NCBI GenBank assembly: GCA_015680685.1
Contig: MNCI01001177.1
Location: forward strand, 466,014-530,013
From: Gnetum montanum
Taxonomy: Eukaryota > Plantae > Gnetophyta
Direction: 5' to 3'
Length of the DNA: 64,000 nucleotides
Shown here: positions 1 through 64,000 of the stretch, one piece after another
Layout: every line of letters starts with the position of its first letter
How positions within the stretch are numbered: position 1 is the first letter of the stretch
Position numbers and translations under genes: made by a program
Notes under the pieces: generated by a model
The model's database searches: none
Told to the model about the DNA's origin: nothing
The model's input: the letters and a program-made list of their open reading frames with translations, nothing else

Positions 1-120
1 AGACAATGATTGATTAACCTTAAGTGCTCCATTAGGACGTGTAAGCACTTAGTCTTTGGAGTTTGACCGGATCATGTGTGAAACGCTCGTATTTGTATGG
101 TTGAGTGTAGGGGTACCTCG
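1..120 (+). mobile_element. 3' end (U5) remnant of an Athila-like LTR, truncated
   Basis: GATC...GTATGGTTGAGTGTAGGGGTACCTCG matches the LTR 3' ends at 29790-29846, 36165-36237 and (reverse) 36664 and 41239; terminal CCACTCATCA is missing. Confidence 0.7.
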
Positions 121-431
121 TATTTTGGATTCCAATAGCTTCCTTGGCCCTCCCGCTAAAAGACAAGCAAGTATAACTAAGCCATTGTTTTAACCAAAGG
201 GTACTACATTACAAATTGACAACTTAGAGATACCAATAGGCACTCAAAAATACATAACTTACAAAAGTTCAGATCTTTGTACAAAACTATAATACAAGCC
301 ATAAGCTATTCATCTAACTAGAGATTATTAATGGTTCCACTAGCTTTGGCTAAATCTAAGAGAAAAGAAAAGGAGAAAGTTAATCATCACAACTAAGTAG
401 GAAAAATATTCCAATTACTCCTCAATAATTT

Positions 432-2198
432 TTATGATGTTGATGAGTTGTGAGTAGACTCTATGATCAAATGATCCCAGGTGATGAAGGCTCTTAAGGC
501 TCCAAGGCCTTCTCCTGCTTCAAGTGCATGCGATGGTTGAGGCAATTGCAATTTTCCTATGACAGTTGTGACTTCTGATGAAAGACAAAAGATGTTCAAA
601 AATGCCTTCATCTTCTCCTCCTTTTCCCTAAGATCATTCATGGTCCACACAACATCTTGAATATGGGCCAAAGTGGGAACATCCCAGGGACACGACATTG
701 CCAAGAAAAAATCCTTAACGTTGATAAACCAAGTAGTAAAAAGTTTGCGTTCAACATCGAACGCCTTGATTACACTCTGTAGCTCCTGGTAGTCATTCAT
801 TCTCTTGGATTAGCTCTTAGTAGTTGATTATTGACCAGTGAAATTTTCCTTAAGAACCTTGAGTTCAGCATTGCGATGCTTGAGCTCCATTTTGTACAAG
901 TATGAATTGGCCATTTATTTCTCCAATTTAGATGGTGGCCACCTAGTAGTCAGCATCGTCAAATTTGTATAACAAAGATTGACAAGCTTCATGTACTCCA
1001 TCATATCCTCAATTTGCAGCTTTTTCATGTGGATCTCTACTTTGTTGTAGTTATTAAGCCCATTAAAAATAGGCTGCCAGACATCACCTCCTTCCTTCAG
1101 CTGATGGAGGGTCTCATTGACTTTTGCCTCTATCATCTAGATGTGTTTCTCATTGATTTCTTTATGTAGACCAACTTGAACTCTGTAATAGTTCTTGGCT
1201 CTCTCAAATTTGAGAGCCTCATTTTTCTAGGTAGCTACCTCTATTGTAGATTTTTGGTGAAGAGCTCAAACTTCCTCCATGGAGAGATTTTGATTTTTAG
1301 TTGCCAATTTCCTTAATTCATTATTTACTCTAGCTAGCTGCTCTTACTATTGATAGATAAAATCTTGCATCTGTTGCTTTTGCACATCAACATTCTGCAT
1401 GCGATGATTCTCTATGGTTAGAATCATATCCTCCTAGCGAATCTAGTCCAAGGCCTTTTGGATGTTATTCATTATGACATTGGCCAAGGACTAATCAAAG
1501 ACCATCATCTCCTTTACATTCTCAACCTTTTTGAGCTTTTCTTGAAGTTATTTCAAAGCTTCATCATGTATTAATGCAAGGTTAAGAAACATGGGGTTAG
1601 CAAGATAGGCTCTTAATTTAGCAACCTCCATAGCCAAGCATTGGTTTTGTGCTTGGGCTATTTTAAGTTGCTGCTCCAATATACTGCACTTGTTTCTTGC
1701 TTCTAGTAGCTCTGACTAGGTTGTGGTGATTGTATCTAGAAGGTCAAAGACATCTAGAATCAGTTGCCCAATTCCCAACAGTTAGTTTAGCAACTCATCG
1801 TGCTGGGTTGTACTCAATCTATCACTAACTATTCCTATGAATGTCTATACATCTTTGAATGCAGAAACATCTAGTACAAATGCTATAGGTGCATTAAGTG
1901 CCTTGGAAATTCTATTAGCAACCACCTCTACTGCTATCTCCTATCCATGGTGCTACATCACCAAGATAGTTACTCCCTCACCCTTTTCTAGATGCATTAA
2001 AAAGTAGCAACATTTCGAGAGATTTTTGGGAATTGTTGTTGTTGTGAAAGAGATACTATTACCTCTTAAGCATTAGGATTTGACCTCGCAGGAAACTACA
2101 TTCTTTGGGCTAGGCAATTAGCCTACCTCCCTCCATCTAGCTAATTGTTCAAGCCATTTCGTTAAGGTGACTTATTGCTAGGTGATACATAGAGGGAT
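432..2198 (-). pseudogene. C-terminal part of the extra (env-position) ORF of Athila-like element D; coiled-coil-rich, disrupted by stops
   Basis: ORF-track fragments 432-800 and 915-1136 are E/K/Q/L-rich; the sequence joins 23019-24110 once element A and one GGGAT TSD are removed. Confidence 0.65.
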
Positions 2199-4222
2199 TG
2201 TTACGCTAAAAACATCGATGGCTAGAACATTGAGAGGTCGTCAGGTGCATAGCCTAATCCCAAGTCTACCAAAGGGCCATGCTAGAAAGGATGGAAATGA
2301 GGCATCCTAAACAGTCTAGTCAATTAGTCATGGACTTATATGATGTCCGATAATCGTTTGCAAATAATGATTTCAGAGCATCACACGTAGGAGTTGGAAT
2401 AAGTAGGAACACAACATGCATAATAGCAAGAAAATATCAACGTGCATGTATCATGACAATAGAAAGAAATAGGTACGTTAATAGTTTAAAATATGTGCTG
2501 TAGAAAAAGAATGAAATGAGAGTGCAAGTGAGGAAATGCACCACCCCAAGATTGGGGGACATGACTTTTGATTGAATGATGTGTACAACTGGTGTGCAAC
2601 ATAGACAGAAATAGCTAGGTAGCAAGGCAATATGGTCACAGTTTCTAGGATGCGGTAGATGTGATATCGGTAGACATGAAGGAGTGGATACTTGTTGGGC
2701 TGAAAGTTGCTATATTGTACATGTGCAGGTGTCACACTTAAGTGCAGGAGTGGAACAAAGATTTGGAAGGCTCTAATGCTGGGATTTTTCACTTATCAAC
2801 CTTTTGCTCACCAATCTTCTGCCAAGGCCAATTGTAAAAGTGAACCCTTAGAACGCTGATTACTGGGGTATTTATAGAGCTAGGGTTGGGGGGGGGGGGA
2901 GAGACGTGGTTTCGACGCCATGTGTCCTAGGTCCCACATAGCATGAACATGGATGTGTCACGCTGATGTGTTATGCTTAAAGTGCGGTGCTATGCTCAAT
3001 AGGAAAAGAATAGGGACTAAAAAATCTGCTAAATCGTGACCATATTGCCCAAATTGCATGTACCAAAGTCTAAAGAACTACCATGTACTTACAAAAATGC
3101 TGAGAACAAATGAAAATTGGAGCCTACACTTCGGGACTACATCTCCCCTTCTCTTTCGAGTAGGATCAAGCGTAGGGACAACTTTGGAGATTAGCAAGGG
3201 GTGCAAAAAATAAAAAAAACTGCTCACTTTGGCCTCTAGAGAGATGCTAGAGTAGGAATGAAGGTCGATGATGAGCTATGGGCATTTTTGGAAGGCATTC
3301 GGAGAAGTTTTCCAAGTGCTACGCTGCCTAGCATAACGAAGCGTAGCATGAACACTTAGAAAATTTTACAATTTTGGTCTTCTACGTTGTCTACATTGCG
3401 CAACGTAGTAGAGTGTAGCACTCCTTTTCCACGAATTTTATCAAAAATTGAAGGCATCACTTTGAGATTTAGCAAGGTAAGCAACTTTAGCAACTAGCAA
3501 CTACATCTTTCATGTTGAAAGAGTCTGATATCTCCTGGTTTCATTTTGGAAAACTTTTGACACTGACATCTCTACTACGCTGCACTACGCTACACAGCGT
3601 AGCATAGCATAACACCTAATTTTGAACAAATTTTAACCCAACTTGCAATGCTTTGCGATGGGACTTTGATCATGGTCTGAGGACGAAATAGGATAGGTAG
3701 CCTTGGAGGTCAAAACCAACTGCACCTTCTATGTCTGGTTCAACACTTAGGAAAATTTTAACCCCACATGGCCTGCTACGCTATCTACACTATGTAGTGT
3801 AGCAGAGCGTAACAGGTCCAAACATAGAAAATTTGCCAAACTTTTTTATCTATCCTAAACAATTTTGACAACTCCTAGCCTAGCATCGGGGTGGACTAGA
3901 AACTGGGACATGTGTCAAGCTGGGTAAGCTAGAGAGCATAGTAAGCTTGATTGCCTGAAAGATAGAAAATTTTTCGAATTGTTTAGTCCACCCTCAGTGT
4001 CGCTTTTGTGCAAACTAGCCTTGAAAATGGGTGCTGCACTAGCTGTGTTGAAGAGTGTAGCAGACAAGCTCAAAAAAAAATTTGTAGATATTACAACTTG
4101 TAAGGTGCTATGCTGTTTGCGTGGCCTAGCATGATACCACACTTGGAGAAATTTTGCCTAGGTCTCAATGCTCGAACAAATTTGATGCTGAGTCACAAGA
4201 GCCCAAAATTGATGGTGATTTA
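2199..4222 (-). repeat. 3' LTR of element A
   Basis: Direct repeat of 21015-23013; TG start; end GGTGATTTA corresponds to GGTGTTTCA in element C; minus-strand TATA (CTATAAATA, ~2869-2877) next to a G tract. Confidence 0.93.
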
Positions 4223-4240
4223 CTAGCCCCTCTTTGTTGA
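4223..4240 (-). promoter_or_regulatory. Polypurine tract of element A
   Basis: Minus strand TCAACAAAGAGGGGCTAG abuts the LTR; the same motif lies beside the LTRs of F (48582) and C (61924). Confidence 0.85.
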
Positions 4241-5178
4241 TGTCTAGAGGATTTGCCCGATAGACGTCGACAAAGAATATGAAACACCATGATGAATATG
4301 ACACCAACACTATTCATCAATGCCTGCTTAGATAATGCTTTTCTATGCTTGAGAGTGCCAGGGAAGTGAAGTATGGTAGGGAGCACGGGATAGGTTTGAG
4401 GAGATGGGGTTAGGGGACAATGGACAAAAAATGAAAAATGTAGGATGCGATGCCATGAGAACCATTGCCATAGTGTGATCCCTCATCGAAATGCTTGTGA
4501 GGGAGTTAGCACGCATAGGCAATTTTTACTTATGGAGTTTGACCTCTTATCAAAGTGCTTGGAGACGCTCGATCCAAGATCAAAATAGTTGTAAAGCGAC
4601 AACTACGCTATTTGACTTAGGCACTTGTCTTATGTCATTTCTTTTTCTTTTTCTTTTTCTTTTCTTCTTGTTCTTTTTTTTCTTCTTTCTCTTCTTTTTT
4701 TATTGTGGATGAATTGCATGCCCATATCTGCTTGAAGGCAACCATGTTGTCGTTGTAGGACAAGTGTTTCCTCCCCAAGATGAGTTGTGTTACATCCGTG
4801 TGGGGCTTTGACCAGCCTACAGAGGCTTCCCATGGGATGAGTTGCATTATGTCTGTCATGGGCTTAGTGATTAAGCATGGAAAAGGGTTTCATGTGCATT
4901 GGAGAAGCTTGCGAGGGGATGTCGAAAATTGCAAAAGTAGGAAATAGAGGTTAGGTTAGTTGAAGGGATATTAGGGTATGCACTCTCAAGTAGCTTGGCC
5001 AATTGAAGCAGGTACTTTGGAACAATGTGGTGTGTTGCTCTTGTGGTGAAATGCATTCTTGAACAATGCCATCTCAGCTTTATCTTGCAAACACAACAGA
5101 GAAAAATCCAAAAAAAACAACCACCATTGGAAGTGAGGATGAAGTCCTATTTGCCCGAGACACTGCAAGGGCTATAAG

Positions 5179-6643
5179 TGAAACACCGTGAAAATTGCGA
5201 GTCAGCCTCAAGCAAAGATTCGCAATTCGGGCAAGGGCGCATGTCAGAATTCCAGAAGGGAGAATAAGACAGAGCAACACCAAGAGGCGCGTAGCATCAA
5301 GTCTTCGACTTCCTGTGCAGATTCCTAATCTTTCTATGCTTTTTTCTATTTACGCTATATCACGCGACGTAGCGTAATGGCGCCGAGCGTGATTCTGTTT
5401 AAACATAGTCCGGCATCAGAAGGCTAGTTACTTTGGCATAGGGAGAAGCTTGAGCAGCGTAATATGCGACTTTTTATATATTTTGCTAAGTCTTTTGTGC
5501 AAGGCCAGGTTTACGCTCTGTTACGCACGGCAGCCTAATGAGCTCCAAAACAGTCAAAGGCAAAGTCTAAGAAAGTGCGATTGCTCATCATACGCTCATC
5601 ACGCAACGTAGCGTATCACAGCGTATTGCGTCGCCAGGCTAGACATCGTTTACGCTTCATTACGCGCGGCTGCGTAAGCGAGCGTAAAACAGCTTGAATC
5701 TATGGTTTCCATGTTATGTTATGCTCGTATACGCAACGCAGCGTGAATAAGCGTAACATAACCCAAAGACAGTTGAAACATGCCAGATGCACAGCTGTTC
5801 TTCACACGCACGATACGCAAATAAGCGTATTGTGCGTAGTCACAAAGTTTGACACAAAAATGGTCAAGCCAACAGTACCCGAAACATTCGAGACACACGT
5901 CATCAGGGTTGTGCCTTTTCTACAGGGCGTCGCAGCCTATAAATACCCCAATTGACAAAGATACGGGGGCTGGAAAATCCAAGAAGCAAAGGCATTTTTC
6001 TGAGCACTGGAGCACTTATCACTTTTGAGCAGAGATACAGAGAACAACGCTTTGGCAATTGTTGACAGCATCACCTTCCGGCGGAAACAAAGCATAGTTT
6101 GCTTTGAACACCGGCAATAGGAGTAATCGTTCTGCTGGGGAAGACTCTATTGCTCAGAAACAGTTGATCGGTAGATGTCAGAGCTTGACCTTCCTTGCAT
6201 CCCGGCTTTAGCCCTCGAGGTAGATCGGACTTCTGTTTGGACAGTTTTCTTGTTGTTTTGTGCTTGCTTCACGTCAAGTAATCGGGGTATCCCCACTGTA
6301 ACGTGGTATACAAATTATACAGTTTTCAAGTCAAAGCGTGGATCTTGAAACTACGTGTTTCTCTTGTGTTAGCCTCCTCTTACCACGTTTAACGTTATCA
6401 TTGTTGCGATTCATCTACGTCATTTTTCCCTCGTTTTGCAATTCCTTGAATCAGATCACTCCACGAAATATTCATACTCTTCATCGGTTTACTGATTAGT
6501 AAGTTCCTGTCTGATCGACAAGACCGTTCAGGGCACCGCGAATTCGTTTTTCCAGCATAGCCCTCGCGCAGATCCGTGGTTAAAACTGTGTACGCGGAAT
6601 TTTGTTTGGTATTTTCTAGCTGCCGACGTTTTCCGTCGTTACA
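5179..6643 (+). mobile_element. Younger, CpG-rich solo LTR of a related Tat family nested in element A
   Basis: TGAAACACC...CCGTCGTTACA termini resemble A/C LTR termini; TSD ATAAG at 5174-5178 and 6644-6648; TATAAATA at 5938-5945. Confidence 0.9.
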
Positions 6644-7254
6644 ATAAGTGCTATGTCTAGTGTGTGCAATGTCCAAAGAAGGAAGCCAGTGTAGGCCTTG
6701 GCGGTGGCAAGCTGAAAAAACTCTAGCAGTCACACCGGAAGTGAGGACCTAAGAGGCTAGGAGCAATGGTGATGCAAGCACTCAAGAATCATCACCAAAG
6801 GCAGGAGCCAAGAAATCTAGTTGCAAGGTGGGAAGCCAAACTGCTAAATGGTCTTCTAGACTTGGATGATGGTGAGGGCTGGAGGATGGCAACATTGTGG
6901 TTGGGCCACAATAGTGCTGGGGCTCCAGTAGGAGGTGCTGACGCTGGAAGCTATGACCAAGATGATTGCCGATGGTGACAATAGCTTTGGAAGGTTAGTA
7001 AGATGTCAAACAACATCTTTGGAAGATTAGCAAGATGTCAGGGATGGAGATGTTGTAAATTTCCCAGTTGGTTTTTCCTTGGTGGTGCGAACTTTATTTT
7101 GGAACTGCAACGCCCCACCCCATCTTGCCTAGGAGGCGAGGGTAGGCAACTGAAGATTGAAAGTATGCCCACTCACTTGTTCACAAGATCACATGTGTTG
7201 GATAAGAGATATTGCCTTGCGAACCCATTTTTAAATCTTGGTAGATTGTCAACT

Positions 7255-7480
7255 ATGTTAGTTTAAGGTCCCAACAGACCGTGATGTGCTAGTTTAAGGT
7301 CTTAGCAGATCATTGTGCTAATTTAATGTCATAGCAGATAGGGGATGGCCAGTTTAAGGTCATAGAGAATCATGCTATGGGTGCCAGATTCATGTCATGG
7401 CCCAAGGACATGCTGTGCTAGTTTAACATCATGGTGGACGATCTGTGCCAGTTTTACGTCATAGCGGACGATCATGCTTA
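7255..7480. repeat. Array of AGTTTAAGGTC-type short repeats downstream of the element A integrase
   Basis: About 7 imperfect (GCT)AGTTTAAGGTC units spaced ~30 bp. Confidence 0.8.
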
Positions 7481-7511
7481 CCTTGCTTTATTACCAGCAT
7501 GATACTGCATG

Positions 7512-10500
7512 TTAGGCATAATACAGTTTCAGGTACATGTGGTTGATAGGATTAGCAAACTCATTGCCATCTAAGTTAGCAAGCTCGAATGCCCCATTTT
7601 CATGTGCTTTTGTGACCAGAAAGGGCTATTCCTAGTTAGCTGAGAATTTGTTCACGGGTTCATGAACAACCTTGAGGACTAGATCCCCTTTTTTGATCGG
7701 GCGTTGGTGCAAATTACAATGATGTTTTTGCCATTGTTTGTCTTCATACCACTTGATACGATTAAGTGTTTGGATGTGCTCCTCCTCCATAGACTCAAGA
7801 TCAGTGATTCTTGACTCGTTGTTTTGAGCCTCATCCATAAAGTTCAAGAGGATCATTCAGAGCTACAGGACCTATAATTCAAGAGGTAACACTACTTCAG
7901 ATCTATATACTAGACTGTATGGTGTCTTACCTGTGTAGTTTTGCACGTTGTGCAATAGGCCCAAAGCACGTAGACGAGTTGCTCATGCCATTGTCACTTG
8001 CTATTACTGAGCATTTTCTTCAAAAGGTTGACAATGGCTTTATTGGTGGCTTCTGCTTGACCTTTTTCTTGAGGATAGTATGGAAATGAGAAAGAGTGTT
8101 TAATGTCAAGGTTTTCACATAAGGCTCTAGTTTTTATGCTACTGAATTAGGGCCCGTTGTTTATAACGATAGTCATAGGAAGGCTGAATTGAGTCACTAT
8201 ATTATCCAAAATGAATTTGCAAACCTGTTGAGATGTGGTCTTCCTAAGGGAAATAACTTCTACCCACTTGGTGAAGTACTCAGTTGTAGTAATAATGAAA
8301 CTATGCCCTATAGAAGACTTGGGCGTTATAGGCCCTATGATGTCTAGTTCCCAACATTGAAAAGGCCACGTGATTTGCTCAGTATGCAACTCAGTAGGTG
8401 ATACATGTATTAGATTCCTATGGTGTTGACATATATTGCATGTCTTGACCTTAGAGAGGAAATTGTGCTCCATATAGGGCCAGTAGTAGCCTAGATGCCT
8501 AATTTTTTCAGCCATAGCTTTAGGAGCTATGTGGCTTCCACATAGTCCCTCGTGGACTTGATCAACGATTCTTTGGGCTTCTTTTCCACTTACGCAAGTT
8601 AGCAGTATCCCATCATAAGATCTACGACATAAAGCACCATCACCTACAAGGACATACTGCCATGCTCGTTTGCATACCACATCTTTTTGGGCAGATGTTA
8701 GGCCTCGTGGATGCTCACCATGTTGGAGGTATGTTTTGACATTGTTATACCATTCTTGAGCATGGGTTGCACTTACAGACGTGATATTTGCTGTGTGAAC
8801 AATAGGGTTAGTGCATTCCACTATTGAAGTAGGTAAGATAACAAACATGTGTGGTGGCATGCTTAAAGTTAACGTGGCTAATGCATTGGCTATAGTGTTT
8901 TCATTGTAGGGGATGTATTGAACGTCTAAGATTGTAAATTATTTTAGTAAGTACTTCACCAAGTCACAATAAGGCTGTAGGTGTTGTGCTTTATAGGTGT
9001 AAGCCTCTGTAACTTGATTGATAACTAATTACGAATTGCCTCGAATTGCTAAATTTTGGATCCCTGACTCCTGAGCTGCTAAAATGCCTGTAAGGAGAGC
9101 CTCATATTCTACTACATTCTTGGTGCAAAGAAACGTGAAGTGGTATGTGAAAGGTTGAATCTCTCTAGAGGGAAATGTGAGAAGAATAGCAGCACTACCA
9201 CCTTGTGTGGTTCAGGCACCATTAAAGTGTAAAATAGCTTCGATGTTTGTAGATATTGTGCTTATATTGTTAACATGATCATTTGGAAATTCGAGTTCCA
9301 TTGTTGCTTGGTCATCTGTGGGTGAAGCTGTAAGTTGCGTGGCTATTGCTTGACCCTTTGTAGATGACTGCACTATGTAGTATAGGTCAAATTCTGCAGT
9401 TATTTCTTTCCACCTGGCTATCCTGCTACTTACATATATATTGGTTGTAATGGCCCTGAGTATGTTATTTTTGCAAATGATATTGACCTGGTTATGAAAC
9501 AAATAGTGTCTCCATTTTTTGAGTGCAAATACTAAAGCAAGGCAATTTTTTTCCACATCATTGTATTTGGCTTCATAAGTTATCAGTGCATGACTCAGGT
9601 AGTAAACAAGAATCTCAAAGCTGTCGTCCCTTTTTTGATAGAGCAAAGCAGCAATGGACATGTCTAAAGTTGCAAGATAAATGTAGGCTTATCTCTTTGT
9701 AAAGGATGAACAAGCTACTTTTAAGTTATCGAATGCTTCTTAACGTTGGTTTATCCATTCAAAGTTAGCTCATTTTTTAAGTAAGTGTTGCATTAGATGC
9801 AATTTATCTGTTAACCTTACAATAAATCTTCGTATGAATTGTATCTTTCCTTGTAATCCACATAACTCTTTAAGTTTTATGGGTGGTGTTGAGTTGATAA
9901 TGGCTTTAACTTTGTCTAGGTCTACACATATTCCTATTTCTGATACTACGAAGCCTAACATACGTACAGTTTTGACATCGAAGACACTTTTTGGGATTGA
10001 GACAAAGGTCATGCCTATGGTAGCATTGAAGGACCAAGTTCAAGATATTTGCATGATTAGGAGCTTTCTTCAATTTAACTGCTATATCGTCCACATAGTC
10101 ATTTAACCATTCCAAAAGATAGTCACTAAAAATGTAAGCCATTGCTTGCTAGTATGCTGCTCCAACATTTTTAGTCCGAAGGGCATCATCGTGTAACAAA
10201 ACCTTCCCTAAGGCATCATGAAGGTAGTAGCAAGTTGATGTTCTAGGTTTATATAGATTTGATTGTATCCTGAGAATCCATCCATGAAGGATAATAAGGC
10301 ATGGTCGACCATAGTATCGACTAGTTGGTCAATATTGGGCAATGGGAAGTTATCCTTGATGGTTACTTTGTTCAAATCTTGGAAGTCTATATAGATGTGT
10401 TTGCCCCCATTTTTCTTGGGGATGACCATGATGTTTGATACCCAATCCATGTAATCGACTGCTCGGATGAATCAAACTTGGTAAAGCTTGGAGATTTTGT

Positions 10501-11011
10501 CACGCACAGCTAATACAATCTCTAGTTTAATTTTGTGAGCTTTTTATTTGACTACTTTGATATGTGAATCTAAGATAATGTTGTGTTGTATTATGCGTGG
10601 GTCTAAGCCCAGCATATCTTCATAAGACCATGCAAACACTTTGACATTATCATTGAAGACTTTAGAGATATTTTGTTGGACTTGTGGCTCTTGTAAAGAC
10701 CTAAGTTTCAATGTTCTTGCCTCACCTCTGCATGTGGTTACGGGAATTTCTATAAGTGGATTCTTAGCTACGTCACTAGCCTCCAGGTCTAAGGCTTGGA
10801 CTAGATGTTCTAGCCAGTCTAGTGATGTTTCTGAGGATGCTATATTGGTGTGACAAGGAGGCAGCTCAAAGTCTATAAGCTCTATGTTCAAGCATCTCAT
10901 GAATTTATCATGGGGTCAAGTCAAGATTAAGGGCGAATGGAGATCATTATGTGCACCCATTCCTAAGCCATTATGCAAAATAGCCAACAAAAAAAAGACA
11001 TCAAGTGGCAC
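7512..11011 (-). pseudogene. pol: Element A pol: RT, RNase H, additional (archaeal-type) RNase H and integrase, with stops and frameshifts
   Basis: RT: DFQDLNK...FPLPNIDQLVD...SFMDGFSGYNQI, YVDDI; RH: YYLSHAL...EKNCLALVFALKKWRHY; aRH ~8870-9230: CTKNVVEYEALLTG, RGNS.LVINQV; INT: HEGLCGSH, CNICQ, WELDIIGPI, EYFTKWVE, KFSAN.E.PF. Confidence 0.92.
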
Positions 11012-11476
11012 CTGCCTAACATAGCAACATGAAGCAAAATGCATGCAAAGTAATTATGCAATATCTTAAAATTGCTAGTTTAAGGTCTTAAGGGACCGTA
11101 ACTACACGTAGGATGTCAAACTATATTTTAAAATTGCTAGTTTAAGGACTTAGTGGACTGTCACTATGCCTATAGTGTAAAGGGAATTTCAAAATTTCCT
11201 ATTTAAGGTCATAACGGATCGTTACAGTGCCTATAGTGTAAAGCCTTAAGCCAATATTAAAGGCTTAAAGTGAGGGGTTGAATTAAATGTTTACAATGAA
11301 AAAATCTCTCTCTTTTTCTAAAAATCTATGTGCTACATTGCAGGGAACATGGGATGTCTTGTGTTACATGTAGGACATGGGGTGTCCCATGTTACGCGTA
11401 GGACACAGGATGTTCTGCGTTATGTGTGAGACATGGGACATCTCGGAAAAGTAACATGTCATGTAGCCCTAAAGGG

Positions 11477-11484
11477 TATAAATA
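11477..11484 (+). promoter_or_regulatory. Candidate TATA box for the antisense gene of element A
   Basis: GGGTATAAATAGGGG, preceded by short CATGGGA repeats (~11345-11445) and followed by GTAAGG/GTAGGT donor-like sites. Confidence 0.4.
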
Positions 11485-12557
11485 GGGGTTTAACCATGGT
11501 AAACCTGTCATTTTCACCATTGGAGCTAATAGCCTATAGTATAGCGTAGTTTCGAGAAGAGAGCATACCACTTGTAGAGCATAACCACTAATAGGCCAAA
11601 ACTTGATAATAAGATAATGGCGTGCAGAAGTGAGCGTAGACATTAGGGCCTTGCAAATGTGGATGAAGGGGAGCACACCTTGCAACATCTTCCTAAAGCA
11701 TGCATTGAGGAACGATATGAGGCACCATCTGCTCGGTAGGCTGCTATGTTACCTTTATTTGTGTTGCATTTTGTTTTGAAATGGGGGCGATCTACCAAGT
11801 GGGATTACTGTGGCCACCGTCTACGCTGTGACCACTACCCCCTAGTTGTGGCTGCTGCAACCACTACGTCATGGTTGCTGCCACGACTGCTATGCTGTGA
11901 CCATTGTCACTGCCATTGCAGCTATCACCATGGCTATTACGCCATGGCCGTAGTTGCCATGATTACGGCCCAGAGAAATGCACCATTTTCTTCCTTTCCC
12001 TCTCATTTTACAGAATAAGGGTTTGAAGTGTCTTGTGCAGTGTAATGCGTGTGGGGAGGGTTTTATTTACTGCGTGTTTGCGTGATGGATTTTTTGTGTT
12101 CCATGCGGTGGAATAGGGTAAGGGCTTCACAAGCGTTTCGTGTTTGCCCTCAGGCTATGTTGTCCCTGACAGCGTGATTGGTAGGTTAGAAATGTTTACT
12201 TGCTTGCATCGCTACACTTTTTGTGAGAGTGATGCTTGCTACGTTACATGGGATGTAGCTGCTACGCTGTACGGGGTGTAGCTACTACGCTACACGAGAC
12301 GTAGTCGCTATGCTACGCATAGGGTTACATTGCTATGCTACACGGAACGCTATATTTGCTACGCTATATGAAAAGTCATAAGGATAGGTTGAATATTTGG
12401 AAAAATTTTGGTTCGATTAATGATCCTATGATTGTCATGTTCCAAACAAGATTGCTACGTTTTATAGAAGAGTGCTACACTACATGGAAGTGTAACTGAT
12501 AGAAATTTTTCAAAAATTTTCCTTATTGTGAACTAATGTTTTCATTGTGAAATGTAG

Positions 12558-15500
12558 TGTTATGCTAAAACCAATCTTGATCATGGTTGAATTAGTAGGG
12601 GTTCTATGTTGTATAAGTGTCCTTGTGCCCAATGTCCCTCCACCACATGCGCGAGTAGGGAACCAGGCAGTCCAGTTCTGAGAGGGTGCACAGGAATCCT
12701 TAGAATTCCTACTTCGTCACTTCAGTGTAATGATATGGTTACACTTGTCTACTGAAGTAGCAGGCATCCTGAGAGAAACATTATTGCATGGAGCAAATCA
12801 AGGCAACTTAAAATTCATGATAAATAGATCTATAGAAGGGGAAGAGGTAGGGGGCTTAAGTCAATGTCCAAAAGGCTTAAGACTCTTGTCTTGGATTTGG
12901 ATGATGCCAAAGTTCAAATGCTATCATAAATGTAACACTTTGTTCATTGCTCGCCATATGGGCACATTTTTTCAAAATCCACCTAGAACCATCTACTATG
13001 TTAGTGGGTGAGTCATATTAATATGATCAAACATTTTATTTTTGCTTGTCTTCTATGATTTGAAATGCTTATTATGTTTTATCAATTGAAAAATTTTTGA
13101 TTGATAAGGATGGTCTTTATAGTAGAGATGGGGCATTAGCCCTAGATCAAATGACCCTTCAAGAGTTCTACTTCGTTGAGGACGTGCGTGCCGGTGTTAT
13201 AAAGGAACTTGGGGTCAATTTTAAAACTTATTCAACCAAGTACTCTAAGTTTTACATGAAGTGTGAGGAGCTTGGGTGGTTGGATGGCAAATGGACATCC
13301 CCTCGAGTACCCATTGTAGAAGAAATACTAGTACAAATACCACCGTTCCCCACACCATTCACACCGGGTGGGTTATATTATGTGTTTCTTTTCATGTAAG
13401 CCAAATTAATTTTTTTATGTGGTTGATTTTATTCTTGGTTATTGCAGTAGCAGCCAAATCTAAGGAGGTTATAGTAATTATCTCAGGGAATAATGAGGCT
13501 AACCTCCTCTTTACGTGATGTGAGGTTGATGAATCATAGCATTGGCTATGTAATGGGGCTCTAGCAACGATTGTCGAGAAGGTTCAGGAGGCTGGGTCCA
13601 TGGATCTCTTTTTGGCTATAAACCCAAGCATCTCAGTTGTAGAAATGATTGTCATTGTCAATTCCTTCACAGAAATTGCTGACCACTTTCATACACGAGT
13701 TCATAATGTGCAAGTCGTGTTTGAGATCATCAATAGTCTTTTTTCAAGTCTCTTAGGTGTCCCCTTCGATGGTTTATCCATGGGGGAAAAGACTAGCAAG
13801 GATCTGAACCATCGAGGAGGCATAGAAGAATGGCTAGGGATTGATAAGGATCACAAAGGTATTTATATGAAAAAGGTTAAATTAGAGGTAGCTCAAAAAA
13901 TTTACCCGGTCTTCCAGGCTCATGCTTTTTCTAAGCTACTTTCCCAAGGAAAAATTCTTGGGGTAGAGTAAACTTGGATTATGAGAGACGTAATGGAAGA
14001 GGGGACACGATATAATTGGGCTAAGTATCTTTCAGAAGGCCTATGGGTTGAAATGACTAGGTTGCGTGGCAAACTTGATACATGTTTCCATGTGCATTTT
14101 TCATTTTTTATAACTTGTTGGCATAGGTTTGCGGAATTTTTGGTGGTCCAAGAGAATGGGTTCTAGGTGCTACAAGATTGTACCTAGATATCCAAGCCTT
14201 GGATCCACCACATATTTTGCACTGTATGGTCTTAAGACCCTCTAGAAGCTATTGGGGAGTCTTTTTCAATGATAACCAAAGATTGGGTGAGACTGTCCTT
14301 TCATGTGCATGATAGCTTTGGAGAGGCTCCACTCACCAACATGGGCAATGTAGTGAGGGGAGCATAGTTTATTGCAAAAATAATAAAGTCAAAATTGTAA
14401 ATTAAGAAGCCCCATCCTGTAGAGGAACCTTCACGTGCGAGCGAAGGAAGGGTCAAAAGGCTATGGATCAGAGTTTGCAATGTGCAGTCTAAGCTTGTTA
14501 GTGAGTATTTCTTAGTTAACTTATTTGCTGCCTTCTTTTTTCTTTTTATGGTTGCATATCTCTATTGGAATAGTACCCTAATCTTTGCTTGTGCTTGGTA
14601 GATGAGGAAGAGGCTTCTACTCTAGAAGAAGAGGCCCCTGCTACAGAAGAGGAGGCCCCTGCTATTAAGGAGGAGGTTCTTACTACATAGGAGTAGGCCC
14701 TCATTGCAGAGGATCCTTTTGTAGATAGTGTTCCACAACTTGAGGGACATATGACAGCAGAGAAAATCGCTACACTCTTAAGGTAGCTTGAAGAAGAGAG
14801 GCTGTGTTTTGAGGATGGTGAGTTTGCTAATTTGTTTGATAGTGTGCCAATGGGTGACCCCCCTGCTCTCACCCCTAAGAGTTTACTGGGTAGGAGCTTT
14901 GCATTGTCATTTATGTTATTCTCTCATTTTTTTCTCTCCTCTTCACAATGCTAACATGCTTTATTGCGTAGCGGTCACTACTTTTACTAAGGGCCCTGAG
15001 TCTTCATCTACTTTCTGCCTAGAGCCATGGGTGGAAACTCTAGATAAGTTTATCTTTATGGAAGGTGTAGTAGATGACATGATTAACCGTCTAAAGTAAA
15101 TTGACCCTGAGATAGGTGTGGTTGGACTATGGAATTTGCTTTTTATATTGTTCCATGTTTGCTACCATCCCATGACTAACACTTTCCTATTTTTGGTGTA
15201 ACAACTTCACGACTTAAATGGGATCCAAAACAAGTAGTTGAAGTCGAAGCTATACCTAAACTCCCTCCAGAGGTAACAGAGGTGCCTCGTCATATATATG
15301 ATGAGGCAAGCATATGTGCGCTACACTTGGCACGATCATTGTGGGAGTGTAGACGTGTTAATAAAGACCTCTGGAAACAAGTTTAGAAACTCAAGAAGAA
15401 AAAGGCAAGTCAGGCAGCTGAGCTAGAAGACTTGTAGTCATGAAATGAATTCCTAATGGCTCATGAGAATTCTGATGGTGGTTGGTGTATGGTCGTAATT

Positions 15501-16025
15501 GATTATGCTAGATATTGGTTGGCCGTATGAGGGAAAAATGAGGCCATGCACGAAGTAATTGAACAACATCTAGAAATGGATCTTTTGGCACAAAAGAATC
15601 AAGATTAGAAAGATTATAGTGCCTAGGTATATGAATGGGGGCAAGCACAGAAGAATCATAAACATATGTATAAAATGAAATGTTCTGCTTATCACCAAAA
15701 ATACTGAGATGCATCTATAGAATTCCGTGGTCGTGAGTTGTTCCTTGATGCGCTTGGTGCTACCTAGGCCTATGATAAATTCATGAAGCATTTAGTGGTC
15801 AGTGAATTTCCTGAGAGGGAAAAGACTATGCCTTATGGGGAGGCCACCTCTGCTACCTTTTCTCCAGGGCCATCCACATGGACGATTGTGGGGAAAGGAA
15901 AAATTTTAGCAGGCATTGATTTGGGTGAAAAATATTGGGTAAATTTAACTAAGGAAGAAATCCTCCAACGCTTAGCATATGGCCTTGACAAGATACCACC
16001 AGACATGGATGCAAGCCCATGTTAA
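12558..16025 (+). pseudogene. Antisense multi-exon gene of element A: FCP1/NIF-like pseudophosphatase + transposon-protein-like domain + acidic tract + coiled coil
   Basis: Exons ~12558-13007, ~13091-13367, 13448-14500, 14602-~14889, ~14972-15114, ~15202-16025, mostly with GT/AG borders; aligns by eye, exon by exon, with 57107-60586; premature stops present. Confidence 0.8.
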
Positions 16026-16369
16026 GTTAGCCAAGTTTTAGTTTATTGCAATTTATTTCATGATAGCCTTATGCATTACCTTGCTCACTCATTGATTTAT
16101 TGTCTCATTCTTGATTCATGTAGGATCCCATCGAGTATGTAGGACCTAGTGGGGTAGTGGACAAGGACACAGGAGAAGACCCATAGCCTCTTCATTGATG
16201 TTCTACAATTTTAAAATGTAATCTCCATTGTTGAGCGATGTTACAACTCTAAGTGTGGACATAATTTTGGACTATGTATTTGTCGTTTAATGAAAAGTGA
16301 GATGCTTGTTTTATTTCCTTTACCTAATGTTTTTGTTGATGTATTTAGGACCCTTGTGGATCCCATGTT

Positions 16370-16582
16370 ATAGTTTAAGGCCTTTCCAGGCTGTAGCTAG
16401 TTTAAGGCCATTTTGGGTTGTAGCTAGTTTAAGGCCATTTTGGGCCATGGGTAGTTAACACAAAGAGTGGGTTGCCAATTTTAGGCCTTGGTGGGGCATG
16501 TGATAGTTTAAGGCCATTTCGGGCCGTGGCTAGTTTAAGGCCATTTCGGGCTGTGGCTAGTTTAAGGCCATTTCGGGCCATA
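16370..16582. repeat. ~30-bp tandem repeat GCTAGTTTAAGGCCATTTCGGG; related units at 11070-11230
   Basis: At least six AGTTTAAGGCC units; explains the spurious ARNGLKLAT repeat ORF. Confidence 0.85.
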
Positions 16583-16705
16583 GCAGTATAACTAACACAA
16601 AAGGTAAACACAATGAAAAATTGAAACCTATACAAAAAAATGTTAAAAACAAAAGAATCGAAGAAGTAAAATAGGGCCATGCCTAATCGTGTAACTGTTT
16701 CCTAC

Positions 16706-19700
16706 CCTGATGTGGGTTAGGCGAGGCGTATGGCCTGGAGGACTTAAAGTGATATTCCTCTAAGTTATCATCAGCTGTTGAAAAAGGGAACTATGTCCAC
16801 ATAGTTTCTTTGTGCAGGTTGTCAGTTTTGTCGAGCTTATTGGCAGGGCAACATTGGTTTCAATGTGGATAGGTGACATGCCTTTGGAGATTTCTATCTT
16901 CAACCCTTGCTTCATGTTTATGTTGTTTATAGCTTGAGGGGCTATATCATCGCTGAAGATCACCACTTTTCTACCTGCATAGGGTAGATGGATCTCTTGG
17001 TCTATTGGCAAAGAGATAGCCCTTAGTTGGGCTAACCATGATCCTCCCAAGATCAAATTGAACCCATGCATCTCTTCTATCACAATGAATTCTGCATTAG
17101 TGGGGAATTGATCCCCTACTACAAAGTTAACAGTGACGGTCCCCTTGATCACAATGCATGCCCCGTTGAAGGACTTCAAATAAGAAGTTGTCGTGGGCTT
17201 GATCTGGTCCACTAGGTCTAGCTTGTCAACAACAAGGAACAAGATCACATTGGTTGTGGCTTCATCATCAACGTGCACCCTACGAATCTTGTATTGACCT
17301 ACACGAATTATTATAAATGTAGGAGTAGTGCTTACCGACCCTTTTTGGAGTTAACTTTAATAGATTCATTATGAAAATTTAAGCGAGTTGCCTGTGGTTC
17401 TTCAGCTATATGTGGGAGCATAACAACATGAATGGCTCTTTCCTTTGCTGGCATGTCTTCCTTAATAGGGATAAATGCCATCATGCGGATCAAAGCTTCA
17501 CGGTGCACCATGGAGGTCATTATTAAATCGTAGAAGCTTAATGTTGTATTTTTTTGTTTTAAAGCTTATTTAACCTATGTAAGGATGTCTAGAAAGTCTT
17601 GCCCAATGCTCGGTGGTTTTTTAGTTTTTACTTCCTCCATGTTCCTTGAGAGACGAATTCCTTGAAGAAAAGAGGACTTGGCTTTTGGTTGAGTGGCAAG
17701 CTTTTAAGCCTCACTAGTTGCTTGTTGTTAATGCATTTTTGTTTTATCTTTAGATTGTGAGGCCATGGGAATTGTTGATAAAGGGATGGACTTAGGGGGG
17801 CCTAGCGCAGTATGTTCCTTAGTCATCTTATCCACTCATCATGTTTTCTTAGGAAAGGAAGTTTTGATGCAGTTCCAACCATTGGACTTTGGGCAAGTGG
17901 TGAGTTTGTATGCTTTGGTACCCTTATAACAAAAGGTGCTTACGTTGTTGTAACAGTGCATTGAGGGGCCTTAATTACGAAAGGTGTGATGGGCCCCTAT
18001 GACGATATCTTAATGACAAAAGGGGGCTATGGCCTAGACAATGTTGAAGTTTTGGCACTCTAAGAAGGCACATGGACCACAAAAGGATTATGTGTAGATT
18101 CTATACTATCACCAACGCTAATAGTATTAATAGTATAGTCCACACTATTAGCATTTAATGGGTCTTTATAAACATTCATTGACTGGTTTTTTGGCCATAT
18201 AGGACTAGTTTTGTCAAGAACCAGCTTACCTTGATCAATCATACGTTGGATATCATCTTTCAATGCCAAGCAATAGTCAGTGCCATGACCACACAACTGG
18301 TGGTAGTTACAGAATCATTCAAGCCTAAAATTTTTAGGCACGGGAGACTTGTTAGGCATGGCTATAGAGGGGTCTTGAAGGATCTCACAATACCTCTCAT
18401 GATGCTTACGGGCCTCCTCTGACATTTGCTTATATTGAATGCACCCAGCATTATATAGTTGATTCAGCAGCTTCGATAGTTTAATTGGAAATAGTGTGTA
18501 CTTTGAGTGATCCTTATGCTCAAAATTTAGCCTTGGCGAGGTTTGTGTTGCGACTGTTAATGCTAGAGGTTGGCTAGCTCCTGCGTTGCTAGAGCTTGGA
18601 ATTTTAGTGGTAGCGGTCATGGCCTTAGGTGTTTTGGCTACATGCTTGTTATTATTGGGCTTAGTTTCATTAGCTACAACAGCCATAGTGGTTGTTGCAG
18701 CCTTGCCCTTTTCCTTTTTTTTCTTTGCATGTGTGTTTTTGTAAGCTACATAAGCTGGGTCTCTACTAGCCTCTGTTGCATCTTGTATACTTTTTGTTTG
18801 TGCAAAAGCTTGGCTAAGAGAGCATGATGCTAAATAATACAACTTAGACTTAATAAATTCATTCACAGCACCCTTAAAAATAGCAAGTAAATGGGCTTTT
18901 GCAATTGGTTCATGAATTTCATTTAGGGTAGTGCTCCAGCGTTGTATGAATTTCTAGACAGATTCTAACGGTTCTTGTTTGACATTCATAAGTTGGTCTA
19001 AGGTGACCTCTAGCTTCAAGTTGTACTTAAAGCGAGTCACAAACTAACTTAACAACTCTTCTAATGTTGAAATAAATGTGTAATGAAGCACATGATACTA
19101 GTTGAATGCTTTTCCAGTTAAGGACATGGTGAAAACACGAATGATTGCATGTGGCCATGGTTGTAGTAATAAGGACTCAGATATAAAAGTAACTAAGTGG
19201 GCATTTGGATCACCCTCTCCATTGTATTTTGTGAACTGGGGAAGTTTCACCCCAGGGGGTAATGTAAGCGAAGGAACAACTGGGCTAATAAGGTCATCAT
19301 GATAAAAGTCCATTACTTAGACTATTTCAGAGCCTATGACTTTAAGCCACTTAACTTCATTGGTGAGGGTTTGAATGAGTTGAAAGGCTTGGTCTAGACT
19401 TAGGGATGCTACAGAAGGTTGCGTGAGTTGAACTGCTAGTGGTAATGCTAGAGCAGTCATCATTGGTGGTGTTGTTGGTATAGCCGTTGGTCCCATTGGG
19501 GGTGTTGTCGGAGCCACTCCCATTGGTGGCACTGTCTAGGTGGCCCACAATCCTATGGGTGGTGTTGTTGAAGCGGCTACCATTGGTGGTGCTATGGGAA
19601 TGGTTACTTGCCCTGTTGTCAGAGTAGCCCATAGCCTTGTAGTTGGTTGCATCATATGTGAAGCTTGATACGTTTGGGGTTGTATATACTGTGGCATCTG

Positions 19701-20400
19701 AGGCATTTGGATAGTAGAAAAGGATGTTGCTATCCACCATGCAATTGAGGTTGGGGTTGTTGCTGATAGTGGAATTGGCATAGAAGAGGTAATGGAAATA
19801 GGGCTTATATGTGATTGTGATGTAGGCATGGTATGTACATATGGCAGTGTAGGCATTACAAATGTTGGCTACACAACTTGAATGGACTATGAAGGGATGA
19901 TAAAGGGAAACGAAGTTGAAGATCCTACATGTTGCTATGTTGATAGCATTTGGTGGCTACCTACCACCAAGGAAGGTTTGGGCTATGAAAGCATTGTAGC
20001 TATTGCCAAAGAGGCAGAGGACTATAGCTAGTGCGGAAAGAACATAGAAGTGGACTATGAGGTAGTGATGTAAATTGGGCCACCACCTTCGGAATGGCAC
20101 TCAAATTCCTATTTCCCATCATGGAGGGGTTCATCATAATGAGACACAGTGTCTTGCTCTTTTGACCACTTAGTCAAATATGTTAATTCAATATACATTG
20201 AAACATTTCAGTGAGTGGTATGATAGCATCAGGAGTAAGAAGGAACTCCCTCCTATTCCGGTGAATAATTTCAAAGTTATGCTTTTCTTCAAATTCCTGA
20301 CGGTCCAACGATAGGCCTGCTTAGATCCTTGCACATAAGAAGCTATATCACTCTTCATCACAAGCCGTGTATTCAAGTGATTGATGTTGTAGTTAAAGAG
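16706..20400 (-). pseudogene. gag: Element A gag and aspartic protease
   Basis: LPQFTKYNGEGDPNAHL...FTMSLTGKA (retrotransposon gag); Ogre/Retand-type Zn knuckle CNYH..CGHGTDYCLALKDDIQRMIDQGKL; protease VHVDDEATTNVI...FNLILGGSWL; Pro/Thr-rich N-terminus; 5' limit approximate. Confidence 0.85.
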
Positions 20401-20992
20401 ACTACCATGGTATCCGCACTGGGCTAGGTGGTTGCTTAGGGTCCGTCACATGTTGCAAGGGATGAACTATCCCCAAGCTCAAGATGGTGATTGAGGTGCT
20501 AGGTGGGTTCATTTTTTACTATGTTAAAAAGTATGTAAGAAGCAAAGATACTTGTGAGAAATGGTGAAATATAGTGAATTTTGAGCTAAAACACTTAAAT
20601 AGATAAGCTTCATAGAAAATAAACTAAAAATGACAAAGTTTGGAAACGTGGGAAAAGTAGTGGTTTATGCTACTATGCTCACTACGCTAGGTGGGACTGT
20701 CATGCTGACAAAGTTGTTATGCTACGCTTGTTACGCTAGACATGTCATGCTACATGGAACATAGAGAGCTTAACATAATACATCATTTTGGGCTTTTTAT
20801 CTTGAGGGGTTTTAGGGGAACTGTCAGTTGGGATCCAACTATACCAACCAAAACATAAACAACCCCGACACTGGTCTATTATCTAACGACTATCGTAGCA
20901 GGTTCACATGGGTTTTACGTTTACACTAGAAAGGAGGTATAGAAGGCATGTGGGACTACCTGTGATGCATAGAAGGGACACACAGGTTTAGG

Positions 20993-21009
20993 CCCTCCTT
21001 TTAGTGCCA
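20993..21009 (-). promoter_or_regulatory. Primer-binding site of element A, tRNA-Asn-like
   Basis: Minus strand TGGCACTAAAAGGAGGG, two G>A changes from TGGCGCTAGAAGGAGGG (complement of the plant tRNA-Asn(GTT) 3' end as I recall it), 5 nt inside the 5' LTR boundary. Confidence 0.75.
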
Positions 21010-21014
21010 AAAAC

Positions 21015-23013
21015 TGTTGTGTCTGAAAATGTCGATGGTTGGAACACTGAGAGGTTGTTAGGTGCACCGCCTAACCCTAAGTCCACCGGAGGGCCGTGCT
21101 AGAAAGGATAGAAATGGGGCACCTTGAACAGTCTAGTTGATTAGTCAGGGACTTATGTGGTGTCCAATAACCATTTACGAATAATGATTTTAGAGCATCA
21201 CATGCAGGAGTTGGAATAAGCACGAACGCAACATGCATAACATTAAGAAAATATCAACGTGCGTGTATCATGACAATAGAAATAAATAGGTACGTTAATA
21301 GTTTAAAATATGTGCTATAATAAAAGAATGAAATGAGAGTACAAGTGAGTAAATGCATTGCCCCAAGATTGGGGGATGTGACTTTTGATTGAATGATGTG
21401 TACAATTGGTGTGCAGCATAGATAGAAATAGCTAGATAGCAAGGCAATATGGTCATAGTTTCTGTGGCACTACAAATGTGATGTCAGTAGAAATGAAGGA
21501 GTAGATGCTTATTGGGTTGAAACTTGCTATGCTATGCATGTGCGAGTGTCACGCTCAAGTGTAGGAGTGGAACAAGGATTTGGAAGTCTCTAATGCTAGG
21601 ATTTGCTGCTTATCAACCTTTTGCTCACCAATCTTCTGCTAAGGTCAACAACAAAAGCTAACCCTTAGAACGTTGATTACTAGGGTATTTATAAAGCTAG
21701 GGTTGGGGGGGGGGGGGGGGGGGGGAGATGTGGTTTCGATGCCATGTGTCCTAGGTCCCACATAGCACCAACATGAATGTATAATGTTGATGTGCTACGC
21801 TCAAAGTGTGGTGCTACACTCAATAGGACAAGAATAGGGACTAAAAAATTTGTCAAACTATGACCATATTGTCCAAACCACATGTGCCAAAGTTTGAAGA
21901 ACTACCATGTACCTACAAAAATGCTTAGAAAAAATGCAAATTGGAGCCTACACTTTGGGACTACGTCTTCCCTTCTCTTTTGAATAGGATCAAGCATAGG
22001 GACAACTTTGGGGATTAGCAAGAGGTGCAAAAAACAAAACAAACTACTCACTTTGGTTGCCAGAGAGATGCTGGAGCAGGAATGAAGGTCGATGATGAGC
22101 TCTAGGCATTTTTGGAAGGCATTTAGAGAAGTTTTCCAAGTGCTACGCTATCTACGTTTCCTAGCGTAATGAAGCATAGCATGAACACTTAGAAAATTTT
22201 GTAGTTTTGGTCTGCTACGCTATCTACGTTGCATAGTGTGCTAGAGCATAGAACTCATTTTCCATGAATTTTGTTAAAAAACTGAAGACATCACTTTGAG
22301 ATTTAGCAAGGCAAGCAACTTCAATAACTAGTAATTACATCTTTCAACATTGGCACCTATGGTATGCTGTGCTACGCTGCACAGCATAACACAGTGTAAC
22401 ACCTAATTTTGAACAAATTTAACCCCACTCGCAATGCTTTTGCATGGGACCTTGATCATGCTTTGAGGAAAAAGTAGGACAAGCATCCTTGGAGGTTGAA
22501 GAATTGCCAAATGCACCTTCTATGTCTGGTTTAACACTTAGGAAAATTTTACCCCAACATGGCTTGCTAGTCTATCTACATTGTGCAGCGTAGAGAAGCA
22601 TAATAGGTCCAAACATATAAAATTTTCCAGACTGTTTTGTCCATCTTGAACACTTTTGACAACTCCTAGCCTAGCATCAGGGTGGATTGGCAACTGGGAC
22701 ATGTGTCAATTTGGGCAAGCTAGAGAGCATAGAAAACTTGACATCCCAGAAGATAGAAAATTTGTTGAATTTTTTAGTCCATCCTCAGTGTCCCTTTTAT
22801 GCAAAATGGCCTTGAAAATGGGTGCTACGCTAGTTGTATTGAAGAGTATAGTAGAAAAGCTTAGAAAAATCTTTGTAGACATTAGGACTTCTAGGGTGCC
22901 ATGTTGTCTATGCGGCCTAGCGTGACACCATACTTGGAGAAATTTTGCCTAGGTCTCAATGCTTGAACAAATTTGATGTTGAGTCACAAGAGTCCAAAAT
23001 TGATGGTGTTTTA
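21015..23013 (-). repeat. 5' LTR of element A
   Basis: Direct repeat of 2199-4222, followed by TSD GGGAT. Confidence 0.93.
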
Positions 23014-23018
23014 GGGAT

Positions 23019-24110
23019 TACCACCACTTGTTCTTACTTGCTGCTCCTACTCTCACAAGAGCTACTCTCATATCTTACACATATGCTCAAGGGTAGTGTG
23101 TGCCTTTGGTGTTATTTCATGAGTGGGTGGTGGAGGTGATGCTCGTTGCTCCTCTTCTTGGATGATCTTGGCAAGCACCTTGTCCTTCATCATTTCTACC
23201 CAAGAGGTTGATGGAGCATGTCGAATGATGTCATTTGTGTAGCAAGTTATTCCTTCCATCTTCCATAGTTTTTGGATGAGACATGGGATGGGGAGTGCCT
23301 TTCTTCCATGTTCATTTTTTAAAACTACTTCTCTATCTCAAGATAGATAAGTTGTGGAAGGTTGACTAGGATTCTACTGCTTAGGGTGGCACACACATGA
23401 ACTAAGAAGGTTGTGATCTTCCTTGGCCTCACCATTGAATTGAGGTGAAAGATCATAATCTTGAAGTTTGCACGCTTTGCTGTGGTAAGTGCACTAAACT
23501 CCTTATGATTGACTCCATAACATTGTTGCATCAATTCTTTCTTGACAACAAGATATGCATGCATAGGGATTTTAGCATGGCTTGCCCTAGTTTTTGATAA
23601 CCCAAGGGCCTCTGAAATAGCTTTCATTGAGTAGAATAATGAGATGTCCTTGATTTTGACCATTGAACCAGCTTGTCGATTATTCTAGAACAAGTATGTC
23701 TCTTCCATGTACCATTCCCTATTGAAAGTGATTGTGGGCCAGATGGGAGATTTTTGCAATTGAGTCTTAACTGTTGGAGGTGAAAAATCTAAGAAAGATC
23801 TGAAGTTCAACTCTTAGAGAATGAAATTTTGGACCTCCTTGTTCTCGATCTTCTTGAGACAAGCTTCCATCAAGGTAACCTCAAGGTTTGGTCTAGGTTT
23901 AGGTGCCTCATCTCTGTGATACTATTATGTTGCGCTCACTTCTTCAGAAATCTATTAGATAGATTTCACTTTGGGCTCGTTTCGAATAGGTCCCATGGCA
24001 TGGGTCTTTACTTACTCATGGGGCTATTCGTAGTCCCTTTCCATTCATGGCCATTTGTCCCTTAGTTGAGATGGTCCTCCTTCATGCGTGTGTTTTCCTT
24101 TAGGTGCCAT
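23019..24110 (-). pseudogene. N-terminal part of the extra (env-position) ORF of Athila-like element D
   Basis: Starts MAPKGKHTHEG directly after an acceptor-like TTTTTGACCATAG; contains FYSMKAISEALGL...RILVNLPQLIYLEI; lies ~2 kb downstream of the integrase in sense orientation. Confidence 0.65.
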
Positions 24111-26259
24111 CTATGGTCAAAACATAACCAAGGATTAGTATTCAATGTGTAACTTATAATATTTAAGTACCTTTCTCATTGGGTAGTTAAACTAAGTTTT
24201 GACCATGGCATATTGATTATTTTATTATTATTTTATTGCTATTTCACTTAGAATGTCATCGAAGCTTGTTGTGAAGGTTTAACTTGTATAATTTGATGTT
24301 TTAATGTTGATTTCTTTGTTAAACCTTATGGGAGTTAGAACTTTTTTTGAAAATTTTTTCATCAAAAACATAAGGTTTGTATCCCCCACAACAAAGAGCT
24401 TACCTCCAGTAGCTACATGTCAAAGAATGAAATGAATCAAACAAACCATTAGGAAGATACGGCTCTTGGAAGGTTTTGGGCTTTGAAAAATTGAAAAAAA
24501 AAAAACTCCCCCTTGTTTTGAAGCAAATGTAAAAATCACTAAGTGTGGTCACCTATATATAGGTGGGTGGATCCCTGCATCAATAGGATCTCGTATATAG
24601 GATCCTATTTACACATGGGCTTCATTGATGGGTACCCATTTACGGAGCCTATGCCCAAACTTTTCCACTTTGAAAAATATGAAAAATAGAGAGAGTTTAA
24701 ACATGAAATTGATGTTTTTGAAGACCCAGAAAAGCTGTGAACATGATGAAATGCTAGAATAGAGCTTGGAATATCAAAAAATTGGAGAATTTGATTAGAG
24801 AATGAAATTTAATTGGAAAAAATGCCTTAAGGAGCACATAGTTGGATGCATCAATGGGGAGCACAAAATATCTGATCACCGAAATACCTAAGGATAAGGA
24901 ACTTAACTAACCCAACCAAGAGATATGCAAGTGGGTCCTTCCCACAATAGGCTCATGTTCTTTTTTCCCTTGAATAACCTCAACTAAGGAGTCCATGAGC
25001 CGCACAATTGATTAATGGTTGTGAAAAGTTAAGGATCAAATTTGAAAGAATCTACCTAAGAATTTTGACACTTCAAACTAAGACATTGAAGAAGAAGATG
25101 AATAATTGGTAGTGAGGTGAGTTATGACAAGCATGATGGATGAGAGAGAAAATGGAATGGAATTCCTGATTGTGGTCACATGAATTTCCTTGTAGATTTT
25201 ATGGTTAAATGACTCGATAAAGTCCATCCTTAGTCTAGATCAAAACCAACCACTTTCAGTGACTTCGCATTGCCACTCTAAGACCAAATCACCTCCTCAA
25301 GACATAAGAATGCTCCCACAGATCAATCAACATTCCTTATTTGAGAAGAAAAGAGAAGTAGGAAGTGAGAAAGGGCCTTAGTTAGAGGGAACTTTTAGGC
25401 ATGGGTAACATGTCTTTCTAGTTCCATAACCAATGCTTGTAGCCCATTATTTTTATCTAAGGGATGTGCTTTGAATTTCCATCATGTTTTCTTTTGAATT
25501 TTATGTTTTTATGGATTTTTGGATGGGAACCACATCATGCAAAGACGTATTAACTTCTTGTTGTTGGTTGACATGGAATGGTAAGAAATCCATGAAAACA
25601 CAATTGCACTCTAGTAAGTAGAAAGGTATAGAGATCATTGAATCCCCTTGAAGTCACACCTTTTTCAACCCTTTGAATCATTCCTAGGTTTGGAAACTAC
25701 CAAGGTCACAAGTTCATTAAATTTTTGTTTAAGTTTCATTAAGGAAAATAAGAACTCATATTTCCAAAACTAGGAAGACCATAGAGTTTGTGGATGGGTG
25801 GATGATATGGACTCATTGCTTGTTCCATGAAAAAGAAACTTTATCTTAGTCATCAGTCATCAAAGTTCAAAAATAGAAACTAGACATTTAGCAATCAAAA
25901 ACATTAAGTACAAACCACTATTAGCAAACAACTATAACATCACTATGTTCTATTGACAATAAAGTAATTTATTAGAAAATAAGAAAATTTCACACAAAAA
26001 TAAATTAAAATATAAAAGAAGTTGTAAAATATTCAAGAAAGATAAAATGTACTAATGATGTTGTAAAACTATAAATGGGAAAATAACAAAGTGTAAAACA
26101 AAAAGGTGTAAAATTAATAAAGTGTAAAAAAAAAGGCATAAAACAAAGAAAGTGTAAAAAAAAATTGTAAAAAATAAAGAGACACTTGTATGATTAGCAT
26201 AGATGACAATCTCCCCCACAACTAAGTTGAAAGGAGGAGATTTGAAAGATTGAACGAGC

Positions 26260-28946
26260 TTGTTCATCCGATGAGGTGTTGCTTGCACTTTTAGGCTCAT
26301 GGAAAGGTTTAAGTTGTTGAATGTTGGCTAGTTGTTTTTTGTTTAGGCTCTTAGGTTTATAGATCAACATGATCCTAGAAGAAAAGGTTTCATAAATAAT
26401 ATAAGGTTCTTCCCACAACATTTGAAACTTAGTCTTTTGGGGTACATGTGTGGGGTTCTAGTACAGGACCTTGTCTCTAGGTTGAAATTTAACTTTCCTT
26501 ATTCTAAGGTCATGGCACTTCTTGTTGAATGATTTGTGCACTTCATTCAAGGAAAAAGCTACCAATAATTCTCATCTAGTACATTAAAGTTGATTAATCT
26601 TTCTTTTTGTGCTAGGCTAAGATCAAGATCAAGGTCACAGGTGGTTGAAAGTATATGAAGCTCAGATTGAATTGGAAGAGTTGGTAATTTTTTGTACACT
26701 AGCTCGTAGGGAGAGTATCCTATAGGGAGTGTCCATGTTGAGTGGTATGCATAGAGGGCATCGTTAAGTTTTTTTCTGCAATCTCTCCTATATTTGCTAA
26801 TTGTTCTATTCAAGATCTTGGTGACCTTTGCTTGATTGTTGGCTTGGAAGTGGTAGGGTGTTGTTAGTTTATGTTCAACCCCCAAGTGTTGCATGAGCTT
26901 GCGAAAAGTAGAAGTTGTAAAATGAGTACCATTGTCAAAAATTAGTACATGTGGCATTTCAAACCTATTTATAACATTGTATTGTATAAACTGAGTAGCA
27001 ATGGAAGATGTACAGTCAGTGACGAATGTTGCTTCTGCCCATTTTGTACAATAGTTAACAATGAATATTATGTACACCTTTTCATTTAACATGGGCACAA
27101 TGGAACCCATGAAGTATATGCCCCAAATGTCGAAGGGTTTCAATGGTTGAATCCACTATTGAGGCCCCTCCATTCAAGTGGTTAGCCCACCATCTTATTG
27201 ACAACATTCACAAGAGCAGATGAATTGGTGAGTATCCTTGAAGATTGTTGGCCAATAATATGCTACCATTAGCATCTTAATGGTTATGTGTCTCCCTGTA
27301 TAGTGGCCTCCACAAGGACCCTCATGAGCATCTTGGAGAACATGCAATTGATCAGCATGATGAACACACCAATGAACCAGGGCATTGATGCATAGCTTGT
27401 AAAGGTGTCCATTAATCTCAATGAAGGGTTTGGTTTGATGAAGAAACTATTGTTTCCTCTAGTGATCCAAGTCTTGTGGCATCTCCTTAGTGAGAAGATA
27501 AGTAAGGATGCCATCGTACCATGTAGGTTTAGTGGACACTTGTTTATTTATTGCACTGGCAAAGAAGAGTTCATTAGGAAATTGATTAGAGAGTGGGCTC
27601 TCTACCTCTTTGTTGTCCCATCCTAACTGAGACAGGTGGTTAGTGATCACGTTCTTAGTTTCTTTTTGATCTACGATTATAAAAAAAACTCCTGTAAGAT
27701 CACTAGCGATCATATGACATGGGTCTCACCATCAACTTATTCATGAGGAAGTGAATGACATTGTGATTAGTATGCACAAACATCTTGTATCCAAGTAAAT
27801 TGTGCCTGAACTTCTCTAAGGCATACACCACTATCATCAGCTCTTTCTCCATTGTGGTGTAGTTAAGCTATGTACCCACAATGCTTCGACTTATGTAGTG
27901 GATGTAATAAGTATGTTTCTAATTGTTCAATTATGTAAGCATAGCTCCCAAGGCATAGTTCAACACATTTGTCATGATGTGAAATGGACGAGACTAGTTA
28001 GGTGCTCATAGAATTGAAGTTTCTACATGATTCTCCTTAAGTTGTTGGAATGCCTTTTTGCATTTCTTGGTTCATATGAATGAAGAATCTTTCTTTATAA
28101 GCTCAACCAATGATTTAGTGATCTTAGAGAAAAGTGAGGGTATTTAAGGAATCATTGGACATCTTTAACAGTTTCTAGTTTATGGGTTATTCTTTGGATG
28201 ATTCTAATCTTTTTAGGGTTCACGTCAATCCCTACTTGTGAGATTCTATGCCCTGACATAATGTCCTCTTAGATCATCAGATGGCTCTTTTGTAAATTGA
28301 GCCAAAGATCTCCATGCACCTTTTAAGCACTTACTCAAGGCAGTCCAAGGCTTGCTCAAATGTAGAGCCATAGGTTGAGAAGTCATCCATGGAGACATCC
28401 ATCTCATTACTAATTTGTTGCTGAAAAATACTTAGGACAAGGCGTTAGAATGTTGTAGGGGCCTTGTACAAACCAAAAGACATATTTTTATATGTAAAAG
28501 TTCTCCAAGGACTTGTGAATGTTCTATTGGCCTGATCCTCTAGTGCAATCTGAATTTGGTTATAGTTACTATAACTATCTAGAAAGCTGTAATAACAATG
28601 CCTAGAGCTAGTGTCCAACACTTGGTTCACAAATGGTAATGGGAAATGATCTTTGTAGGTTGCCACATTCAATAGCTTGAATTCAATATAGATCCTCCAT
28701 TTTCCACCTTTCTTTAGCACAATTACAAGTGGGATAACCCACTCGCTATTCATGATTAGATACATGAACCATGCCTCGAGGAGTTGTCCAATTTCCTATT
28801 TGTTGATATGCTTCAATTTGAGGTTAAGTTGCTGCTATGGCTACCTCTTTGGCATGATGGAAGGATCAATATAGATGTAATACTTGCATATCTTAGGATC
28901 AATCATAGTGAGTTCAAGATATGACCAAGCAAAGGCTATTGGCCAT
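26260..28946 (-). pseudogene. pol: Element D pol fragment (RT-RH-INT), Athila-like, cut at 28946 by element B
   Basis: SEWVIPLVIVLKKGGKWRI...KDHFPLPFVNQVLD...YSFLDSYSNYNQI; PFDIWGI.FMG, NYCTKWAEA, DNGTHF, LTTPYH.QAN, LWEEPY. Confidence 0.9.
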
Positions 28947-29846
28947 TGATGAATCATGGATTGGATTCATTGACTAGGCCTTGTCAGTTAGGCCCCATTG
29001 ACTAGACCTTGTCGAGTAGGCCCCGTTGATGCAGATTTGATGTGTTGATGTGGCCCCATCAACATAATATATATTTTCACCTATAAATATGTGCTCATCC
29101 ACCATGTTTATGGCATGTCTTATCATAGTTGTAGCAGAGCTATTGTAGTTTTTTCATTTGGAAGTTAGAATATTTTTTTAAGTGCTTGCAGTAAGAGTCA
29201 AGAGTGTATGGATCTTTATTTAAGCATTGCTGTACTTGAGCACAATAGTGTGTTCAGCAATAAAGATGAGCTTGTTGATAAACCTTGTAGCACTTGAAAA
29301 TAGATTAATTATTTATTTATGCATTTAATATTTTATGAGATTTCCTTTAATGCTTTAAGTAATTAAATAATTAATTAGGCTAAGCTAAGCTAGATAAGTA
29401 GCGATTAATTAAGCACATATGTATGACTGCTTCAAGCATATGCTTAGTGCTTGGTAATCCTAGTGATGCTTAACGTTTGGTAACCCAATAGAACTAAATG
29501 TGTTTAGTATGTGTACAGCAAGTGGGAATAGATGCTTATGTCAGGATTAGTTAGGTTAGTTAGTTAAGTTAAATTAACAATTAAATTACTTCATTACTTT
29601 CATCCTTTTTTCTAAGCACTTGAAACGTAAAACATAATAATAATAAAATTATATGCCTTGATTACACTTAACCATACCTTTGTACATCACAAGTGTACTT
29701 GGGAAGATAACAAATGACTGTTAGGATAAGTTCACTTCTTGGAGACTAGTATACTGGAAGATATAGAATTCATGGAATTCAACTAGATCGCACATGAACA
29801 CTTAGTGATTCGTATGGTTGAGTGTAGGGGTACTCATTACTCATCA
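28947..29846 (+). repeat. 5' LTR of element B (TGAT...ATCA)
   Basis: TGATGAATCATG start, CTATAAATA at ~29081, end TACTCATCA; homologous to the LTRs at 36664, 40765 and 41239. Confidence 0.85.
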
Positions 29847-29866
29847 TTAGCATTGTTGCTATGGAT
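29847..29866 (+). promoter_or_regulatory. Degenerate tRNA-Asp primer-binding site (Athila type)
   Basis: TTAGCATTGTTGCTATGGAT versus canonical TTGGCGCCGTTGCCGGGGAT; differences are almost all transitions. Confidence 0.65.
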
Positions 29867-30099
29867 TCTTTTACATGCATTATTTAGGTATAGTGAAAAT
29901 CATTAACATTGTTGGACAAACCTAAGATCAAAAATCATCCTAAAAATAAGTATAATAATTTAAGCACATTGATAACTTATTCTGATTATAGAATATCTAC
30001 TTCTCACAAGAGCAATGATATTAAATCACCAATGCCTCACGCATGCAGGCTGGTATGTACTCATCCAGATGAGTATGTGCCTGACTTGACCTTCATTCT

Positions 30100-33000
30100 G
30101 CATTAGGATGAACAATTGTGTTAGTGAGATATGGAGGGTAACATTGTAATGCCTCTTGATCAATTTGTGCCCAGGATGCTACTCCAAACTCTTAGAAGGG
30201 TAGGCATCCAGGATCTTCAAGAAGAGTATGTTATGCATGATCATGACTACTAGGACTATTGTTCCACTGAAACACAACATAGGAGAGATCAACACTAAAA
30301 AAAGCACCATGAGGCTTTGAAGGGAAAATGGTTCAGCAATCCCTTATTCTTGCTTAACCAAAACAATAATTAGGATCCCCACTCTAGGGGTTCTCAACAT
30401 GAAGATTCTCCATCCTTTGATATTGGTGATGGGGGCTTGAACCTAAAGCTGTAGTTCACTATCAACAATCTTGGTTTAGACAAAAGTGAGAGTCAAAGAA
30501 GGGGCTCGAGCAAGCATTAAGATGATAAGAAAGCTGACAAAATTGATAGAGAAGGTGGTAGATACCATGGTGGTAGCACTCCTCCTTCCTCTTTGTCCTC
30601 TTCTTCTACATCTTCTTCTTTTTCTTCTAGTTCTAAAAGACACCATAGAAAGGAGAACCATGATGAAGGTGAATAGCAGGATAATAATGATCACCAAGCC
30701 CTCCATGAATGAAGGGGCAATAGAGGAAATCATAAGCATCATTGAAATAATGATGATGATGAGCCTTTGCTGGAAACTTAGAGTATGTTGAATATCATAG
30801 AGGTAATGAAAATTCCAACCAAGCATGTGAAAGATAGTCAGATCAAGCAACTTAACATGAACAATATTCCCATATTTGAGGGGGGATATAGCTCTGATCC
30901 ACAAACACATCTTCAAGCCTTTCATGATCCTTATGCCTTGTAGAATATTGAAAATGATTAGTAAACATTAAAGCTATTCCCTAGGACACTCATCAAGGAA
31001 GCATAAAGCTGGTATTGATTCTTGGAGCTGGAATCCATCCACAGGTGGAGTGCAATGCTAGAGCTATTCAATGATAAATATTAGACGTACTCCTAAGTGT
31101 CTAATCTGAGAAGGTAGATCTAAGGATGGAAGCAAGGAATACATGAACCCTTGGATGCTACCATATGCAAATACTATTCTCTCATACATCAATGCCCTAA
31201 CCATGGTTATTCTCAATGGGAAGAACTTTGCTACATCATAGATGAACTTAGATCAGAAATGAGAAGAACTCTTACGGTTTATGCCCAAGGAAGACTATTA
31301 GAACATAGAGCCCATTAGATCCAAAGGTTAATAGAGTAGGTAGCAAAAGAAAAAAGAGAGTTGAGAAAATTGGAAAGTGCTAAGGAGTATAATAGGGATC
31401 CTTCCATTAGAAAAAGGGAGGTTCGATTTTGTGACAATGAGGAGGAGTCATCACTTGATGAGGTGGTGCAGTGAAAAACCTTGCCAATCCAAAAATCTGT
31501 TTTTGATATATCAATCAAGGTTGATAAATTAAGGGACTTTTTAGACAAAAAATTTCAAACTACTCTAAAAATTGCAGAAGAATTAAGAGAGTAGAGTAGT
31601 GATCATAATCACAAGAGAAGGAAAGAAGTTGAATGTGCCTACAAAGGGGTAAGGGAAAGGCTATGACAATAGAAGAGGTTATGGAGTTGGAATTAGATGA
31701 CAATGGTGGATGTAACATTTGCCAATATGAAAATCCCAAGGAATGTTGCCTTATTGTATCACACTTACAGGAATTTGGGGTGTATGCTTTGAACCCTACA
31801 CTAGCATGAAGGTAAGCACCCAGAAGGTTACCTTATCCTCAAGGCAATCCAAAGCAGTTCCACCACCAACAACAAGCTTATTATCCAAGTGGAGCTACAC
31901 CATAATTGTATGAGCAATATCAGCAGTGGAAACATCCATAGTCATGGGGGATGTCACCACCAAGGTAGTAGTACCCTTATAGGCATCCAGATTTGTATGG
32001 GTACTATGTTCAACAACCAATGTCTCTGAGTGACTCTTCTAGTCACGCTTCTTGTTAACATCACTACTACCCTCTAGAGTATTATAGAATTCATTCTCCA
32101 TCTAGTAGAGGGGAAACCCCATATCCCTATCATACTCCTCATCCTTTAGAACATGCTTCTCCACCCTCAACCTAATTACCACCTGCTCCATCCATGTAGG
32201 ATGAGCTTCTAGTCTAACCACAACAATGTAATGCTACGAGGGTCATTAACTTACAATCAGCTCCTCAACCTAGCAGTTTGGAACCAAGATATTGTAAAAG
32301 ATCATTCTTCTAAATTAATAGCCATACTAAACCTTCACCTACTTATGCAATGGGTCATCCTATATATCCTTCATTCTCTACATCCATTCCATTTGAGAGT
32401 CCTTCAAACCAAATGCCTCCCAAGATTCTCATAGTTATGCTAACCCATGCTGTATCTGAGTAGATCAAGGCTGGTAACTTTCCTAGGAAAAGAACTGATC
32501 CTGGAAGTCCTCTCATCTATTTGGAGATTATTAGAAATGAGCCATGTAAGGCTCTTCTTAACCCAGGTTCTAGAGTTAATCTGGTTTCTCACGAAATGTA
32601 CAATACATGGAACTTGCCTTCTTTTAAGAAGAACAACATTCATTTATAATTGACATACTAGTCCATCGCTATTTCATTAGGATTGGTAGAAGATATTGTG
32701 ATCACTATCTGTGGGTGGTCCTATCTTGTCGATTTCCTAGTAATCAAAGTTGAGAACTATAAGGGGGACTTCCCACTCATTATGGGAAGGGCTTGGTTGA
32801 GCACTATTAATGTAAAAATGAGCATTGGATATCTTTTTGTGGAAATTTTCAAGGAAAATGCATTCGAAAAGATTGAGAAGGAATGAGTTCTATGCATCAT
32901 GTATAGCAATATAGGGTGTAATTGTGTGTAGAAACTCTAGTCTATGGAAACTACATGCAGGTAGTGTGCAAATGAGGTAGATATTCAAATGTGACTATAT

Positions 33001-36000
33001 GTAGCATTCACAAAATAAGAGGACACCCAATGGCTAATAGCTAATATTAGAAGCAACACACTTTGCATGGAACCTGCTGGAAGAATAACATGTCCTTATG
33101 TTGAAGGCATGGATAAAATAAAGCAAGTTCATCACCAACTCTCTGATGATGTAAATGATAATACCAATTGGGGAGAGTTAGAAATATCTGAAAATTTTAA
33201 ATAAGAGCCCTTAGAGTTGAAAACTCTACCTACTGCCATGAAGTATATATTTTTGACAAATGGCAAGATGGTAATCATTAATGCCAATTTTGCTCTTGAA
33301 TAGAAATATATGTTGTTAAAGGTGGCCAAGAAATGGCCAACAAATTTTTCTTGGTCATATCCTCAACTCATAGGGATTGATCCTAAGATATGTCAGCATC
33401 GTATCTACATTGATCCAGCCATGAATCCAAAGAGATAGTCATAATAAAGGTTGAACTCCAAATTGAAGTAGATCATCAAATAGGATGTTGAACAAATCCT
33501 AAAGGTGGGGTTTATTTATCCCATTGTGGATAGTGAGTGGGTTAGTCCACTTGTAATTGTGCTAAAGAAAGATGGCAAGTGGCAAGTTTGCATTGACTTT
33601 TGGTTGTTGAATATGGCAACATTCAAGAATCACTTTTCATTGTCATTTGTGGATCAAATGTTAGACATTATATCTGGGCATTGCTATTATATTTTTCTAG
33701 ATCGTTATAATGACTATATTCAAATCCAAATCGTGCTAGAGGATTAGGCCAAAACAACATTCATGAGACCTTGGGGGACTTTTGCATATTAAAAGATGCC
33801 TTTTAGTTTGTGCAATGCTCCTAAAACATTTCAACACTTGGTCTTGAGTATTTTTTAGAAATGAATTGGTTATGTGGTGGAAGTATCCATGGATGAATTC
33901 TCCACCTATGGTGCTAGATTTGAGCAAGCCTTGGACCATCTTGAGCAAGTTCTTAAAAGGTGTATGGAGAGGAATCTTCAGCTCAATTGGTAGAAGATCC
34001 ATTTGATGGTTGAGAAGGGCATTGTATTGGGGCACATAATTTGTCAAGTAGGGATTGAGGTGGACCTTAAAAAGATAAGGATCATCTAAGGAATAACTTG
34101 TCAATCGAAAATCGTTAAAGATGTTCGATCATTCCTTGGACACACTGGCTACTACTAGCTTGAATTTCTCTAAGATTGAAAAATCGATGGTTGAGCTTAT
34201 AAAGAAAGATGCTCCATTCATCTAAACCAAGGAATGTAAAAATTCATTCTAGAGCCTTAAGTAGAAGCTCATAGAGACTCTAATTCAACGAGCACCTGAC
34301 TGGTTTAGGCCATTTCATATCATGATAGATGCATCAAACTATGTCTTGGGATTTGTGCATATGCAGTTGGATGACAAGAAACATCCATATTACATCCACT
34401 ATGCAAGTTGAAGCATTGTGGGTGCATATTTGAATTACACCACATCGAAGAAAGAACTAATGGTGGTGGTGTACACTCTAGAAAAGTTTAGGCACTATGT
34501 GCTTGGATACAAAGTTTTTGTGCACACTAAGCATAATGCCATTCGCTTCCTCATGAATAAGCTAATGATGAGTCCCCATGTTATACGATGGTTGGTGATC
34601 TTGCAAGAGTTTGATCTTACAATGGTATATTGAAAGGGGACTGAGAATGTGGTCATTGACCACTTGTCTTAGTTACGATGGGATAACAAAGAGAAGGAAA
34701 GCATACTCTTTGACAAATTTCCTAATGAACTCCTCTTTGCTAGTGCAATAAATAAACAAGTGCCCACAAAACCAAAATGGTACGATGGCATCCTTAATTG
34801 TCTTCTCACTTAAGAGATGCCATAAGATTTGGCCTAGTTTCTTCGTCAAGTCAAATGTTTCATTGAAATCAACAGATACCTTTACAAGGTGTGCACCGAT
34901 GATCTAGTTCATTGGTGTGTACCTAATGCTAATCAATTGCATGTTCTCCGGGATTCTCATGAGGGTCTTTGTGGGGGCCATTATGCTGGGAGATGCACAA
35001 CCATTAAGAACGTAATGGTAGAATATTATTGGCCATTTATCTATATGGACATCCACCAATTTGTTTGCTCTTATGAATACTATCAATGAGATGGTGGGAT
35101 AACTGCTTGAATGGAGGGACCTCAACACTAGAATGCTTTAACATCTAGGGCATCAACTCCATGGGTCCCATCATGCCCATGTCAAATGGAAAGGAATACA
35201 TAATCATTGCTATTGATTACTACACAAAATGGGTAGAAGTTGTAGCTATCATTGATTGTACATCAGCTACTATTGTGTAGTTTGTACAACAAAAATGTTG
35301 TAAATAGGTTTAGAGTGCCACATGCACTAATTTATAATAATTGAACCCATTTCATAGGCACCACTTTTCATGATCTCATGCAATGCTTAGGGGTTGAACA
35401 TAAATTAACAACACCATATCACCTCCAAGCCAATGATCAAGTAGAGGTTACTAATAGGGAGATTACAAAGATCTTAATGAGAACCATTAGCAAATATAGG
35501 AGGGACTGGAGCACAAAAATTAATGATGTCCTTTGGCCCTACCACTTAACATGTTAACTCAATATAAGCTACTTTTTCTATGAGCTAGTATACGAGAAAC
35601 TACCAACACTTTCTATTTAATTTAAGCTCTATACACTTTCAACAACATGTGATCTAGATCTTGACCTAAGTTTAGCACAAAGAGAATGATTAATCAACCT
35701 TAATGTGCTAGATGAAAATTGAATAGTAGCCCTATCTTGGAATGAAGTACACAAGGAATTTAACAAAAAGTGCCATTACCTTAGAATAAGAAAAGTGAAA
35801 TTTGAATCAAGAGATAAGGTTCTCTATTGGAGCCCCACATACATACCTCAATAAACTAAGTGTAAAACATTGTGGGAAGGGCCTTACATAATTTATGAAG
35901 CTTTTCTTCTTGGGCCATGTTAATTTACAAACCTAAGAGCTTGAACAAAAAGTAGTTGGTCAATACAAAACAAGTCAAACCTTTCCATGAACCCATGTAA
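30100..36000 (+). pseudogene. Element B gag-pol
   Basis: gag: DPQTHLQAF...LKLFPRTL..EA.SWY...QCPNHG; protease C-half: GLVEDIVI...DFLVI...PLIMGRAWL; RT: DSEWVSPLVIV; RH: ELMVVVYTLEKFRHY; INT: HEGLCGGHY, DYYTKWVE, LWEGPY; 5' limit approximate. Confidence 0.88.
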
Positions 36001-36112
36001 GCTAATGGAAGCAACACCTCAATGAATGGACAACCATGCTTAATTTTTTGGATCTCCTCCTTACAACTTAGTCATGGGGGAGATGGCCATCCGTGCTAAC
36101 CATTATAATGGC

Positions 36113-36237
36113 TGATAGTTTTGCTAAGTTAGGGTCTAGTGTATGTTAAGTGCTGATAGTCTACAGAATTCGACCGAGTCACATGTGAATGCCCGTGATT
36201 CGTATGGTTGGGCGTAGGGGTACCTAGCCGCTCATCA
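36113..36237 (+). mobile_element. Short, CpG-rich Athila-type LTR 3'-end fragment joined to truncated element B
   Basis: Ends GGGGTACCTAGCCGCTCATCA; clearly differs from B's own 5' LTR end, so not its partner. Confidence 0.6.
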
Positions 36238-36663
36238 GCTGCCAACCATGACACTTCATCAGATGTGTAACACTCTCCTATTCTATTCTATGCTAGGAAA
36301 AAATTATGTATGGTTAACCATTAACACACACAAAGGTCATGGTAAGAAAACCTATGATTGAACATAAACAACCTCTAAGAAAGCTTGAGGAGGAATAATA
36401 CAAGAATGTATGAACAAGGCTAATATCTATGAATAGCCATTTACTATAAAGATATGAAACCATCATCAAGAACTATACAAAAGAATAATTCAAGCATATA
36501 TATACTAATATGGGCATATAAATAATCTAACGTAGAAACATATATCAAATGTATGAGAGCATATATATGAAATTGCATAACTGGATAAATCCAAGCATAA
36601 CATAAGTTGAAATAACAATTCATCAAGTAAGTCATAATGTATGACATGAGCCCACTTACTATA

Positions 36664-37634
36664 TGATGAGTGGCGAGGTACCTCTACACTCAACCATACG
36701 AAACGAGCATCGCATGCACGATCTGGTTGAACTCCGCAGATGGACTAGTTGTGGCACCTAGATAGTTAGCCTTAGGTCGCAGTTCGCTGTCTTCCCATCT
36801 AGACTAGTTTTGCATATGTCACATATGGTTTAGTCTAGATGAGGTGTATGATGTGTTCGAATTCTAACGCTACTTTTGAAGGCAGTGGAAAATAATACTA
36901 ACTAAGCTAAGAGGAAAAGGGTAAGAAAATCTAATCTAGCCTAAGTGCGACGAGCAACCGATTCCTTGATCAACCGTACACATCTTGGACCTCGTGCACG
37001 ACTGCCACTGGGACTACCAAGCATAGGCCTAGGTACGCCACTGGGATTACCAAGCGCAGACTCCAAATACACCACTGGTTTACCAAGCATAGATCCCCCT
37101 AGCTACACCACTGGGCTACCAAGCAGTCACACTTAAATGCTCATAATCAAGTCGTACTTGTTCCGCTTCTAGGAGTTTAGGGTTGGGAGACTAATCGCGA
37201 TGAGTAACCGATTCCTTAACTAGCCGTACACACCCGTGGATGCTCATAGTCAAGTCGTACTCACACCACGCTATGAAAGCAATAAATAACATTAAATAAA
37301 TAACAAATAAATAAACTAAGTGAATGCTGCAATGATGAAGTAATCTCGATCTTTATTGCCGTTCATGTGCGTGTCCAAGTACGGCACACTCGAATAAAGA
37401 CACCGTACAATTACATTCACCACACTGCGGGTAGACACGGGAAAAATTCTAACTCTGGAGGGATCAAACTACTAGAGCTTCGCTACTCTAAAATTGGGAT
37501 GAAAATGAGGGAGAGCTGCCTCTTATTTATAGAAATTGCCCATGATATATCGCATATGCGATATCGCGGCCCATGATATAACGTGGGTGCCTTAACGCGA
37601 TAGTCAGCAATATGAGTAGTTTCATGTGTCATCA
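36664..37634 (-). mobile_element. Athila-type solo LTR
   Basis: TGATGAG...TCATCA termini; flanks CTATA/CTATC (4/5 TSD); minus-strand TATA ~37524-37532; internal CCACTGGGACTACCAAGC repeats ~37005-37125. Confidence 0.8.
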
Positions 37635-40600
37635 CTATCAATATAAAAATGCATCTATCATAAATTTTAATATATAGTATTCAAGAATATAGAAAAATCT
37701 CAATGTGCTACATCATACAAAAATAACATAGATAACATAATGCTACTACTAAGCTCATGGCCCTACTTCTCTTCCATGCACTTTATGATCAAAAACTACA
37801 AGTGAGTTAATATAAATTGAGTAAGATTCTTGGCACCTTCCTTGATTGACCAAGGATAAGAACCATGGAAAAGGGCTAGAGTAAGGGAATTTTGACTTGC
37901 ATAAACATTTTAGTGTATGGGTACTTAGCATATCATATCATAGCACAACTGATCATACATCTCAAGAGTTATATGGAGCATACATAATAATATTTTCACT
38001 CCCTCAACACAATTAATAGCTAAACATAATAAAGGAGATTAGAATGCATGACACTTGGTGTAGGATATAATGTATGTTGACATGTGCACTCAATTTGGAT
38101 TCCATAGTTAAATCCAAATAACCATGACATGAATGTACAACTTATATTATTAGTTTCAACTAGCCCCATTGGTGTTGTACAACCTATCATCTTAAAACAT
38201 ACTAGTACTGGAGGTATCGAACAATCCTCTAACATTATAGAGAAAAATGAAAACTAGAAAAGGTTGTACACTTCTTCTTTTTGATAGGATGAGATCCACA
38301 ACAAGAGCCATACTAATGCACCATAATAGAAAATAGTCATTATCATTATGTGGTATCCATCGCTAACATGCCACACATCTTGGTGCTAGCTTCCAAAACA
38401 TAATCAAAATAATGCAACCAAGTTACAATCATCCAAAAGCATGAACAAGGTACAACATTTAAATAATAAGACATCATGAGCATATGGAATTTGTGGTGAA
38501 GGAATTATCAATGATAAGGGAAAGGATATCAACTAAGACCAGATAATCAAAAAAGTATATCCCCAAGAACAAGGAATCAAATTCAATAATATACAAAATT
38601 AACATTTGTTAAAACTCATGTATGACATGAGTCTTACCTTAAGAACCAATTTTTTTCATCTTTACTTCAAATCAACTAAATCTATATTCCAAGGAACTCA
38701 TTTGAGACAAATCTAGTTTTGAGAATTCATAGTCTAATGAATTACAAATATTTGATCACTCAGTCTAAGACTAAAGCTTGTTTTCTTGCTACATAGTCCA
38801 ATCAATTGTATAAATCTAGTCAACTAGATGAAGCTAGTCCCAAATCTAATGAGCATACACTATTGACTGCATGGTCTAGTTGAACCCATCATAAAATATA
38901 AGAAATTGTAAAATTTTTTATTTTCACCAATTAATCTCACAATAAGGAATTTCAAGCTACAATTAAGAAACCACAATTAAGTCACTTAGGTAACATTCCC
39001 AAGACCCAATGGCATACATAGAATTTAACACAAATAAAAGATAATCCATGATGTCATAAGAAATAATAATAGTTGAGATACAAAATTTTTATTTCAAAAT
39101 ACACAAAATCTACAACCATGAATAACGTTACAACTAACTAGAGAATAATTAAAATTCTATACAACCTCACACATCCATGTGTAATCATGAAATATAAAAT
39201 ATGAAGAAAATAATGGAATGCAGTTTTAGGCTAGAATATAGAAACATACTAAATCATTGAAAATAAGGAAAGGATTCAATAGTTCTCACATGTATAATCT
39301 TTACATTAGAAAAACTCAAAGAAGGCATACATACAAATTGCAACTTGACCAAGCCAAAATATGTGTGTACAAACCAATGATCACACTATCACAAGTCCTC
39401 ATTTTGGCAAAGCTTTTTCATCCAAGAAACGGATGTTAGTTATGCTCTTCCAAGATGGAGAGTGGGGTTTTTATAGGAAAATCTCCTAAATTTTAGTTAA
39501 TCCTAACCCTTATCTTAATTAGATGTTTCAAAAAGAAAACTCCCAAAGAAGCTTGCCTTAACAATAATTCCATATCTTATGTAAACTTTTAATAAAGGTA
39601 AAATCATTAAAATAATAGCCTAAATAACTTGTTATTTTTATTAAATAAGATAATAAAAATATAAACTAATTCTCACACATGTAACTCCAATGTATTAATA
39701 AAAAGGATCATCATTCAAAGTCTAATGTTAGTCTTTTTAAGGTGGGGTCTTGGGAGGTATGGTGGATGAACAAAAGCCTAACCTCTTTTAAGTAGCTTTG
39801 TCTAGACTTGAAACCACGTCTTACAATTTGAGAAACAAGCACCTTACTATCACTTCAAATGATAGTCCATTTAACTCCAACATATTAATAAATATAAAAC
39901 ATACTAATTTCATATGTATTAACCATCATGAATTAATAATAATGACAATAATATTAATGCATAGTGACCTCACCACTACTAAAATATTAAAGAAAAGATA
40001 CAAAAAAATTATACTAACATGTAGAAATATGAAAAATGAAATACTAATTATATGTAATGCACATACATCATGTGCTTGTCAAAGTATGCCCATGCCCACA
40101 TTAATATATATGGTACCTGCTAGCTCATGTAATCAGGTTAATGCAAAATAAAGCCAAGAAATAAATCATAAAAGCATATTATATATCATATATATAAATT
40201 AATCATATAAATACATATAAACTAGCATATACAATACATGTAAAATATTCAATATCATGGTAAATGATACTAAATTAAGGTATTATAAGATGAATTTCAT
40301 GAAGCTAGAAACTAAGCACATAGGTTACTAAACCACATAATCAAGTTAGCACTACATAATAATTGTTACAATTGCAAACATCAAACACTAGTATCAACAC
40401 AAAAATAATAATATTGCATCCATCATCATCCCAAATCCTAAAACATTTAACATTGAAGGTTAGAATCTTTTCTTAGTTTTAGTATGTGTCAACCATCAAG
40501 TTAGCATAAGTACTTATTGTGTACATTAATATTTTTATCAATAACACCTAGTATCTTACCTATAGGACTTTATTTTAGAATTTTCGATTTCATGTGAAAG

Positions 40601-40764
40601 TGATAGCGTATTGCATACAACTCCCATCTTCATTCGAAATGGAGCCCAAATGAGAATATTTTGCATTACAATTAAAAGAATAATGTATTAAATTTTAGGG
40701 TTTCCCATGAAAAAATTGACCTCTCCCTTCATGTTAGCTTCATTTATCAAGTTTATAAACATAT
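37635..40764 (-). mobile_element. Very decayed, AT-rich retroelement remnant (possible Ty3 gag/protease and LTR)
   Basis: Minus-strand NVRGLFDTSST (~38200-38235) resembles a protease LFD(S/T)GAT motif; CCTATAAAAACCCC promoter-like motif ~39465-39478; no clear boundaries. Confidence 0.3.
39741..39853 (-). mobile_element. Possible degenerate Au-like (tRNA/RTE-related) SINE fragment
   Basis: GGTGGGGTCTTGGGAGG...GCCTAACC...GACTTGAAACC...ACCTTAC resembles the Au SINE/RTE tail as recalled; minus strand has B-box-like GGTTTCAAGTC. Confidence 0.3.
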
Positions 40765-43700
40765 TGATGAGTCATGATAGACAAGTTGAATTGACGGACA
40801 TGCGTTGATGCAGCCTCATTAATGTATCGTCTTCGATGCATGGTAGGATGTGTTGATATAGATGCATCGATGTTGATGCAAGTAGTGCCTATATAAATGC
40901 ACTTAGTACTTGCATTTATGACACTTAGAAATTATAATGTAGTCAAGTTCTTATAGTTTCTCCTTCCTAGAGTTAGAATATCTTTCCTGTAAGTGCTCAC
41001 AGTTTGGATTTAATAGATTGTACAATGCTTTAACTGAGTGCCTATGTACTTGAATGCATTGGCATGAATGATAATAAAGGTAAGATTTCATACATCCATT
41101 GTAGTAGTTAAATTAGTTTACTCTTTACATTTAGCACTTTACTTTTCATGCAAGTTACACTTCTGGATTTAAATAATTAATGCAATTAACCATAAATATG
41201 TAAGTACAACCACTTCTAGCATAACATATTATGCTTGGTGATTAGTGGCGAGGTACCCTTACGCTCAACCATACAAATACAAGCGTTTCATGCATGATCC
41301 AATCGAATTCCAAGGACTAAGTGCCTATGCACCTTTGTGGAACAAGGACAGGTTGGTTGATCATTGTCTTCCCAAAATTACTTGTATGTCATGATTGTAT
41401 GGTTAAGTAAGCTTGAGGCATATGATTTTTATAACTTTTATGTTTTTATGTCCTACTGCTAATAAGGAAGGAGAGAGAGATAACTAAGTGACCAATTTAA
41501 CTTAAGTACTGATTAACTAGGCTTTAAACTAATCCTAACACCAGTATCTGTTCTCACTTGCCGTACACATCCTGAACTAATGCAACACTACTGGGATTAC
41601 CAAACACTAATTGTTACTGGGTTACCAAGTGTTACATGCATGCTCGAAGTGATTGTACTGTGTGTGCTAATAATAGAAATGTAAAGTGCATAAAATAAAA
41701 TAAAATAATAAAATAAAATAAATGTAGAAGAAAATAAAATAAAGGAAATGAGTAAGAAAACAAATCTCAAGTGCTGCAAGGATGAATCCAAGAGCTCGCC
41801 TTTATTGCCGTACACAAGGTGTGCTCAGGTACACAATGCTCGAATAAAGATCCATCCATACTTAGACCTCCTGATGTGGGCACTTGGCTAGAGTTTCGCT
41901 ACTTGACTCCTAGAAGACTTCCTCCTTTGAATTCTTATTCTTTATTCTTCTTCTTCTTCTTAACTTCTCCTATTGTGTGCCTGGGCATTGTATTTATAGG
42001 CTTGGAAGCAACTACTCTAATAATTAAAAAAACTTCCACTCTAATTTTAGAGAGAAATTGCCACTCTAATTTTAGAGAAACTTCCCCTCTAATAATAACC
42101 ACTCTAATAATTAGAGTAACCACCCTAATAATAACCACTCTAATTATTAGAGTAACTACTCTAATAATAAACACTCTAATTATTAGAGTAACCACTCTCA
42201 TCACTTGGTAATCCCAGTAGTGGGTATTTGGTATGCCTACTAATAGCCACTTGGTAACCCAGTAGCGATAATACTAGTTTGAGATGAGGATGGAAAGTGG
42301 GAATAGTTGTTTTACATTAAGATAGTTAGTTACTAGATTAGTTGATTAGTTAGATAATTAATTATTAAACCTCTATTTACTCATCTATCAATTAGGATAA
42401 AAAATATATTAAAAATATCAGATCTTTGTTACTAGATTAGCTGATTAGTTTAGGCATTATGTGCTTGGATATCAGATCTTTGTCCACACATGCCATAGTG
42501 CCATTAGGTTCCTAATGAATAAGCTAGTGGTGAGCCCCTGTGTTGTATGATGACTAGTAATTCTACAAGAGTTCGATCTTACGATGATGGATAAAAAGGG
42601 AACTAAGAACATGGTTGTTGATCACATGTCTTGGTTACAATGGAATAATAAAGAGGGCAAGGAGCCTTTATCTGATCAATTTTTAGATGAACTCCTCTTT
42701 GCAAAAGCTATTGAAGTTTAAGATCTCAAAGGTCCTAATTGGTACAATGAATTCCTTCTTATTTTCTAACTTAAGAGACTCCTTAATAATGGGACAGTAA
42801 TAAGAAACAAAAATTTCTTTACCAAGTCAAGCATTTTATGGAGATCAAAGGTAACCTTTATAAGGTTTGTGTTGATGACTTGGTATGATGGGGTGTGCCT
42901 AATGCTGATCAACTATGGATCCTCCAAGATGCTCATGAAGGACCTTATAGGGGCTATTATGTAGGGAGGAGGATGGTTGTGAAAATGACCATGGCAAGAT
43001 ACTTTTGGTTGAAAATCTTTAGGGATACTCATCAATTTTTCCATTCGTTTGAGCATTGCCAAAGAGATGGAGGAATGATTGTATGAATGAAAGGGCCCCA
43101 ACAATGGATCCAACCATTGGAGTCTTTTGACCTCTAGGGCATTAAATTCAGGGGGTCCATCAACCCTATGTCCAATGAAAAGGCAAATATCATTGTAGGG
43201 ATTGACTACTGCGCTAAGTGGGTCAAAGTTGTAGTTTTCATTAACTACTCATCTTCCACTACAACACAGTTTGTTTAATAGAATGTGGTAAATAGATTTG
43301 GTATGCCTAAGGCACTTATTTCTAATAATGAAACTCACTTTACAAGTGCTACTTTTCAGAAACTGATGTAATGCTTAGGGGTGCAACATAAATTAACTCT
43401 ATATCATCCCTAAGCTAATGGTCAAGCCTAAGTTACTAACAAGAAAATAACCAAAATACTAACATGCATAATTAGTAAACATAGGAAGGATTGGAGCATA
43501 AAACTCAACGATGCTATATGGGCTTATCGATCAACTTGAAAACTTCCTATAGGTTATTCTTTGTATAAGTTGGTGTATGAAAAAATATCAATACTTCTAA
43601 TTTAAGCTAAGCTCTATACACTTTCAATGACCTATGAGCTTAATCTTGATCTAAGCCTAGCACAAAAGGAATGCCTAATGATACTAAAAGTGATACACAA

Positions 43701-43852
43701 GAATTGCCAACTAGCCCTATCAACGAATGAAGTGCACAAGGCACATACTAAATAATGTCATGATGCACACATTAGGGGAGTTAAATTTCAACTGGGTAAT
43801 AAGATTCTTTATTAGAGCCCCATACATGTACCAAAATGTATAAAATTTTAAA
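40765..43852 (+). mobile_element. Element G: Athila-like remnant (partial LTR fused by deletion to an RH-INT fragment)
   Basis: TGATGAGTCATG LTR start, TATATAAAT ~40890; LTR resumes after the solo LTR at 42204; pol from ~42449: FRHYVLGYQIFVHT, HEGPYRGYY, DYCAKWV, NNETHF. Confidence 0.8.
41239..42203 (-). mobile_element. Athila-type solo LTR nested in the LTR of element G
   Basis: TGATTAG...CTCATCA termini, TSD CTTGG at 41234-41238 and 42204-42208; ~36-bp tandem repeats at ~42010-42200. Confidence 0.9.
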
Positions 43853-44916
43853 TGTTGGAGCAAGTTTGCTCCACAATTAAATCATCTTTAATGCATGAAA
43901 TCCATATATTATGCAAAGACAAAAGTTTTTGCTGGTAAATAAGAAAGCTAGCTATCTTCAATTAATTTATTAGAAGATTACAACAGGGTTCACAAAACCC
44001 ACAACATCCAAAACCTATCAAACTCAACCAATATTGTAGAGCATGAGGCTCTACAGCTACATAATAGCTATTCTTAAAGCAAGACACAACCAATATAAAT
44101 CTTTCCCTCAACACAAGATTAAGATATTAACTCATAAGTGAGATACAAGAGAATAAAATACATAGACCAACACACCACAAGTCAATCTAGGAGCTACAAT
44201 CACCGATTGCAATCACCCAATGTGCTCACCCACTCTCTCTTGCTTAGCTCTCCACTCTTAAGAGCATTTTCTCTCACTCATCCTCTATCAATAGTGATCA
44301 ATACATTAGTATTTATGTGAAATTGGAAGATAAGAATCCTAGAAACCTTTCCTCAACTCATCTTGAGGTTTTATAGGTGTTTTCGAAGTCTTCTCACTTT
44401 CTCCCCAACTATTTCCATGACATTCTAACTATTTCCTAAATTAGGATGGGCATTTTTAAAAGTTTCCCCATCTATCTAGGTCACCTCTAACTTTTCTAGG
44501 ATGTCTCTTATGAAAACCCAACTTTTGGCTAAGACATCTGCTATTTTTCTAGGATGTCCCATCTAATCCTAGGATGTTTCAAATTCTAGTGGGACATATC
44601 AACTCAGATGTCCCAGTTTTTGGTGGAACGTCCCACCTGTAGGGGCTAAATATGAAAATTCTTGTTTGGATGTTTGGAACCTTTGGATGCCTCCAAACAA
44701 GTTTGCATAGGTCTTGGAATTCCATAGACTCATCAAAATGAGTTCAAAATACCTTAAAACATGCCAAAACATCCATGAATCATCATCAGTGGAATTCAAC
44801 ATAAGAAGACATACAAAAATAGGATACACTCATCTAGGTCTTCTTCAAGTGTGAAACTTGCAAAAACAACTTGTAGGAAAAAGCACAAGGAAATTGGGAG
44901 AGGTGTTCCTACATAA
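43853..44916 (-). repeat. 3' LTR of chromovirus element E
   Basis: Minus-strand PPT GGGTGGGAGAGC then T(T)ATGTAGG; other end ...GCTCCAACA; boundaries approximate. Confidence 0.6.
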
Positions 44917-44919
44917 GCT

Positions 44920-47026
44920 CTCCCACCCTTCAAAAAGTGAGCTCATGTGAATAAGGGAGTAGAGGTTGAAGTGATTTCCCACTTAACAAGTTTGGTCTCA
45001 TGAACTCATATAGCATAATTAGCAGATTTATGCTTCTAATAAATCAAATATTTAAGCCTCTTGACTCCTTGAGTGCTAGAAGCTTCACTCTACTTACGTA
45101 AAATTACCTTCTTCTTCATTAAAGGCTTGGATTGATTAATAGCTCCCTTCAACTCATCGATGTTACCTTGTATGATCTCCTCATTAGCTGGTCCATGATA
45201 GTGCACAAGATTTGAAACATTAAACACAAAAGACATACCAACATCATTTGGTAAATCAATCTTAAAAGCATTATCATTAATTTTAGCCTTGATTTTGAAA
45301 GGCTCCATCTTCTTGGCTTTCAATTTGGAGAAGTTAACATCTCTTAACCACTTCTTCTTCAAGTGCACCTAAACCAAGTTACCAATAGAAAAATTAGGTT
45401 TTTGCTTATTCTCATTCCTCTAAAGGACTTTCTCTTCAGCCTTCTTCTTAAGATTTGATTTGACTTATGCATGGAGATTCCTCATATCTTACATAAAATC
45501 AGTACAATGTTGAGCTTCATCATTAAAGATCTTTAAAGTATTCACCATCTTTGGACAAAACACATAATTCACCTCAAATGGAATTTTGCCAATAGTAACA
45601 TGAAAAGCATTATTATACAAAAATTCAGCATGACAGAACAAGTTTTTGCACCTATTTGATTGTCCATCACATAAACATCTCAATATGTTTAGCAAGGATT
45701 TATTGACCACCTTCATTTGGCCATCAGATTGTAGATAATATGCATTAGAAAAATTCAACTTTATCCCTAAAATATTCCGAAGGGACCTAAAAAATGACTT
45801 ATGAACTTGGAGTCTCTATCACTAATAATATTCAAAGGAATACCATGCAACTTCACAACATGCTCAAAAAATAGATTTGTCACATGAGAATAATCCTACA
45901 TCTTCTTGCATATAATAAAATGTGCCATCTTGAATAACCTATCCACAACAAAAAAATTGCATCGTTCCCACTCTTGGCCTTTGGAATACCACTCACAAAC
46001 TCCATTGACACACTTTCCCATGGTCCTTGGAAATTGGCAAAGGCATATAGTGTTCATTCATACCTTTAACTCCTTTGAAATTTTGACATGTCTAGCACTT
46101 CTTCACAAATTTTGAAGCTTCTATTGCCATACCAGGATAAAAATAGTGCCTACCCATAGGTTCCAATGTTTTATCCTTGCCCATGTGACCTGCCATGCCA
46201 CTAGAATGCTTTTCAAGAAAAATATTTTCCTAAAATCATAATTAGTAATATATAATTTTTCATTCTTAAATAATGGTTCATCTTGAATACGATAGTTCCT
46301 CTATCAGTCTATTCTATTCATCAATAGCTTTTTGAGGGTCCTCCAAACCTACCAAAAATCAACATTATGCTCATACAAAGAAGAAAAATCACCCATACCT
46401 TTCACATGAGGTACACTAAAATTTACCACATGCACCTTGGATAATGCATCAGTGACCACATTAGTTTTTCCACTTTTGTGCTTCAACACAAAATGGAACT
46501 CTTGTAACTATGCAACCCACTTCATATGCTTTGCATTCAACTCCTTTTATGAGTTTAGAAATTGAAGTGCTTTGTGGTCCATTATCAAAGTGAATTCCTT
46601 GGGCAATAAGTAATGCCTCTAATGCTTGATTGCTTGAAGAATAGTGTACAACTCCTTCTCATATACACTATATTTTGCCCTTGACTCATTCGACTTTTTA
46701 AGAAAAGAAAGCAACAAGCCTACCTTCTTGTGAAAGTACCCCACTAATGGCAAGTCCACTTTCATCCACCTCCATTTGAAAAAGCTTATAAAAATCTGGA
46801 ATTGCAAGCAATGGTTCAATAGTAATATTTGATTTTAACAAGTCAAAGCTCCCTTAAATTTCATTATCCCACCTAGATTCTTTATTTTTCTTCAACAAAG
46901 CAAACATAGGTCATGAAATACCACTAAAATTTTTTATGAACCATCTATAAAAACCTTCTAAATTAAGAAATGATCTTACCTCCCCAACATTCTTAGGAAT
47001 TGGCTAATCCCTTATAGCCTTTACCT
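44920..47026 (-). pseudogene. pol: Element E pol (RT end, RH, INT, chromodomain): CRM-like chromovirus
   Basis: EVRSFL...FYRWFIKNFS; YSVYEKELYTILQAIKH.RHYL; QSDGQMKVVNKSL; SKLKAKKMEPFKIKAKINDNAFKIDLP...FNVSNL; chromodomain-like KYLIY(W)KHKSANYAI(W)VHE at ~44995-45060. Confidence 0.85.
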
Positions 47027-48052
47027 TGGTAGCTTCCATTTAATTTTTTTTTTAAGAAACCACATGCCTTAAATGTGATTTTCCTCTTGAAGAAATTGTT
47101 GTCATTGAAAATATCAATCATTGGAAGAAACCAAAGATTATCAGTTGTAGGTAGCCTCAACCCTAAATCCCCTAGGGCCTCTACAAGAAAAATGGAATTC
47201 AAGGTACCTTGGATGGTCTAGTAGATCACCTAGGGACTTGAGGGGGGTGCAAAATGAGGGTAGAAAAGCAAAAAGATGCAGATCTATAAAATAGTGCACT
47301 AAAAATACAACAATTATTTCTGAAATTGTACACAAAATAAAATCATAAACTTTATTAAATAAACAAAGAATGGATTCAATAGTGTGTACAAATTTAGTGC
47401 CCAAAAGGGGAGCAATGGGGGGTTCACTTGGGTAGGGGTTTAGAGCCTATTGAAGCCATAATTAACTCCATGATTTGGTATCTTTGCCACTCCTAATGTT
47501 ATTGAAACTTCTTTGTTACCACCTTAGATCTACAATGTTGGTTACTATTGGGGTTATGGAAGTGTGAAGGATTAGGGTAGCCAAATTGCACCATGTTGGG
47601 ATTTGGTGATCTCGGGGGGGGGGGGGGGGGGGGGGGGGGTTGTAACGTTGACTCCCAAAACTCATAGATCCAAAGTGGGGAGTAATAGGGGGTAACAAGT
47701 TACAGGGGGCCCACACTGCTAGGCATCAAAGAGCTGTGTTTTTTCTAAGGAAGTGAGAGCTCTTGGATGTTAAAATGTCAAGGGTGCTAAATTTCCAAAG
47801 TGTGGAACCTTGTCTTGGTGGCAAGGTTTGGTTTTTTTAGGGTTATGACCATGATTCAAGTTGCAAATAGGTTGCAAATGGTTGACATGATTGGCTAAAA
47901 ATTGGCTACCAAATTGTTGAAAATTAGCTGCCATGTTTAGGGGGGTAAGTGAGATCCATGCCCATGCATCTTAGCTGTATGGATCCTCAATGCTATATGA
48001 CCTCCTCTCTCCTAGTTGGTTGCACACCCCCCACACCCCACCCCACCCCTCC

Positions 48053-48105
<53 letters not shown>

Positions 48106-48581
48106 AGGGAAGGGGGTGGGGAAAGAGTATCAACGTTAAGGGGGAATGGGAAGTCAATGCTAGGGATGAAGGTTAACCCCTCCAGGCTGGGTCACCCCTC
48201 TTTCCACACTAAGGGTAGGTGAGTTCCACCCCCCTTACACTCCTCCATGCTAGCCTTAAGGTCTCCTAGTTGGATTACCTCCTTGTAGGGGTGTTTTAAC
48301 ATAGAGAAATGTATACCCCAAGAAAACCCATAAATTACCATTTTTGGCATTCCAAAAGGCATTTTTGACTCCCCTAAGCCTAAATATAGACATGAGGTAA
48401 CTCTTTTCACTTGCGGAATGAGGCTTTAGTCACTTATGAAGCATTTTTTAGTCCCAAAAGTATGAAACATGTGAGATTTCCCCTTTATGGATTACAACTT
48501 TCACATTTAAAATAACATATTATCTTGGGTTTCATGGGATGGGATTACCAAGGTTTTAACATGCAAATTTGATGGTGTTCA
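47027..48581 (-). repeat. 3' LTR of element F
   Basis: Ends GATGGTGTTCA next to CCCTCTTTGTTG (PPT) as in A and C; left boundary inferred from loss of element E RT homology; long G (47613-47639) and C (~48050-48104) tracts. Confidence 0.7.
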
Positions 48582-49174
48582 TTTATCCCTCTTTGTTGGT
48601 ATCTGGAGGACTAACTTGAGAGACACTGACAAAAAAATATACAACACAACTACAAGTCCACCACCAATGTCCCCTCTCCATGCTTGATCTAGTTATGTCA
48701 ATCCATGTCAAAGAGTGCTTATGATGATGGGATTGGATTACGAAGATGAAGGAATGGTAGTGGTAGTTAGGAAGATGGTCATGGAGGTTAAAGATGCATT
48801 CCAAGTGTTGTCACCATCGTTGTAGCATGGTACCGACATATGAATATAGTGCATGAATGGAAAATATAGGTCAATATCATTGCTCAAGGTAGGGAAAGTT
48901 ATCATTAGGCTAGGGGGTTGGGCTTCAAGGACTAGTGTTATAGAGAGCAATGATTCAAGCACTCTTGACATAGTAGGACAAACTCACTGAATCTTACGCA
49001 TCAAGGTTATGTGGTGATTTGCTACTGTAATGAGTTGCACTTTTACGATGGCTTTAGGATTCATCCGACAAACACAACTCTAAGAGGAAAAGAAAACCAA
49101 GCATGTTAAATTATTATAATGCATATATAGACCACATGGAGAATAAAACAAAACCACTTAGCTCACAAATGTTT

Positions 49175-49550
49175 GCTAGTTTAAGGCCCTAGTAGGCCAA
49201 GGTCATAGTATACCATGATGCTAGTTTAGAGTCTTAGTGGACTATGATGCCCATTTAAGGCCTTGATGGGCTGTGATGCTAGTTTAAGGCCTCAGTAAGC
49301 CATAGTTTTACTAGTTTTAGGTCCTAGGTAGGCCATGTTTTCGGTTTAAGGCCTTGGCAAGCTGTGGTGTAACCAGTTTTAGGCTTTGGAAGGTCATGTT
49401 GTTACTAGTTTTAGTCCTTGGTAGGCCATGTTATTGATTCAAGGCCTTAGTAGGCCATGTTGTTATTAGTTTTAGGCCCTGGTAGGCCAGGTTGCTAGTT
49501 TAAGGCCTCGACAAGCCATGTTGTCCATTTAAGGCCTTAACAAGCCATTC
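49175..49550. repeat. ~30-bp AGTTTAAGGCC tandem repeats downstream of the element F integrase
   Basis: About 12 imperfect units. Confidence 0.85.
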
Positions 49551-49581
49551 TAGAGTAGGCTCACTTTTTGATGACCATCGA

Positions 49582-52500
49582 CTACATGTAATATGGATTC
49601 AAATAGGAATGATTAACTGGGTTGGGTAACTCATTCTTGTCCATGTCATCTGCCTTGAATGCTTTGTTACCATAGGCTTTGGTGACTAGGAAGGGCCCTT
49701 CCCAATTGGTTGAGAATTTATTTGCATGCTCTCGGATGGCTTTAAGGACTAGGTCACCTTTCTTGATCTTACATTTGGCCAAATTACAGTGATGCTACCA
49801 CTTTTGCCTCTCTTGATAGTGTTTGATGTGAGTAAGCACTTGCATACATCACTCCTCCAGTGAGTCTAGGTTCACTATCCATAACTCCTTATTTTGCTCA
49901 TCGTTGATGAAGTTAGTTATGGCTACTCAAAGTGATGGCACCTACAATTCAAGAGGTAAAACAACTTCAAAACCATAAACCAGGCTATAACAAGTTACTC
50001 TAGTTACCATGCAATAAGTTGTTCTATAAACCCATAACACATGGATAAGCTACTCATGCCATTTATGCTTACTCTTATTAAGTGTTTTCTTTTACAAGTT
50101 GATAATGGCCTTGTTGCTTGCTTTTGCTTGTTTATTGGGCTAAGGATAATAGGGTGACAAGAAAGAATGATTAATGCCTAGGTTGTGATAGAAATATTTT
50201 GTTTCATGGCTGCTAAATTGTGGCCCATAGTCAGTAATTATGGTTATGGGTATGCCAAAATAGGTCAAAATGTTATCTAAGATAAATTTACAAACTTATT
50301 CAAATGTAGTCTTCCTTAAGGGAATAGCCTCAATCCACTTCATAAAATATTTGGTTGTAGTGATGATGAAGTTATGACCTGTAGAAGACTTGGATGTTAT
50401 AGGTCCAATGATATCCAACTCCTATTGTTGAAATGACCAAGTGATCTGAGTAGCATGCAACTCTATTGATGGTATGTGTACAAGATTACTATGTCGTTGG
50501 CACGTGTCATGAAGCTTAACCTTTTGCATTTAATCACTTTTCATATGGGGCCAGTAGTAACCTAACCACCTAATCTTAGTAGCCATGGCTCTTGGTCCTA
50601 TATGTCCTCCTCAAACACCCTCATGAACCTCCTCTAGGATTGTTTCGACTTCAGTTTTACCTAAGCACTTTAGTAATATACCATCATAGGATTATTAACA
50701 TAAAATGTTATCACCTATGATGACATAATTCTTTGATTATTTCTGTATAGTGTCCTTTTGGGTAATAGTCAGGTCTTGTGAAGACTCACCATGCATAAGG
50801 TAAAATTTGATATTGTCATACAATTCCCCAGCAGGAGTAGTATGGATGATAACTATAAAGGCATCTTATATGTTCTGCATGATGTGTGCACCACAATCTA
50901 TGGTTAAGCTGGACAAATTATCAAACACATATGGCATCACATTGAGAGTTAATGTTACAATTGTGTTGGCTATGACGTTCTCATTTCTAGGTACATGCTA
51001 AATATCAACATCTGCAAATTGTTGTAATAGTTGTTTCCCTAGGTCACAGTATGTTTGTAAGTGTTTAGATTTACATGCATAGATGTTTGTTACTTGGTCA
51101 ACCACAAGTTTAGAATTACCTTTAATTGTCAAGCATCTAATTCCTAGGTCATGAGCTACCATCATTCCCCTAATTAAACCCTCATACTATGCTATGTTGT
51201 AGGTACATGGGAACTCAAAATAATAGGCGAAATGTTGGATTTGACTAGTTGGGAATGTTATGATGGCAGCAGCACTAGTCCCATGGGTAGTTGAAGCTTC
51301 ATCAAGGTGCATAACCACCTCATAACCCTAAGGAACTTGGCTAACAATATTAATATGCTCATTGAGGAACTCAGGATCTATGGTTTCTTGGCCATCAACA
51401 GGTGAAACTATGAGTTGTATAGCTATAGCTTGACCTTTTGTTGAAGATTGAGAGATGTAGTGAAGGTTAAACTTTGTGGTCATGGCTTTCCATCGAGCAT
51501 TGTGGCTACTCTCATAGATATTGGTTGTTATGGATTTGAGTACATTATCTTTGCAAATGACACAAAAGAGGTTGTGTCTCCACTTCTTCAATGAGAAGAC
51601 TAGTGCTAGACAATATTTCTTCACTTCAATGTATCAAATTAGAGAGGTGATGGATGTGTCAAAGATGACAAGGAATGTAAAAATCTCTACCCTCTTGTGG
51701 AGGATAGGATATTGGTAGTTGTGTCAACTCTTGCTTAAGGTTTTCAAAGGCCTCTTGGCATTGAGCTATCCACTCATAGTGAACCCCTTTTTAAAGTAAG
51801 TGTTGCATGGGCTATAAATTATCTGTAACCTTGGTAATAAAACTATGAATAAATTGTAATATTTCATGTAATCCTTGAAGCTTCTTAAGGTTAGCAAGTG
51901 CTACTAATCTGGATATGGCCTTAACCTTGTCAGGATTGACATGTATTCCTACTTTAAATACCAAAAAGCTAAGCATCTTGTCAATCTTGACATTAAAGAC
52001 AGCTCATATTTGAGGCACTGTTGAAGCACAAGATCTAGGTCATTAGCATTGTTACTAGCGTTCTTGGACTTAACAGCTATGTCACCCACGTAATCATTAA
52101 GAAAACCTAGCATGTAATCACTGAAGATATAAGTCATGGCTTGTTGCTAGGTTTCTCTTGCATTCTTGAGTTAAAAAGGCATCATGGCATAGAAAAAGGT
52201 TCCCGAAGGGATCATGAAGGTCATGCTAAGTTGGTTCTCTTGGTTAATCCTAATTTGGTTGTATCCCAAGAATCCATCCATAAAGAACACTAAAGCATGC
52301 CCAACTATGGTATTAATAAGCTGATCAATACTAGACAATGGAGAGTTATCTTTGATAGTTTCTTTATTTAGGTCTCGAAAATCAATGTAAATACAGATAC
52401 TTCCATATTTCTTAGGGACTACCACTATGTTGGAAACCCATTCTTTGTAGTAGATAGCCCTCATGAAACCAACTTAGTAGAGTTTCAATATTTCATCATG

Positions 52501-52965
52501 GACTGCCAAGGCTAAATTGAGTCTTATCTTATGTACTTTTTGCTTAATTGGTCTAATGCTAGGGTCCAGTATGATGTTATGTTGTACTAATCATGGGTCC
52601 AAGCTTAGCATATCTTCGCATGACTAGACAAAGGCCTTGATGTTGCCTTGTAGGACCTTAGTGATGCCTTAAGCTTGTTGAGGTTCTAGTGAGGAACTTA
52701 GTTTAAGGGATTTCTCCTCACCAATATGTGTTGTGATAGGAACCTTGACCAGAGAGTCTTTGGTTATGTCACCTACATCTAAGTCAAGGGTTTTGACTAG
52801 GTTTTCAGGCCACTATAGAGGCTTTTCTATTGAGGCTATGTAGTCAACAAGGCTCTCATGCTCAAGATCAAAGCAATTAGGATCAATATACCATTCTACA
52901 TCACTATGAGTCCCACTTAGGCTCAAAGGTGGACTAATCAACTCCTAGGTACTCATACTTTGATC
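49582..52965 (-). pseudogene. pol: Element F pol (RT-RH-aRH-INT)
   Basis: EWVSNIVVVPKK, DFRDLNK, FMDGFLGYNQI, CLALVFSLKKWRH, aRH CTYNIA.YEGLI, KGNSKLVV.QV; INT KFSTNWEGPF...VNHSYLNPYY. Confidence 0.9.
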
Positions 52966-53120
52966 CTGCATGCAAACCAAAAGCATATTAAGTGGGACCT
53001 GGGTAAATAAAATTTAGTAAATCATGCTTAAAATGATATAAAATCATGTAAATATGCTTTATTCTAGTGCAAATAAGATCAAGCATATTTACACTAATCA
53101 TGTAAATATGCTTTTTTTGC

Positions 53121-54300
53121 TTTGTTTCCACACTAATCTCTTCCCTCCAAGGAGGTATGTTAGTGTGGAGGCTTCCAAGAGGTTGATTTTTAAAAAATTT
53201 TAATCACTTTTGGACATGCATGTGCATTCCTAGGTTTGCTGGTGCTACTGGACATTACCCAAGATCAAAATTTATTAGTTTTAAGACTTGTAAGTTGAGT
53301 TTTAGGGTTACATCTTTGTTTCCACATTAAATCCCCCATCCAAGGGGTATGTTAGTGTGGAGGCTTCCAAGGGGCTAATTCTTAACAAATTTGTATCAAT
53401 TTTTGGCATGCATTGCATTCTTGGGGTTGTCGGTGTTGTTGGACAATGCCCAAGATCAAAACTTGTCAATTTTAAGATTATTTAATGTATTTTTAGGGTT
53501 ACCCCCTTGTTTCCACATCGAGCCCCCTCTTTAGGGGGTGTGTCAGCATGGAAGACTTCAAGGGGTTGATTTTTGATAATTTTGATCAATTTTGGACATG
53601 CATGTGTATTCCCAAGGTTGTCAATGCTGTTGGACACTAGCCAAGATCAAGAGTTGTCATTTTTAAGGATTTAAGTTAATTTTTGGAGTTACTCCCCTAT
53701 TTCCATGTTGAGCCCCTTTGCGGGTTATGTTAGTGTGGAGGATCCCAAGGGGATAATTTTTGACAAAATTTTGATTAGTTTTGGGCATGCATGTGCATTC
53801 CCAAGGTTGTTAGTGCTGTTGGACACTGCCCAAGATTAAAACTTGTTAATTTTAAGGCTATTTAATGAATTTTCATGGTTACCCCCTTGTTTTCATGTTG
53901 AGTCCCCCTCCAGGGTAGTGTGTCATTGTGGAGGACTTCAAGTGGTTGATTTTTAATAAATTTTGATCAGTTTTGAACACACATGTGCATTCTTGGGGTT
54001 GCTAGTGCTGTTGGACACTGCCCAAGATCAAAACTTGTTAGTTTTGAGGTTATTTAATGTATTTTCATGGTTTCCCCCTTGTTTCCATGTTGAGCCCCTT
54101 TCCATCAAGGTGTGTCAATGTGGAGGACTCCAAGGGGTTGATTTTTGATAAATTTTGATCAAATTTAGGCATGCATGTGCATTCCCAGGGTTGTTGGTGC
54201 TGTGAGACACTACCCAAGATCAAAATTTGTCATTTTTAAGGCTTTTAAGTTAATTTTTGAGGTTACTGCCTTGTTTCCACACTAAGGCCCCTCCTCCAAG
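53121..54300. repeat. Satellite-like tandem array, ~190-bp unit, six full copies plus a partial one
   Basis: Unit starts (TGTTTCCA) near 53121, 53315, 53506, 53697, 53886, 54078, 54270. Confidence 0.9.
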
Positions 54301-57106
54301 GGGGTAAGCAAGGGGTTAAGAACCAAGGGTGTGAGAACCAAAGGAGATTATTGACTACTGGAGGTCATAGAGGGGTAGCAAGGCTCTCAATGCAAGAACT
54401 ATGGTCACTAGAGGTTGGGGAAGAGGATTTTGATGTTATACCTCCTTAAACCCTCATGTTGGCCCCATGCTGAATGGCATGGAGGCTAGATTCACCAACA
54501 TGGGATAATATTGCAAATTAACTTGTTTGAATGTGAGAGCTAAGCTATTGGAGGTTAATGAAGGTCAATCATGATAACTAGGTGCTTAGTATATATAGCT
54601 AAGTGGTCAATTTATGGAATTTTATACCAAATCCCATCCCTCCATCCATGTTAGGGTTAAGGTGCTTAGCATGGATAAGGCCTTCCCCTCGTATGGAACC
54701 ATCAATCGAAAGGTTTTGACCATTGTGACTAGGTTTTCCAAGGTTTAGGGGTTGTCGAGAGTGATTGGATAGGATCTTAGTCATGTGGGCCCCCTTTAGG
54801 GGTCAGAGGTAGTGGGAGGGATGAATGAGGGTTACCCTCCTTTGTTCCATGCTGAGCCTCCCCCCTAGGGGATAAGCTAGGGTGGACACCTAGGGTGACT
54901 ATTTTAGAAAATTTTGACCCCCTTTTAGAGCATGGGGCTGAATGGTGCAAATTGAAATGGCTAACAATGGTAAGAAAGTTAGCTTTATATGGTTTTGATG
55001 GGTGAAAGGCATGCATCCATGTTGACTATGATACCCCTAATGTGGATGCATGGGGGTGAAGGCTTGGGAATGGTTCTATGTGTTGAAGGGGTCAAAACCC
55101 CAACGTTGACATAGTTACTAATCCAAAAAGTAGCATGTGTGAGGGCGTAGGGTGGGGTCCATGGGTTTTACAAATTTAAAACATAAAAAATAAAATACAA
55201 ATAAATGTAGTCACTATTTCCTCCATTCACTTCCAACATGGAGGATACTTTTCCCCCTTTAAACTTCAGTGTACAGGGAATTGCAATACACAAAATTAGC
55301 AAGTAGGGGTTTGGGGTGGAAACGTTAAGTTTTATGGATTTTTAATGCCAAAACTTGTACAAACTTATCAAAAATAACCATTCTATCAATCAACATAGTG
55401 GATAAGAGCCTTGGCATCCATTGTTGTAGTTGATCTTGTGGAATCTTAGCGTTGAAGCTTCTCCTCCATCTCTTAGCCAGCATTGAGGCTTTTCCCTCTT
55501 TAGATTTTAAGCCTCCTTCCAATGTTAAGCATTCATTATGAAGAAAAATAGCAAGAATCCTCACATCCAAGCATCAGGTAAGGTTGACAAAAGGATCTCC
55601 ACCTTTTCTAAGGTCATTTCAATCCAAGGGACCTCCTCATTAATTCCAAGGTAGCACATTCTTTGCCTTTTTCATAATGTTCTAGGCATTTTTGTTATTT
55701 CTTCTAGGTGGTAATAGATTGTTTTTCTCAAATCTAGTTAAAAATAGTTGATAAAATTGAAATCTAGTGAAATCCCACATCATTTTTTGCCTATTTTCAT
55801 GTGGATCTAGGGTTATTTTTCTGTTTTCACCTTGGTAAATAAGATTTTTGAAATTAGGCTTGCTCTTTCAAGTGCTTTTCTAAAAGTCTCATGTTGAGGC
55901 CATTAATCTTAGGTCTAGGGCCAAGGACTCATTAACATTAAATTATAATGGCATCCTACCCCCTTATTTAATTGCATTTTGTGATGGGTTTATGTTGGTT
56001 TGGATATTTTGGCTATATTCTATGACTACATAATGTCAAATTTGAGTTTTTTTTATGCTTTTTGTTTCAAAAAAGCAAGTTATGTTGTGTATTTTTTATT
56101 AGAAACATGGCTTAAGTTTTGCAAAATTTAATGTTTTATTTTTTTATTGTTGTATTTAAGCTTTGAAATAGATGTGTTATTGTTTAATTTGAAGTCATAT
56201 TGATCAAGTCATGGCTATTTTAGTTTGGTTGTTTAGTTAGGGTTTTGTGCCATTGTTTAGATTGTTATTAGCATTAATGAATTGTTTTAGAAAAAGTAGC
56301 TAGGTTTTGAATTTTTATTGATCATGGGTGCGTAGGGCTTGATTTAAGATTTCAAATGGTGGTGGAATCACTCTGTTTAAAGCTCGAATTAATTTTTAGT
56401 GAAATTTTTCCTAACCTTGTGTGAATGGGGGTTGATGGTGGTGGCTACAATTTTGCTATCCTTGGCTATGTTTTGCAAGAATGGTTACATGTTTTTTGGT
56501 TACAATGTTCATGAGTAGAAAGTTCATGCTTTTAGGATTCCTTCCATGGTGAAATCATTGAAATCTAGGCTAAGATTATTTTCTTATGAATTTTGTAATA
56601 AGGTTGTATTAATTGGTCTAAATTTGGTTATAGCACTTTACCCCTTTGAGGATGGATGTGGTTGCCATGGTTAAAATTTTCAACCTCTATGCTCTTGGGG
56701 AAATTTTTTATAAATTATGTTCTAATTTTTTTTCATGTGTTTTTTAAAGAAAATATCTTCTTACTATTTTTAGTAAGTTTTGTTTGTTTTAATTTATGTC
56801 TATTATGTCCACTTTTCTATGTTTTAATGCTTTTTCTAAATGCATGTTTTGAGCAAAGGCATAATTTTGGTTGTGATGTTTTTGTTATGATGGGTTTGGC
56901 TATGATATTAAGTCTAGGAGAGGTTGTAACAATATATTTATTTTTTTTTTTGTGAATTTTCTTAAGTAAATTTGAACCAACACCTTAGAGCTTTTTATGG
57001 AAGCTAATTTCACCACCAACTAAGATGTGTAAATTTTGTTAAGAAATTCTAAGTGTTGGAATGTTGTGTTAATGTTGTTTGTTTGTTTATTATTTTCCCC
57101 TTGTAG

Positions 57107-60100
57107 GGTCTTGCTCAAGCCAATGCTCATTTTGGTTGAGCTAGTTGGTGTTCTCTGCTATCTCGGTCGGCTTACAGACCATACTCTTTCTAACTTAGCA
57201 TTGGAGAAGACATCAACATGGTTCCACATAAGAGCTAGGGACTTTCTTAATTATCTTTTCTAGCACTTTAGTGTGATTATGTGGTCACACTTGTCTAAGA
57301 ATGTGGCCACAATCATTGTGAAAACTTTGCTGCCTAGCTCTGCACACTTGATTGCTCAATCTATAACTGATGGACAGGAGATTCGAGTAGTAGGAGAATT
57401 GATGAATTTCATTAGTCCATGGTACCTTTCAAATATTTTGAGCATGCTAGAGTATTCATAGTACAACATGAATAATACTTTTATGGTGGTGTAAAGAGTC
57501 CACTCCTTATTTTAGAATCCTCTAGGAACTATGTACTGATTACAAGGGTAAGCACGGTTATCATAGGTTTTAATATTTTGGTTTTAACTCATTCAATTTT
57601 CTCTCTTCTAACTTGTTGGTTTCACATGTATCTTGTAGGTACAAGGTTAATAATCAAGGGTCTAATCAAGAATGATCAAACCTTGGTGGCAGCCTATGCC
57701 ACGTTGAACAAATTCAACAAGAAGCCCAAAATTAGATATGTTGTTTTTGAATAGCTAAGATGGGAGTTTGATGAATAGAAAACTAGATTTGACCCCATTT
57801 ACAAGAAGTGTGTGGCTACCAAAATAGCACACAGTTGGTGGATGACCCCTAAGGATATCAAAGATATGGGTATTACTACTAGGACCTCCACGCAAGCTTC
57901 TCTAAGTAAGAAGAAAAAGAGTGAGAAATCAGGTACATTGTTATGCTAAAAGTTTCGTGGTTGCTTAGGCTTAAAAATTTTCTTATGACTAAAACATAGT
58001 TTTATTGATGCCAAACACTTGTATTTTGCTTACAAGGCCTTCCACTTCTATAAATTTTATCATAACCCTCACTGGATGTTTTGCCAAGAACCTCATGCTA
58101 AAGTTCTATGAGGTGGATCTAGCACAGGAATGGTTAAGGGAGAATGCATTTGAAGACATTCAAGCAAAAATTGCTCATGTAGGTTTGCTTGAGATATTCA
58201 TGATATCCAACCCTATCATCCCTTCTACAAAGATGCTAAACATCATTGATTCTTTTGATGAAAAGTTGATGTGTTCCGCGCCACAATACAAGGCTTATCC
58301 ATTAGTATTGCCATTAGTGCATCTACCTTCCATGACTTATTTAATGTTCCCACTAATAGGATGATAGTTGCTACCAAACCAATGAAAGAGGTAGGCCACA
58401 ATTTAGATGTTGAGAAATGGCTTGATGCTACCAAGGGCCACTCCGGTCTTGCTTGTAGTAGCTTTACAAACCTTGTTGCAAAAGAGTCTTATCCCTAGTT
58501 CAGATCTAGGGTATTTCCCAAATTATTGTCTCAAAATAAGGTGATTGATGTTGCATAGGAATGGATCTTCAAGAAAGTTATGATGGAGGGGACTTGGTTT
58601 AATTGGGCTACTTCCTTAGCTACGAGCCTTAAAGAGGAAATCCTCAAAATTTGCATAGACTCTTTTACAATAGTTCACATGCACCATGCATTTTTTGTAG
58701 GCTACTTGAATAGTTTTGTAGAATTTTTGGTGGTGAAGTAAGGTGGATCATGGATGTGCTAGGATTCATGGAAACTCTCCAGGCCTTGGATAAAGCATCT
58801 TTATGCAACCATGAGTGCTTAGAAACAACTAGAGGGTATGGAAGATTCACTATTTGTGACCACCAAGGATCTTGATGTTAGTCGGTATGAATCCCCTAAA
58901 AACATGAGTGAGGTACCTCTTACATTTCTAACAAACATTAAAATGGCCCAACGATTACATGCCAAAGCTACTAGAGTAGCTAGGGCTAACTTGAAGAGGC
59001 CCATATAGGAAGCACCACTAGTAGCAAATCCACCTTTCATGAAAAATATTATCTTTGAGATCTCACACTTGGACTAGGCAGTCACAGGTATACTTCTACT
59101 ATGCTTTCTTTTCCTTTTTTTTGGTTATGTTTTGTTCTATGGGTATTCATGTTAATTTGTCTAATGATTTATGGTTATAGATTAATGGCAGAACTTGGAA
59201 GCCCATGTTACTGTTGTAGAAGAAGAACAAAGATAAGAAAAAGAGGGACATAGGCATGACAAGGAGGAAGAGTAGAGGTGTAGGGTTGTCACAGAGGAAG
59301 AATAGAGGTGTGTAGAGGAGGCGCTCTTGTAACAAGATATTGGTGATCTTGATGCCTTGTTTAGTGGGTCACTACCTAGGGAGTCTCCTATTGAAATCCA
59401 TGATAATGATGAAGATGATCATGAGAATGAAGCAGAGAGCACATGTATGCTTATGCTCTACTTGTTATTGCTTATAGTTTGATGTTTGGTTTTAGAGTTC
59501 TTAGTTATCCAACAATTTTTATGCTTATTGTAGTTCCTAAGCTAGCAACAAAGGCCCTTATACCTAAGTTTCACATGAAATCATGGGTAGAGATCCCAAA
59601 CAAGATAGAATTCAAGCACAAAATGGCAAAGAACATTGTTGGTTAGTTGCAATAAGTTGCGCATGAAATTGATAATAATCATGTTTTAATATGCCTTAGT
59701 CATTTTTCTATGAGATGTATTTTATGCTACCGCTATATTGTATATTGAGTTTAGGATTATTATTTTTGTTCTTTTTAGTGCCATCAGTCACATGGGATCT
59801 GGCCCAAGACATGAAGTTTGACTCCTTGCCTAAACTTCCTTATGACACCACACATGTTCCCTTGAAGCTTTACAAAATGCCCATTGATCTAATGGCTTCA
59901 TGTGCTAAAGCTTCATGGAAGATTCAAAGGTCTAATGAATTCCTATGGAAGTAGCTTATGGGCTTGAAGGAGAAAAATAAAAGACAAGTTGAGAGGATCT
60001 AAGATCTCAATTAGTGTAAGGCTTTTGTGGATGCCCAAGTGGAGAACTCAGAGGCCTTATGAACCAAAGAGGTCATGTGGGCCTACTACTAGTGCACTAT

Positions 60101-60586
60101 CCATGATAGGATTACTCTTTCTTAGGAGTTTCATGTGCAACAAATAAGGCATAGGATTGGAAAGCTTATTATGCTTGGGTCCTAGAGTGGGGTAAGACCC
60201 AAAGGAACCACAAACGTAAGTATAATGTCAATTGAGATGCCTATTTGAAATGGTTGAGGAAGGATACAACTAAGTGGCAAAAGAGAGAAATGCTTATTTA
60301 GGGTATTTATGCTAAGTGTTCTTTCAAACTTTTTGAAAGCACTCCAATAGTGATTGAGTCTCCTACTCCACAAATCACCATAGCTATAGATGAGGTTGAT
60401 ACTGCTACAATCTCATAGGAGCCACCATCATGGATGAGTATGGATAGAAGCAACATCCTCATGGGCATTAAATTAGGGGACATTGACTGGGCTAATATGA
60501 CAAAAGATTAGATTCTCCAATGTTTGGAGACTAGCCTTTATCATCTTTCCCAAGAGTTTGCAAAGCTAAATTCTTCACAAGCATGA
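57107..60586 (+). pseudogene. Antisense multi-exon gene of element F, homologous to 12558-16025
   Basis: Exons ~57107-57547, 57639-57932, ~58036-59087, ~59192-59444, ~59533-59671, ~59779-60586; LLKPMLILVELVGVLC...FLNYLF.HFSVIMWSHLS...NNTF...NP..TMY; FPKLLSQNKV...EGTWFNWATSL; WD..Q...PKLP; ILMGIKLGDIDWANMTKD. Confidence 0.8.
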
Positions 60587-60659
60587 TAACTTTTACATTT
60601 TCCATTTTTGAAGCTTTAGTTATTTTTTTTTTAGTTTTAGGTGTTTTTTTTATCAAGTT

Positions 60660-61923
60660 TGTACCGCCCGAAATCGTCGGTCCTCGGCTGGAAGGAAAAA
60701 CAGGGACCGCGGGATCGCAGGACGAGCACAGATGACCCTACCTTCGCCTGAGGGTGAGCTGGAATGCACGAAAGTAGGGTACCTTGGGTGGTCCGCACGC
60801 GAATCAGACAAGGATTTTGCCAAGCGTCACCAAAGTGTTATACGCCGGGTTATACGTAAACTATGTAACAGGCGTAAAACGGAGCGAACAGTGTAAACAG
60901 GGCGTAAACAAAATGTAAATGGTGTAACAGCGTAAACAGCATGTGCAGCGTAAAACGTAAACAAAATGTAAACGGTGTAACAGTGTAAACAAGGTGTGTA
61001 CAGCGTAAACAGCGTGAACAGAGCGTAGGCGGCGTGATCAGAGCGTAAATGTAAACGAGCGTAAGCAGAAACGCATGCAAGAAATCAGCGTAAACTGTAA
61101 AGCGTAACCTATAAACTGTAAACTGTAAACTGTATTATGAAATGGGAATGTGGTGCACCGGTCTAACGTAGTTGTGGCTGGGCACAAGGTGGACGTAAAG
61201 CCCCGGTGGGTGCAAGGATGCAGCTAGTTCGCACGGTAGGCGGAGCGTAGAGACTGTGCTCAGCGTATAGGACTTCCAGCGTAAGCTTAAGAGGGTTTTA
61301 GGCTCTGGGTTGCAGCGTAATTGCTCTGGGGTCTGCTCTGGTAAATTTTTGCCGACCTTGAAAACGCAGAAAACTGGGCTTTTTATAGGTGGAGTTTTAC
61401 CGGGAAAATCGGGTCGGGAGACACGTGGCGTGTCGACTAGGTGCATACAATTTAGAAATATGGTATACGTTGGGCGTATATGCTGAGGCGTGTGAACTTT
61501 GGTGGACACTGGGCATATACGCTAGGGCGTATACGCTGATGAATGCTGGCGTAAATGCTGGGACATATATGCTGATGGATGCTGGGTGTATACGTTGGGG
61601 CGTATACGCTGATGGATGCTGGCGTATACGCTGGGCGTATACGCTGATGAATGTTGGCCGCCAACTTGCTTCAATTCTTGCTCCTGTTGTAGCTGCTGAG
61701 TGTACATGAGGCATGTATGCTGGGCGTCGGGCGTAAACACTGGGCGTAGACGCTGGGCGCAGACGTTGGGCGTATACGCTGGCACAACACTTGGTAAAAA
61801 TTGAGTGTTTCGATCCTCGAAATTGCCATGTGTGACTTCAAATGTAGCCAACATCGTCTGAGGGTCACGGGGATCTGCTTCTTGTTAGACAAGTGCCAAA
61901 ATCAAAATTTTTGTGGTGTTTCA
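60660..61923 (-). repeat. 3' LTR of element C
   Basis: TGTACCGCCCG...GGTGTTTCA termini; minus-strand CCTATAAAAAG ~61379-61389; GCGTAAAC and GCGTATACGC repeat blocks. Confidence 0.85.
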
Positions 61924-62914
61924 TTGGCCCCTCTTTGTTGATGCTTGGAGGAATCGACCGGAGAAGCGTTGACAAAGAAGCGCAAAACACCACAAGCAAC
62001 TTGATAAAAGCTTTGTCCCTTGCCACTTGACTAGACGTCATCGTACCGTGTTTAGTAGTGTATGGGATTGAAAAAGGTGAGATTGGTAGCTGGTAGGAGA
62101 GAAGGGATTGTGGGGATTGGTGACTGCCCTAAGGGATTATGTTGGGGAAATGGGATGCTCAGATGTGCGGCATGCCGGTCCTCATCGATAGCCATTTTCT
62201 GGCAGACTTCGGAATTCGGACATGCGATGCGCGTCCTTTGGCGGAATAGTGCTCTTAGTTAGTGTTCAAGAGAGCTTGTTGTCAATGCCAAAGCCATGAG
62301 ATGATGCTTTGCATTCTTTGGAGGAACAACACCCTTCTTTGGGGGAAACTGTAAGCGAAGAGCCAAAGCCATGCAATAGGATATTTCTTGATTGCTTTTG
62401 ACATGAGTACCTATTTTCAAGACCGATACCTTCCCGCCTGGGGCTTGTATGGGAAGTGCCAAGGGTCCCGTTTTTTTTTGAAACTGTACTTGTACTCATG
62501 TGCGAACATTGTGTTTTGTGTGTTGCGACTGCTGTAGTGTTTTGCAGTGTGCAATAGTTTGGTGAAGAGAGAGTGAATTTTCGGGGGAATGGGAATGTAC
62601 GGGCTAACGGTTGGATTTAGTCTTGCCAGGTAGATTAATGGACATTGCTTGACCTTGCTGCCCATGGTGAAATGCACTCTTGTACGAGCACTTCTGAGCG
62701 TCATCCTGCAAACATGACTCCAAAGAGACAAGAAAACCACGAGTGAATAAATGAGCTTAGATTTAAACAGTGGCAGGTGAACAAAAATATTGGGGGCGAT
62801 TCTGAGCACTAAATGCGAATTGTCGATGATGTTGATGAGATTGTGTGCCGATGAGGGATGCAATGATTCTAATGAATGAATACGGCTGTGGAGCGAAGAG
62901 TTGGAGATGAACGT

Positions 62915-63320
62915 GTCAGTTTACAGTCTTGACGGACTGTCATAGGTTAGTTTTGTGTCGTAACCCATTGGACATTGCCCGTTTAGCGTCGTGGCGGATG
63001 GTATATTGCCAGTTTCGGGTCTTAGCGGACCATGCAGAGGCAAGCTAGTTTACAGTCTTAGCGGACTCTGGTGGTTGAGACGGTGACAGTTTACTGTCGT
63101 GCTGGACAGATGCTAGTTTATCATCATTGCGGACACTGTGGGGTATCAGTTTATTGTCATGATGCCAGGACAATGGCGGAGTTAGTTTTAAGTCGTAACC
63201 CAAGACTGTTCTGTGGTATCAGTTTATAGTCATAATCCAGGACTTATCTATGGTATCAGTTTATAGTCGTGATTCCAGGACTAGCTGTGGTATCAGTTTA
63301 TAGTGGTGATTCCAGGACTA
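62915..63320. repeat. AGTTTA-core ~30-bp repeats downstream of the element C integrase
   Basis: About 11 units such as CAGTTTACAGTCTTAGCGGAC and GGTATCAGTTTATAGTC. Confidence 0.8.
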
Positions 63321-63340
63321 GGACATACCTGAGCTCAAAT

Positions 63341-64000
63341 CTATGTATAAAACGGTTTCAGGAACAAGTGATTGGTTAGATTTGCAAATTCTTTTCCGTC
63401 CATGTCAGCTAACTTGAAAGCTCCGTTGTCGAATGCTTTGATGACCAGGTAAGGCCCTTCCCAGTTGACTGAGAATTTATCTGGGTGTTCTCAAACAGCC
63501 TTAAGCACGAGATCTCCTTCTTTGATGGGGCGTTTATGAATGTCATGCCGATGTCATTGCCGCTGTTGTTTTTGGTACCATTCGATCTGATCAAGTGCGC
63601 GTACACGCTCCTCCTCCACCGAGTCCAGGTCAATGATGCATAGATCATTGTTTTGCTCATCGTCGAGAAGTCTGGAAAGCATGATCCTTAGAGATGGTAC
63701 CTATAATTCCAAAGGTAAAATAGCTTCCGAATCGTAAACAAGACTGTACGGAGTTTTACCTGTCGAAGTCCAATGTGTAGTACGGTATGCCCACAATGCA
63801 TACACCAGTTGTTCATGTCATCTTCGTTTAATTCGGGCAAGCATCTTTTTGAGTATTGTGATGATTGTCTTATTTGTTGCTTCCGCCTGCCCATTGCTCT
63901 GAGGATAGTAAGGGGATGAAAACGAATGTTTGATCCCTAGACTATCACAAAAGGTTTTGGTCTCGGCACTGCTAAATTGTGGCCCATTGTCAGTGATGAT
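63341..64000 (-). pseudogene. pol: Element C integrase (core and C-terminus), frameshifted
   Basis: [11 protein letters not shown]...[19 protein letters not shown]...ALWAYRTT...KFSVNWEGPY...TNHLFLKPFY. Confidence 0.88.

Follow-up and report, generated by a model that had tools for sequence, protein, structure and literature searches.

An old Tat-type LTR retrotransposon of 20.8 kb (element A), lying in the 64,000-nucleotide stretch of Gnetum montanum contig MNCI01001177.1 that was analysed (the window), carries an intron-split gene on the strand opposite to its own coding regions. What is preserved is probably a defunct copy of a genuine accessory gene belonging to a plant Tat-clade lineage of Ty3/gypsy elements, located antisense in the gap between gag-protease (gag-PR) and pol and encoding a NIF-like domain. 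A colinear homologue is present in a second element of the window, element F, and both copies are now dead. The position between the protease and reverse transcriptase (RT) of element A had been proposed in an initial annotation; the PR open reading frame (ORF) at 17278-16760 and the start of pol near 10915 agree with it, and all of the peptide strings quoted there were found at their place and on their strand.

Element A is one complete insertion with its genes on the minus strand (Table 1). Both LTRs are present, with GGGAT at both outer flanks, and are 82% identical (approximately 18% diverged). Within pol, the gypsy-type RNase H (RT_RNaseH, 9215-9688, E 2.6e-19) is followed by an archaeal-type second RNase H (RVT_3, 9032-9211, E 0.0021), a 60-residue fragment scoring 18.4 bits against a cut-off of 21.6, and integrase begins after it at 8860. 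The Tat clade is marked by a second RNase H of archaeal type, situated between the gypsy one and integrase, and by a PR encoded with gag and apart from pol. The PR of element A was recognised by motif only (ILGGSWL-type, minus strand), and no Pfam match was obtained in the gag/PR region. PR ends at 16760 and pol, judged by similarity to element F, begins at 10894-10915, leaving a gap of approximately 5.8 kb.

The antisense gene occupies 12558-16025 of the plus strand in this gap and consists of at least five coding blocks (E1 to E5) in addition to a 5' exon without fixed borders. At least six coding exons had been counted initially; the intron-containing arrangement in several blocks stands, but the number is five plus the 5' exon. 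The sixth exon of that count may derive from splitting the stop-broken, 320-codon E3 (13540 to approximately 14497). E1 reads VMLKPILIMVELVGVLC...AVQF, then a stop (12679-12681, the only one in frame), then EGAQESLEFLLRHFSVMIW...YHKCNTLFIARHMGTFFQNPPRTIYY. It is preceded directly by a TGTAG acceptor and ends at GG/GTGAGT, and the counterpart of intron 1 in element F measures 100 nt, with GG/GTAAGC. Three borders carry signals common to both copies, namely TGTAG ahead of E1, GG/GTRAG following E1 with identical phase in A and F, and AG ahead of E3. In introns 1 and 3, T is abundant and GC low. Comparison of A with F revealed no conserved first exon further upstream, and a start codon was not placed. 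E5 comprises a Lys/Glu-rich part, a conserved C-terminal block and the terminal stop (16023-16025), while the acidic EEEAPA repeat described initially was recovered in E4. The gene has 18 in-frame stops in A. Its conceptual product of approximately 900 residues would run from an N-terminal NIF/FCP1-type HAD-like domain through a short linker exon, a plant-mobile-domain lookalike of approximately 320 residues and an acidic repeat to a charged C-terminal region. In scripted comparisons stops were read through as X, within single exons only.

Table 1. Features of element A and of the antisense gene in elements A and F (positions in the window)
Feature	Position	Strand	Remarks
3' LTR, element A	2199-4222	-	5-bp flanking TSD GGGAT at 2194-2198
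PPT-like AAAGAGGGG, element A	4223-4245	minus-strand reading	just inside the 3' LTR
pol, element A	7635-10915	-	RVT_1, RT_RNaseH, RVT_3, Integrase_H2C2, rve
E1, NIF/FCP1-like	12558-13007	+	ELVGV at the DxDxT position, SVMIWL at motif II, NTLFIAR at motif IV
Putative intron 1	13008-13108	+	101 nt, GC 0.22, T 0.475
E2	13109-13380	+	about 90 codons, 0 stops; 3' border uncertain
E3, PMD-like by eye	13540-14497	+	about 320 codons, single frame, 6 in-frame stops; 3' border uncertain
E4, acidic	14578-14886	+	EEEAPA 21-bp repeat at 14607-14676; 3 stops; approximate borders
E5	15180-16025	+	about 281 codons, single frame, 8 stops; homologous to F 59793-60538
27-bp tandem array	16371-16578		7.8 copies; between the end of the antisense gene and PR of element A
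gag and protease ORFs, element A	16760-19856	-	PR assigned from motif read in the sequence
5' LTR, element A	21015-23013	-	TSD GGGAT at 23014-23018
Antisense gene homologue, element F	57102-60538	+	colinear with A; more stops, at least 2 frameshifts

Homology of exon 1 to NIF/FCP1-type HAD domains is supported at profile level only. A phmmer search of the exon-1 piece against 1.84 billion proteins gave one real match (P0003, E 1.7e-5), a double-NIF protein with two Pfam NIF domains (3.8e-35) and a cluster member named TFIIF-interacting CTD phosphatase-like protein; this score sums two domain matches, and a single BLAST HSP of 39.7 bits would not be significant library-wide. Two further matches, P0001 and P0002, were dropped as artefacts, being internally repetitive (12 and 6 stretches respectively). 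An HMM of the P0003 subfamily scored 23.5 bits against A and 16.1 bits against F, the maximum in 4000 shuffles being 5.3 bits. Comparison of exon 1 with the NIF subfamily by hhalign returned a probability of 96.4% in local and 94.5% in global mode, pairing NTLFIAR with NTILIDD and, in the global alignment, ELVGV with DIDET; the motif I pairing is of low confidence, a local hhalign run of that piece having failed. The phmmer match extends over 87 colinear columns covering motifs II to IV.

The NIF/FCP1 identity given in the initial annotation was thus upheld by phmmer, the subfamily HMM and hhalign, but not by Pfam NIF, PDB sequences or structure models. None of 24 stop-to-stop exon pieces of A and F matched Pfam NIF (PF03031) at E values up to 10. 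Searches of PDB sequences by phmmer/hmmsearch, with either the exon-1 piece or an A+F profile, retrieved only a chance oxidoreductase (E 0.91), and P0012 had no match. The link runs through one narrow metagenomic subfamily, itself without a PDB sequence match. In the ESM Atlas the exon-1 and exon-3 pieces found only sub-threshold, unrelated matches, and metagenome DNA scans with the exon-1 and exon-3 A+F alignments gave pattern matches and no tblastn relative. AlphaFold modelled the exon-1 piece at a pLDDT of 38 (38.5) from the A+F alignment only, too low to be of use. An exon-1 fragment lacking strand 1 reached 60 (59.7), with alternating helix and strand, when NIF relatives were aligned to it and the model was hence not independent. 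Foldseek found no HAD/NIF fold for this second model at E <= 0.001, returning only weak thioredoxin-like alpha/beta matches.

As in the FCP1/SCP family of CTD phosphatases (NIF, PF03031), exon 1 gives a colinear profile match that begins at the helix preceding motif II and continues to motif IV, and it has the typical motif I strand spacing; it differs in its catalytic motifs and in failing the Pfam model. Both copies have ELVGV where DxDx(T/V) is expected, the VELVGV of A recurring identically in F (57102-57173) as first reported, which places Glu at the nucleophile Asp and Val at the acid/base Asp in a low-confidence alignment. At motif II, Thr is replaced by Leu in A and by Ser in F. The aspartates of NTLLLDD are likewise absent, as had been stated, the acidic DD of motif IV being AR in A (NTLFIAR) and VV in F (NNTFMVV, then a stop). 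HAD enzymes need these residues for phospho-aspartyl catalysis, and such catalysis by the predicted exon-1 domain is excluded on the residues present. Since both copies have non-catalytic motifs and no part of the protein is better conserved between A and F than the motif I stretch (second codon positions 92% identical), the loss would predate the separation of A and F, in line with the ancestral loss suggested initially. Tim50 and other non-catalytic NIF-fold proteins have lost the catalytic aspartates and retained the fold for binding. Tim50 is a mitochondrial import receptor and not a transposon protein, and the likeness is one of concept, with no sequence or functional link.

Exon 3 appears PMD-like by eye. 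When it was set beside PMD-C of AtMAIN/AtMAIL1 (table S9, PMC7156037), by eye and without statistics, the pairs HFH/TFH, LLGVPFDG/ILGLAVDG, EEWL/AKWL, EGTRYNWA/AGEYAWGA and ITCWHRF/LQCWSYF were noted, with a W-to-W spacing of 34 versus 33. The EGT.(Y/F)NWA motif reported for this domain is present as EGTRYNWA in A and EGTWFNWA in F. The Pfam check proposed with it failed, as neither 13540-13968, 13972-14163 and 14127-14309 nor the F pieces matched the plant mobile domain (PF10536). Protein searches with the exon-3 piece and the A+F exon-3 alignment, restricted to lengths of 0.55-1.75 times the query, recovered no relatives.

PMD and PMD-coiled-coil extra ORFs in Tat/Ogre elements were reportedly described by Steinbauerova in 2011. 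Tat lineages are known to carry such ORFs, as do 57% of Ogre elements (Ustyantsev 2015, PMC4408406; Neumann 2019, PMC6317226), so that the claim of an unprecedented accessory gene holds in part: no description of such a retrotransposon gene was found in the literature, but related extra ORFs were already known. Like them, the gene of element A occurs in a giant Tat-clade element with dual RNase H, has no assigned function, is antisense as some of them are, and encodes a PMD-like domain in its middle with a charged or coiled region C-terminal to it. Known extra ORFs, found as single reading frames of at least 250 codons, are in sense orientation when upstream of gag and antisense when between pol and the 3' LTR. 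That of element A instead occupies the PR-RT interval, is interrupted by introns and has an N-terminal NIF-like domain, its PMD being without Pfam support. Position, introns and NIF-like domain appear to be new.

It is rather unlikely that the gene is an ordinary extra ORF of this PMD/coiled-coil kind, relocated, with a likeness to NIF in exon 1 due to chance or confined to motifs. The published extra ORFs, the unmatched Pfam NIF model, the failed structure tests and the dependence on a single metagenomic subfamily speak for such an origin. Chance does not sit well with a library-wide E value of 1.7e-5 obtained on the very family predicted beforehand and over 87 colinear columns, nor with bit scores well above those of the shuffles and the hhalign probability of 96%, and the PMD that a relocated ORF presupposes was confirmed by no model here.

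The gene in element F lies upstream, in minus-strand terms, of the RT/INT of that element (49676-52875); no PR or gag is recognisable to its right (60600-63400), and its placement rests on the RT side. The two genes share 12 colinear protein blocks of 28-67% amino-acid identity, the lowest E value being 4e-13 in a very small search space, and blastn found no DNA-level match between them; this likeness exceeds chance. For pol, protein identity is 42-67% and RT DNA is only 65% identical. E2 shows weak homology to F 57659-57853 (Smith-Waterman score of 63 versus 25.9 +/- 4.5 for shuffles), while E3 aligns without a gap over 13681-14352. Identity by codon position was 0.52/0.65/0.38 over 419 codons, and the periodicity was present in every 90-nt window of the gapless 672 nt, including the part where BLAST chose another frame. 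A -1 frame open in both copies (14127-14309 and 58714-58872) was considered as a conserved frameshift and rejected, the periodicity favouring the original frame. The codon-position pattern and the conserved GT/AG borders together indicate that selection on the protein maintained the gene in two lineages; the comparison covers two readable copies, both dead. Stop positions mostly differ between A and F, which fits independent decay.

The A copy was not detectably expressed. Four RNA runs aligned to 11400-16900 (5,501 letters, 85% likeness) gave a few dozen mostly partial reads, attracted only by the 27-bp array, and zero splice joints, either on the plus strand, where spliced RNA had been suggested as a check, or on the minus strand; approximately a quarter of each of three runs and 2% of the fourth were covered, and for an old copy this is no evidence that the family is silent.

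LTR elements are known to capture genes (PMC7264820), and the two dead copies, the lack of visible expression and the missing catalytic residues would suit a host gene fragment that was captured once by an ancestral element and is slowly decaying without a role. Such a passenger is unlikely. The codon positions indicate purifying selection, 672 nt have remained free of indels between lineages so diverged in their RT, the block best conserved is that of the non-catalytic motif I, and a host-gene homologue is absent from the protein libraries searched, with no plant homologue in sets of 1.84e9 and 5.8e9 proteins. A nested DNA transposon, for example a MULE bearing a PMD, with which MULE transposons have also been linked (PMC4408406; PMC9289625), is very improbable as the source, given that no terminal inverted repeats or TSD occur around the cassette (10900-16760), where the initial annotation had considered separate termini, that Pfam finds no transposase domain in the A or F pieces, and that position and orientation relative to RT are the same in two divergent elements; even if historically true, the cassette has since been propagated within the element.

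If the gene is an accessory gene of the lineage, active elements would make its protein from an antisense promoter of their own, and the protein would work without catalysis, as a binding module. The most plausible site of action would be the nucleus, where the protein would influence how the element is transcribed or silenced; the analogy is with PMD proteins and their phosphatase-like partner. From the way in which retroelements replicate, the introns would survive retrotransposition because the gene is antisense to the genomic RNA and is hence not spliced from it, so a retroelement could stably carry an intron-containing gene in antisense orientation.

The MAIN/MAIL1-PP7L module and the MAIL3 PMD-PPP fusions pair a PMD, in trans or in cis, with a phosphatase-type domain, and the module acts in transposable element silencing and gene expression (Nicolau 2020, PMC7156037). 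The phosphatase fold there is of the PPP/metallophosphatase type and the genes are host genes, whereas here it is HAD/NIF-like and the PMD is putative. The parallel offers a testable hypothesis of counter-regulation by transposons. If active copies exist, PMD-type accessory proteins would gain a second recognisable domain, from a family that reads or removes CTD phosphates and is here non-catalytic. It is doubtful whether a lineage of plant Tat/Ogre elements keeps, within the gag-protease/pol intron, a host-like spliced antisense gene whose dead CTD-phosphatase fold and plant mobile domain form an element-encoded regulator, which might imitate the PMD-phosphatase module of host silencing, or act as a decoy of it, or might bind phospho-CTD and steer RNA polymerase II, IV or V. 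Phospho-CTD binding and a decoy or anti-silencing role, as raised in the initial annotation, are purely speculative.

The HBZ gene of HTLV-1 is an antisense, spliced accessory gene. Antisense accessory genes have also been described as gene23 of Grande and in RIRE2 and Retand (PMC7264820). All share with the gene of element A a location on the strand opposite gag-pol and presumably an internal promoter, but those genes are positioned differently (3' end or LTR) and encode unrelated proteins. Giant plant retrotransposons commonly contain extra ORFs with no assigned function. The large surveys sought only ORFs without introns, 250 codons or longer and located outside the polyprotein region (PMC6317226); by this design a spliced antisense gene in the gag-pro/pol gap would be missed.

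Ogre elements have a gag-pro/pol intron and a short PR-RT gap averaging 274 bp (Neumann 2003 and Steinbauerova 2008, as relayed in PMC6317226), whereas the gap in element A, at approximately 5.8 kb, holds a whole antisense gene. A sense transcript would need removal of this entire interval to fuse gag-PR to pol, in an Ogre-like manner. In common with Ogre, gag-PR and pol are separate ORFs divided by a gap that is non-coding on the sense strand, and both A and F have a conserved pyrimidine tract with AG immediately before pol.

Self-comparison of the window yielded a pair of direct repeats of 2 kb, 82% identical, at 2206-4222 and 21023-23013, corresponding to the long terminal repeats (LTRs) of element A, a Tat-type retrotransposon. 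GGGAT is present on both outer LTR flanks as a 5-bp target-site duplication, and on the minus strand the purine tract AAAGAGGGG directly borders the left LTR on its inner side. These features make element A one complete minus-strand insertion, 20,815 bp long. A second RNase H of archaeal type, placed after the gypsy RNase H and before the integrase, is the hallmark of the angiosperm (Ogre/Retand) form of the Tat clade (PMC4408406; PMC6317226). About 5.8 kb separate the stop codon of the protease (PR) ORF from the point near 10915 where pol similarity begins, whereas the corresponding gap in Ogre, a spliced intron, averages 274 bp (PMC6317226).

Features of element A and of the divergent element F in the same window
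Feature	Position	Strand	Basis or remark
LTRs, A	2199-4222 and 21015-23013	-	ends read from sequence; each begins TGTT
Integrase_H2C2 and rve, A	8147-8860	-	Pfam
RVT_3, A	9032-9211	-	Pfam, E 0.0021; 60-residue fragment
RT_RNaseH, A	9215-9688	-	Pfam, 2.6e-19
RVT_1, A	10208-10450	-	Pfam on ORFs
PR ORF, A	17278-16760	-	ILGGSWL-type motif and place after gag only; Pfam gives no match
E1, A	12558-13007	+	NIF-like
E2, A	13109 to about 13380	+	linker; donor side approximate
E3, A	13540 to about 14497	+	single frame throughout
E4, A	about 14578-14886	+	acidic; 21-bp EEEAPA repeat at 14607-14676 (Tandem Repeats Finder)
E5, A	15180-16025	+	single frame throughout
27-bp tandem array, A	16371-16578		7.8 copies; between antisense gene and PR
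Conserved non-coding motif upstream of pol	about 11015-10960 (A), 52995-52945 (F)	-	A/F comparison
RT/INT, F	49676-52875		
Homologue of antisense gene, F	57102-60538		same relative strand as in A

The gap in element A holds an accessory gene that belongs to the element, runs antisense to it and contains introns; the gene is real, but this copy is dead. All peptide strings quoted in the initial annotation were found on the plus strand, and the gene itself stands, but five coding blocks (E1-E5) were resolved in place of the at least six exons claimed. Three borders have canonical splice signals at homologous places in A and F: TGTAG| directly 5' of E1, GG|GTGAGT (A) or GG|GTAAGC (F) in identical phase after E1, and AG| directly 5' of the conserved (H/E)WL that opens E3. 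Putative introns 1 and 3 measure 101 and 80 nt, with a GC content of 0.22 and 0.30 and a T content of 0.475 and 0.51; the exons, at 0.41-0.47 GC, lie above both. Introns poorer in GC and richer in T than exons are the usual contrast in plant genes. The E1-E2 joint is not alike in the two copies, and frame is kept in A only by a phase-0 donor, TAT|GTTAGT. The acceptor before E1 would imply an exon further upstream; comparison of A with F 5' of E1 found no conserved one. An ATG is present at 12562 in A and five codons further in in F. The frames of E1-E5 in A contain 18 in-frame stops in about 940 codons; this copy is therefore a pseudogene, a state that fits the LTR divergence of 18%.

RT/INT DNA of F and A is about 65% identical and their pol proteins 42-67%, and F holds a colinear homologue of the antisense gene. 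Twelve protein blocks match between the copies at 28-67% identity (E down to 4e-13), a count that takes in E2, where the Smith-Waterman score was 63 against 25.9 ± 4.5 for shuffles; blastn detected no A/F similarity across the antisense-gene interval. Identity at codon positions 1, 2 and 3 was 0.52, 0.65 and 0.38 over 419 aligned codons, in blocks whose choice by protein similarity may introduce bias, and a 672-nt stretch (13681-14352) that aligns with F free of gaps was checked for this reason. The periodicity recurs in each of its 90-nt windows, including the part where BLAST favoured the -1 frame. There, frame a has three stops per copy within the same stretch of about 35 codons, and the -1 frame is open in both copies (14127-14309 in A, 58714-58872 in F); despite this, the periodicity supports the original frame of E3. 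Most stops of one copy have no counterpart at the same codon of the other. Two coincide, at 13969-13971 and 14233-14235 in A and at 58556-58558 and 58820-58822 in F (codons TAA/TAG and TAA/TGA), and may have arisen by C>T decay that struck each copy independently, in parallel, where conserved codons were a single step away from a stop, or may reflect something odder. No PR or gag was recognisable on the other side of the F gene (60600-63400), which leaves A as the one element in which the placement between PR and RT is verified. Part of the 60600-63400 interval translates into a proline/tyrosine-rich repeat. On the RT side of the F gene, 53120-54305 is filled by a tandem array (period about 190 bp, copies 75-80% alike) that separates this gene from RT; giant Tat elements are known to harbour arrays (PMC6317226).

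Two other origins of the cassette were considered. A nested DNA transposon is unlikely, since no terminal inverted repeats were found around it and two divergent elements agree in where it lies and how it is oriented relative to RT. Capture of a fragment without function is at odds with both the coding-type divergence and the indel-free A/F alignment.

Exon 1 had been proposed to encode a dead NIF/FCP1-like domain. Pfam NIF (PF03031) matched none of the exon pieces of A or F, and searches of PDB sequences and the ESM Atlas with exon 1 returned nothing. Exhaustive phmmer comparison of a 109-residue piece (12682-13008) with 1.84 billion representatives gave three matches, two of which were rejected as artefacts of internal repetition. 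The third, P0003, comes from a metagenome; it matches Pfam NIF in two domains (3.8e-35) and retains DIDET intact, and its E-value of 1.7e-5 derives from a library-wide score that sums two domain matches. A member of its cluster bears the name TFIIF-interacting CTD phosphatase-like protein. An HMM of P0003 relatives scored the whole of exon 1 at 23.5 bits in A (with X at the stop) and 16.1 bits in F, which, being homologous to A, is no independent witness; none of 4000 shuffles exceeded 5.3 bits. In hhalign, the A+F alignment and the P0003 subfamily matched across 87 columns at 96.4% probability; the match opens at the helix ahead of motif II (ESLEFLLRHFSVMIW on FLSYLFKHFNVSLWT) and closes at motif IV (NTLFIAR on NTILIDD). 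Global alignment (94.5%) set ELVGV on DIDET, the motif I alignment being weak on its own. A structure model from the A+F alignment had a pLDDT of 38.5; with NIF relatives in the alignment, and hence as no independent test, pLDDT was 59.7 with an alternating helix/strand pattern, and Foldseek found no HAD fold with this model. The bridge to NIF is one narrow subfamily, itself lacking a PDB sequence match by phmmer. On these profile comparisons, homology of exon 1 to NIF is quite probable. The P0003 subfamily, nearest to exon 1 among the library proteins, is small and metagenomic, with DIDET intact, and sometimes occurs as a tandem duplicate in one protein.

At the motif I positions of the nucleophile Asp, acid/base Asp and Thr, both copies have E, V and V; the motif II Thr is replaced by Leu (A) or Ser (F) and the motif IV DD by AR (A) or VV (F). 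Given what is established for HAD phosphatases, such residues preclude phospho-aspartyl chemistry. Between A and F no other part of the protein is as well conserved as the motif I block (67% amino-acid identity; second codon positions 92% identical, third 42%). The non-catalytic state is therefore older than the A/F split and was itself constrained, in keeping with the ancestral loss of catalysis put forward initially. Profile evidence supports a putative catalytically dead NIF-like domain in the accessory gene.

A mobile domain had likewise been suggested for a later exon. No plant mobile domain (PMD) model matched exon 3 in Pfam, ESM Atlas or protein-homologue searches with the A and F pieces. 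By eye, five colinear landmarks of similar spacing are shared with the PMD-C of AtMAIN/AtMAIL1 (table S9 of PMC7156037): HFH, LLGVPFDG (ILGLAVDG), EEWL (AKWL), EGTRYNWA (AGEYAWGA) and ITCWHRF (LQCWSYF), with two tryptophans 34 and 33 residues apart, respectively. These landmarks tip the balance modestly towards exon 3 being a PMD.

Extra ORFs encoding PMD, with or without a coiled coil, are well documented in Tat lineages, where they lie either upstream of gag in sense orientation or, antisense, in the stretch from pol to the 3' LTR (PMC4408406), whereas the gene in A occupies the PR-RT gap; among the non-canonical domains of Gypsy elements, PMD is the most frequent (PMC9289625; PMC6317226). 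The accessory gene is a variation on this extra-ORF theme of Tat/Ogre elements. Neither a NIF nor a HAD domain is named in the text of a 121-genome domain screen, and nothing relevant came from full-text literature searches in which CTD phosphatase or NLI interacting factor was paired with LTR retrotransposon, additional ORF or plant mobile domain. The host PMD proteins MAIN and MAIL1 have the phosphatase-like protein PP7L as their partner, and fusions of PMD with a phosphatase have evolved repeatedly (PMC7156037), a suggestive parallel, although that phosphatase fold differs from the NIF-like exon 1. The function of the accessory gene can only be inferred, and the gene deserves follow-up in younger copies.

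Shortly before pol, reading along the minus strand, A and F conserve the non-coding CAGGT(G/C)CCACTT(G/A)AT, then a T-run, TTTGCAT and AG. This arrangement fits, but does not prove, a candidate acceptor region of an Ogre-type sense intron that would hold the whole antisense gene. When 5,501 letters (11400-16900) were compared at 85% likeness with four RNA runs labelled as this species, 21 to 101 reads were drawn per run, most of them partial and less than 90% alike. No splice joint was found in these runs, so that splicing of the antisense gene is predicted from sequence signals alone. The only part covered was the 27-bp tandem array, whose reads probably come from many genomic copies, because they show both mate orientations and many variants.

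Elsewhere in the window, an inverted repeat pair of 2.8 kb, 75% identical (26190-28947 and 36103-33332), and a third related copy (42447-43857) bear integrase/RT-like ORFs that are but distant relatives of those of A (22-47% protein identity); they belong to a different retroelement family without the antisense gene. An integrase fragment at 63347-64000 on the minus strand, with 48-64% protein identity to 7635-8146 of A, represents another related element at the window edge.
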